This document shows, piece by piece, positions 1-64,000 of a stretch of 64,000 bases of DNA. The translations under genes and the position numbers were made by a program. The stretch is taken from positions 140,804,001-140,868,000 of the forward strand of contig CM059431.1 of NCBI GenBank assembly GCA_030390025.1, written 5' to 3'. How positions within the stretch are numbered: the first letter of the stretch is position 1; each line of letters opens with the position of its first letter. The notes beneath the pieces were generated by a model, which was given only the letters and a program-made list of their open reading frames with translations, was not told the DNA's origin and searched no databases. The DNA comes from Squalus acanthias. Taxonomy: Eukaryota.

Positions 1-3000
1 TCTGATCTCACTGGGCCCATCCTCCCCGGGTTACACATTGTCTGATCTCACTGGGTCCATCCTCTCCGGGTTGCACACTGTCTGATCTCACTGGGCCCAT
101 CCCCCCGGGGTTACACACTGTCTGATCTCACTGGGACCATCCTCCACGGATTACACACTGTCTGATCTCACTGGGCTCATGCTCCCAGGGTTACACACTG
201 TCTGATCACACTGTGCCCATCCTCCCCGGGTTACACACTGTCTGAATTCATTGTGCCCATCCCCCCCGGGTTACACACTTCTGATCTCACTGGGCCCATC
301 ATCCCCGGGTTACACACTGTCTCATCTCACTGGGCCCATCCTCCCCGGGTTACACACTGTCTGATCTCACTGGGCCCATCCTCCCCGGGTTATACACTGT
401 CTGATCTCGCTGGGTCCATCCTCCCCGGGTTACTCACTGTCTGATCTCACTGGGCCCCACCGCACCCCCCGGGTTACACACTGTCTGATCTCACTGGGCC
501 CATCCTCCCCGGGTAACACACTGTCTGATCACACTGGGCCCATCCTCCCCGGGTTACACACTGTCTTATCTCACTGGGCCCATCCTCCCGAAGTTACACA
601 GTGCCAGATCTCACTGGGCCCACAACCCACCCCCGGGGTTGCACACTGTCTGATCTCGCTGGGCCCATTCTCCCCGGGTTACACACTGTCTGATCTCACT
701 GGGCCCATCCTCCCCGAGTAACACACTGTCTGATCACACTGGGCCCATCCTCCCCGGGTTACACACTGTCTGATCTCACTGGGCCCATCATCCCCGTGTT
801 ACACATTGTCTGATCTCACTGGGCACATCATCCCCGGGTTACACACTGTCTGATCTCACTGGGTCCATCCTCTCCGGGTTACACACTGTCTGATCTCACT
901 GGGCCCATCCTCCCCGGGTAACACACTGTCTGATCACACTGGGCCCATCCTCCCCGGGTTACACACTGTCTGATCTCACTGGGCCCATCCTCCCCGGGTT
1001 ACACATTGTCTGATCTCACTGGGCACATCATCCCCGGATTACACACTGTCTGATCTCACTGGGTCCATCCTCTCCGGGTTGCACACTGTCTGATCTCTCT
1101 GGGCCCATCCCCCCTGGGTTACACACTGTCTGATCTCACTGGGACCATCCTCCACGGATTACACACTGTCTGATCTCACTGAGCTCATCCTCCCTGTGGT
1201 ACACACTGTCTGATCTCACTGGGCCCATCCTCCCCGGGTTATATACTGTCTGATCTCACTGCGCCCATCCTCCCCGTGTTACACACTTTTTGATCTCACT
1301 GGACCCATCCTCACAGGGTTATACACTGTCTGATCACACTGGGGCCATCCTCCCCGGGTTCCACACTGTCTGAAGTCACTGGGCCCCTCCTCCCCGGGTT
1401 ACACACTGTCTGATCTCACTCGGCCCATCCTCCCCGAATTAAACACTGTCTGATCTCACTGCTCCCATCCTCCCGGGTTACACACTGTCTTATCTCACTG
1501 GGCACATCCTCACAGGGTTACACACTGTCTGATCTCGCTGGTTCCATCCTCCCCGGGTTACACACTGTCTGAACTCACTGGGCCCATCCGCCCCGGGTTA
1601 CACACTGCCTGATCTCACTGGGCCCATCCTCCCGGGTTACACACTGTCAGATCTCACTGGGCCCATCTTCCCCGGGTTACACACTGTCTGATCTCACTGG
1701 GTCCATCCTGCCCGGGTTACACACTGTCTGATTTCACTGGGCCCATCCTCCCCGGGTTACACATTGTCTGATCTCACTGGGTCCATCCTCTCCGGGTTGC
1801 ACACTGTCTGATCTCACTGGGCCCATCCCCCGGGGTTACACACTGTCTGATCTCACTGCGCCCATCCTCCCCGTGTTACACACTGTCTGATCTCACTGGA
1901 CCCATCCTCACAGGGTTATACACTGTCTGATCACACTGGGGCCATCCTCCCCGGGTTCCACACTGTCTGAAGTCACTGGGCCCCTCCTCCCCGGGTTACA
2001 CACTGTCTGATCTCACTCGGCCCATCCTCCCCGAATTAAACACTGTCTGATCTCACTGCTCCCATCCTCCCGGGTTACACACTGTCTTATCTCACAGGGC
2101 ACATCCTCACAGGGTTACACACTGTCTGATCTCACTGGGCCCATCCTCCCGGGTTACACACTGTCAGATCTCACTGGGCCCATCTTCCCCGGGTTACACA
2201 CTGTCTGATCTCACTGGTTCCATCCTGCCCGGGTTACACACTGTCTGATCTCACTGGGCCCATCCTCCCCGGGTTACACATTGTCTGATCTCACTGGGTC
2301 CATCCTCTCTGGGTTGCACACTGTCTGATCTCACTGGGCCCATCCCCCCGGGGTTACACACTGTCTGATCTCACTGGGACCAACCTCCACGGATTACACA
2401 CTGTCTGATCTCACCGGGCTCATCCTCCCAGTGTTACACACTGTCTGATCTCACTGGACCCATCCTCCCTGTGGTACACACTGTCTGATCTTACTGGGCC
2501 CATCCCCCCCGGGTTAAACACTGTTGATCTCACTGGGCCCATCCTCCGCGGGTTACACATTGTCTCATCTCACTGGGCCCACCCTCCTCGGGTTACACAC
2601 TGTCAGATCTGACTGGGCCCATCCTCCCCAGGTTACACACTGTCTGATCTCACTGGGCACATCCTCCGCGGGTTACACACTGTCTGATCTCACTGGGCCC
2701 ATCCTCCCCGGGTTACACAAGGTCTGATCTCACTGGACACATCCCCCCTGGTGACACACTGTCTCATCTCACTGGGCCCATCTTCCCCGGATTACACACT
2801 GTCTGATCTCACTGGGCCCATCCTCCCCGGGTTACACACTGTCTGATCTCACTGGGCCCATCCTCCCCGGGTTACACACTGTCTGATCTCACTGGGCACA
2901 TCCTCTGCGGGTTACACACTCTCTGATCTCAATTTGCCCATCCTCCCCGGGTTACACACTGTCTGAATTCATTGGGCCCATCCCCCCCGGGTTACACACT

Positions 3001-6000
3001 TTTGATCTCACTGGGCCCATCATCCCCGGGTTACACACTGTCTCATCTCACTGGGCCCATCCTCCCCGGGTTACACACTGTCTGATCTCACTGGGCCCAT
3101 CCTCCCCGGGTTATACACTGTCTGATCTCACTGGGTCCATCCTCCCCGGGTTACTCACTGTCTGATCTCACTGGGCCCCACCGCACCCCCCGGGTTACAC
3201 ACTGTCTGATCTCACTGGGCCCATCCTCCCCGGTTACACACTGTCTGATCACACTGGGCCCATCCTCCCAGGTTACACACTGTCTTATCTCACTGGGCCC
3301 ATCCTCCCGAGTTACACAGTGTCAGATCTCACTGGGCCCATCCTCCCCCGGGTTGACACACTGTCTGATCTCACTGGGCCCATCTCCCCGGGTTACACAC
3401 TGTCTGATCTCACTGGGCCCATCCTCCCCGGGTAACACACTGTCTGATCTCACTGGGCCCATCCTCCCCGGGTTACACACTGTCTGATCTCACTGGGCCC
3501 ATCCTCCCCGGGTTACACACTGTCTGATCTCACTGGGCCCATCATCCCCGGGTTACACACTGTCTGATCTCACTGGGCCCATCCTCCCGGTTACACACTG
3601 TCTGATCTCACTGGGCCCATCCTCCCCGGGTTACACACTGTCTGATCTCACTGGGCCCATCCTCCCCGGTTACACACTGTCTGATCTCACTGGGCTCATC
3701 CTCCCGGGTTACACACTGTCTGATCTCACTGGGCCCATCCTCCCCGGTTACACACTGTCTGATCTCACTGGGCCCATCCTCCCGGGTTACACACTGTCTG
3801 ATCTCACTGGGCCCATCCTCCCCGGGTTACACACTGTCTGATCTCACTGGGCCCATCCTCCCCGGTTACACACTGTCTGATCTCACTGGGCCCATCCTCC
3901 CCGGGTTACACACTGTCTGATCTCACTGGGCCCATCCTCCCCGGGTTACACACTGTCTGATCTCACTGGGCCCATCCTCCCCGGGTTACACACTGTCTGA
4001 TCTCACTGGGCCCATCCTCCCGGGTTACACACTGTCTGATCTCACTGGGCCATCCTCCCGGGTTACACACTGTCTGATCTCACTGGGCTCATCCTCCCGG
4101 GTTACACACTGTCTGATCTCACTGGGCCCATCCTCCCCGGGTTACACACTGTCTGATCTCACTGGCCCATCCTCCCCGGTTACACACTGTCTGATCTCAC
4201 TGGGCCCATCCTCCCCGGGTTACACACTGTCTGATCTCACTGGGCCCATCCTCCCCGGGTTACACACTGTCTGATCTCACTGGGTCCATCCTCCCCGGGT
4301 TACACACTGTCTGATCTCACTGGGCCCATCCTCCCCGGGTTACACACTGTCTGATCTCACTGGGCCCATCCTCCCCGGGTTACACACTGTCTGATCTCAC
4401 TGGACCCATCCTCCCAGGGTTACACACTGTCTGATCTCACTGGGCCATCCTCCCCGGGTTACACACTGTCTGATCTCACTGGGCCCCTCCTCCCCGGTTA
4501 CACACTGTCTGATCTCACTGGCCCATCCTCCCCGGATTACACACTGTCTGATCTCACTGGCTCCATCCTCCCGGGTTACACACTGTCTGATCTCACTGGG
4601 CCCATCCTCCCAGGGTTACACACTGTCTGATCTCGCTGGTCCATCCTCCCGGGTTACACACTGTCTGAACTCACTGGACCCATCCGCCCCGGGTTGCACA
4701 CTGCCTGATCTCACTGGGCCCATCCTCCCGGGTTACACACTGTCAGATCTCACTGGGCCCATCTTCCCCCGGTTACACACTGTCTGATCTCACTGGTTCC
4801 ATCCTGCCCGGGTTACACACTGTCTGATCTCACTGGGCCCATCCTCTCCGGGTTGCACACTGTCTGATCTCACTGCGCCCATCCCCCCGGGGTTACACAC
4901 TGTCTGATCTCACTGGGACCATCCTCCACGGATTACACACTGTCTGATCTCACTGGGCTCATCCTCCCAGGGTTACACACTGTCTGATCTCACTGGGCCC
5001 ATCCGCCCTGTGGTACACACTGTCTGGTCTCACTGGGCCCATCCCCCCCGGGTTACACACTGTCTGATCTCACTGGGCCCATCCTCCCCGGGTTACACAC
5101 TGTCTCATCTCACTGGGCCCACCCTCCTCGGGTTACACACTGTCTGATCTCACTGAGCCCATCCTCCCCTGGTTACACACTGTCTGATCTGACTGGGCCC
5201 ATCCTCCCCAGGTTACACACTGTCTGATCTCACTGGGCACATCCTCCGCGGGTTACACACTGTCTGATCTCACTGGGCCCATCCTCCCCGGGTTACACAA
5301 GGTCTGATCTCACTGGGCACATCCCCCCTGGTGACACACTGTCTCATCTCACTGGGCCCATCTTCCCCGGATTACACACTGTCTGATCTCACTGGGCCCA
5401 TCCTCCCCGGGTTACACACTGTCTGATCTCACTGGGCCCATCCTCCCCGGGTTACACACTGTCTGATCTCACTGGGCACATCCTCCGCAGGTTACACACT
5501 CTCTGATCTCAATTTGCCCATCCTCCCCGGGTTACACACTGTTTGAATTCATTGGGCCCATCCCCCCCGGGTTACACACTTTTGATCTCACTGGGCCCAT
5601 CATCCCCGGGTTACGCACTGTCTCATCTCACTGGGCCCATCCTCCCCGGGTTACACACTGTCTGATCTCACTGGGCCCATCCTCCCCGGGTTATACACTG
5701 TCTGATCTCACTGGGTCCATCCTCCCCGGGTTACACACTGTCTGATCTCACTGGGCCCCACCGCACCCCCGGGTTACACACTGTCTGATCTCACTGGGCC
5801 CATCCTCCCCGGGTAACACACTGTCTGATCACACTGGGCCCATCCTCCCCGGGTTACACACTGTCTTATCTCACTGGGCCCATCCTCCCGAATTACACCG
5901 TGCAGATCTCACTGGGCCCAACCCACCCCCGGGTTGCACACTGTCTGATCTCGCTGGGCCCATTCTCCCCGGGTTACACACTGTCTGATCTCACTGGGCC

Positions 6001-9000
6001 CATCCTCCCCGGGTAACACACTGTCTGATCACACTGGGCCCATCCTCCCCGGGTTACACACTGTCTGATCTCACTGGGCCCATCCTCCCCGGGTTACACA
6101 CTGTCTGATCTCACTGGGCCCATCATCCCCGGGTTACACACTGTCTGATCTCACTGGGTCCATCCTCTCCGGGTTACACACTGTCTGATCTCACTGGGCC
6201 CATCCTCCCCGGGTTACACACTGTCTGATCTCACTGGGCCCATCCTCCCCGGGTTACACACTGTCTGATCTCACTGGGCCCATCCTCCCCTGGGTTACAC
6301 ACTGTCTGATCTCACTGGGCCCATCCTCCCCGGGTTACACACTGTCTGATCTCACTGGCCCATCCTCCCCGGGTTACACACTGTCTGATCTCACTGGGCC
6401 CATCCTCCCCGGGTTACACACTGTCTGATCTCACTGGACCCATCCTCCCCGGGTTACACACTGTCTGATCTCACTGGGCCCATCCTCCCCGGGTTACACA
6501 CTGTCTGATCTCACTGGGCCCATCCTCCCCGGTTACACACTGTCTGATCTCACTGGGCCCATCCTCCCGGGTTACACACTGTCTGATCTCACTGGCCCAT
6601 CCTCCCGGGTTACACATTGTCTGATCACACTGGGCCCATCCTCCCCGGGTTACACACTGTCTGATCTCACTTGTCCCATCCTCCCCGGGTTACACACTGT
6701 CTGATCTCACTGGGCCCATCCTCCCCGAATTACACACTGTCTGATCTCACTGCGCCCATCCTCCCCGTGTTACACACTTTTTGATCTCACTGGACCCATC
6801 CTCACAGGGTTATACACTGTCTGATCACACTGGGGCCATCCTCCCGGGTTCCACACTGTCTGAAGTCACTGGGCCCCTCCTCCCCGGGTTACACACTGTC
6901 TGATCTCACTCGGCCCATCCTCCCCGAATTAAACACTGTCTGATCTCACTGCTCCCATCCTCCCGGGTTACACACTGTCTTATCTCACTGTGCACATCCT
7001 CACAGGGTTACACACTGTCTGATCTCGCTGGTTCCATCCTCCCCGGGTTACACATTGTCTGAACTCACTGGGCCCATCCGCCCCGGGTTACACACTGCCT
7101 GATCTCACTGGGCCCATCCTCCCGGGTTACACACTGTCTGATCTCACTGGGCCCATCCTCCCCGGGTTACACACTTTCTGATCTCACTGGGCCATCCTCC
7201 CCGGGTTACACACTGTCTGATCTCACTGGGCCCATCCTCCCCGGGTTACACACTGTCTGATCTCACTGGGCCCATCCTCCCCGGGTTACACACTGTCTGA
7301 TCTCACTGGGCCCATCCTCCCCGGGTTACACACTGTCTGATCTCACTGGCCCATCCTCCCCGGGTTACACACTGTCTGATCTCACTGGGCCATCCTCCCC
7401 GGGTTACACACTGTCTGATCTCACTGGGCCCATCCTCCCCGGGTTACACACTGTCTGATCTCACTGGGCCCATCCTCCCCGGGTTACACACTGTCTGATC
7501 TCACTGGCCCATCCTCCCCGGGTTACACACTGTCTGATCTCACTGGGCCCATCCTCCCCGGGTTACACACTGTCTGATCTCACTGGGCCCATCCTCCCCG
7601 GGTTACACACTGTCTGATCTCACTGGGCCCATCCTCCCCGGGTTACACACTGTCTGATCTCACTGGGCCCATCCTCCCGGGTTACACACTGTCTGATCTC
7701 ACTGGGCCCATCTCCCCGGGTTACACACTGTCTGATCTCACTGGTCCATCCTGCCCGGGTTACACACTGTCTGATCTCACTGGGCCCATCCTCCCCGGGT
7801 TGCACACTGTCTGATCTCACTGGGCCCATCCTCCCCGGGTTACACACTGTCTGATCTCACTGGGCCATCCTCCCCGGGTTACACACTGTCTGATCTCACT
7901 GGGCCCATCCTCCCTGGGTACACACTGTCTGATCTCACTGGGCCCATCCCCCCGGGTTAAACACTGTTGATCTCACTGGGCCCATCCTCCCCGGGTTACA
8001 CACTGTCTGATCTCACTGGGCCCATCCTCCCCGGGTTACACACTGTCTGATCTCACTGGGCCCATCCTCCGCGGGTTACACACTGTCTGATCTCACTGTG
8101 CCCATCCTCCCCGGGTTACACACTGTCTGATCTCACTGGGCCCATCCACCCCGGGTTACACACTTTCTGATCTCACTGGGCCCATCCTCCCCGGGTTACA
8201 CACTGTCTGATCTCACTGGGCCCATCCTCCCCGGGTTACACACTGTCTGATCTCACTGGGCCCATCCTCCCCGGGTTATACACTGTCTGATCTCACTGGG
8301 TCCATCCTCCCCGGGTTACACACTGTCTGATCTCACTGGGCCCATCCTCCCCCGGGTTACACACTGTCTGATCTCACTGGGCCCATCCTCCCCGGGTTAC
8401 ACACTGTCTGATCACACTGGGCCCATCCTCCCCGGGTTACACACTGTCTTATCTCACTGGGCCCATCCTCCCGAACTTACACAGTGCCAGATCTCACTGG
8501 GCCCATCCACCCCGGGGTTACACACTGTCTGATCTCAGCTGGGCCCATCCTCCCCGGGTTACACACTGTCTGATCTCACTGGGCCCATCCTCCCCGGGTA
8601 ACACACTGTCTGATCACACTGGGCCCATCCTCCCCGGGTTACACACTGTCTGATCTCACTGGGCCCATCCTCCCCGGGTTACACATTGTCTGATCTCACT
8701 GGGCACATCATCCCCGGGTTACACACTGTCTGATCTCACTGGGTCCATCCTCTCCGGGTTGCACACTGTCTGATCTCCCTGGGCCCATCCCCCCGGGGTT
8801 ACACACTGTCTGATCTCACTGGGACCATCCTCCACGGATTACACACTGTCTGATCTCACTGGGCCCATCCTCCCTGTGGTACACACTGTCTGATCTCACT
8901 GGGCCCATCCTCCCCGGGTTATATACTGTCTGATCTCAGTTGCCCCTCCTCCCCAGGTTACACACTGTCTGATCTCACTGGGCCCACCCTCCCCGGGTTA

Positions 9001-12000
9001 CACACTGTCTGATCTCACTGGGCCCATCCTCCCCGGGTTACACACTGTCTGATCTCACTGGGCCCATCCTCCCCGGGTTACACACTGTCTGATCTCACTG
9101 GGCCCATCCTCCCCGGGTTACACACTGTCTGATCTCACTGGGCCCATCCTCCCCGGGTTACACACTGTCTGATCTCACTGGGCCCATCCTCCCCGGGTTA
9201 CACACTGTCTGATCTCACTGGGCCCATCCTCCCCGGGTTACACACTGTCTGATCTCACTGGGCCCATCCTCCCCGGGTTACACACTGTCTGATCTCACTG
9301 GGCCCATCCTCCCCGGGTTACACACTGTCTGATCTCACTGGGCCCATCCTCCCCGGGTTACACACTGTCTGATCTCACTGGGCCCATCCTCCCCGGGTTA
9401 CACACTGTCTGATCTCACTGGGCCCATCCTCCCCGGGTTACACACTGTCTGAAGTCACTGGGCCCCTCCTCCCCGGGTTACACACTGTCTGATCTCACAC
9501 GGCCCATCCTCCCCGAATTAAACACTTTCTGATCTCACTGCTCCCATCCTCCCGGGTTACACACTGTCTTATCTCACTGGGCACATCCTCACAGGGTTAC
9601 ACACTGTCTGATCTCGCTGGTTCCATCCTCCCCGGGTTACACACTGTCTGAACTCACTGGGCCCATCCGCCCCGGGTTACACACTGCCTGATCTCACTGG
9701 GCCCATCCTCCCGGGTTACACTCTGTCAGATCTCACTGATCCCATCTTCCCCGGGTTACACACTGTCTGATCTCACTGGGTCCATCCTGCCCGGGTTACA
9801 CACTGTCTGATCTCACTGGGCCCATCCTCCCCGGGTTACACATTGTCTGATCTCACTGGGTCCATCCTCTCCGGGTTGCACACTGTCTGATCTCACTGGG
9901 CCCATCCCCCCGGGGTTACACACTGTCTGATCTCACTGGGACCATCCTCCCCGGGTTACACACTGTCTGATCTCACTGGGCCCATCCTCCCCGGGTTACA
10001 CACTGTCTGATCTCACTGGGCCCATCCTCCCCGGGTTACACACTGTCTGATCTCACTGGGCCCATCCTCCCCGGGTTACACACTGTCTGATCTCACTGGG
10101 CCCATCCTCCCGGGTTACACACTGTCTGATCTCACTGGGCCCATCCTCCCCGGGTTACACACTGTCTGATCTCACTGGGCCCATCCTCCCCGGGTTACAC
10201 ACTGTCTGAACTCACTGGGCCCATCCTCCCCGGGTTACACACTGTCTGATCTCACTGGGCCCATCCTCCCCGGGTTACACACTGTCTGATCTCACTGGGC
10301 CCATCCTCCCCGGGTTACACACTGTCTGATCTCACTGGGCCATCCTCCCGGGTTACACACTGTCTGATCTCACTGGGCCCATCCTCCCCGGGTTACACAC
10401 TGTCTGATCTCACTGGGCCCATCCTCCCCGGGTTACACACTGTCTGATCTCACTGGGCCCATCCTCCCCGGGTTACACACTGTCTGATCTCACTGGGCCA
10501 TCCTCCCCGGGTTACACACTGTCTGATCTCACTGGGCCCATCCTCCCCGGGTTACACACTGTCTGATCTCACTGGGCCCATCCTCCCCGGGTTACACACT
10601 GTCTGATCTCACTGGGCCCATCCTCCCCGGGTTACACACTGTCTGATCTCACTGGCCCATCCTCCCCGGGTTACACACTGTCTGATCTCACTGGCCCATC
10701 CTCCCCGGGTTACACACTGTCTGATCTCACTGGGCCCATCCTCCCCGGGTTACACACTGTCTGATCTCACTGGGCCCATCCTCCCCGGGTTACACACTGT
10801 CTGATCTCACTGGGCCCATCCTCCCCGGGTTACACACTGTCTGATCTCACTGGGCCCATCCTCCCTGGGTTACACACTGTCTGATCTCACTGGGCCCATC
10901 CTCCCCGGGTTACACACTGTCTGATCTCACTGGGCCCATCCTCCCCGGGTTACACACTGTCTGATCTCACTGGGCCCATCCTCCCCGGGTTACACACTGT
11001 CTGATCTCACTGGGCCCATCCTCCCCGGGTTACACACTGTCTGATCTCACTGGGCCCATCCTCCCCGGGTTACACACTGTCTGATCTCACTGGGCCCATC
11101 CTCCCCGGGTTACACACTGTCTGATCTCACTGGGCCCATCCTCCCCGGGTTACACACTGTCTGATCTCACTGGGCCCATCCTCCCGGGTTACACACTGTC
11201 TGATCTCACTGGGCCCATCCTCCCCGGGTTACACACTGTCTGATCTCACTGGGCCCATCCTCCCCGGGTTACACACTGTCTGATCTCACTGGGCCCATCC
11301 TCCCCGGGTTACACACTGTCTGATCTCACTGGGCCCATCCTCCCCGGGTTACACACTGTCTGATCTCACTGGGCCCATCCTCCCCGGGTTACACACTGTC
11401 TGATCTCACTGGGCCCATCCTCCCCGGGTTACACACTGTCTGATCTCACTGGGCACATCCTCCCCGGGTTACACACTGTCTGATCTCACTGGGCCCATCC
11501 TCCCCGGGTTACACACTGTCTGATCTCACTGGGCCCATCCTCCCCGGGTTACACACTGTCTGATCTCACTGGGCCCATCCTCCCCGGTTACACACTGTCT
11601 GATCTCACTGGGCCCATCCTCCCCGGGTTACACACTGTCTGATCTCACTGGGCCCATCCTCCCCGGGTTACACACTGTCTGATCTCACTGGGCCCATCCT
11701 CCCCGGGTTACACACTGTCTGATCTCACTGGGCCCATCCTCCCCGGGTTACACACTGTCTGATCTCACTGGGCCCATCCTCCCGGGTTAAACACTGTCTG
11801 ATCTCACTGGGCCCATCCTCCCGAGGTTACACACTGTCTGATCTCACTGGGCCCATCCTCCCCGGGTTACACACTGTCTGATCTCACTGGACCCATCCTC
11901 CCCGGGTTACACACTGTCTGATCTCACTGGACCCATCCTCCCCGGGTTACACACTGTCTGATCTCACTGGGCCCATCCTCCACGGGTTACACACTGTCTG

Positions 12001-15000
12001 ATCTCACTGGGCCCATCCTCCCCGGATTACACACTGTCTGATCTCACTGCGCAAATCCTCCCCGGGTTACACACTGTCTGATCTCACTGGACCCATCCTC
12101 CCGGGTTACACACTGTCTGATCTCACTGGGCCCATCCTCCCCGGTTACACACTGTCTGATCTCACTGGGCCCATCCTCCCCGGGTTACACACTGTCTGAT
12201 CTCACTGGGCCCATCCTCCCCGGGTTACACACTGTCTGATCTCACTGGGCCCATCCTCCTCGGTTACACACTGTCTGATCTCACTGGGCCCATCCTCCCC
12301 GGGTTACACACTGTCTGATCTCACTGGACCCATCCTCCCAGGGTTACACACTGTCTGATCTCACTGGGCCATCCTCCCCGGGTTACACACTGTCTGATCT
12401 CACTGGGCCCATCCTCCCCGGGTTACACACTGTCTGATCTCACTGGGCCCATCCTCCCCGGGTTACACACTGTCTGATCTCACTGGGCCCATCCTCCCCG
12501 GGTTACACACTGTCTGATCTCACTGGGCCATCCTCCCCGGGTTACACACTGTCTGATCTCACTGGGCCCATCCTCCCCGGGTTACACACTGTCTGATCTC
12601 ACTGGGCCCATCCTCCCCGGGTTACACACTGTCTGATCTCACTGGGCCCATCCTCCCCGGGTTACACACTGTCTGATCTCACTGGGCCCATCCTCCCGGG
12701 TTACACACTGTCTGATCTCACTGGGCCCATCCTCCCCGGGTTACACACTGTCTGATCTCACTGGGCCCATCCTCCCCGGGTTACACACTGTCTGATCTCA
12801 CTGGGCCCATCCTCCCCGGGTTACACACTGTCTGATCTCACTGGGCCCATCCTCCCCGGGTTACACACTGTCTGATCTCACTGGGCCCATCCTCCCCGGG
12901 TTACACACTGTCTGATCTCACTGGGCCCATCCTCCCCGGGTTACACACTGTCTGATCTCACTGGGCCCATCCTCCCCGGGTTACACACTGTCTGATCTCA
13001 CTGGGCCCATCCTCCCCGGGTTACACACTGTCTGATCTCACTGGGCCATCCTCCCCGGGTTACACACTGTCTGATCTCACTGGGCCCATCCTCCCGGGTT
13101 ACACACTGTCTGATCTCACTGGGCCCATCCTCCCGGGTTACACACTGTCTGATCTCACTGGGCCCATCCTCCCGGGTTACACACTGTCTGATAACACTGC
13201 GCCCATCCTCCCCGGGTTACACACTGTCTGATCTCACTGGGCCCATCCTCCCCGGGTTACACACTGTCTGATCTCACTGGGCCCATCCTCCCCGGGTTAC
13301 ACACTGTCTGATCTCACTGGGCCCATCCTCCCGGGTTACACACTGTCTGATCTCACTGGGCCCATCCTCCCCGGGTTACACACTGTCTGATCTCACTGGG
13401 ACCATCCCCCCCGGGTTACACACTGTCTGATCTCACTGGCACATCCTCCCCAGGTTACACACTGTCTGATCTCACTGGGCCCAACCCCACGCCGCCCCCC
13501 GCGTTACACACTGTCTGATCTCACTGGGCACATCCTCCCCGGGATACACACTGTCTGATCTCACTGGGTCTATCCTCCCCGGGTTACACACTGTCTGATC
13601 TCACTGGGCCCATCCTCACCGGTTACACACTGTCTGATCTCACTGGGCCCATCCTCCCCGGGTTACACACTATTTGATCACACTGGGCCCATCCTCCCCT
13701 GGTTACACACTGTCTGATCTCACTGGGCCCATCCTCCCCCGGTTACACTCTGAGTGATCTCACTGGGCCCATCCTCCCCGGGTTACACACTGTCTGATCT
13801 CACTGGTCCCATCCACCCCGGGTTATACACTGTCTGATCTCACTGGGCCCATCCTCCCCCGGTTACACTCTGAGTGATCTCACTGGGCCCATCCTCCCCG
13901 GGTTACACACTGTCTGATCTCACTGCTCCCATCCACCCCGGGTTACCCACTGTCTAATCTCACTGCCCCCCACCTCCCGGGGTTACACACTGTCTGATCT
14001 CACTGGTCCCATCCACCCCGGGTTACCCACTGTCTAATCTCACTGCCCCCCACCTCCCCGGTTACATAATGTCTGATCTCACTGGGCACATCCTCCCCGG
14101 TTTACACAATGTCTGATATCACTGGGCCCACCCTTCCCCCCGGGTTACACACTGTCTGATCTCACTGGGTCCATCCTCCCTGGGTTACACAATGTCTGAT
14201 CTCACTGGACCCATCTTCCCCGGGTTATACAATGTCTGATCTCACTGGGTCGACCCACAGCCCCGGGTTACACACTGCCTGATCTCACTGCCCGCCACCT
14301 CCCCGGGTTACACAATGTCTGATCTCACTGGGCCCATCCTCCCCGGGTGAGACACTGTCTGATCGCACTGGGCCCATCCTGCCCGCGTTACATACTGTCT
14401 GATCTCACTGGGCACATCCTCCCCGGGTTACACACTGTCTGGTCTGACTGGGCCCATCCTCCCCCGGTTGCACACTGTCTGATCTCACTGCCCCCGACCT
14501 CCCGCGGTTACACACTGACTGATCTCACTGGGCCCATCCTCCTCGGGTTACACAATGTCTGATCTCACTGGGCCCATCCTCCCCGGGATACACACTGTCT
14601 GATCTCACTGGGCCCATCCTCCCCGGATTACACACTGTCTGATCTCACTGGGCCCATCCTCCCCGGGTTACACACTGTCTGATCTCACTGGGCCCATCCT
14701 CCCCGGATAACACACTGTCTGATCTCACTGTGCACATCCATCCCGGGTTACACATTGTCTTATCTCACTGGGCCCACCCTCCCCCCCGGGTTACACACTG
14801 TCTGATCTCACTGGGTCCATCCTCCCTGGGTTACACAATGTCTGATCTCACTGGACCCATCTTCCCCGGGTTATACAATGTCTGATCTCACTGGGTCCAC
14901 CCACACCCCCGGGTTACACGCTGTCGGATCTCACTGCCCCCCATCTCCCGGGGTTACACACTTACTGATCTCACTGGGCCCATCCTCCCCGGTTTAGACA

Positions 15001-16260
15001 TTGTCTTATCTCACTGGGCCCACCCTTCCCCCTGGGTTACACACTGTCTGATCTCACTAGGCACATCCTCCCCGGGATACACACTGTCTGATCTCAGTGG
15101 GCCCATCCTCCCCGGATGAGACAATGTCTGATCTCACTGGGTCCATCCTCCCCGGGTTACAGATTGTCTATTCTCACTGGGCCCATCCTCCCTGGATTAA
15201 TCACTGTCTGATTTCGCAGGGCCCATCCTCCCCTAGTTACACACTGTCTGATCTCACTGGGCCCATCCTCCCCGGTTAGACACTGATCTTATCTCACTGG
15301 GCCCATCCTCCCCGGATTACACACAGTCTGAACTCACTGGACCTATGTTCCCCGGTTTACACACTGTCTGATCACACTGGGCCCATCCTCCCCGGGTTAC
15401 ACACTGTCTGATCTCACTGGACGCATCCTCCCCAGGTTACACACTGTCTGATCTCACTGGGCCCATCCCCCCGTGTTACACACTGTCTGATCTCACTGGA
15501 TCTATCCTCCCCGGGTTACACACTGTCTGATCTCACTGGGCCCATCCCCCCGGGTTACACACTGTCTGATCTCACTGGGCCCATCCTCCCCGGGTTACAC
15601 ACTGTCTGATCTCACTGGGCCCCTCCCCTCCGGGTTACACACTGTCTGATCTCACTGGGCCCATCCTCCCCGGGTTACACACTGTCTGATCTCACTGCCC
15701 CCCAACTCCCGGGGTTACACACTGACTGATCTCACTGGGCCCATCCTCCCCGGGTTACACAATGTCTGATCTCACTGGGCCCATCCTCCCCGGGTTACAC
15801 ACTGTCTGATCACACTGGGCCCATCCTCCCCGGATTACACACTGTCTGATCTCACTGGGCCCATCCTGCCCGGGTTACACACTGTCTGATCTCACTGGGC
15901 CCATCCTGCCCGGATTACACACTGTCTGATCTCACTGGGCACATCCATCCCGGGTTACACACTGTCTGATCTCACAGGGCGCCCCCCCCGCCGGGTTACA
16001 CACTGTCTGATCTCACTGGGTCCATCCTCCCTGGGTTATACAATGTCTGATCTCACTAGGCCCACCCACACCCCCGGGTTACACACTGTCTGATCTCACT
16101 GGGCCCATCCAGCCCGGGTTACACACTGTGTGATCACACTGGGCTCATCCTCCCCGGGTTACACACTGTCTGATCTCACTGGTCCCATCCTTCCCGGGTT
16201 ACACACTGTCTGATCTCACTCGGCCCATCCTCCCCGGGTTACACACTGTCTGATCTCACT
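1..16260. repeat. 40-bp tandem satellite, consensus CTGTCTGATCTCACTGGGCCCATCCTCCCCGGGTTACACA (~400 copies; continues beyond left edge)
   Basis: Uninterrupted head-to-tail monomers read directly; each contains GGGCCC and CCCGGG palindromes; monomers become more diverged from ~13.4 kb to the right edge. Confidence 0.99.
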
Positions 16261-16434
16261 TATCTCACAGTATAACACCCGCATCTCTCACAGCACTCAG
16301 CTCCGGGGCTTTCTTTTTAGTTTTGAGTTTTTCCTCACAGTAAATGTTCGGCCATCTCAGACTTCGACATTGTCACTCATGTAAATACGCCATTTTCGTA
16401 AAAAACTGTGGACCACCCCATCCCACACTCCATC

Positions 16435-16826
16435 CCCAGACCATCCCTGTTTTATGACCTGGTTCAGTCAATTCCCTGTGATTATGTCACAGATCATCAG
16501 CTGTATTATTCCCGGTTCTATATAATTCTCTGGAATTTATATCCCGGACCATCCCTTGTATTCATTTCATTCTCCTGAAGTTGATTATAACCCGGACCAT
16601 CCCCTGTATTATGACCCGGTGCAGTTCTTTCCCTGGGGTTTATATCCCGGACCATCTCCTTTATTGCGACCCGGTTCAGTACATTCCCCGGGATTTATAT
16701 CCTGGAACATCCCATGTATTATGACTCGGTTCAGTCCATTCCCCGGGTTTTATATTCCATAACATCCCCAGTTTTATGACCTGATTAAGTCAATTCCCTG
16801 GGGGTTATATCCATGACCATCCTCTG
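16435..16826. repeat. Degenerate ~55-bp minisatellite (~7 copies), unit like CCCGGACCATCCCCTGTATTATGACCCGGTTCAGTCCATTCCCCGGGATTTATAT
   Basis: Recurrent CCGGACCATCCC / TATGACCCGGTTCAGT / TTTATAT motifs at ~55-bp spacing. Confidence 0.85.
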
Positions 16827-16859
16827 TTAGACTTAAAATCCCTCCCTGTGTGATCTAAA

Positions 16860-17100
16860 CTCTGGGCTGAGCAGCCGCGCTGTCAGGCCGTGTGCTGAAT
16901 GGAGCCGAGTTCCCTCAGTCACAGAGCGCGGCCCCTGTAACCCGGGCAACCATCCTGTTTCTTACCGTCACTCACACACCGGCCCGCGCCGCCCGGCCCG
17001 GCACACAGCAAACCCCGCCCACTGCACATCCCCGGATTAACGACAGATTGCAAGTGCGTTAGGGTTCTCTGTCCGCACTGCGCCTTTGTGAGAGCTCAAG
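16860..17100 (-). promoter_or_regulatory. Small CpG-rich island: possible promoter or first exon on the minus strand
   Basis: Local CpG density, GC box CCCCGCCC at 17013-17020, two adjacent minus-strand donor-like motifs (GTGAGT at 16975, GTAAGA at 16965). No transcript evidence. Confidence 0.35.
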
Positions 17101-17389
17101 CAAGGTCTGCCAACATTGCGCCTGAGCTTGAGTTCATGTTTCCCCTCCATGTATAAAAGCTCCGATGTGGCTTCTGTCTTCCAATCCCAAGATTGAAAAT
17201 CGTCTTATTTCTCAAATGCACTATTCCCCTAGTGTATAAACTGATTTGATGCGAGAACGTGGCACCAGGATGAAGCATTAGAGAGGAGATAAAAGGTGCT
17301 CTGAGGATTGTGAGAAACAAACAACATTAGTATAAAGAGTACTTCAGAAATAGGAGGGATCAGAGGGGGGAAATGTGAGGCAGACTGAG

Positions 17390-17685
17390 GTGGGTTTAGA
17401 GTGCATGTGCACAAATGCCCGGAGACTGGTAGATGAGCTGCAGACTCAATTAGCGACATGGGATTATGCTATCCAGCCGATAACGGAGAGTTGGCTCAGA
17501 CAAGGTCATCTGCAACGCTGTACCTGAAAGAGTTGGTGAAGCAGATTCCATAGGAACTTTCTACAGGCAATTGGACCTTTGTTTGAAGAGGATTGATGTG
17601 CAGGGTTATGGGGAAAAGCTGGGGTGTGAGTCTATTCGACATCTCTTTCAAAGAGCACGACGGGCCGAATGGCTTCATTCTGCGC
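17390..17685 (+). mobile_element. Old CR1 LINE fragments (endonuclease start joined to a 3' end)
   Basis: Resembles the NARS..VDEL..AITESWL coding segment and the 3' UTR of the intact CR1 copies in this window. Confidence 0.65.
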
Positions 17686-17714
17686 TTTAAAATTTACTAA
17701 TTTTATGGATTCCA

Positions 17715-19600
17715 AGGTGACAACAAGGCGGCTTTTGACTCGGTTTGGCACCAGGAGCCCTAGGATCCTTAGGTCAATATGGATAAAAGGGACAAACCTG
17801 CTGTGGCTGGAATCATCGGATTTCAGTAATGGTTCGGGGTTGTATTACACGGTAATAAGTCTCCAGATTTACTGTTTGTTTGTAAGCGTGTGATAAACGA
17901 GATTATATTTCAATAATATGTCCAACAGATGTATGTTAGCGTGTGAGATTCCATTTCGAAGTATTTTTTAAATAACGCTGCCACAAGTAGTTAATCTCTA
18001 AAATAAAGCACTAATTTCTTACCTGATCCATTATTTATAGGTCAACTTTTCAATATCATTGAACTACTACACAAAAAAACGCGACGGTTCAGTTCTGCTA
18101 CAATAAAGCACTATAATGGTGCTCAGTATATTCCGGGTCTTTACCTTGTGCTGCGACTCCTGATTCTTTTCGAGAGAGTCCGAGTAAGTTAGCGTTGTGA
18201 GTTCTGCAGGCTAATGAACACACACAGGGTAAAGCTCAGTTACACTTCACAGTCATAAACACCACCTTCATTCTGATCAGTACAATCCCAACCCCCACCC
18301 CCCACCCTGTTCTCTGGTGCAGGGTTGGCTCTGAAATCCACACGGTCGCATTTAGTTTTAACTGTTCTGAGAAATTATTGGCCTTTTCACCAAATCATTA
18401 ATTCTGTGTATGTGGTAACAATTATTAAATTTCCCCCAAGCTCTTCCAACTCTGGTTCTGAAGATCCATCAATGAATCCTTGTCCTTTAGCCGGAATCAG
18501 TTTCCTTTCCATTTCATTGCTCAGCGTATAACCTCTTTATTATCAGACTATAAAAGGGCTCAGATAACAAGGGACAAAGATTGCTGTTAGTTTGATGTGC
18601 TCAAACATCACAGGGAAGGGCACAGTGAGCTGGCTGAGTTTAAATGTTAATGATTGGAATTATCATCGCTTTCGATCTGTTTCCTTGTCCGGATTCTAAC
18701 GCTGTGCAAATGAGCTATATTCGTATCCCGGCTATATTCCTCTCGGTACTGAGACTTTGCTGATGATAATCTGACCTGGATCTCCGAGAATTTGTACAAA
18801 TCCCGTCACAGGGCTGGTTAATGGTTATTGTCCAATGATGCTCATTTATTAGCAAAAGAACATTGATTGTAAAATCCGGGAGATTATCTCCAGTCAATGA
18901 GTAACAGTCTCGGCCTTGATCTGGAGCTTCACACCCATGAGTATCAGGCTTGGGGTTTCACTTACTGGAACTGAATCAGAAAATGCGATAACAAGTGAAA
19001 TATCTGCTTTACCAGCCTGTTTACTTTTATTGGTGGTGCTTTCATTTCACCTTTTCATTTAATGTTTGTTTTAACAGTTTGCCTGCGGATTTAATTTATT
19101 GTGGGGCTGAAAAATTATGACCGTTAAATTCATGTCCAGATTAACATTTGTATTTAAGTTCAATATTGAATGTTGATGCTATCCCTTGCTAGTCCGCCGT
19201 GTCGCATTTCCCTTCCTGTTCCTCTGTACTGACACTCCCAATCTATTTACGACTCCTCCTGCTTTATGTCAGAAATCCCAACCTTTTATTGTCTACTTCC
19301 ACCACCGGTGTTGTGCTTGGTCTTAAATGATTGCTTCCCTCCCCCACCGGTTTCATATCTGTTTCATTCCCATCAGCTGTCTGTCTGATTCTGCAGTAAC
19401 TTCCCTTCCCTAGATGCACTTTCCATCCCACCTGTTCCATGCCTGAATGTCCCCTGCAACTGTAAGCGCTTCATGTTCTACAACTTTCCGTCACCATAAA
19501 TCACCCCTAACCCTTTATTCCTTCCTTCAGCTACTGCAATCCAGATTCTCCCCTTGCCCTTCCTTTCCTCCTGCTCCGTTCCAGATCTCCCCACATCTCT
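17715..19600 (-). repeat. Low-copy duplicated unit, copy A (inverted relative to copies B-D); left end is an old LINE RT fragment
   Basis: Reverse complement aligns by eye with 57040-58360, 60400-61780 and 62020-63310 (e.g. AATGAGTAACAGTCTCGGCCTTGATC, CTTACTGGAACTGAATCAG); 17719 onward encodes DNKAAFDSVWHQ, like the LINE RT motif DIKAAFDxVWH. Confidence 0.85.
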
Positions 19601-19774
19601 ATCTCTAATAGCCATAACAGAGAAGTGGTTGCAAAGAGGCCAAGGTTGTGAACTAAATATTCCAGGATACTTTACTTTTTGAAGAAATAGGCAAAATGGA
19701 AAAGGACGAGCTGTAGCGCTGATAATGTAAGGGGAATAGACAGGAGTTTCTGTGGCCGCAACCGAGATTCCAGG

Positions 19775-20209
19775 ATGGTATGTTGCCTCACTGGTGCAAG
19801 GGTCAAGGATGTCTCGGAGCGGCTGCAGAACATTCTGGAAAGGGAGGGTGAAGAGCCAGCTGTCGTGGTGCATGTAGGTACAAACGATATAGGTAAAAAG
19901 CGGGAAGAGGTCCTACAAGCAGAATTTAGGGAGCTAGGAGCTAAATTGAAAAGTAGGACCTCAAAGGTAGTAATCTCTGGGTTGCTAGCAGTGCCACGTG
20001 CTAATCAGAGTAGCATGAACAGGATAGCGAGATTAAATACGTGGCTTGAGCAGTGGTGCAGGAGGGAGGGATTCAAATACCTGAGACATTGGAACCAGTT
20101 CTGTGGGAAGTGGGACCTGTACAAATGGGACGGTCTGCACTTGGGCAGGACTGGAACCGATGTCCTCGGGGTAATATTTGCTAAGGCAGTTAGGGAGGAT
20201 TTAAACTAA
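19775..20209 (+). pseudogene. CR1 ORF1 SGNH/GDSL esterase domain (5'-truncated)
   Basis: CLTGARVKDV, HVGTND, WDGLHL motifs typical of CR1 ORF1. Confidence 0.9.
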
Positions 20210-20256
20210 TATGGCAGGGGAATGGGAACCTATGTAGCGAAACAGGGGGAAGTAAT

Positions 20257-23202
20257 ATGCAGTCAGAAACAAATGTTAGAAGGGTGAGAAACAATAAGGG
20301 AAACCCGAGTAAACAAAGGCAAGAAACACAAAGGGCCATACTAAATCATAAGTCTAAAAGGACAAAGGGTGTTAATAAAACAAGCCTAAAGGTTCTGTGT
20401 CTTAATGCAAGGAGTATCCGTAATAAGGTGGATGAATTGACTATGCAAATTGATGTTAACGGATATGATGTGATTGGGATTACAGAGACGTGGCTCCAGA
20501 ACAATCAAGGCTGGGAACTGAATATCCAGGGGTATTCAACATTCAGGAAGGATAGAATAAAAGGAAAAGGTGGTGGGGTAGCATTGCTGGTTAAAAAGGA
20601 GATTAATGCAATAGCTGGGAAGGACATTAGCTTGGAGGATGTGGAATCAATATGGGTTGAGCTGCAGAACACCAACGGGCAGAAAACGTTAGTGGGGGTT
20701 GTGTACAGACCTCCAAACAGTAGTAGTGAGGTGGGGGAGGGTAGGAAACAGGAAATCAGAGTTGCATGCAAAAAGGCGCAGCAGTTATCATGGGTGACTT
20801 TAATATGCATATAGATTGGGCTACTCAAACTGGAAGCAATACGGTGGAGGAGGATTTCCTGGATTGTTTAAGGGATGGTTTCCTAAACCAATATGTTGAG
20901 GAACCAACTAGAGGGGAGGCCATCCTGGACTGGGTGTTGTGTAATGAGGAAGGACTAATCAGCAATCTTGTGGTGCGAGGCCCCTTGGGGAAGAGTGACC
21001 ATAGTATGGTGGAGTTCTACATTAGGATGGAGAAGGAAACAGTTAATTCAGAGACCATGGCCCAGAACTTAAATAAGGGCAACTTTGAGGGTATGAGGCG
21101 TGAATTGGCGAGGTTAGATTGGCAAGCGATATTTAAGGGGTTATCAGTGGAAGGGCAATGGCGGACATTTAGAGATCACATGGATGAACTACAGCAATTG
21201 TACATCCCTGTCTGGCGTAAAAATGAAAAAGGGAAGGTGGCTCAACCATGCCTCACAAGGGAAATCAGGGATAGTATTAAAAGCAAGGAAGTGGCATACA
21301 AATTGGCCAGAAGTAGCAGCAAACCCGGGGACTGGGAGAACTTTAAAACTCAGCAGAGGAGGACGAAGGGTTTGATTAGGGCAGGGAAAATAAAATATGA
21401 AAGGAAGCTTGCGGAGAACATTAAAACGGACTGCAAAAGCTTCTATAAATATGTAAAAAGAAAGAGGTTAGTAAAAACAAACGTAGGTCCCCTGCAGTCA
21501 GAAACAGGGGAAGTCATAATGGGGAACAAAGAAATGGCAAATCAATTGAACAAGTACTTTGGTTCGGTGTTTACTGTGGAGGACAGAAGCAACCTTCCGG
21601 AAATAAAAGAGATCAAAGGATCTGGTAAGAGGGAGGAGCTGAGGGAAATCCTTATCAGTCGGGAAAAGGTGTTGGGAAAATTGATGGGACTGAAGGCTGA
21701 TAAATCCCCAGTGCCTGATGGTCTGCATCCCAGAGTACTTAAGGAGGTGGCCTTGGAAATAGTGGATGCATTGACGATCATTTTCCAACATTCCTTAGAC
21801 TCTGGATCAGTTCCGATGGAGTGGAGGGTGGCTAATGTAACCCCTCTTTTTAAAAAAGGAGGGAGGGAGAAAGCAGGGAATTATAGACCGGTCAGCCTGA
21901 CATCGGTGGTGGGTAAAATGATGGAATCAATTATTAAAGATGCCATAACAGACCATTTGGAAAGTGGCGACATGATAGGTCCAAGTCAGCATGGCTTTGT
22001 GAAAGGGAAATCATGCTTGACAAATCTTCTGGAATTGTTTGAGGATGTTTCCAATAGGGTGGACGGGGGGGGGGGGGGGGGAACCAGTAGATGTGGTGTA
22101 TTTGGACTTTCAGAAGGCCTTCGACAAGGTCCCACACAAGAGATTGGTGTGCAAAGTTAAAGCACATGGGATTGGGGTTAATGTGTTGACGTGGATTGAG
22201 AACTGGTCGGCACACAGGAAACAAAGAGTAGGAGTAAATGGGTACTTTTCAGAATGGCAGGCAGTGACCAGCGGGGTACCGCAGGGTTCGGTGCTGGGGC
22301 CCCAGCTGTTTACATTATATATTAATGATTTGGACGAAGGGATTAATTGTAATATCTCCAAATTTGCGGATGACACTAAATTGGGAGGCAGTGTGAACAA
22401 TGAGGAGGATGCTAGGAGGCTACAGAGTGAATTGGACAGGTTGGGTGAATGGGCAAATGTATGGCAGATGAAGTACAATGTGGATAAATGTGAGGTTATC
22501 CACTTTGGTGGTAAAAATAGGGAGGCAGACTATTACCTGAATGGTGGCAGATTAGGGAAAGGGGAGGCGGAACGAGACCTTGGCGTCATGGTACATCAGT
22601 CACTGAAGGTGGGAAGGCAAGTGCAGCAGGCAGTCAAGAAAGCAAATGGCATGATGGCCTTCATAGCAAGGGGATTTGAATACAGGAGTAGGGAGGTGAT
22701 GCTACAGTTGTACAGGGCCTTGGTGAGGCCACACCTGGAGTATTGTGTGCAGTTTTGGTCTCCTAACTTGAGGAAGGACATTCTTGCTATTGAGGGAGTG
22801 CAACGAAGGTTCACTAGATTGATTCCTGGGATGGCCAGACTGACATATCAAGAAAGACTGGATCAACTGAACCTGTATCCTCTGGAGTTCAGAAGAATGA
22901 GGGAGGATCTTATAGAGACGTTTAAAATCCTGACTGGTTTAGACAAATTAGATGCGGGCAGAATGTTTCCAATGTTAGGGAAAACTAAAACCAGGGGTCA
23001 CAGTCTAAGGATAAAGGGGAAGCCATTTAAGACTGAGATGAGGAGGAACTTCTTCACCCAGAGAGTGGTGAATCTGTGGATTTCTCTGCCACAGAAGGTT
23101 GTTGAGGTCAGTTCGCTAAATATATTCAAAAGGGAGTTAGATATAATACTCACAACTAGAGGGATCAAGGGGTATGGCGAGAAAGCAGGAATGGGGTACT
23201 GA
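20257..23202 (+). pseudogene. CR1 ORF2 endonuclease/reverse transcriptase in three overlapping ORFs (20257-20814, 20766-22160, 22039-23202)
   Basis: Frameshifts near 20775 (A run) and at the G17 run 22065-22081; otherwise no internal stops. Confidence 0.93.
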
Positions 23203-25146
23203 GGTAGCATGTTCAGCCATGAACGCATTAAATGGCGGTGCAGGCTCGAAGGACCGAATGGTCTACTCCTGCACCTATTTTCTATGTTTCTATGTTTCTA
23301 TGAAGGATGGGATAAAGAGAGTAGAGAGAAATGATGTTAGCTCCGACAATCAAGAAGTAGAATCAGTTTGGGTGGAGCCAAGAACAGCAAGTGGCAGAAC
23401 ACTTTGGTGGGAGTTGTTTATAGGCCCTCAAGCAGCAGAGTATAAATCAGGAAATTAGAGGCGCATGTAACAACGGTAATACAGTAATAATAGACTTTAA
23501 TCTACAAATAGACAGGGCAAACCAAATTTGCAGCAGTAGTGTGGAGGACGGATTCATGGAATGTATGCAAGATAGTTTTTGAGATCAGTATGTTGAGGAA
23601 GCAACTAGGGAACAGCCTATTTTACATCTAGTATTGTGCAATGAGAAAGGGTTAATTAATAATTTTCTAGTAAAGGGGCATTTAGGGAAGAGTGACCATA
23701 ATATGCTAGAATTTATATTGAGTTTGAAAGTGCTTTAGTTAAATCCGAAACTAGGGTCCTAAATCTAAACAAAGCAAACTAGGTAGGTATGTGAGGCGAC
23801 TTGGCTAAGGTATATTGGGAAACTACATTAAAATGTATGATTGTAGACAAGCAATGGCTAGCATTTAAAGAATTAATACATCATTGACAGTAAATATACA
23901 TTCCTTTCAGGCACAAAAACCCCCAGAGGAAAAGAGGTCCAACCGTGGCTAACAAGAGAAGTTAAAGATAGTATTCGATAAAAGGAAGAGGCTTATAATG
24001 TTGCCAAAAAGATTAGCAAGCCTGAGGATTGGGAGGATTTTAGAATTCAGTAAAGGAGGTCCAATAAATTGATAAAGAAAGTGAAAATAGAATATGAGAG
24101 TAAACTAGCGAGAGACATAAAAACAGACTGTAAAATTTTCTCTCGGTATGTAAAATGGTAAAGATTAGCGAAAGAAAGTGTGTGTCCCTTCCAGGCTGAG
24201 ACAGGAGAAGTTATAATGGGGAATAAGGAAATGGCTGAGAAATTAAGCAAATACTTTGTGTCTGTCTTCATGGGAGAGTTAACAAACTTCCCGGAAATAG
24301 TGGAGAACCAAGGCTCCAGCATGAATGAGGAACTGAATGAAATTAGTATTATTAAAGAAATACTACTGGAGAAATTAATAGGACTGAAAGCAGATCAATC
24401 CCCTGGACCTGATGGCCTACATCCTAGAGCTTTGAAAGAGGTGTCTATAGAGATGTTGGATGCATTGGTTGTCATTTTCCAATATTCCATAGATTCTGGA
24501 ACGTTTTGCACGGATTGGAAGGTAGCAAATATAACCCCAATATTTAAGAAAGGAGGGAGAGAGAAAACGGGGAACTACAGACCAGATAGGCTGACATCAG
24601 TAGTAGGGAAAAGGCTAGAATCTATTGTTAAGGACGGAGTAATAGGGCACTTAGAAAATAATAATAGAATTGGGCAGAGTCAACACGGATTTATGAAACG
24701 GAAATCAAGCATGACAAATCTGTTAGAGATTTTTGAGGTTGTAACTAGCAGAATAGATAAGGGCGGGACCAGTTGATGTGATGTATTAGGATTTTCATAA
24801 GGCATTCGATAACGTGCCACACAAGAGGTTATTAAACTACATTACTCATGGGATTGGGGGTAATATACTGGCATGGATTGAGGATTGGGTAATGGACAGA
24901 AAACTAACGGGTCATTTTCGGGTTGGCAGGCTGTAACTAGTGGGATACCGCAAGGATCAGTGCTTGGGCCACAGCTATTCACAATCTATAGCAATGATTT
25001 GGATGAGGGCCTAAATGTAATATATCCAAGTTTGCTGATGTTACAAAGCTGGGTAGGAATGTAAGTTGTGATGAAGATGCAAAGAGGCTTCAAGGAGATA
25101 TAGACAGGCTAAGTGAAAGGGCAAGAACATGGCAAATGGAATATTA

Positions 25147-25624
25147 GGAAAAGAAAAAGAAAAACTTACATTTATATAGCGCCTTTCACGACTGCCGGAT
25201 GGTTCAAAGCGCTTTACCGGCAATTAAGTACTTTTTTGGAGCGCAGTCACTGTTGTAATGTGGGAAATGCGGCAGCCAATTTGCGCACAGCAAGCTCCCA
25301 CAAACAGCAATGTGATAATGACCAGATAATCTGTTTTTGTTATGGTGATTGAGGAATAAATATTGGCCAGGAAATCGGGGATAACTCCCCTGCTTATTCC
25401 TCGAAATAGTGATCTGGGATCCTTTAAGTCTACCTGAGAGATTAGACGGGGCATCGGTTTAACGTCTCATCCAGAAGATGGCACCTCCGACAGTGCTGCA
25501 CTCCCTGAGCACTGCACTGGAGTGTCAGCCTAGCTTTATGGGCTCAAGTCCCTGCAGTTGGACTTCAACGCGCAACCTTCTGACTCAGAGGCGACTGTGA
25601 TACACACTGAGTCACAGCTGACAC
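25147..25624 (-). mobile_element. tRNA-derived DeuSINE (SacSINE1-like) inserted in the older CR1
   Basis: Minus strand has a tRNA-like head (GTGACTCAGTG...GTTGAAGTCC), the Deu-domain-like GTCGGAGGTGCC...GGATGAGACGTTAAACCG and an L2-like tail AAAGGCGCTATATAAATG; CR1 reading (MEY|VDKC) resumes on both sides. Family name from recall, not a search. Confidence 0.8.
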
Positions 25625-26445
25625 TGTGGACAAATGTGAAGTTATCCACTTTGGTTGGAAAAATAGAAAAGCAGAGTATTTTTTAAAATGCTGAGAGATT
25701 GGGAAATTTTTGTGTTCTGAGGGACCTGTGTGTCCTTATACACGAATCACTGAAAGTTAACATGCAGGTGGTACAGCAAGCAATTAGGAAAGCAAATGGT
25801 AGGTTGGCCTTTATTACAAGAGGATTTGAGTGTAAGAGTGAAGAGGTCTTACTGCAATTATATAGGGTCTTGGTGAGACCACACCTGGAGTATTGTGTAC
25901 AGTTTTCGTCTCCTTACCTAAGGAAGGATATATTTGCTATGCAGGGAGTGCAACGAAGGTTCACCAGACTGGTCCCTGGAATGGGTGGATTGACTTATGA
26001 GGAGAGATTGACTGGTCTAGGCCTATATTCTCTAGAGTTTAGAAGAATGAGAGGTGATCTCATTGAAACATACAAAATTCTTACAGGGTTTGACAGGGTA
26101 GATGCAGGGAGAATGTTTCCCCTGGCGGGGGATTCTAGAACCAGGGCTCACGGTCTCAGAATAAGGGGTCGGCCATTTAGGACTGAGATGAGGAGAAATT
26201 TCTTCACTCAGAGGGTGGTGAATCTTTTGAATTCTCTACCCCAGAGGGCTGTGGAGGCTCAGTTGTTGAGTATATGCAAGACGGAGATCGATAGATTTTT
26301 GAATAATAAGGGAATCAAGGGATTTGGGGATTGTACAGGAAAGTGGAGATTTGGTAGAAGATCAGCCATGATCTCATTGAATGGCGGAGCAGGCTCGAAG
26401 GGCTAAATGGCCGACTCCTGCTCCGATTACTTGTGCTCTTATGTT

Positions 26446-28200
26446 TCCTCGTTGGTTCCATGACATATTGTTTGAGGAAACTTTCTCGAATACATTCCAT
26501 GAACTTGTTCTCCAGACTACACTTGTCAATTTGATTTGGCCTATCTACATGCAGATTAAAGCCCCTATGATTATTGTCTTACCTGTGCTACAATACTCTG
26601 TCCAATGTTATAGCTACTGTTAGGGGGCCTATAAACTTCTCCCACCACTTTTCTTCCGCAACTTTTTAAATCTTATAAAAATCCATACTAATACTACTTT
26701 TTGATCTTCTGAGCCAAGATCCTTCCTCACTACTGTCCTTATGTCATCCTTAATTATCAGGGCTACAGCACCTCCCCCGTCACCTGTTCCAGTCTGCCTG
26801 TTTTTTCGATAGATCAAGTACCCTGTAATATTTAGTTCCCAACCCTGTTCAGCCTTGTAACCATATCACTGCAATTGCTATTGGATCGCACCCATTTTTC
26901 ACTAATTGTGCCACTAATTCGTCTACCTTGCTGCAAATGCTTCGTGCATTAAGGTAAAGAGCCTTTAGTTTTAATATTTTACCATTATTCCCTGCTTTCA
27001 TCTTATTCCCTGATGCACGATTACCTTTGAACTCTATGGCTTAGAAATTCATCTCGGGCGTTGGCGAAAAAATGGGCGGTATCGGATCGGCCGCCCCTTA
27101 ACGCAACATCTGATATTGAGTTCCATTGACTGCAACAGAACAGAATATAAGGCGCTGTGTATAACGGGCAACATACCACTGCTACTCCAAAATTCCTTTT
27201 TCACTCACTCCACTTGTTTGACCTCTTGTAAAATGGTGCTGTGGTCAGTTTGCTCATCCAACCTGCAGACTTTGCCATCATCCACACAGGCAGCAAGAAC
27301 CTCATATATGTTGGATAAATGTAAATGTCGAGTCTCCTCCAGCACTGCACCTGCGGTCCCCTTACCTGCTTGAGTTGCAGTCACACCCTCCTTTCCCGAC
27401 CACTAACCAGACCTAACCTAAGGGGTGTGACTGCCTCCTGGATCAAAGTGTCCAGAAAACTCTCCCCCGCCCTGATGCCCCGCAACATCTGCACCTCGGA
27501 TTCCAGCTCAAACACTGAGTTGAGGTTCCTCGAACTGCAGACACTTACTGCAGAAATGGTTGTCCGGGATTGCAATGCTCAACACAAACTCCCACATGCT
27601 GCAGTTGTGGCACATCATCTGCACTGTCATCCTTTTATAAGCTTCTTCTAATTATTTAGTGAATTAACGTTTATGTATTTAATTAAGTTAGCTTAAAGTT
27701 TAGTTTTTAATTAATTAGCATATCTAGTTAAAGTTCTAGGTAGACGAAATTAAATTACCTGTAACACGACGCACTCCAAGTATTGAAGGAAAAGAGCAGC
27801 ACTTCCTTCCCCCTCTGCGCCGAATTCCCACTCTCTCCAAATTCCCAAATTTGAACACTGTTTAGAAGCACTCGGTTTAAGACACTCTCTGCAGACCACT
27901 CTGCGCATCAGCATATACTGTTTACTTTTATATCTTTGAAACCACACCCAAGCTATAAGTACTGCCTCAGCTCCCTGCCACAGTAATTAGCAGCTATTCA
28001 AGACAAACACTTGCAGCTGACTGACAGTTAACTGCCATTAAAGGCATTTTCTGTTAACTGTACTGCAGATTTTAAAGTTCTAAGTTAAATTCAACATGTT
28101 CAACTAAATTTCACTTTTTACAACTAATACTCATCTAGCAATTACCAGAGACTTGCACTCTCTCCAAGTTCCCAAGTTTCAACACTCTGTTTTACGTCAC
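26446..28200 (-). mobile_element. Degraded CR1 pieces: EN region (26446-27000), ORF1 N-terminal region (27190-27630) and probable 5' UTR; short DNA-transposon-like insert ~27038-27175
   Basis: Minus-strand GGGAVALIIKDDI, MECIRESFLKQYV, ELESEVQMLRGIR peptides. Confidence 0.75.
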
Positions 28201-29185
28201 GTCTCTCCTGTATCTCTTGCCCAAAACCTTAAATGTGTATCCCTTAGTCATTGTACCATCAACTAGTGGGAATAGCCTTTCCCCGTTTAGCCTATCCAAA
28301 CGCATTCTAATCGAGTACACCTCTATCAAATCACTCCGCAACTTCTTTTACTCTAATGAAAACAAATTCAGCTTCATCAACCTGTCCTTGTAGATAAGAT
28401 TCCCCAACCCCGGAAGCATTCTGGTAAATCTCCTCTGCATCCACTCAAGGGCCTTCACATCCTTCCTAAAGTTTGGTGACCAGAACTGGACGCAATGCTC
28501 CAGTTGTGGCCTAAACAGCGCTTTATAAAAGTTCAGCATATCTTCCCTACTTTTGTACTCAATACCTCTATTTATGAAGCCCAAGGTCCCATATGCTTTG
28601 TTAACCACTCTCTCAGTATGACCTGCCACCTTCAGGGACCTATGCACATTAACTCCCAGGTCCCTCTCTCCCTGCACACTCTATAAAACTGTGACATTAA
28701 CTGTATTTTGCCTCTACCTGTTCCTTCTGCCAAAATGCATCACCTCACACTTTTCTGCATTAAAGTTCATCTGCCACTTTTCTGCCCATTCTGCAAGCAT
28801 TTCTATATTCTGCTGCAGTCGATTGATATCATCACTGTTTGGTGTCATCGGCAAATTTCGAAATTCTACTATGTATTCCAATATCCAGGTCATTAACATA
28901 TACCAAAAAAAGCAGTGGCCCCAGCACTGACCCTTGGGGAACACGACTGTCTACCATCCTCCAGTCTGAAAAACAGCCATTTACCACAAGTCGCTGTTTT
29001 CTGTCCTTATGCCAATTTATTTTCCAATCTGCCACTGACCCATGTATTACATGAGCATCAATTTTGTTGACCAGCCTTCTATGTGCTAATTTTTTTAACT
29101 CCTTCCAAAATTCCCTTCAGCAATCCTCTCTGTTAGTTCATCAAAAAATGCAATTAGATTAGCCAAACAGGATCTGCCTTTTTAC

Positions 29186-29341
29186 AATAGCAAAATACTG
29201 TGGATGCTAGAAATCCGAAACAACAACAGAAAATGCTGGAAAAACTCAGCAGGCCAGGCAGCATCCGTGGAGAGAGAAACAGAGTTAACGTTTCAGGTCG
29301 AAGACCTTTCGTCAGAACTAGAAAAAAGCAGGAAATGTAAT
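29186..29341 (-). mobile_element. Penelope-type short insertion with a 13-bp target-site duplication and a minimal hammerhead ribozyme
   Basis: TCTGCCTTTTTAC at 29173-29185 and 29342-29354; minus strand contains AGTT-CTGACGA-AAGGTC-TTC-GACCT-GAAA-CGTT-AACT. Confidence 0.85.
29283..29319 (-). ncRNA. Minimal type I hammerhead ribozyme motif
   Basis: CUGANGA and GAAA core, stem II AGGTC/GACCT, palindromic AACGTT stem III, stem I AGTT/AACT. Confidence 0.75.
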
Positions 29342-30854
29342 TCTGCCTTTTTACGAACCCATGTTGGCTCTCCTTAATTAGCTTAAACCTCTACAAATGC
29401 TCTTTAATTTTTTCCTTGATTATTGCTTCTAAAACTTAACCCACCACTGATGTTAAACTGACATGCCTGTAGTTACTAGAATTGTCCTTAAATACTTTCT
29501 TTAACAATGGTGCCACATTTGCCACTTTCCAATCCTCAGGCACCTCCCCCGCATTTAGGGAAGATTATAAAATTATGGCAATCCCTTCCGCTTTCTCCTT
29601 CCCCAATTACCTTAGCCCTGGGATACAAGCCATCTGGACCAGGTGACTTGTCCAATCTAAGCATATTCAGCCTTTCTAGTACATCAATTCTATCAATTTT
29701 CACCCCTTCCATTGCTTCTAACTTTTCCACTTCTGTTGATATTTTGTCAGCATCCACCTCCTTTAGTAAACACGGATACAAAGTACACATTGAGTAATCT
29801 AGACTTGCCCTGCGCCTCTAAGCATATATCACCTTCTTTCTCTAATAGGCCCCACCCCTCCTCTTACTACCCGCTTACTGTTGACATGCAGGTAAAGGAT
29901 TTGGGGGTTTCGTTTTATGTTAACCGCCATTTTACTCTCATATTCTGTATTCGCCAATTGTGTTTTCATCTTCACCTACCCTCTCAACTTATTGTATTTG
30001 GTCTGGTTCTCCCTTGAAGAATTCACCTGACATTCATCATAAACCCTCATTTTTGTTTCATCATCTACTCTATCTCCCTCGTCATCCAATAAACACTTGC
30101 TTTGGTTCCTTTACCCTTCCCGCTTGTTGGAATGTATCCAGCTTGTACTTGGAACATCTCCTCCTTCAAGATCAGCCATTGTTCCGTTACACTTTTTCCT
30201 CTCTGTCTTTGGATACATTTTGCACTGGCTAGATCCTTTCGCATCCCATCGAAGTTAGCCCTATTCCAGTTTAGAAGTTCCACTCTAGCTTGTTCCTTGC
30301 TCCTCTCCATTGCTAATCTAAATCTTATGATACGACGATCACTCTTACACAAGTGTTCTCCCACAGACACTTGGTCGACCTGGCCCACCTCATTCCCCAG
30401 CACCAGATCCAGCAATGCCTCCTTCCTAGTTCGGCCAAGAACATATTGTTCAATAAATTCTCCTGAACACATTTCAGAAATTCCATCCCCTCCTTTCCCT
30501 TTACCCTAGCATTATCCCAATCGATATTTTGGTAATTAAATTCCCCCAATATCCCCACTCTATAGCTCTTGCATATCTCTGCGATTTCCCTGCAGATTTG
30601 CTCCTCGACCTCTCTCTCACTATACGGAGGCCTATAGAATACCCTCATTAGCGTGATCACACCCTTTTTGCTCCTCAACTCTAATCAACTGGATCCTGTC
30701 CTTGTCCCCTCAAGAACATCCTCCCTTTCCAACAGTGCACTGCCTTCCTTAATCAACACTGCCACCCCACCTCCATTTTTTCCTTCTCCATCTTTTCTGA
30801 ACACCTAGTACCCTTGAGTATTAGGTGTCCAGACCTCACCGTTTTTAAGCCTCG

Positions 30855-31790
30855 TTCAATTACACCATGGTGGTCTGTATCTTAACTCCAACTACCCACC
30901 TTGGTTCCGTAACTCTAAAAACCCTTGCATAAGAGAATCTATCAATCTCAGTTTTGAAATTGTCAACTGACCGAACCTCAACAGATTTTTGAGGGCGAGT
31001 GTTCCAGAATTCCACTATTAGTTTTGTGAAGAAGTGCTTTCTAACCTCATCCCTGAACGGCCCAGCTCTGATTTGAGGTTAACCCATTTCTTCTGGTCTC
31101 CTCCAACAGAGGAAATAGTTTGTCTCTTTCTATCCTATCAATTGCTCAGATCATCTTAAACGCCTCAATTAGATCACCCCTTAATCGTGTATACAGAATC
31201 GAATAGAAACGTCGTCTATGCATTCAGTCCTCAAATATAGTGCTATAGTGATAGGGGATTCTATTGTAAGGGGAATAGAAAGGCGTTTCTGCGGCCGCAA
31301 ACAAGACTCCAGGATGGTATGTTGCCTCCCTGGTGCAAGGGTCAAGGATGTCTCAGAGCGGCTGCAGGGCATTCTGGAGGGGGAGGGTGAACAGCCCGTT
31401 GTCGTGGTGCATATAGGTACCAACGACATAGGTAAAAAACGGGATGAGTTGCTGAAAGCTGAATATAGGGAGTTAGGATGTAAATTTAAAAATAAGATCA
31501 CAAAAGGTAGTAATCTCAGGATTGCTGCCAGTGCCACGTGCAAGACAGAGTAGAAATAGAAGGATATTTCAGATGAATACGTAGCTAGAGGAATGGTGCA
31601 AGTGGGAGGGATTCAAATTCCTGGGACATTGGAACCGGTTCTGTGGGAGGTGGGTCCAGTACAACCTGGACAGTTTGCACCTGGGCAGGACCGGGACCGA
31701 TGTCCTAGGAGGAGTGTTTGCTAGTGCTGTTGGGGAGGGTTTAAACTAAAATCGCAGGGGGTTGGGGACCTGTGCAGGGAGACAGAGGTA
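30855..31790. mobile_element. CR1 3' fragment (minus, 30855-31185) and CR1 ORF1 esterase fragment (plus, 31235-31790)
   Basis: VIGDSIVRG...CLPGARVKDV...HIGTND; closely similar to 19728-20230. Confidence 0.88.
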
Positions 31791-32412
31791 AGGGAAGCAC
31801 TCGATGCACCGTTTGGTGTTCAGTACATTTTAATTTAACTGATCAAAGTCGGGACCAGCAGTTCAGACCGAACACACAGTTCAGTTCAGTAAAGAGTTAA
31901 CACAATCCGATTGGCCGATTTTCGCTCTGGGCCGAGCACCTGGAAAATCAGCCTCTGATTGCCTGAGGCCGGACTTAAAGCAGTCTAGTCACAGGATAGG
32001 ACTAACTTCGGAGACAAAACTTGAGCGGATGAATTATATAACCGAGAATGTCAGTTTCAGTCAGTTAGACATGGAGGTGAATGAGGTGGGGGAATGGAGC
32101 AGGGACTTTTGTTTACGTTGGAGAAACGTTCATGTTAATGAGGCGGTCATTGTCAAACTGGATGAACAGAAAATCTGAGAGGAAGCTCCCTTTAGAGAGA
32201 AAGAAATATCAGGAATACTTTAGACGGAAAGCGGTGTGAGGACTCAAGCACCTTTCTCACAAATAGGAGGAAACGAATTACTATTCTTGATATAAAAACT
32301 AACAACTCAAATTACCAACAGGTGGGAGTGTACCGCGAATTTAGCAAATCTCTTTATTTTACTGAATTTCCCTGGAAACAGAGATGAAGGAGAGGCACCA
32401 GTTTTTATACAG

Positions 32413-35130
32413 ATGTGTCAGTGGCGTGTCTGTGTAGTTCTGGGTCAGTGGGGTGATTGTGAACGGCAGGATCAATGGGGTGTCGGTGTGCAGCTGGGTC
32501 AGTTGGGTGTCGGTGTAGGGCTGGGTCAGTTTGGTGTCGGTGTAGGGCTGGGTCAGTGGGGTGTGGGGCTGGGTCAGTGGGGTGTGGGTGTGCGGCTGGG
32601 TCAGTGGGGTTTGGGGCTGGGTCAGTGGGGTGTGCGTGTGGGGCTGGGTCAGTGGGGTGTGGGGCTGGGTCAGTGGGGTGTGAATGTGGGGCTGGGTCAG
32701 TAGGGTTTTGGTGTAGGGCTGGGTCAGTGGGGTGTGGGGCTAGGTCAGTGGGGTGTGGGTGTGGGGCTGGGTCAGTGGGGTGTGGGTGTGGGGCTGGGTC
32801 AGTTGGGTGTGGGTGTGGCGCTGAGTCAGTGGGGTGTCGGTGCAGGGCTGGGTAAGTGGGGTGTCGGTGTAGGACTGTGTCAGTGGGGTGTGGGTGAAGT
32901 ACGGGGTCAGTGGGCTGTCGGTAAAGCTCGGGGTCAGCGGGTTTCCGGTTCAGGTCTGGGTCAGCAGGGTATTGGTGTAGGGCTGGGTCTGTGGGGTGTC
33001 GGTGTGGGGCTGAGTCAGTGGGGGTTCGGTGTAGGGCTGGTTCAGTAGGTAACGGTATGGGGCTGGGTCAGGGGGATGTCGGTCTGTGGCTGGGTCAGTG
33101 GGGTGTCGGTGTGGGGCTGGGTTAGTGGGGTGTGGGTGTGGGGCTGGGTCACTGGGGTGTGGGGTGTGGGGCTTGGTCAGTGGGGTATGGTTGTGGGGCT
33201 GGGTCCGTAGGGTGTCGGTGTGGGGCTGGTTCCGTGGGGTGTCGGTGTGGGGCTTGGTCAGTAGGGTGTCGGTGTGGGGCTGGTTCAGTGGGGTGTTGGT
33301 TTGGTGCTGGGTCAGTGGGGTGTGAGTGTGGGGCTTGGTCAGTAGGGTGTCGTTGTGGGACTGGGTCAGCGGGGTGTTGGTTTGGGGCTGGGTCAGTGTG
33401 GTGTCGGTTTGGGGCTGGGTCAGTGGGGTGTGGGTGTGGGGCTGGGTCAGTGGGGTGTGGGTGTGGGGCTGGGTCAATGGGGTGTGGGTGCGGGGCTGTG
33501 TCAGTGGAGTGTCGGTGTGGGGCTTGGTAAGTGGGGTGTGGGTGTGGGACTTGGTCAGTGCTGTGTCGGTGTAGAGCTGGGTCAGTGGGGTGTGGGTGTA
33601 ACGCAGGGTCAATGGTCTGTCCGTGTGGGGCTGTGTCAGTAGTGTGTGGGGTTGGGTTAGTGGTGTGTGGGGCTGGGTCAGTGGGGTGTGGGGCTGGGTC
33701 ATTGGGGTGTGGGGCTGGGTCAGTGGGGTGTGGGGTTGGGTCAGTGGGGTGTGGGGCTGGGTCAGTAGGGCGTGGGGCTGGGTCAGTGGGGTTTGCATCT
33801 GGGTCAGTGGGGTGTGGGGCTTGGTCAGTGGGGTGTGGGGCTGGGTCAGTTGGATTTGGGTCTGGGTCAGTGGGGTGTGGGGCTGGGTCAGTGAGGTGCC
33901 GGGCTGGGTCAGTGGGGTGTGGGGCTGGGTCAGTGAGAGGCTGGTCTGGGTGAGTGGGGTGTGGGGCTGGATCAGTGGAGTGTGGTGCTGGTTCACTGGT
34001 TTGTGGGGCTGTGTCACTGAGGTGCGGGGCTGGGTCAGTGGGATTTCGGGCTGGGTCACTGAGGTGCGGGGCTGGATCAGTGCGGATTGGTGCTGGGTCA
34101 CTGGGGTGCGGGGCTGAGTCAGTGTGGTGTGGTGCTGGGTCAGTGGTTTGTGGGGCTGGGTCAGTGGGGTCTGGGGTGGGTCAGTGGGATTTGGGGCTGG
34201 GTCACTGAGGTGCTGTGCTGGGTCAGTGCGGAGTGGTGCTGGGTCACTGGGGTGCGGGGCTGGATCAGTGGGGAGTGGAGCTGGGTCAGTGGGTTCTGGT
34301 GCTTGGTCAGTGGGTTGTGGGGCTGGGTCACTGGGGTGCGGGGCTGGTTCAGTGTGGTTTTGGACTGAGTCTGTGTGTTTTCAAATTCCGGCTGTATCAG
34401 TGGGTTGTCAGTGTGGAGCTGAGTCAGTGGATTATCATTGTTGGTCTGGGTCAGTGTATTTAGGTATGTAACCGGGCCAGTTGAATATCGCTGCAGGACT
34501 GGCATAATGGCATTCCGCTGTACCCCTTGTTCAGTTTCATTTCGGAGTTGGTGTTTCGGTCTGTGGCTGTGTCTCTTCGTTAACCTGTATGGCTGGGTGA
34601 GTCAGCTTGTCGCTGTAGGGCTGCTATAGAGGCTGATCTCGATGTAGTTTGTTTCAGTGGCGTGTTTGTGTATGGCTGAGTCAGTGAGATATCGGTGTAG
34701 TGTTGGCTCAGTGACGTGTCAGTTTATGGCTGGATAGAACCTGTCGGTGTAAGTTTGGTGCAGCAAACTCTCGGAGATGAGCAATTCCACTGGTTGACGG
34801 TGTAGTGCTGATCAGTGGGATTTCAAATTAGTGCCGGTTCAATGGGGTGTCGGTGTAGGGCTGCCTCAGTGGGGTGTCGGTGTTGGGGTGGGTCAGTCGG
34901 GTGTGGTGTGGGGCTGGGTCAGTGGGTTGTCGGTGTGGGTCTGGGTCAGTGGGCTGTCGGTCTGGGGCTGGGTCAGTGGGCTGTCGGTGTAGAGCTGGGG
35001 CAGTGGGGTGTCGGTGTAGGGCTGGGTCAGTGGGGTGTGGGTGTGGGGCTGGGTCAGTGGGCTGTCGGTGTAGGGCTGGGTCAGTGGGGTGTGGTTGTGG
35101 GGCTCGGTCGGTGGGTTGTCGGTGTAGAGG
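32413..35130. repeat. G-rich 21/27-bp minisatellite, GGGGCTGGGTCAGTGGGGTGT(GGGTGT)
   Basis: Mainly 27-bp units at 32413-33640 and 34850-35130, 21-bp units at 33640-34370, decayed units at 34370-34850. Confidence 0.97.
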
Positions 35131-38100
35131 TGCTCAGAACCGACCGACGACAGTGTGACGAGAGAGCCGAGTCGGGGGAGACGGTCAGAGTAAATCCGGG
35201 ATCTTGCAGACGCCGCACCGGTCAAAATAGAACTGGACACAAGTCGAACTGAAGATGCCGTGCACCAGTTAGACGTCACGCAGGCCCAAAAGTGTATTAG
35301 AGAATTTCGAGAAGAAGCCATGTGACAGACAGAAAAGTCAGACAGGGATTGGGGCCTCGAGGGCTCTATAACGGGTTATCTGGCGGTTAAGAATAAGAAA
35401 CAAGTTGAGAAAATGAGGAAAGAAGGCTGGGACCCGGACGGATGCCCGGAAGTCCAAGAAGTCTGGTGGGTTGCACAAAAGAAGGACAAGGAAGGGATAG
35501 CCGTAGTAATACTCACCAATCTGTATTTAGGACTATGCAGATGAGTAAAACATCGGCTCCACAAAACCCAAGAAAGGACAGAAAAGGTTGTCGCCACCAA
35601 ACGATAGCAGTGAGGATGACGAAGACATTGACTGGAATAACTTTGCGGTGGAAAGGGAGGACAGGGTCCTTGGCAAAAGGGACAAGGGAACTCAGGAGCC
35701 AACACGGGACTAACTGAACAACCGCTCTGGGAACTGGTGATCGAGCTGACTCAGAAATAGGTAGCGGCGGCCCCCACGGAAACCAGTAAAGAACTTGACC
35801 CCCGCCTATTTATAGAAGCAAATCTGGGGGCCACCAGTGTCAGATATTAATAGATAGGGGGGCATCGGTCTCAATTACGGATTCAGACCTCCCTACCACC
35901 TCAAAATCGATTTTGGTGACTGGGGTGGGGGGAAGTAACATGAAAGCTCAAGAATACTGAAGGTACTATCCTAGGGATGGACCTATTAAGGGAATTAGGG
36001 ACCATTATAGACTCAAAAGTAGGGAGGATCATCTTGCAAACCCCTGAACCTACTAAGAAAAAGGGAGGCACAGTGGCCGCCTTAACGGCCAGTACTGAAG
36101 ACCCTTGGGAACAGCATGGACCCTGTGGAATCTTGTGTCAACAAGTTAGTGGGGTATGGGCAAAACATAAACAGAGGAGTGGGAGTCTTTCCGAAAGGAA
36201 ATAGAGAGTGTACAACGGCAACATGTAAAGGTCAAGGGTGGGACCAACAAGCCCAGGGAACCCTGGATGTCAAGGGATATACGAGAATGGATTAGGATAA
36301 AAAGGGAGGCTAATGGCAGATACAAAGGACTAAAAACAATGGAAGCCCTAGAGGAGTATAGAAAGTGCAGGGGGGTACTTAAAAAAAGAAATTAGGAGAG
36401 CGAAGAGGGGCCATGAAATAACACTGGGGGGCAAAATAAAGGAACATCCCAAGTTGTTTTATAAGTATATTAAGGGCAAGAGGATAACCAGGGAAAGCGT
36501 GAGGAACCAAAGTGTCAATCTGTGTGTAGAGCCAGAAGATGTAGGTGAGGTTATAAATGAATATTTTGCATCTGTGTTCACATATGCAAAAGGACGATTT
36601 AGGCATAGAAATCCGGCAGGGGGATTGTTATATACCTGAACAAATTAGTATTGAGAGGGAGGAGGTACGAGCGGTTTTAGCGGGCTTAAAAGTGGATAAA
36701 ACACCAGGCCTAGACGAGATATATCCCAGGCAGCTGTTTGAGGTAAGGGAGGAGATTGCAGGGGCTCTGACACAAATTTTCAGAACCTCTCTGGCCACAG
36801 GGGAGGTGCCAGAGGACTGGAGAACAGCTAACGTAGTAGCATTATTCAAGAAGGGAATTACAGGCCAGTGAGCCTACCATCAGTGGTAGGGAAATTATTG
36901 GAAAAAATCTGAGGGACAGAATTAGACTCCACTTGGAGAGGCAAGGATTAATCAAGGATAGTCAGCATGGCTTTGTCAGGGGGAGATCATGCCTGACCAA
37001 TTTGATTATTTTTTTCGAGAGGTTGATTCGGTGTGTGGATCAGGGAAGTGCAGTTGATGTAGTCTACATGGACTTCATTAAGGCTTTTGAAAAAGTCCCG
37101 CATGGGAGACTGCTCAAGAAGGTACGAGCCCATGGGATCCAGGGCAACTTGGCACATTGGATCCAAAATTGGATTAGTGGCAGGAGGCAGAGTGTAATGG
37201 TCGAAAGTTGTTTTTGTGAGTGGAAGCCTATGTTCAGTGATGTACCGCAGGGATCGGTGCTGGGTCCTTTGCTGTTTGTAGTGTACATTAATGATTTAGA
37301 TATGAATGTAGGAGGTATGATCAGTAAGTTCGCGGATGACACGAAAATTGGTGGGTGGTAAATAGCGAGGATGGAAGCCTCAGGCTACAGGACGATATAG
37401 ACGGGTTGGATAGATGGGCAGAACAGTGGCAAATGGAATTTAACCCTGAAAAGGGTGAGGTGATGCATTTTGGGGAGGACTAACAAGGCAAGGGAATACT
37501 CAATGAATGGTAGGGCCCTAGGAAGGACAGAGGATCAGAGGGACCTTGGTGTGCATGTACATAGATCCCTGAAGGCAGCAGGATAGGTAGATAAGGTGGT
37601 TAATAACGCATGTGGGATACTTGCCTTCATTAGCCGAGGCATAGAATATAAGAGCAGGGAGGTTATGATGGAGCTGTACAAAACGCTAGTTAGGCCACAG
37701 CTGGAATACTGTGTGCAGTTCTGGTCGCCATACTATAGGAAGGATGTGATTGCATTGGAGAGGGTGCAGAGGAGATTCAGCAGGATGATACCTGGGCTGC
37801 AGCGCTTCAGCTATGAAGAGAGACTGGACAGGCTGGGGTTGTTTTCCTTAGAGCAGAGAAGGCTGAGTCGGGACCTGATTGAGGTGTACACAATTATGAG
37901 GGCCGTAGATAGGGTAGATAGAAAGGAACGTTTCCCCTTAGTAGTGGTTCAATAACCAGGGGGCATAGCTTCAAGGTAAGTGGCAGGAGGTTTAGTGGGG
38001 ATTTGATGAAATACTTTTTCACCCAGAGGGTGGTTGGAACCTGGAACTCACTGCCTGAAAGGGTGGTAGAGGCAGGAACCCTCACAACATTCAAGCAGCA

Positions 38101-39766
38101 TTTAGATGAGCACTTGAAACGCCATAGCATACAAGGCTACGGACCAAGTGCTGGAAAATGGGATTAGAATAGACAGGGCTTGATGGACGGCGCGGACACG
38201 ATGAGCCGAAGGATCTCATTCTGTGCTGTATAACTCTATGACTATGACTCTATGACTCTAGGACTGTGGGAAGGAGGTAATGGAACACCTCCATGTCCTT
38301 GCACCAGAGCACATACCGCGAAAACTATACCCTATAAAAAGGGAAGCACAGGAAGCGATGGTTAGAATAATGAAAGAATTTGAAGAACGATGAGTAGTGA
38401 GAGAAATCCAATCCTCCACGAATTCACCGGTGTGGCCGGCAGGGTAGCTGGACGGCTCATACCGTTTAACTATAGATTACACCGCCTTGAATGAGGTGAC
38501 ACCAAGAGAATACCCCATAGTAGCTAGTCCTGCAACGATTTCTAACGGATTGTCATCTGAACATTGCATCTTTACAGTGTTGGACATAGCTATTGGTTTT
38601 AGATCCATTCAATTGGCACCGGAGTCACAAAATAAGTTTGCCGTTATGGTAGGACAAAAACAATATACGTGGAACCGATGGACACAAAGATTCCACAAAA
38701 GCCCGGCTATATTCCACCAAGTAATGAAACAAGTACTATAAAGAGTCCAGTTGGATGACGGGAGTACTGTCATCCAATATGTAGACGACCTACTCATAGC
38801 CTCCAAAACAGAGAATGGTCATGTGCAAGCCCTACTGACCATGCTACAAGCCTTAGACGATGCAGGACTGAAGGCAAGTCCGAGGAAAGCCCCAGTAGGG
38901 CAAAGTGAGGTCCAGTATCTGTGGTATAACATCACCCAGGGGCAGCGCAGCATGCCTGAAGACCGTAAAAGGGAAATTGAGGGAATGCCAAGACCAATAG
39001 CTGTTAGGGGGATAAGGCAGGTTATTGGGTTGTTTAATTATAGCAGGAATTTTGTGGAAGGATTCGCCGAAAAGGCAGAACCTATCCAGAGACGAGTTAA
39101 GGGGGGCGGGGGGGTTGGGGGGTCATCCACCGGGCGCTCCAGTAGAACGGGGAGAGGAGCAAAATAAGGCTTATTGTGATATAAAACGGGCTTTAGTACA
39201 GGCCCCGGCAATAGGACTCCCTTCTATGGGAAAGCTGTTCAATCTGTTTGTACATAATGAGTGTGGCTATTATAGTGCAGTACTAGCCCAGGAACATGGG
39301 GATACGATGCGACCTGTCGCATACATTTCCACCAAAGAATCACCAGTGGCGAAAAGACTATCCCGATGTATTGCGGCCATAGACTGCGCCACATGGGCAG
39401 TTAAGGTTAGCGAACCAATAGTGATGACAGGAGAAATTAAATTGCACACCAGACACACCATAGTAGAGTTCCTAAACACTGGGAAACTGAGAACCGTCGC
39501 AGACAGCAGACGAGCAGCATGGGAAGCCATCTTGTTACCTCGGGATAAATCGATTTTGATCGTGAAAGACAGTAGGGTTAACCCAGCTGAATGGTATGTT
39601 AACAGATGGAGAGGAGCACAACTGTGTGACAAACGGAATTCTACAGTTTACTGAAGGAGAAAGAATTAGAGGTGGCAGAAATTACGTTGTTTGTCGATGG
39701 GTCTAGACGATATGTGGACGGGAGTCCACATAACGGATGGGCAACCGTAAACGGAGAAGGAAAATT
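35131..39766 (+). mobile_element. Decayed endogenous retrovirus: leader, internally deleted gag, protease, RT, tether and start of RNase H; split by a CR1
   Basis: ATG TGA CAG ACA GAA AAG TCA at 35320 (decayed MGQTEKS myristoylation start); protease ILIDRGAS...ILGMDLL; WAKHKQ|DCG joined across the CR1; NSPVWP, YRLTIDY, QYVDDLL (38778-38789), GLFNYSRNF, RPVAY tether, LFVDGS RNase H at ~39685. Confidence 0.9.
36175..38260 (+). mobile_element. 5'-truncated CR1 LINE inserted in the ERV pol gene
   Basis: [22 protein letters not shown]; (ACTCTATG)n tail; ERV frame resumes at 38262. Confidence 0.95.
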
Positions 39767-40480
39767 GGGCCAGAAATTCGGCTCTCCAGCTTCCCGCGGG
39801 TGCAAGAATCGTGCGCGTACTTACACACCGCGCCTGCCGTTGTGCTGTGTGCCCGCATGGAATTCGGCTGCTGGTCCTGCACCGGCTGCCGACGTGCAGT
39901 GCTTGCGTATCCCAGGGGCGCAGTTAGTTCAAAGCGTTCCCCTGGGATCACCTGGGTAGACCTGTCAAATCTATGAATAGAGATCGCCCTCAAAACCTCA
40001 CTAAAATTTAAAAAAAATCAAAAAGAAACATTACATTTTTAAAATAAAAATAAATTAAATAAATTAACTGCTTTAAACAAAAATTTCAATAAAAAAAAAA
40101 TTAATTACACTTTTTAACGGTGCTAAAAATAAATTTACCTTTCTTCAAAGTATGTAAAAACGATAAACCTGTTGAAAAAATATTGAAATTGTACTTAATT
40201 CGCCACTTACCTTGTTAAAAGCAGTCCTTGCACATCCTTTTTCCCGCGCAGGTTCTCTGTACTTACCCTCACGTAGAAACCTGAAGAAAAAAAACGAAGA
40301 ACGAGGTCTACGCGCTGCCTCTCCGGCGCACGCGTTGGACCTCTGAACCCCTTCCTTCAGGAGAATGGAAGTTCCGGTTTCCAGCGCATGCGCAGTGCAT
40401 GCGCAAAACCGGCACTTTCGTTGGGTTTTCGGGTGAGTACCCAGCGCGTACTCACCCGTGGAAACCTGAATTTCTGGCCC
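39767..40480. mobile_element. Non-autonomous DNA transposon (PIF/Harbinger-like MITE)
   Basis: Terminal inverted repeats GGGCCAGAAATTC...GAATTTCTGGCCC, ATT on both flanks, AT-rich core, no transposase. Confidence 0.75.
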
Positions 40481-40594
40481 ATTGAAAACAGACTTACACA
40501 TTACAGAGCATCTGATATAAAATGTATTTTTGAAAAGTGATAACAGTCCATGCATCGTGACTATAAATCTCCCAATGTTACTAATAAAGCAGTC

Positions 40595-41643
40595 TCTCCA
40601 GTGGAGACACGAATTTCTGGCCCGTTAATGGGCCAGAAATTTGGGTCTCCGGCTTCCCGCGGGTGCAAGAATCGCGCGCGTACTTACATATTGCACCTGC
40701 CATTGTGCTTCGGGCCTGCGTGGAATTCGGCTCCTGGGCCTCCTGCAGCTGCCGGCGTGCAGTGCTTGCATATCCCAGGGGCGCAGTTAGTTGGAAGCGT
40801 CCCCTGCTGCATTTCACACTTCATTTAGCCTCAACCTGTCAAATTAACACCTCCTCTTGCCTTGATTATCTCTTAATGTCTCTCAATGGCCCGAAAATTA
40901 GACCTAATACGCGAGAGTACGCACTGTGTACTCTCGCGTATTAGGTCCCGAATTCCTGCATGCACTGCGCATGCGCGGGAAACCGGCACTTCGTGTATTG
41001 CAAAGGGGGCGGTTCCTAAGTGAACCGCGTGCGCACTACAGGTTGCGTGCACGCAGTGCACTTAGTTTTTTATTCAGGTTTGAACGCGCAGGTAAGTGGT
41101 GAAGATTTTACACATGAAGAATGCAGGCGTAGGACCCCCTTTTAGCAAGGTAAGTAGTTAATTAAGTGTTATTTTAAAAAAAATTCAACAAGTTTATCTT
41201 TTTTAGAGACTTTAAAGAAAGGTAAGTTTATTTTTATAACTTTTAAAAAGATTTTAAATTTTTTCAAAAATTTAATTTTTTGTTTAAAGTGGTTAATTTA
41301 TTTAACTATATTTATTTTATTAATGTGATGGCTTTTTTTTAAATTTAATTGAGATTTAGCTGTTCTTTTGGGGGCTTGTAGTATTCATAGCTTTGACAGC
41401 CCTTGCTGTCAAAACTATGAATGAAAGATGGTGTGCTGCCATTGGCTCTAACTAAATCACGTGATCCCAGAGCTCGCACGAACTAATTGTGCCTCTGGGA
41501 TGCGCAAGCACTGCACGGTTGCAACAGGGAGAGGCCCTGAAACTAAAGTTCATGTGGGCCCGAAACAAAAAGGTAGGCGCGGAGTGCGATATCGCGGGGA
41601 ATCCTTACCCTCGCGGGAACCATCGATGTTTAATTTCTGAGCC
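40595..41643. mobile_element. Further related MITE pieces: orphan end (to 40623), truncated copy 40630-40805, inverted relative 40888-41643
   Basis: Same TIR; 40630-40805 matches 39767-39943; 41100-41360 is the reverse complement of 39990-40230. Confidence 0.7.
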
Positions 41644-41649
41644 AAAGTC

Positions 41650-41836
41650 TCTTAATCTCTCATTTTGTTCCTTCACCCCTCCCCCTTTTCCCAGCTTTAT
41701 ACTTGCTTTAAATCTATTTCATTTCTTGCTTTTTTCCAGTTCTGACGAAAGGTCTTCAACCTGAAACGTTAACTTTGTTTCTCTCTCCACGGATACTGCC
41801 TGGCCTGCTGAGTTTTTCCAGCGTTTTCTGTTGTTA
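41650..41836 (+). mobile_element. Penelope-type terminal fragment with hammerhead motif (~41738-41774)
   Basis: AGTTCTGACGAAAGGTCTTCAACCTGAAACGTTAACT; reverse complement of the 29186-29341 element. Confidence 0.75.
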
Positions 41837-43280
41837 TATCAATCTAGTAAACCTTCGTTGTACCAAGGCAAGTATATCATTTATCAGAAAAGGAGACCAA
41901 ACCTGTGCGCTGTATTCCGAGTGTGGTCTCAAGAAAACCCTGTACAATTGTAGCAAGACTTCCTTACTGTTGCACTCCAACCCGGCTTGCAATAAAGGCC
42001 AACATGCCATTCGACTTACCAATTGTTTGTTCTGCCTGCATGCTTACTTTCTGTGTTTCCTGTAAGATAACACTAAATCTCTCTGAACACCAAAATGTAA
42101 TAGTTTCTCACCGTTTAAAAAATCTTCTGTTTGTCTATTCTTCCTACCAAAGTGAATAACCTCACATTTCCCAACATTATAGTCCATCTGCCACCTTATT
42201 GCGCACTCACTTAGCCTGTCGATATCCCTTTGCAGGCTCTTTGTGTCCTACTCACAGCTTAATTACCCAGTTAGCTTTGTATCCTCAGCAACTTTGCATA
42301 CATTGCACTCAGTCCTTTCATCCACGTCATTAACAAAGATTGTAACTAGCTGAGGCCCAAGCACTGATCCTGCGGCACCCTACTAGATACTGCTTGCCAA
42401 CTGAAAAATGACCCATTTACTCCTAATTTCTCTTTTCTGTCCGTTAACCAGTCCTCTATCCGTGCTAATATATTACCCCAACCCCATGAGCCCTTATCTT
42501 GCGTAGCAAACTTTAATGCGACACATTATCACATTCGTCTTGGAAATCCTAATACACTACATCCCCTGGTTCTCCTTTATCTACCCTGCTAGTTGCATCC
42601 TTAAAAACTCTAATAAGTTTGTTAAATACGATTTCCCTTTCATAATACCATGTTGACTCTGTCAAATCATGTTATGTTTTGCTAAGTGCCCTGTTACCAC
42701 TTCCTGAATAGTGCATTCCAGCATTTTCCCAACGACTGATATCAGGCTAACTGGCCTGTAGTTCCCTGTTTTCTCTCTTCCCTATTTCTTGAATTGCTGG
42801 GTTACATTTGGTACCTCCCAATCTGCTGGGACCGTTCCAGAATCGAGGGAATTTTGTACAATCACTACCAATACATCCACTATCTCTGCAGCCACCTCTT
42901 TCAGAATCATAGAATGTAAGTGATCAGGTCTATGGGATTTGTCATCTGTTAGTCCCATTGATGTCTAAGTAATTTTTCTCTACTGATATTAATTACTTTA
43001 CGTTACTCACTCTCATTATCCCCCTGGTTCCCCGCTATTTTGGAATGCTATTTGTGTCTTCTACTGTGAAGACAGATAAAACATATTTGTTTAAAGTCTC
43101 TGCCATTTCCGCATTTCCGTTATTTCTTCTGTCTCAGCCTCTCAGGGACAAATGCTTATTTCTGCTACTCTCTTACTTTTTACATACAAGGAGCTCTTAC
43201 AATTTTTATGTCTCTTGCTAATTTAATGTAATATTCTATTTTTTCCCTTTTAATCAATTTTTCGTCATCCTTTGCTGGTT
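41837..43280 (-). mobile_element. Degraded CR1 ORF2 fragment
   Basis: Minus-strand EVLLQLYRVFLRPHSEYSAQVWSP and collinear decayed RT sequence. Confidence 0.88.
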
Positions 43281-43994
43281 AACAGAATGAAATTTCCAAA
43301 TGCAATTTCACACGCTAAAAGTCAGCTTCTGTAAATAGCATTCAAGTACATTTATCGTTTATTACACGCTTAGGAACAAAAACTTAGATGTCGATACCTT
43401 ATACACTTGGCACCAGACAGCACAGAAGGAGGCAATTCGGCACAACGTACCTGTACCCGCTCTTTCAAAGAGCAATCCAATTTGTCCCACTCCCCTGCTC
43501 TGTCACCAGAGCACTGCTAATGGTCTCCCCTTCGTGTATTTAACTAATTCAGTTTTAAAAGCCTCTGCTCCCACCAATCTTTCAGACATTGCTTTCCAGA
43601 TCATAATAACTCGATGACTAAAAACAATCTCCTTATCTCACCTCTGGCTCTTTTGTCAATGACATTACATCTGTGTCCTTTGGTTACCTAACTTTCTGTC
43701 AAAGGATACAGTTGCTCCTTATTTACTCTATCAAAACACCTTCATGAGCGCCTCTATTAAATCTCCCCTTAACCTTTTCTTTTCTAAGTAGAACATCTCC
43801 AGCTTCTCTAGTGTCTCCGTGTAGCTGAAGTCCCTCATCTCTGTTACCATTCTAGTAATTCTCCTCTCCACCCGCTCCAAGGCATTGAAAGCCTTCCTAA
43901 AGTGCGGTGCCCAGAATTGGACACAATGCTCCGGCTGAGGCTTAACCAGTGTTTGATAAAGTTTGAGCATAATTTCGTTGCGTTTGTACTCTGT

Positions 43995-44792
43995 GGTCAA
44001 AATTGTGGCAGATGGAGTTGAATGTGGGAAAATGTGAGGTAATTTACTTTGGACCTAAAAAGTATTGATCGGAGTATTTTCTAAATATTGAGAAGCTAGG
44101 AGCCGTGGATAAGCAGAGAGAATTAGAGGTCCGAGTATAGAAATTACTAGAAGCTAGTGGTAAGGTACAAAAATAAGTAAAAAGGCTATTGGAATGTAAG
44201 GCTTTATGTCAGGATCGCTGGAACACAAAAGTAATGTCACAGCTGCACAGAGCTCTGGTTAGAACCGATTTAGAGCACTGTGCTAATTTCTGGGCACCGC
44301 ACCTCAGGAAGAATATCTTGAATTTGGTGGTGGTGCAGCTCAGAGGTAAAGAGGCACATTATGAGGACGGATTGCATAGACAAAGCTTGTATTCCTTTGA
44401 ATATACAATATTAAGGGGTGATCTAATTGAGGTGTTTAAGATAATCAAAGAATTGATAAGATAAAAAGAGATAAACTGTTTCTTCTGGTGGAGGAGTTCA
44501 GAACGAGGGGATATAAACTTTAAAGCAGAGTTAGGCCGTTCAGGGGTGACGTTAGAAAACATTTCTTCACACAAAGGGTAGTGGAAATCTGTATCACTCA
44601 CCCTCAACAGCTGTTGAGGATCGGTGAATTGAAAATTTCAAAACTGTGATTGATAGATTTTTGGCAGACAAGGGTATTTAGGGTTGAGGAACCAAGGCGG
44701 ATAATGGGGTTAAGAGAAAGATCAGCCATTATGGAATTGAATGGCGTAACAGGCTCGAGCCAATGAATAGCCTACTGTTCCTACGTTCCTAT
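43995..44792 (+). mobile_element. CR1 3' fragment inserted in opposite orientation into the old CR1
   Basis: WQMELNVGKCEV, LVRTDLEHCANFWAPHLRK, 3' UTR and GTTCCTA-type tail. Confidence 0.85.
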
Positions 44793-45033
44793 AATCCTGT
44801 GCCTCTACTTATAAAGCCAATGTTCCCGTATACTTTTGTAAAAACCTTATGAACTTGTCCTGCCACCTTCAAAGATTTATCTATGTATACCCACATGTTT
44901 GTCTGTTCTTGCACCCCATTTAGTCTTGTACTATTTATGTTATATTGCATCTCCTTTCTTCCAAAATGCACCATTTCACACTCCTCGGCATTGAAATTCT
45001 CCTGCCATGTCTCTGCCCATTTCACCAGATTGC

Positions 45034-48000
45034 TGTACGATAGACTGGTATTATGGATTCTTAGTAGATGGCAATCATATATGTATAAATTCAAGTGTAG
45101 CCATTGACCAACTAATCTTACCCATGATTCTCTGTCAGTATGGAAATGCTAAAGACTGTTCGAATGTAGCCACGAAGACAATTAAAAAGCAGTTTTGACT
45201 AAGCTCAGATAACATACAGCCACAGGTTGCGAGTGAATGTCATATTGTTAAATAATATGTTATAGTACTCATAACATATTATAATGCTAAGTAAGAATTA
45301 GAGTTCGCTTAACAAAATTAATTGCAAAGATATTTGAAAGATAATTAGTATAAAAGATGTAAAATGAAAGCGATCTTGGGAGTTAAAGTATCCACTTGGT
45401 AGATCAAAGTGAGATAGTCTGAACACCATCTAGATAAGGGAAACAGCTCTGACATGGGTCCCTTGGTATTAGGCCGTATACTGCTTGTACCAGGGAAGGT
45501 AGAATAAGGGAGATAAGATAAATTCCAATAGTGTGAAGAAATATAAACAAGATAACGATGAAACAGAGTAGAGTTATTGGAAAATTACTGAGCCAGGAGG
45601 AGTCAAAATGCTAGTCTTAGTCTGAGTGACAATTGTATTTTGATCATTAGAACCTATGAAATAAGGTAATTTTGTTAAGGACCATATATGAACAACATAA
45701 GAAATAGGAGCAGGAGTAGGCCAATCGGCCCCTCGAGCCTGCTCTGCCATTCAATAAGATCATGGCTGATCTGATCCTAACCGCCAATCTACTATCTACT
45801 ATCACAGAACCATCTCCTGCATCTAACAGAATTGCACACACGAAATAGGAGCAGAATCAGGCTACACGGTCCCTGGGCCCGCTCCACTACCCACAGGGCC
45901 ATGACCGATCCGAACCTAGACTCATGTCCAAATTCCTGCCCGCTCCCCGTAACCCTTAATGCCCTTTACTTCTAGGAAACTGTCTATTTCTGTTTTAAAT
46001 TTATTTAATGATGTAGCTTCTACAGCTTCTTGTGGCAGCATATTCCATGGACCTACCACCCTCTGAGTGAAGTAGCTCCTCCTCATCTCAGTTTTGAAAG
46101 AGCAGCCCCTTATTCTAAGACCATGTCCCCTAGTTCTAGTCTCACCCGTCATCGGGAACATCCTCCCCGCATCCACCCGATCCAACCCCTTCACAATCTT
46201 ATATGTTTCAATAAGATCGCCTCTCATTCTTCTGAACTCCAATGAGTAGAGTCCCAATCTACACAACCTCTCCTCATATGACCACCCCCTCATCCCCGGG
46301 ATTAACCGAGTGAACCTTTTTTGCACTGCCTCGAGAGCAAGGATGTCTTTCCTTAAGTAAGGACACCAAAACTGTATGCAGTATTCCAGGTGCGGTCTCA
46401 CCAATACCTTGTACAACTGAAGCAATACCTCCCTATTTTTATATTCTATCCCCCTAGCAATGAAAGCCAACATTCCATTTGCCTTCTTAATCACTTGCTG
46501 CACCTGCATACTAACCTTTTGAGTTTCGTGCACCAGGACCCCCAGATCCCTTTGCACTTCAGTACTCTCCAGTTTCTTGCCATTAAGATAATAAATTGCT
46601 CTAGGATTTTTCCTGCCAAAGTGCATCACCTCACACTTTCCAGTGTTGTATTCCATCTGCCAAATCTCTGCCCACTTACTTAGCCTGTCTATGTCCCCTT
46701 GCAGGTTTTTTATGTCCTCCTCACTCACTACTTTCCCTCCCATCTTAGTATCATCTGCAAATTTTGATATGTTACACTTGGTCCCTTCCTCCAAATCGTT
46801 AATATAGATTGTAAAGAGTTGGGGACCCAGCACTGACCCCTGTGGAACACCACTAGTTACTGATTGCCAGTCCGAGAATGAACCATTTATCCCAACACTT
46901 AGCTTTCTGTTAGATAGCCAATCCTCTATCCATGCCAGAATATTACCCCCAATCCCGTGATTTTTTACCTTAAGCAATAATCTTTTGTGTGGCACCTTGT
47001 CAAATGCCTTTTGGAAGTCAAAATACACTACGTCTACTGGTTCCCCTTTATCCACTGAATATGTTACTTCCTCAAAGAACTCCAGCAAATTTGTCAAACA
47101 TGACTTCCCCTTCGTAAAACCATGCTGACTTTGTCCTATTAAATTATGATTATCCAAATGTCCTGTTACTGTTTCCTTAATAATGGACTCCAAAATTTTA
47201 CCTACCACAGATGTTAGGCTAACCGGTCTATAGTTACCAGCCTTCTGTCTACTGCCCTTTTTAAATAAGGGTGTTACATTAGCAGTTTTCCAGTCTGCCG
47301 GGACCTTAGCGGAATCCAGGGAGTTTTGAAAAATTATTACCAATGCATCTACAATCCCTACCGCCACTTCTTCAATACTCTAGGATGTAAGCCATCAGGT
47401 CCAGGTGATTTATCCGCCTTGAGTCCCATTATTTTACCGAGTACCACTTCCTTAGTGATTTTGATCGTGTTTAGCTACTCTCCCCCTATAGCCCCCTGTT
47501 TGTCCAGTGTTGGGATATTCTTAGTGTCCTCTACTGTAAAGACTGATACAAAATATTCATTCAGTGTTTTTGCCATCTCCATATTTCCCACCATTAATTT
47601 CCCGGTCTCATCCTCTAAGGGACCAACATTTACTTTAGCCACCCTTTTTCTTTTTATATAACTATAAAAACTCTTACTATCTGTTTTTATATTTTTTGCT
47701 AATTTACTTTCATAATCTATCTTCCCTTTCTTAATCAATCTTTTTGTTATTTTTTGCTGCCTTTTAAAGTTTTCCCAATCCTCTGTCCTCCCACTAGATT
47801 TCGCTACCTTATATGCCCTTGTTTTTAGTCGAATACTATCCTTAATTTCTTTACTTAGCCACGGATGACTGTCCTTTCTTTTACACCCTTTTCTTTTCAG
47901 TGGAATATATATTTTTTGGAAGTTGTAAAATAACTCCTTGAATGTACACCACTGATCATGTGTCGTCTTACCCTTTAATCTATTTTCCCAAACCACTCTA

Positions 48001-49426
48001 CTCAATTCCGCTCGCATACCTTCATAGTCTCCTTTATTCAAGCTTAGCACGCTTGTTTGAGATCCAACCTTCTCACCCTCTAATTGAATATGGAATTCAA
48101 CCATGTTATGGTCACTCATTCCAAGGGGATCCTTTACTAGGACATTTTTAATTAATCCTGTCTCGTTACACAGGACCAGATCTAAGGTTGCTTGCCCCCT
48201 GGTCGGTTCAGTTACATACTGCTCAAGAAACCCATCCCTAATACACTCAATGAACTCATCCTCAAGGCAGCCCTGCCCCATTTGATTTGTCCAATTAATA
48301 TGATAGTTAAAATCCCCCATAATTATAGATGTTCCCTTATTACATGCCTCAACTATTTCCTGATTGATACTCCGTCCAACAGAGTTGCAACTGTTCGGAG
48401 GCCTATAGACTACGCCCACTAGTGTTTTTTTCCCCTTATTATTCCTTATCTCCACCCAAACTGTTTCATTATCATGATTTTTTGACCCAATATCATTACT
48501 CTGTATTACAGTGATTCCTTCCTTTATTAACATAGCCACCCCACCTCCCCTTCCTTCCTGCCTGTCCTTCCTGATCGTTAAATAACCTGGTATGTTTAAT
48601 TCCCAGGCATTGTCTCCCTGCAGCCATGTTTCTGTAATGGCCACAATATCATAACCATATGTAGTTATTTGTGCCATTAACTCGTCTATTTTGTTACGAA
48701 TGCTACGTGCATTCAGATAGAGAACTTTCAAATATGCTTTGTGGCACTTAGTTCCTGCTTTTTCACTTTTTACCACTTTACCTTTTACTCCACACACTCT
48801 GTCCCAAACTGCCACGCTCTGATTTGTGATTCCCCTACTGCTACCTATGTCTATGACCCTCTCTGTTGTCATTTTTATTTTTTGCTCTATTGAAACCTCC
48901 CCCCCCACCTAATTAGTTTAAAGCCCTCTCCACAGCCCTAGTTATTCGATTCGCCAGGACACTAGTCCCAGCACTGGCCAAGTGAAGTCCGTCCCAACGG
49001 AACAGCTCTCTCCTGCCCCAGTACTGGTGCCAGTGTCCCAAGAAGCAAAACCCATTTTTCCCACACCAGTCTTTGAGCCACGCATTCAACTCCCTGATTT
49101 TATTTACCCTAGCCAAATTTGCTCGTGGCTCAATATGGGCACTGGCCAAACGAACTGTTGATAAGAAAAGGGTTAAAACCCCGATACTAAAATAATAATT
49201 TCTCACAGAACTACTGCGAAGGCAAAGAAACAGATTGAAGACGACGTCACCTGTGTCCGAGAGGTTCCAGAGACCAAGGGCTGTGAGCTACTCGTTAAAA
49301 CTGTCGCCTATTGTTAAGTCTCTTACGCTGTAAGCTTAATAAATCTTGATCTATTGCTCAAACATACTGGCTGCTGCATATTGGTGTCTTGTCCAAGAAC
49401 TCTTAGGGATAATTTAAGCTCTTACA
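45034..49426 (+). mobile_element. Probable solo LTR (45034-45690 + 49133-49426, ~0.95 kb) split by a young CR1
   Basis: Non-CR1 sequence with TGTACGA...TCTTACA inverted termini and AATAAA about 85 bp before the end; the host CR1 resumes on both sides; TSD only degenerate (TTGC/CAGC). Confidence 0.6.
45691..49132 (-). mobile_element. Young 5'-truncated CR1 LINE (end of ORF1 + near-intact ORF2)
   Basis: ORFs 47475-48908 (APE: YLNARS, MGDFN, SDH) and 45922-47367 ([14 protein letters not shown]); one stop plus a frameshift between them; ATATG duplicated at 45686-45690 and 49133-49137. Confidence 0.96.
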
Positions 49427-49964
49427 CAGCCTATGTCCTCCTGACGTCTTCTAATGTCCTCCTCAGGGTTTACGAATTTTTCGAGTTTTGTTTCATCTGC
49501 AAGCTTTGAAATGATGCCCTGTATACCTAATTCCAGTTCATTAATATATATCAAAAACAGCAATGCTCGTAATATCGACCCCTGGGGATACCATTGTACA
49601 CTTCTCTCCAGTCAAAAAAACCACCGTTCACCACAACTTTTTGCTTTCTGTCCCTTCGCTAATGTTGTATCCACGCAAACATTGCACCTTTATTGTCGTT
49701 GGCTTCTAGTCTATTACGAAGTACTTTGTCAAAAGTCTTCTACAGTTCCATATAAACAACATCAACTGTACAACCTTCAACAGTCCGCTCCCTTATTTCA
49801 CAGACTGAGTGGCTTGTAGTTAATTGGTTTATCGCACTCCCCAATTTTTAAACAAGGGGGTAACATTTGCAAATCTCCAGTCATGTGGCACCACTCCCTT
49901 ATCCAAGGAGGATTTTAAGATTGAAGCCAGGGCCTTACTTCTCTCAGCAACCCAGGATGCATCC

Positions 49965-50158
49965 TGTCGTAAGAATGAGCCTTACGCGTGGTGAACTTAA
50001 AGTAAGCTTTAATCAACTAAAAAGGTGCTACATACAAAAGAGGTCTTACTCTATGCCTCTCCAGGATCCAACTGCTCAGTCCAGTATTTATCCTGGACTA
50101 ATCACAGGAAGTGATGCAATAAAGTTCGAGTCACAGGAAGCTGTATTGTGTTACCACA
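49965..50158 (-). repeat. 3' LTR of the Gypsy element
   Basis: Preceded on the minus strand by the G-rich PPT GGGGGGGGGAGAA. Confidence 0.97.
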
Positions 50159-50177
50159 TTCTCCCCCCCCCAAAAGA

Positions 50178-53100
50178 TTAGGAGGCCGGGATGCTCCCTC
50201 CATTTCGTAGCCGCCGGACGAGGGAGAGCCGCACCCGTTTGGGTTCTCGTAGCGGTAGAGGGCCCCTAGCCCGTTTACCCGCCGCGGGCCGTGGACCAGA
50301 GTCCGAGTGATCCAGCCCGCTCTGTGAGGGGTCAGGACGATCCTGACTGTGTACTGGTGCCTGAACGGGTGTCGGGCAGGGCTGTGGCAGATCCGTTTCC
50401 GAGCGTATGGTACGGGGTGGATCGTGGCTGCGCGTGCGAGCCCCGACGGGCTCACAGTCAGTCTGCCCCAGGTCGGCACGCTGGAGTGAGGTACCAGCCG
50501 GTGTCAGATCCAGATCGTGATGAGAGGCACCTGGCGAGCCCAGAGATGTGCCTGGTACAATATCATCCCCTGGTGTCCCTCTATGTTTCGGCGGGCAGGG
50601 AGCCAGATCCCGCAATGACACGGTAGATTCCCGACCGTCAGGATACCGAATATAGGCGTAGGTAGGGTTGACGTCAGTGAGCTCAACCTCATCTACCAGG
50701 GGGTCATTCTGAGACGCCCGGACATATCTTCGGAGTAGCACTGGTCCCGGTGCAGTCAGCCACGACGGGAGAGATATCCCATAGGATGAGCGACGCTGAA
50801 ATCGGAAGAACCGTTCATGAGGTGTCGTATTTGTGGCGGTCGAAAGGAGGGACCGTGTGGAGTGTAATGTGTCTGGAAGTACTGCTTCCCATTGCTGGTT
50901 GGGTAGGCCCCGAGATCTCAAAGCCAGACGTACCGCATTCCAGATGATAGCATTAAAACGCTCGACTTGCCCATTCCCGACCGGATGATAAGGCGTCGTT
51001 CTGCTGGCAGCAATACCCCGTTCCGAGAGATAGGCCTTGAGTTCTCCTGACATAAAAGAAGGGCCCCGATCCGAATGAACATAGGATGCCATGCCACAGA
51101 AAGCAAATACCTGCTCAAGGCAGCTGATAACCGTGGTCGTCAGCATATTGGGGCAGGGAAAGGCAAACGGAAAACGGGAATACTCATCGACCATGGTCAA
51201 TAGATAAGTGTTGCGAGTTGAAGAGGGCAACGGCCCCTTAAAATCGATGCTAAGCCGTTGCATTGGCTGGGTCGCATGTATGAGTATACCACCCGAGGGG
51301 CGGAAAAACTGAGGTTTCAATTCCGCACAGACTCTGCAGTCCGAGCACCTCTTCTTTACATCCCCGGTAGAGAATGGGAGATTTCGGGACCGCACGAAGT
51401 GTAGCAAGCGAGTAACGCCCGGATGACACAACCCATCATGGATGTCTACGAGCGTAGAGGGTGCCATGGCGGAGCAGAATGCTCGTGTGAGGGTATCCGG
51501 AGCCACATTCTCCTTGCCAGGTCGATAGTGGATGGTGTAACCAAAAGAGGCCAATTCCAGCCGCCAAAGCTGGATTTTATTATTTTTAATTTTGGTCCGT
51601 TTTCGATTATCGAGCATGAAGACGACCGATCGCTGGTCCGTGATTAAGGTAAAGTGCTGGCGAGCTAGGAGATGAGTCCACTTCCGTACTGCCTCTATGA
51701 TGGCTGTAGCTTCTTTCTCGACTGGAGGATAATGTAGCTCAGCCCCTTGAAAAGTCCTGGACAAAAATGCCACCGGACGACCTTCCTGATTCAGAGTGGC
51801 CGAGATCGCCACCTTCGAGGCATCACACTCAACAACAAAAGGAAGACTCTCATCGATGGAGTGAAGAGCCGCTTTCTCCAACTGTTTTTTCAGGAGGTTA
51901 AAGGCTGCAACAGCCGCTGTGTCTAGTGGGAATGTGCTGGTCTTCAGTAGAGGCTGGATTCGGTCCGAGAAGTTAGAAATCCATTTAGCATAGTATGCAA
52001 ACAGGCCGAGGGCCCGGCGCAAGGAGGCCGGATTCTTAGGTGGCGGGAGCTCTTGGAGTGGGCGAAGCCTTTCAGGGTCAGGTTTAATGATGCCATTGCC
52101 CACACAATAGCCAAGGATGTTGATGGTTGGTTGTGACTCAATGGATTTAGCCGCATTTAATGTCAAATTACGGTGCTGGAGTGCATCCCGAAATCGTTGG
52201 AGATTGGCGTCATGTTCCCGCTGATTGCGACCTGCGACAGTAATATTGTCCAGATAAGGAAACGTATCCTTCAAGTCTTCCTGTTTGACCAGGTCATCCA
52301 TTGCTCGCTGGAAGACAGCCACTCCATTAGTGACCCCAAAGGGGAGGCGACGAAATTGATACAGCCGTCCATTGGCTTCAAAGGCCGTATACTGCTTGTC
52401 TGAGACCTTCAAGGGTACCTGATGATAGGCACTTTTCAGATCATATGTTGAGAACACCGTGTACTCAGCCAGTTTATTAACCATATCATCGATGCGCGGC
52501 AATGGGTATGCGTCCAAGTCCGTATATTGATTGATGGTCTGTGAATAGTCAATGCACAGCCGTTTCTTGTGAGGTTGTAGAGGGTTCTTAACAATAACGA
52601 CCTGGGCGCGCCATGGCGACGAACAAGGCTCGATGATATCCTCTGCTAAAAGCTGAGAAATCTCAGCCGCAATAAAAGACTGGTCTTCCTGACTGAAACG
52701 TCGTGACTTTGTTATAATCGGTTTGCATCGAGGAGGGATACTGGTAAACAGTGAGGGTTCATCCAGTGAAGCTGTTGACAATGCACAGAACGGTAATCGA
52801 GGTCGTATATTAGAAATAGTGAGTTCAGGTTTGGATCCGCCGAACTCAATGGTGAGCTTCTTATGCTGCTTTTGAAAATCCAGCCCTAAGATAAGATCAC
52901 TACATAAGTCCTTGAGCACCGAAAGCCGGGTGGAGGGATACCTGTGACCATTAAGTGTTATTTCAACCATACAAAAGCCAGAAATTCTGGTATTAAGTGA
53001 TGACTGAGCCATCGCAATTGCCTGGTCCGATGGGAAAACATGTAGCTTTAACTCTGCAACAATCTGTTCCGTAATGAAATTATCAGTGCTACCTGAGTCA

Positions 53101-54134
53101 ATTAAGGCATCTAAAGTATGTCCATTAATTGATGCTTTTGTAGCTGCATGGAATAGGTTCTGAGGACAAGCAGCTGTAATTGGTGTCGTTGCACAAAGAG
53201 TGGCTGAAACTCTAGGTGTGTTTCTTCGAGAGAAAACCCGAGAGGAAGCACGATAGATTTTAGCCGGAACATCTTGATAGGCCCTTACCGGGGCAGTTCG
53301 GTAGGACTTAGCTTGATAAGCCCTCGTAGAGGCTCTTGATAGGCAAACCTTTGCAAAATTACCCTTTTTGTTGCAATGACTGCAAAACGCATTGCGAGCA
53401 GGGCAGAATTTCCGAGGGTGAAACTCATCACCACAAAAGAAGCATTTCTTAGATTGCCAAGAGGCTGCCACAGTGGGGTCATCCTCCTCTTCATCAGTGA
53501 AGTCATCAGATTGATCGTCAGGGATAAAGTCCTCCCTAATAGAGTTCACCTGTGGCCTCTTAAATTGCCTGACTGTAGTTAAGGCAGCAGACCGAGGTCT
53601 GGGCACTGTATAAAGGTCTGCATTTCTTTTTGCCAGATCTAGAGAGCAAGCCATGTCATAAGCTCTCTGAAGCTCAAGTGTCTTACTTTCCAGTAGACGC
53701 TGGCGTATAAATGGGGAGGCAAGCCCGCAGATGAAAGCATCACGGATCATTTCTTCACGGTACAGCTCAGCTGAGGCCGCCTGAAAGTTACAGTCCATAC
53801 TAAGTCTGCGAAGCTCTTGGAGGAATTTATCAATGGATTCCTCCGGCCCTTGTTGGGCTGTAGCTAGTAGATGTCTGGCATAGACCTCATTCGGTGTCTT
53901 AGTATATAGTCTTTTAAGCGTCCGAATTGCCTCCTCGTAACTGCCCCATTCCTCAACATACTGAAATACATTCGGAGTGACACAGTTGATGAGTATCCGC
54001 AACTTTGTGTCATCATCAGCCTTGCAATATTCGAGAAAATTGTCAAACGTGCGATACCAGTGTTTCCACACCTTACCGGCTGCTGGGGTGTTTGGGTCCA
54101 AGTCAAGACGCGATGGTTTAAGGATGTTTTCCAT
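50178..54134 (-). CDS. Gag-Pol polyprotein, 1318 aa (Gag with zinc knuckles, aspartic protease, RT, RNase H, integrase)
   Basis: CFFCGDEFHPRKFC knuckle, LIDSGS, LPFG...YLDN, VECDAS...EKEA...ITD, HHCC, IDFKGP/HSDRG/NGQVER; RT-RH-IN order indicates Ty3/Gypsy; no env or chromodomain seen. Confidence 0.97.
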   Translation of the reverse strand: MENILKPSRLDLDPNTPAAGKVWKHWYRTFDNFLEYCKADDDTKLRILINCVTPNVFQYVEEWGSYEEAIRTLKRLYTKTPNEVYARHLLATAQQGPEESIDKFLQELRRLSMDCNFQAASAELYREEMIRDAFICGLASPFIRQRLLESKTLELQRAYDMACSLDLAKRNADLYTVPRPRSAALTTVRQFKRPQVNSIREDFIPDDQSDDFTDEEEDDPTVAASWQSKKCFFCGDEFHPRKFCPARNAFCSHCNKKGNFAKVCLSRASTRAYQAKSYRTAPVRAYQDVPAKIYRASSRVFSRRNTPRVSATLCATTPITAACPQNLFHAATKASINGHTLDALIDSGSTDNFITEQIVAELKLHVFPSDQAIAMAQSSLNTRISGFCMVEITLNGHRYPSTRLSVLKDLCSDLILGLDFQKQHKKLTIEFGGSKPELTISNIRPRLPFCALSTASLDEPSLFTSIPPRCKPIITKSRRFSQEDQSFIAAEISQLLAEDIIEPCSSPWRAQVVIVKNPLQPHKKRLCIDYSQTINQYTDLDAYPLPRIDDMVNKLAEYTVFSTYDLKSAYHQVPLKVSDKQYTAFEANGRLYQFRRLPFGVTNGVAVFQRAMDDLVKQEDLKDTFPYLDNITVAGRNQREHDANLQRFRDALQHRNLTLNAAKSIESQPTINILGYCVGNGIIKPDPERLRPLQELPPPKNPASLRRALGLFAYYAKWISNFSDRIQPLLKTSTFPLDTAAVAAFNLLKKQLEKAALHSIDESLPFVVECDASKVAISATLNQEGRPVAFLSRTFQGAELHYPPVEKEATAIIEAVRKWTHLLARQHFTLITDQRSVVFMLDNRKRTKIKNNKIQLWRLELASFGYTIHYRPGKENVAPDTLTRAFCSAMAPSTLVDIHDGLCHPGVTRLLHFVRSRNLPFSTGDVKKRCSDCRVCAELKPQFFRPSGGILIHATQPMQRLSIDFKGPLPSSTRNTYLLTMVDEYSRFPFAFPCPNMLTTTVISCLEQVFAFCGMASYVHSDRGPSFMSGELKAYLSERGIAASRTTPYHPVGNGQVERFNAIIWNAVRLALRSRGLPNQQWEAVLPDTLHSTRSLLSTATNTTPHERFFRFQRRSSYGISLPSWLTAPGPVLLRRYVRASQNDPLVDEVELTDVNPTYAYIRYPDGRESTVSLRDLAPCPPKHRGTPGDDIVPGTSLGSPGASHHDLDLTPAGTSLQRADLGQTDCEPVGARTRSHDPPRTIRSETDLPQPCPTPVQAPVHSQDRPDPSQSGLDHSDSGPRPAAGKRARGPLPLREPKRVRLSLVRRLRNGGSIPAS

Positions 54135-54212
54135 GATGGGTGATTCCCTGGATCCTTAGTTCCGAGTTCGTCCAAAAAGTTTGAGTGCAAAGTTTTTCAA
54201 AGTTGATTAAAT

Positions 54213-54406
54213 TGTCGTAAGAATGAGCCTTACGCGTGGTGAACTTAAAGTAAGCTTTAATCAACTAAAAAGGTGCTACATACAAAAGAGGTCTTACTCT
54301 ATGCCTCTCCAGGATCCAACTGCTCAGTCCAGTATTTATCCTGGACTAATCACAGGAAGTGATGCAATAAAGTTCGAGTCACAGGAAGCTGTATTGTGTT
54401 ACCACA
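54213..54406 (-). repeat. 5' LTR of the Gypsy element
   Basis: Appears identical to 49965-50158; contains two ACAGGAAG motifs, a TATA-like ATAAATA and ATTAAA. Confidence 0.97.
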
Positions 54407-55269
54407 CATCCCATCCAGACCAGTGACTTTTCCACTTTGAGCGCTGTCAACTGTTTTAGTACATCCTCTTGATCTATTTATATCCTGTCCAATTTCTCTA
54501 CCACCTTCTCCTTTACTGTCACATTGGCAGCATCCTCTTCTTTAGCGAAGGCAGATGCAAAGTAATCATTTAGTACCTCAGCCATGCCCACTGCATCCAC
54601 AAGAAGATTGCCCTTTTGCTACTTAATCGTCGCACCTTTTCGTTGACTGTCCTTTTAGGCTTTATATGTTTAAGAAAAATGTTACTATTCCCTATTGTAT
54701 TGCCATTAATCTTTTCTCATACCATTTCCTTGCCCCTCTCAGTTCATTTTCATTCATCCTCTGTACTTTCTGTATTCAGCTTGATTCCCTGCTGTGCTGT
54801 TGTTGCTGTGTGTTTATTATACCAGTGTCTGCGTGTGTGAAACAGCAGAAAAATTAATCTTACAAGATATCAAACTTGGTTATAATTTAATGCCCGCGAA
54901 TAACATCAACTATAGTTTGGAGAAATGACTGATCTGAGACTGAATCGCTTTTACATTTCCTCAGTGGGGAAAGGAAAGGACGCTGACTGAGAGTTTGATT
55001 GGACGGACGTGCGAGGGCCCACATAGCGAGACACGCACAAGTGGAGAATTGTGATTGTAAAACAGCAGTCAGATCAAAGCAATTATGTATTTAAGGAGTT
55101 TACGATGATTGTAAGATCCCTATAGATATTCCAAACAAAAATTTTGGGCGTCACCAATCTGCTTAATGATACACAACTGAAAACATTGCACATTAGTGTT
55201 AATATTAGAGTAGCAGTGGTGAATGTCCTCACCTCCTACAGTGCTCATCAGTCAGCTGCTAACATCATA

Positions 55270-55900
55270 AGCGACACCCTTAGCATTATTACTAGAGGAA
55301 AAGAGAATAAAAACAAGGAAGTTATGTTAACACTTTATAGAAGACTGGTTCGACCTCAGCTGGAGAATTGTTTTCAATTCGGGGCACCACACTTTAGGAA
55401 GGATATCAAGGCCTTGGAGACGATGCAGAAGAGATTTGAGAGAATTGCACCAAGGATGAGGGACCTCAGTTATTGGGAGAGACTGGAGAAGCTGGTTTGT
55501 TCTCTTTAAAGCAGAGATCGTTAAGAGGAGATTTCGTAGATGAGTTCAAAATCATGAATGGTTTTGATGAGTAAACTGTTTCCATTGGCAGAAGGGTCGG
55601 TAACCAGAGGTCACAGATTTAATGATAGTAGAAAAAGGACCACAGGCGACGTGAGGAAACATTCTGTTACACAGCGAGTTGGTGTTATCTGGAATGCATT
55701 GCCCGAAAGGGTGGTGGAAGCAGATTATGTTGTAACATTGAAAAGAGAATTGGATAACTACTTAAAGGGAAAACATTTACAGGGCTATGGGGAAAGAGAG
55801 GGACAGTGGTAATAATTTGATAGCTCTTCCAAAGAGCTGGCACAGGCATGAAGGGCGGAATGACCTCCTTCTGTGCTGTAGCATGCTACGATTCCATGAT
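55270..55900 (+). mobile_element. CR1 3' fragment
   Basis: LVRPQLENCFQFGAPHFRKD, TQRVGVIWNALP, 3' UTR. Confidence 0.88.
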
Positions 55901-56849
55901 GCTTTCTCGCCTAGTCAATGGAGGTGCATGATGAGGCGATCTCAGCACAGAGGTCCACCGGCAATTGCTAGACCCTGACATTGAAACTATCATATCTGCA
56001 TCTGGTGCTACAGTAATCTGTTACTAGGCACCAGAAGCAGCATCATAGGTTCAATATTGGACTACGAGAGTGATAGAAGGCCGAAAGTTAACCCTTTGCT
56101 GGAGATTTACTATCTGCGATCGGGGAGCTAGGACAGAAAGCAAACGAGGATCAGTTTTATGGGATGGACAAAGGAGACCATGGGATGGACAATGGAGGCC
56201 ATGACATGGAAAAATTGCCAGATGAGAACATTCGAATGCTGTGGAAAGGTGAATGATGGACAAGGAAGGGTTACACACCATGGTCACAGTCACGGAGGTT
56301 GTAGTTTGTGACTTTGTTCGGGGCAGATTAGAATTAAATAGAAACTGCAGCAGAGAAACAGTCCTTTCGGCCCAAGTGGTCTATGCAGTGTTCATAATCC
56401 ACTTGAAACTCCTCCCACTCTAATTACATCTTTACAGCGTGTCCACATATACGTTCGAGGGCGATAGACAAGTGACACCAATATTAAATAACATTCAGAA
56501 CGCCGGAGACCCAATCCTCCTGGAAAGAATTGAGTGAGTTTGCCGCACTCCCCTCACTTCACTGATAATGAAGCAATTCATAAAAAATATATTGTGCTTT
56601 GTGACCCCACGTAACCCGGAACCCTGTTTAATTATTCACTTTGCAATGAAAAACTCCAGATATGCCTGTAGCATTAGAGTACTGTGTGCAGTATCGCGCT
56701 CCAGACTTTAGGGAGGCTATTGAGCCTCTAGAGAGTGAACAAAACAGATTCACCAGGAAGCTGCCTGGGAGCTGAAAAACAAGCAGAAACAACTATTTCG
56801 AATAACGCCGTTTATTTCATTAGAACAACGCAAATTATGGAGCGATATG

Positions 56850-59060
56850 ATAGATGTGTTTAAAATTATGTGCGGATGGGACAGGGTAGATAGACGCAGG
56901 CTGTTTTCAGCAGTTGAGCTGACACGTATCGAGGAGCCAATGAATTTAATTTTCAGAGTTTGCCAGGCCCACAATGAATTGGATCCGGTATCAAATCTTT
57001 AATAGAAAGAGGAAATGAAAAGGAGACATTTCAGCTCGGTGTATGAATGTTAACCGGTCAACGATGCTGAACTTTCACTTGTTTATCAGAGACATTTACT
57101 GATTCAGTTCCAGTAAGTGAAAGCCGAAGCTTGATACTCATGGGTGTAAACATCCTGATCAAGGCCGAGACTGTTACTCATTAACTGGAGACTGGCTCCC
57201 GGATTTTAACACCATTGTTCTTTGGTTAATAAATGACCAACACTGGAAAATAACCTGTACAGGTGACGGGAATTGTAGAAATATAGGGTATCCAGATCAG
57301 ATTAATATTATAAAAGATCTAACACCGAGATCAATAGAGCTGTGATACGAATGTTGTTCATTCCGGCAGAGTTAGAATCATGACAAAGATAATGATCGAG
57401 AGGTAGATGATTCCAAAGAAGTGTGTTGTGTTAACACAAAGAGCTCACGGTGCCCTTCCCTCTGGTGTTTGATTCCAATAAACTAACAGCGATGTTTGTC
57501 CCTGGATATCTGTGCCCTTTCATAGTTCGATAAAAACAAGGGTTTTTTTTCGGTTAGCAATATAATCAAATTGAGGTCACGGATATGAATCGGGGTACAG
57601 AACGCAATTTCCCTGCGTGGACTTCTGAACCGCAGATGGAAGAGATGGGGGAATATAATCATTTTTACCACACAAATTATTAATTACTTTTGGTAAAGAT
57701 CAGTAGTTCATCAGAATAATTCAAACAGAATGAGACCGTGTGTGATTCAGATCGAGGCCTGCACCAGAGAACAGGGCGGGGAGGGATTGTACTGATTAGG
57801 CTGAAGGTCGGGTTTATGACTGTGCTGTGTAACTGATGTTTACTCAGGGTGTGTTCATTAAACTGTATAACCCACAATGCTGACTTACCCGGACTCTCTG
57901 GAACCAGAATAAGGGACCGCAGCACAAGGTAAGGACCCGGAATATACCGAGCACCATTATAGTGTTTTATTGTAGCAGAACTGACCCAGTGCCATTTCCT
58001 GGTGGAGTAGTTCAATCAGAGTGAGAAGTTGAGATATCAACATTGGATCAGGTAAGAAATCATTGTTTTATTTTTTAGAAATTGCAGCAGCTTCATTTAG
58101 CAGAATAAAACTTCCAAATGTAACCCCACACATTAACATTCTGCTGGTGGAAATATTATTGAAATAGATTTCTAGTTTATGACACGCTTTTAAATAAACA
58201 GTTAGAGATCGAGACTTTTCAACATAAAACACAGCCCCGAACCTTCACTGAAATCCAATATATCCAGCCACGGAAGGTTTCCACTTTGACCCGCATTCAC
58301 TTTAGGATACTGGGAATCATTGCGGCCAAACCGAGGCAAATGCTGCCTTGTTGTCGAGGCGAGTTACGGTCCCGCTACTGATGAATCCATCCGTCACTTT
58401 GCTGATCATTGTGGGGTGGCTGGTAGGGCGGCAATTGGCCTGATTCCTTCTGTCCTTTATTTTGCGGATAGGACATTGTTGGTCATCGAAATCATACCCC
58501 TAAGGAGGTAAAATTTCACTTGAACAGTCTAACAACCATGGTCTGCATGTGCGGTAAGACGCAGTATAAAGCTAAAGGAAGTGACTCACACTAGTGTCAA
58601 GAAAAGCGGTAATCCTGAGACTGGGAGAAGCATAGAAAACAACAAAGGATACAAAGAAAATTTCAGAGCCGCAAAAGGGAATACGAAAATATCTTGCAAG
58701 TAATATAAAAGCGAATATAAAAAAATAATATAAATATATTAAGATTGAGAAAGTGACTGAGGGAGATGTGGTCCATTAATGCCAAACACAGATGATACGG
58801 TAATAGCTAAGAAGGTAACAGCAGATTTATTTAACAAATATTTTTGTCAGTTTTTACAATAGATGAAAAGGACACAATGCCAGTGAGAGAAGGCAACATA
58901 ATTTAAATCTAGGAGAGGAATTTAGTGTGTACATCATCGTAAAAATGTTGCTGGAGAAAATATTGGCAGTTTGGAATGATAAAACTCTACCACCAGATGA
59001 TTTCCACTCAAGGTTATTGAAAGAAGTAGGGTGCAAATTGCAGAAGCGTTAGTTAGAATC
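56850..59060 (+). repeat. Direct segmental duplication, left copy (contains unit copy B and flanking CR1 remnants)
   Basis: Collinear with 61810-64000 from GATGTGTTT.AAATTATG..GGACAGGGTAGATAGACGCAGG to AAATTGCAGAAGCGTTAG. Confidence 0.92.
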
Positions 59061-59480
59061 CTTCAAAGCTTTCTTGTTATGGAATTGTGCTGTTAGACTG
59101 GAAATTGCTATTTAAGATGGGTGTGATAGAAATTTAGGGAACAACATGGATGTCAGTTTAACGTCGGTTAAGGGGAAGCTACTAGAATTGGTCATTAGGG
59201 ATCGAGTGACTGAGTATTTGAGCAAAATGAGCTGATCAGAGAACCAGCATGGCTTTATTGAAGGTAATTCATGTCTGACTAATCTAGTGGAATATTTTGA
59301 GAACATCATTTATAAGGTGGACAACTGAGTGCCTGTGGATGTTGTCGATGTGGACTTGCAGAAGTCATTCGATAAGGTTCCACACAAAAGATAATTGACA
59401 CAAATGAGAGCGCATTGAAATGGAGGCAGCCTTTTAACTTGGTTTAGAAATTGTTACGGAGTTAGGAGAAAGAGTGGGGA
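58560..59480 (+). mobile_element. Degraded CR1 ORF2 fragment
   Basis: Decayed QHGFIEGNSCLTNL and DLQKSFDKVPH coding sequence. Confidence 0.8.
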
Positions 59481-59894
59481 TCAATGGTAGTCACATCTAT
59501 TGACATGTTGCAAGCCTGGCTTGTATGAGCTTGAATATAGCGGATTGAGTGGCAACCTGACCGAGGTGTTTAAAATGTTAAGAAGTTTCGATAGGGTAGA
59601 AAGAGTGAAACTATTTCCTCTGATCGGGGAATTAAGAACATGAGGAGATAGTAAAACTTTAGAATGAGGCCCTAACCTAGAGAAACAACATAATAGACAA
59701 AGTACCACAAGGGGAATTTTAAACAAGGAGATATGTGATCACACGAAAAAATATTGAAGAGGAACATTATCCAGCTGGTTGATGCAGGTTCATTATTGTG
59801 GGGCCATTTCTCGAGTCTGTAACAACATTCGGTGCAGAGAATATGAGACGGGTTTTGGATTGTGCTTTACTTCAAATAGCTGTTAAATATTTTT

Positions 59895-60066
59895 CAAAAT
59901 ACTGCGGATGCTGGAAAGCTGAAATAGAAACAAAGCATGCTGGAAATACTAAGCAGATTACGCAGCATCTGTGGAGACATCTGAAGAAAGGTCATCGACC
60001 TGAAACGTTAAATCTTGCTCTCTCCACAGATGCGGCCTGACCTCCTGAGTGTTTCCAACATTTTCA
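59895..60066. mobile_element. Penelope-type inverted-repeat remnant with hammerhead motif (~59981-60010, plus)
   Basis: Same family as 29186-29341 in tail-to-tail arrangement; CTGAAGA-AAGGTC-ATC-GACCT-GAAA-CGTT. Confidence 0.75.
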
Positions 60067-60192
60067 GCTGTTACACATTGTGTGTGGTGGATGGGAAATT
60101 AGACATCCAGCAGTATGGGGAAGGAAGCAGGAAATGTAATCAGACATGGGGGCAGGTGGAAAGGAAAGGAGAGGGTGAATCAGATATATAGA

Positions 60193-60377
60193 AAGGAGAA
60201 GTCGCGCAACACCAGGTTATAGTCCAACAGTTTTATTTAAAATTACGAGCTTTCGGAGCTGTTGCCCAGGGCAACATCTCCGAAAGCTCGTAATTTAAAA
60301 TAAAACTGTTGGACTATAACCTGGTGTTGTGCGACTTCTCATTTTTGTCCACTCCAGTCCAACACCGGCATCTCCGC
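60193..60377. mobile_element. Palindromic insertion (72-bp arms) with a 14-bp TSD; probably Penelope-derived
   Basis: Arms 60196-60267 and 60269-60340 with 3 mismatches; ATCAGATATATAGA at 60179-60192 and 60378-60391. Confidence 0.85.
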
Positions 60378-60399
60378 ATCAGATATATAGAGCAGAGGG

Positions 60400-61800
60400 C
60401 GAACGGGTGCGGGAATATCGGGCACGGAGCAGGAGGAAAGGATGGGTAAGGGTAAAATTCAGATTGCTGCAGGTGGAGAGAAATAAAGGGTTAGCGGGAG
60501 ATAGTTAGGAGTGGAGGAAGGTTGTAGAGCAGCAGGCAGTTATAGATGCGGGGGGGACATTCAGGCATGGAGCAGGTGGGATGGAAGGTGCATCTGGGGA
60601 AAGAGAGTTTCTACAGAATCAGGCATAGAGCTGATTGGAATGGAAGCAGGTGGGGAAACAGACATAATCCGGTGAGGGAGGGAAACAAACGTTAAAGACC
60701 AGGCATGTAATCGGCGGTGGGGGCAGCAGACAGGTAAAAGGCAGGGATTTCAGACACGGAGCAGGGGGAGCTGTAAACAGACTGGGAGCGGCAGCACAGA
60801 GAAGCAGGAAGGGGATTGAGACACTGAGCAGTCGAAATAGGTTGCCTGAACTTTTAACATTTATATTACATACAAATGCTAATTAGCAAATGAATTTAAT
60901 GTTCAGAGATTCCCCAGTTTCATAATAAATATATTCTGCCGCCAAAATCCAAAAAGAAAGATAAAAAAAATCTGTTAAAATAAATCATGACCACTTAAAG
61001 TAAACAGGGCGGTGAAGCAGGAATGTCACTTGTTTGCCGCACACATTGGCTGATTCAGTTCCAGTTACTGAACTCGGGAACCTGACACTGATGGGTGTTA
61101 ACAACCTGATCAAGGCCGAGACTGTTACTCATTAACTAAAGACTATTTGCTGGAGATTGTAATCAGCGATCTTTGTCCCTTGCCGTCTCTGCCCTTGTCG
61201 GGTCCGATAATAAATTGGTTTTATGGTGAACAATCACATCTTATTGAGGATCTGAAGCTGATTCACGCTACAGAACACGGTTTCACTGCGGGGTCTTCTG
61301 AACCGCAGATGGACGAGCTGTGGGGAAATATAGTCATTGTTACCACACAGAGCATTAATGACTTTTGTTAAAAGCTCAGTCATTTATTAGAACAATTCAA
61401 ACTGAATGCAACCTTGTGTGATTCTGATCGAGCTCCGCCCCAGAGATCAGGGCGGGGAGGGATTGTACTTATCAGGCTGAAGGTGGTGTTCATGACTGTG
61501 AGGTGTAACTGATCTTTACTTAGGGTGTGTTCATTAACCTGCAGAACTCCCAACGTTAACTTACCCGGACTCTCTGGGACCAGAATCAAGAGCCACAGCA
61601 CAAGGTAAGGGCAGGAATATACTGAGCACAATTATTGTCTTTTAATGTACAGAAATTGCATTTTCTTTGAGTAGTTGTTCAAAGATAGTGACAAGTTAAT
61701 ATACCAAAAATGAGCAGGTAATGACGGATGTATTTTGAGAAATTGATTTACTGGATGTTGCGTCAGTTCACGGAATGAAACTTCCATGTGCAATTTCACT
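60400..61800 (+). repeat. Low-copy duplicated unit, copy C (internal deletion near 61150)
   Basis: Matches the reverse complement of 17950-19600, including the purine-rich 60400-60850 tract. Confidence 0.85.
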
Positions 61801-61809
61801 CTAAATATG

Positions 61810-64000
61810 AGAGATGTGTTTCAAATTATGGGCGGCTGGGACAGGGTAGATAGACGCAGGCTGTTTTCAGCAGTTGAATTAACACGCACCGAGGAGCCAA
61901 TTAATGTAATTTTCACGGTTTCTCAAGCCCAGAATGATGGAATCCGGTATCAAACATCTAATAGAAAGAGGAAAAGAAAAGGAGACATTTCAGCTCTGTG
62001 TATGAAGGTTAACCGGCCAACGATGCTGAACATTCACTTGTTTACCGCACACATTGGCTGATTCAGTTCCAGTAAGTGAAAGCCGGAGCCTGATGGTCAT
62101 GGGTGTGAAAATCCTTATCAAGGCCCATACTGTTACTGATTAACTGGAGCATATCTCCAGATTTTATAGTCATTGCTCTGCGGTTAATAAATGATCATCA
62201 CTGGAAAATAACCTGTAACCAGTCATTTGACGGGAAGTGTAGAAATCTAGTTTATGCAGGTCAGATTATTAAATACCGAGATCAATAGAGCTGCGATCCT
62301 AATATAGGTCATTCCCATAGAGATAGAATCGGGAAAAATGAACAGCTAAAAATCGAAAGGTAGATAATACCAGAACAGTGTTGTGTTAACACAAAGAGTT
62401 CACTGTGCCCTTCCCTCTGGTGTTTGATCCCAATAAACTAACAGCGATCTTTGTTCCTCGCTCTCTGTGCCCTTATATATCCGATAATAAACAGGTTTTA
62501 TGGTGAGCAATATACTCAAATTGAGTTCACGGATATGAATCGGAATACAGAACGAGGTTTTCCTGCGGGATTTTCTGAAGCGCAGATGGAAGAGATGGGG
62601 GAAATATAATCGTTTTGACCAAACAAATGATTAATTACTTTTGAAAAAGATCAGTCATTCATCAGAATAATTCAAACAGAATGAGACCGTGTGTGATTCA
62701 GATCGAGCCCTGCACCAGTGGAAAGGGCGGGGAGGAATTGTACTGATCATGCTGAAGTTCGGGTTTAGGACTGTGATGTGTAACTGATCTTTACCCAGGG
62801 TGTGTTCATTAAACTGTATAACCCACAATCCTGACTTACCCGGACTCTCTGGAACCAGAATAAGGGACCGCAGCACAAGATAAGGACCCGGAATATACTG
62901 AGCACCATTATAGTGTTTTATTGTAGCAAAACTGACCCAGTGCCATTTTCTGGTGCAGTACTTCAATCAGTGAAAAGTTGAGGTATCAACATTGGATCAG
63001 GTCAGAAAACATTGTTTTATTTTTTAAATTGCAGCAGCGACATTTAACAGAATAAAACTTCCAAAAGTAACCACACACATTAACATTATGCTGTTGGAAA
63101 TATTATTGAAATAGATTTCTAGTTTATGACATGCTTTTGAATAAACAGTTAGAGATCGAGACATTTCAACATAAAACACAGCCCCGAACCATCACTGAAA
63201 TCCAGTATATCCAGGCACGGAAGGTTTCCTCTTTGACCCACATTGACCTTAGGATGCTGGGACTCATTGCGGCCAAACCGAGGCAAATGCTGCCTTGTTG
63301 TCGAGGCGAGTTACGGTCCCGCTATTGATGCGTCCATCCGTCACTCTGCTGATCAGTGTGGGGAGGCTGGTAGAGCGGTAATTGGCCTGATTCCGTCTGT
63401 CTTTAATTTTGTGGATAGGACATTGCTGGTTATCCAAATCATATCTATAAGGAGGTAAAATTTCACTTGTACAGTCAAACAACCATGTTCTGCATGTGCG
63501 GTAAGATCAGTGTAAAGCTAAAGGAAGTCACTCACTAATGAGAAGAAAAATAGTAATCCTGAGGACTGGGGGAAACATAGAAAAGAACAAAGAATGCAAA
63601 GGAAATATTAAGAGCAGCGAAAAGGGAATACGAAACACTTTGCAATTAATATAATAGCTAATATTAAAAATTAATATATTTGTTAAGATTGAGAAAGTGA
63701 CTGAGGGAGATGTGGACCATTAATGACAAACACAGATGATACGGTAATAGCTAACAACAAGGTAACAGGAGATTTTTTTAACGAATATTTTGTGTCAGTT
63801 TTCATAATAAATGAAATGGAAAAAATGCCAGTTCGATAAGGCAAAAATAATTAAATGAAGGAGAGGAATTTACTGTGTACATAATCGTAAAAATGTTGCT
63901 GGAGAAAATATTGGAAGTTTGGATAGATAAATCTCTCACACCTGATGATTTGCACCTAAGGTTATTGAAAAAAGTCGGGTGGAAATTGCAGAAGCGTTAG
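61810..64000 (+). repeat. Direct segmental duplication, right copy (unit copy D; runs off the window)
   Basis: Collinear with 56850-59060. Confidence 0.92.

Follow-up and report, generated by a model that had tools for sequence, protein, structure and literature searches.

Self-priming of reverse transcription was first demonstrated in the yeast retrotransposon Tf1. It is regarded as characteristic of the Tf1/sushi chromoviruses, in which the self-primer corresponds to the first 11 nt of the mRNA and RNase H cuts between nt 11 and 12, and cases have been predicted among plant copia elements. The primer of Tf1 is described as an 11-nt piece cut by RNase H (PMC7175516), and the element is reported to need an RNA pretzel made of three duplexes (PMC10085805). 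Beyond Tf1, where self-priming was shown, the available parts of the literature predict it for Tf1/sushi elements, for Tcn1, and for the plant copia TAR elements (PMC7175516, PMC4600332, PMC6317226, PMC10085805, PMC5341516, PMC6934838). One of these sources recognizes a self-primer by a complement to the LTR of at least 10 bp that starts 0-5 nt after the 5' LTR (PMC6317226). Since TAR elements are predicted self-primers, the signature already has a precedent outside chromoviruses. In a literature search that had most subscription papers and Repbase Reports outside its reach, we found no paper on self-priming in a non-chromoviral animal Gypsy clade, and the words PBS and primer are absent from the main text of the mollusc and annelid surveys. 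Repbase Reports is said to hold Gypsy annotations marked as 'self-primed'.

The stretch of Squalus acanthias DNA analyzed here (64,000 nt, hereafter the window) carries on its minus strand a Ty3/Gypsy retrotransposon of 4.4 kb, whose features are listed in Table 1. The order of its pol domains (PR-RT-RH-IN) is that of Ty3/Gypsy, the nearest solved structure is Ty3 Gag-Pol (E 4.8e-57), and the catalytic residues of the protease, the RNase H and the integrase are all present in its open reading frame. The element is young. Like Tf1 and Tf2 of S. pombe, Tj1 of S. japonicus, Tosmo/Tcry, and the Tf1/sushi group, it combines this gene order with the lack of a tRNA PBS, as far as the available descriptions of those elements go (PMC7175516, PMC4600332, PMC10085805). 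It also resembles the Tf1/sushi elements, as described in those texts, in that its 11-nt PBS complements part of the 5' LTR and its intact RNase H could cut the primer. As in the plant copia TAR elements (Houba, Osr-1) and the Tcn1 clade, its LTR complement has the length and the position given in the accessible text of PMC6317226. However, TAR elements belong to Ty1/copia and Tcn1 to a chromovirus clade, unlike the clade of the window element, which is a non-chromoviral animal Gypsy.

Table 1. Features of the Ty3/Gypsy element, in window coordinates and listed in the sense of the element
Feature	Coordinates	Strand	Remarks
TSD, 5' side	54407..54411	-	5 bp
5' LTR	54213..54406	-	194 nt, TG..CA
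TATA-like GATAAATA	54333..54340	-	Position -73, in the loop of a 7-bp inverted repeat (54326-54347)
T5 run	54267..54271	-	Precedes the arm on its 5' side; pairing with A5 (54193-54197) possible beyond a 3-nt bulge
LTR arm	54256..54266	-	LTR nt 141-151; predicted self-primer
Hairpin after the arm	54243..54255	-	5 bp; begins at the first base after the arm, the predicted cut site
U5 hairpin	54216..54234	-	7 bp; adjoins the PBS
Spacer	54212	-	1 nt (A) between LTR-terminal CA and PBS; 1 base in 26/26 families as anchored
PBS	54201..54211	-	11 nt, exact complement of the LTR arm, without TGG
gag-PR-RT-RH-IN	50178..54134	-	One ORF, 1318 aa from the first Met
RT active-site motif	52245..52256	-	YLDN, not YxDD; P0001 aa 634-637
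Polypurine tract	50159..50171	-	G9 then AGAA; abuts the 3' LTR
3' LTR	49965..50158	-	194 nt, 100% identical to the 5' LTR
Arm copy in the 3' LTR	50008..50018	-	
TSD, 3' side	49960..49964	-	5 bp

The first-pass annotation had reported that the 5' LTR is followed by an A and an 11-mer, with no TGG of the kind that starts a tRNA-type PBS, and this is what we find (54201-54212). Its claim that the 11-mer has a perfect complement inside the element's own LTR, 44 nt away, was borne out in the same coordinates, and the extension by T5 and A5 beyond a 3-nt bulge is present as described. The first base of the arm lies in an initiator-like context (TT-A-GTT), and its last six bases are ATTAAA (54256-54261), which places this hexamer about 72 nt downstream of the TATA-like GATAAATA, in agreement with the distance first put at about 70 nt. 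The copy of the arm in the 3' LTR would likely be the working poly(A) signal. When the LTR was shuffled with its dinucleotides preserved, an 11-nt complement for any of six PBS offsets occurred in 16 of 20,000 shuffles. Folding of positions 54180-54266 gives the helix between PBS and arm together with the 5-bp and the 7-bp U5 hairpins (z -2.8), and the z scores of longer 5' regions are weak (-1.1 to -1.4).

A few other observations concern this copy and its close kin. The U3 region has two copies of a CTTCCTGTGA motif (54352-54388, minus strand), which we take to be an ETS-like site. Near-identical copies (~99% over 50159-54430) are present in runs X2, X5, and X12, which come from three differently coded organisms, and the depth of their contigs is high in two of these runs, which suggests a multi-copy family of recent origin. 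Contigs in X2 and X5 include a variant LTR whose arm contains one additional base within its 5' end (54265), and this variant would stretch the pairing with the PBS of the window element to 12 bp.

To place the element among its relatives, we searched with its Gag-protease region and obtained 106 homologs, whose named hosts include an octocoral, an anemone, a shrimp, a woodlouse, a butterfly, and Trichinella. The DNA of relatives was taken from metagenome contigs, where 80 loci were kept out of at least 530 confirmed (45 of 64 parts scanned), and from contigs in bacterial MAGs, which gave 14 further loci. L001-L008 and L089-L094 are elements of this eukaryotic clade in contigs filed under bacterial MAGs, and they likely represent host contamination. 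Three loci whose contig lacks a 5' LTR (L010, L039, L040) fell outside the judgement, and L031 was left out of the count because its two arms lie at opposite ends of the contig. We could anchor 35 rows, from which one row per family was kept by eye, resulting in 26 families after nine near-copies were dropped (L009, L012, L013, L022, L023, L026, L029, L068, L088). These families have 22 different PBS 11-mers, and the RT-RH identity among 20 of them ranges from 40 to 94% (median 56%). Viral contigs gave 22 pattern matches, none of which is a relative, and a search of the ESM Atlas with Gag matched unnamed arthropod Gag clusters only.

The duplex between the PBS and the LTR arm is real and present across the clade. 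Searching blindly for the longest perfectly paired stem within the 300 nt that precede gag, in the window element and in the 38 loci that contain the gag start (out of 88 used), we arrived at the PBS position, 1-2 bases after an LTR-type CA, in 30 of 39 sequences. The misses are explained by short upstream DNA (two), by the lack of a 7-bp stem (five), and by a best stem elsewhere (two); on inspection the duplex is visible in four of them (L004, L017, L005, L083/L088). Among the 26 families, the PBS pairs with its own LTR at 10.73 of 11 Watson-Crick positions on average, against 7.16 for mismatched partners, and none of 20,000 permutations reached this value, a count that overstates the significance and is not a true probability, because the families are related. 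Similarly, the 11-mer is exact in 20 of 26 own pairs and in 15 of 650 foreign pairs, the own-pair score being inflated because the arm was placed wherever it fitted the PBS best. Both this inflation and the effect of kinship are guarded against by the blind search and by the flanks that the families have in common (the arm ends in AAA, followed mostly by GCC or ACC). In all 26 families, as anchored, the PBS starts 1 nt after the end of the LTR, and none of them has TGG at this place.

Compensatory changes give the same picture. In a MAFFT alignment of 15 rows, which was not fitted to the structure, 99.4% of the core cells pair and 7 of the 11 pairs have changes on both sides, while slid controls on the same alignment pair at 23-48%. 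The clearest case of recent change is L023, which is 98.2-98.8% identical to L026, L028, and L029 and differs from them by one change in both LTR arms and by the matching change in the PBS. The first-pass annotation had named a lack of covariation as contrary evidence; the outcome is the opposite, with strong compensatory change across the 26 families. In L013, a change is present in both arms and the PBS is unchanged. Pairing is imperfect within the 11-mer in six of the 26 families; in L071 the 3' LTR still matches the PBS, which points to decay after insertion as the probable cause of its mismatches.

The clade differs from Tf1/sushi in several of its proteins. It has neither a chromodomain nor GPY/F, and its Gag has two knuckles. 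At E 10, no Pfam family was found in the last 180 aa of the window element; PF00385 is absent from the 106 homologs (precomputed annotations), and GPY/F from 60 proteins, including that of the window element. The absence of a chromodomain, already asserted for this copy, is upheld by the first two of these searches. Double CCHC Gag proteins are a trait of Mag elements. The earlier description of a two-knuckle Gag holds in that two knuckle-like motifs are present, but the second departs from CCHC at one ligand in the window copy, the only one of 60 aligned rows to do so; the cysteines of both knuckles are invariant in the 60 rows. The clade shares with Mag A/B/C, Cigr-1, CsRN1, and MolGy the short LTRs (~150-230 nt), the lack of a chromodomain, and invertebrate or fish hosts. 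The start of the window LTR (TGTGGT) fits the CsRN1 5' motif TGTGGYG at 6 of 7 positions (PMC3601003), the clades being compared by description only.

Another difference from Tf1/sushi is the active site of the reverse transcriptase, which in this clade is mostly YxDN. The motif was found in 40 of 60 aligned clade proteins, the window copy included, and in none of the 21 readable outgroups, whereas the catalytic residues of RNase H, protease, and integrase are invariant in all 60. Our literature search found no publication in which YLDN occurs together with reverse transcriptase. In Ty1, the available text reports that a change to YxDN blocks transposition in vivo and that RNase H-domain mutations partly suppress this defect (PMC2148107). 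We considered YxDN as a requirement of the duplex and rejected it, because the 20 duplex families with a readable motif include 6 with YLDD next to 14 with YxDN.

We built a quick maximum likelihood tree with 52 RT-RH rows and a midpoint root, excluding L006, L060, and P0115 for their shortness and without sequences of Tf1, sushi, Mag, Cigr-1, or CsRN1. It places the 25 duplex-bearing rows and 6 named homologs on one side. The branch that parts them from the plant and chromodomain-bearing rows is long (SH-aLRT 100), and the RT-RH identity to these outgroups is 27-33%. The self-priming signature of the duplex-bearing clade is likely of independent origin, as judged from these sequences. By chromodomain and by pretzel the clade is not Tf1/sushi, though its core logic is like that of Tf1.

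The pretzel was assessed with a proxy that we built from the description available in PMC10085805, and it is not conserved: the duplex between U5 and the leader is no better than with foreign partners (13,232 of 20,000 permutations). A stem at the end of U5 is not conserved either (7 of 26 families vs 10.8 expected), though the window copy has one. Unlike Tf1/sushi, the clade has in place of three conserved duplexes a hairpin directly 3' of the predicted cut. A stem of at least 4 bp starting right after the arm was found in 15 of 26 families, where 5.9 are expected (P 1e-4), and a looser, ungapped version of the test gave 19 of 26 against 12.6. According to our model, this hairpin would be stacked on the helix of the primer, where the cut is predicted.

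The length of the duplex is also unlike that of Tf1/sushi. Perfect pairing has a median length of 13 bp, is often 13-16 bp, and reaches 18-19 bp in L037 and L012, and the arm overlaps a poly(A)-like hexamer. By position, 24-26 of the 26 families pair at positions 1-11, then 21, 20, 17, 15, and 14 at positions 12-16, and at positions 17-20 pairing is at background (5-6 of 26). The extension is specific to each family at positions 12-14, where own partners pair at 2.23 of 3 and foreign ones at 1.27 of 3 (0 of 20,000 permutations). Since pairing goes beyond 11 nt, to 18-19 bp, at least some of the RNAs must have their start upstream of the arm. A mismatch at position 14 is common to L011 and L068 and absent from L012 and L013, which shows that this position is not always recopied.

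The sequence around the 5' end of the arm bears indirectly on where the RNA might start. A T-rich run is followed by A at arm position -11 (19 of 26 families) and by G at position -10 (23 of 26). This context is close to the initiator consensus TCAKTY, as given in the text available (PMC3601003), though 6 of 26 families carry a purine ahead of the conserved A (AAG in 5, GAG in 1). There is no conserved TATA box: TATA-like patterns occur in 7 of 26 upstream regions, scattered from -11 to -90, and none is shared, so that the box at -73 in the window copy is no trait of the clade. We infer from these patterns a promoter that lacks a TATA box, whose start sites would include the arm's first base and others lying a few bases further upstream. 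The constant geometry and the drop of pairing to background past 16 nt favor a primer taken from the RNA's 5' end or from close to it, a placement that we regard as probable with some reserve. A raw poly(A) RNA run (X16, ~12% read) gave 0 reads; X2, X5, and X12 consist of contigs without end information. UGUA is not enriched (18 observed vs 20.2 expected).

We also tried a primer made by splicing, from the T-rich tract and AG upstream of the arm, and found no support for it. A crude score reaches p <=0.1 in 5 of 26 families (Fisher 0.24). The splice-acceptor score of the window copy is p 0.03; the PBS also pairs with the unspliced sequence, over up to 19 bp.

Taken across the clade, self-priming in some form is in our view very probable. 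Our best reading, for which we claim somewhat better than even confidence, is that this is a non-chromoviral Gypsy in which a stretch of the LTR serves as the primer in place of a tRNA, having been cut out of the element's own RNA at its 5' end or close to it. Transcripts would begin at an initiator with no TATA box, on the arm's first base or a few bases before it. The arm would then fold onto the PBS across a loop of 24-70 nt, with the short hairpin stacked on its 3' end, and the RNase H of the element would cut after the last A of the arm, as in Tf1. The reverse transcriptase would extend the 3' end of the arm through the 1-nt spacer into U5 and R, and then jump to the 3' R, which would extend from the position of the cut as far as a poly(A) site lying at some distance beyond the ATTAAA in the 3' LTR.

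The second half of the cycle would explain why the two sequences change together. In elements primed by tRNAs, the PBS is rewritten from the primer during plus-strand synthesis. Here, plus-strand synthesis would copy the self-primer into the PBS, and a change in the arm would reach the PBS in the next round; arm and PBS would thus be mechanically coupled. Starts scattered a few bases upstream would give the pairing beyond 11 nt, and leader bases that match slightly longer primers would be favored, because the end of the plus strand must anneal at the second transfer. Recopying of this kind would account for the double change in L023, the lag in L013, and the tapering of the extension.

The same evidence has to be weighed against other readings of the duplex, of which one retains self-priming and moves the primer. 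In this alternative, the RNA would begin 30 nt past the TATA-like box and about 45 nt before the arm; RNase H would cut after the arm, and the primer, internal to a longer R, would retain a long tail at its 5' end that is left unpaired. All the covariation evidence fits it equally well, the window copy does have a TATA-like box at -73, and the pairing 5' of the arm seen in many families (up to 19 bp) needs upstream RNA. However, pairing is at background by position 17, and the tail, once copied into the plus strand, would leave an unpaired 3' end at the second transfer. The proposal of the first-pass annotation that priming uses an internal or 3'-proximal part of R depends on the same box, and it loses its footing with the scatter of such boxes in the relatives; we consider this reading possible and rather unlikely. 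Poly(A)-signal hiding in the 5' LTR, or a role in packaging or translation of the leader, could instead be what keeps the duplex, with another primer in use. The arm ends in ATTAAA (8) or AATAAA (5) in 13 of 26 families and another such hexamer lies before the end of the LTR in only 4, from which the arm is likely the poly(A) signal in many 3' LTRs; moreover, the PBS follows only the 5' LTR, which would make masking specific to that copy. Yet the 13 arms without a canonical hexamer still pair, the partner sits 1 nt after the LTR end, which is the position for priming, no other primer site was seen, and copying of the PBS from the arm explains the double change in L023 more simply. We judge such a role in place of priming improbable. 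Masking of the 5' poly(A) signal, raised at first reading, survives as a side role at most, applicable to half of the arms, and may be a by-product.

A primer acting in trans has also to be considered, namely a 5' fragment of a host tRNA that ends in the D-loop, with the LTR arm as its relic or mimic. Half-tRNAs are known to prime some copia elements. The podocyte tRNA fragments AS-tDR-016239 and AS-tDR-016240, as listed in the portion of PMC7330628 available, match positions 54254-54268 (minus strand) at 14 of 15 bases. The pairing with the PBS of the window element covers 11 of 11 positions, with one G-U. The tRNA stretch involved is presumably the D-loop of tRNA-Thr(AGU). This likeness would arise by chance about once in 1000, in a rough estimate made after the fact, and an initiator next to a poly(A) hexamer could produce it by convergence. 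Against priming by such a fragment, its 11-mer pairs without mismatch with 8 of 26 PBS, compared with 22 of 26 for the arm belonging to each family, and a primer in trans would leave unexplained why the LTR follows 22 different PBS sequences. In addition, the fragments as listed extend beyond the required end of the primer (PMC7330628), and the region has no Rfam tRNA match. The 64-kb window contains no tRNA gene. The complementarity to a tRNA fragment that the first-pass annotation had named as contrary evidence exists for the window copy and fails for most of the clade, and we regard a tRNA fragment as the primer as very unlikely. We give hardly more credence to a mixed history, in which the clade would have passed from tRNA-fragment priming to self-priming by taking a tRNA D-loop into its LTR. 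The same 11 bases would then be initiator, poly(A) signal, and primer, and the members that match the tRNA, such as the window copy, would be primed in cis or in trans by a reverse transcriptase without the second aspartate of YxDD. Finally, the match could reflect chance or a rearrangement specific to this copy, as the 11-mer is A/T-rich and the folding of longer 5' regions is weak; but the low rate in shuffles and the recurrence of the duplex at the same place with different letters in relatives make this extremely unlikely.

If self-priming is true, the same logic operates with another RNA architecture in a widespread, non-chromoviral animal Gypsy clade, which would point to either a further origin or an old shared state, and this bears on the question of which came first, tRNA priming or self-priming. 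Self-primed elements would be expected to escape the control by 3' tRNA fragments at the PBS, and they would be missed by the tRNA-PBS filters used in the annotation of LTR elements. In addition, this clade is a natural source of young elements whose reverse transcriptase has YxDN at its active site.

The rest of the window is rich in repeats. SINE-like repeats of the window would suit a cartilaginous fish as the host. Its first part (1-16260) is a tandem satellite with a 40-bp unit in 407 copies (90% matches), and positions 32387-35200 are a G-rich minisatellite of mixed 21- and 27-bp units that yields long open frames. There are two broken LINEs, at 19691-23202 (plus strand) and 45922-48908 (minus strand), the former with an esterase (GDSL) ORF1 followed by endonuclease and RT. 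A second pol of LTR type lies in fragments (RT, RNase H) at 36840-39654 (plus strand), for which no LTR pair was found. Two direct repeats of 176 nt, 86% alike and 863 nt apart, occupy 39766-40804; the core between them is A/T-rich with an internal palindrome, and it gave no coding match. Finally, positions 56845-64000 form a tandem duplication with a period of about 4950 nt, whose copies are 83-93% alike.
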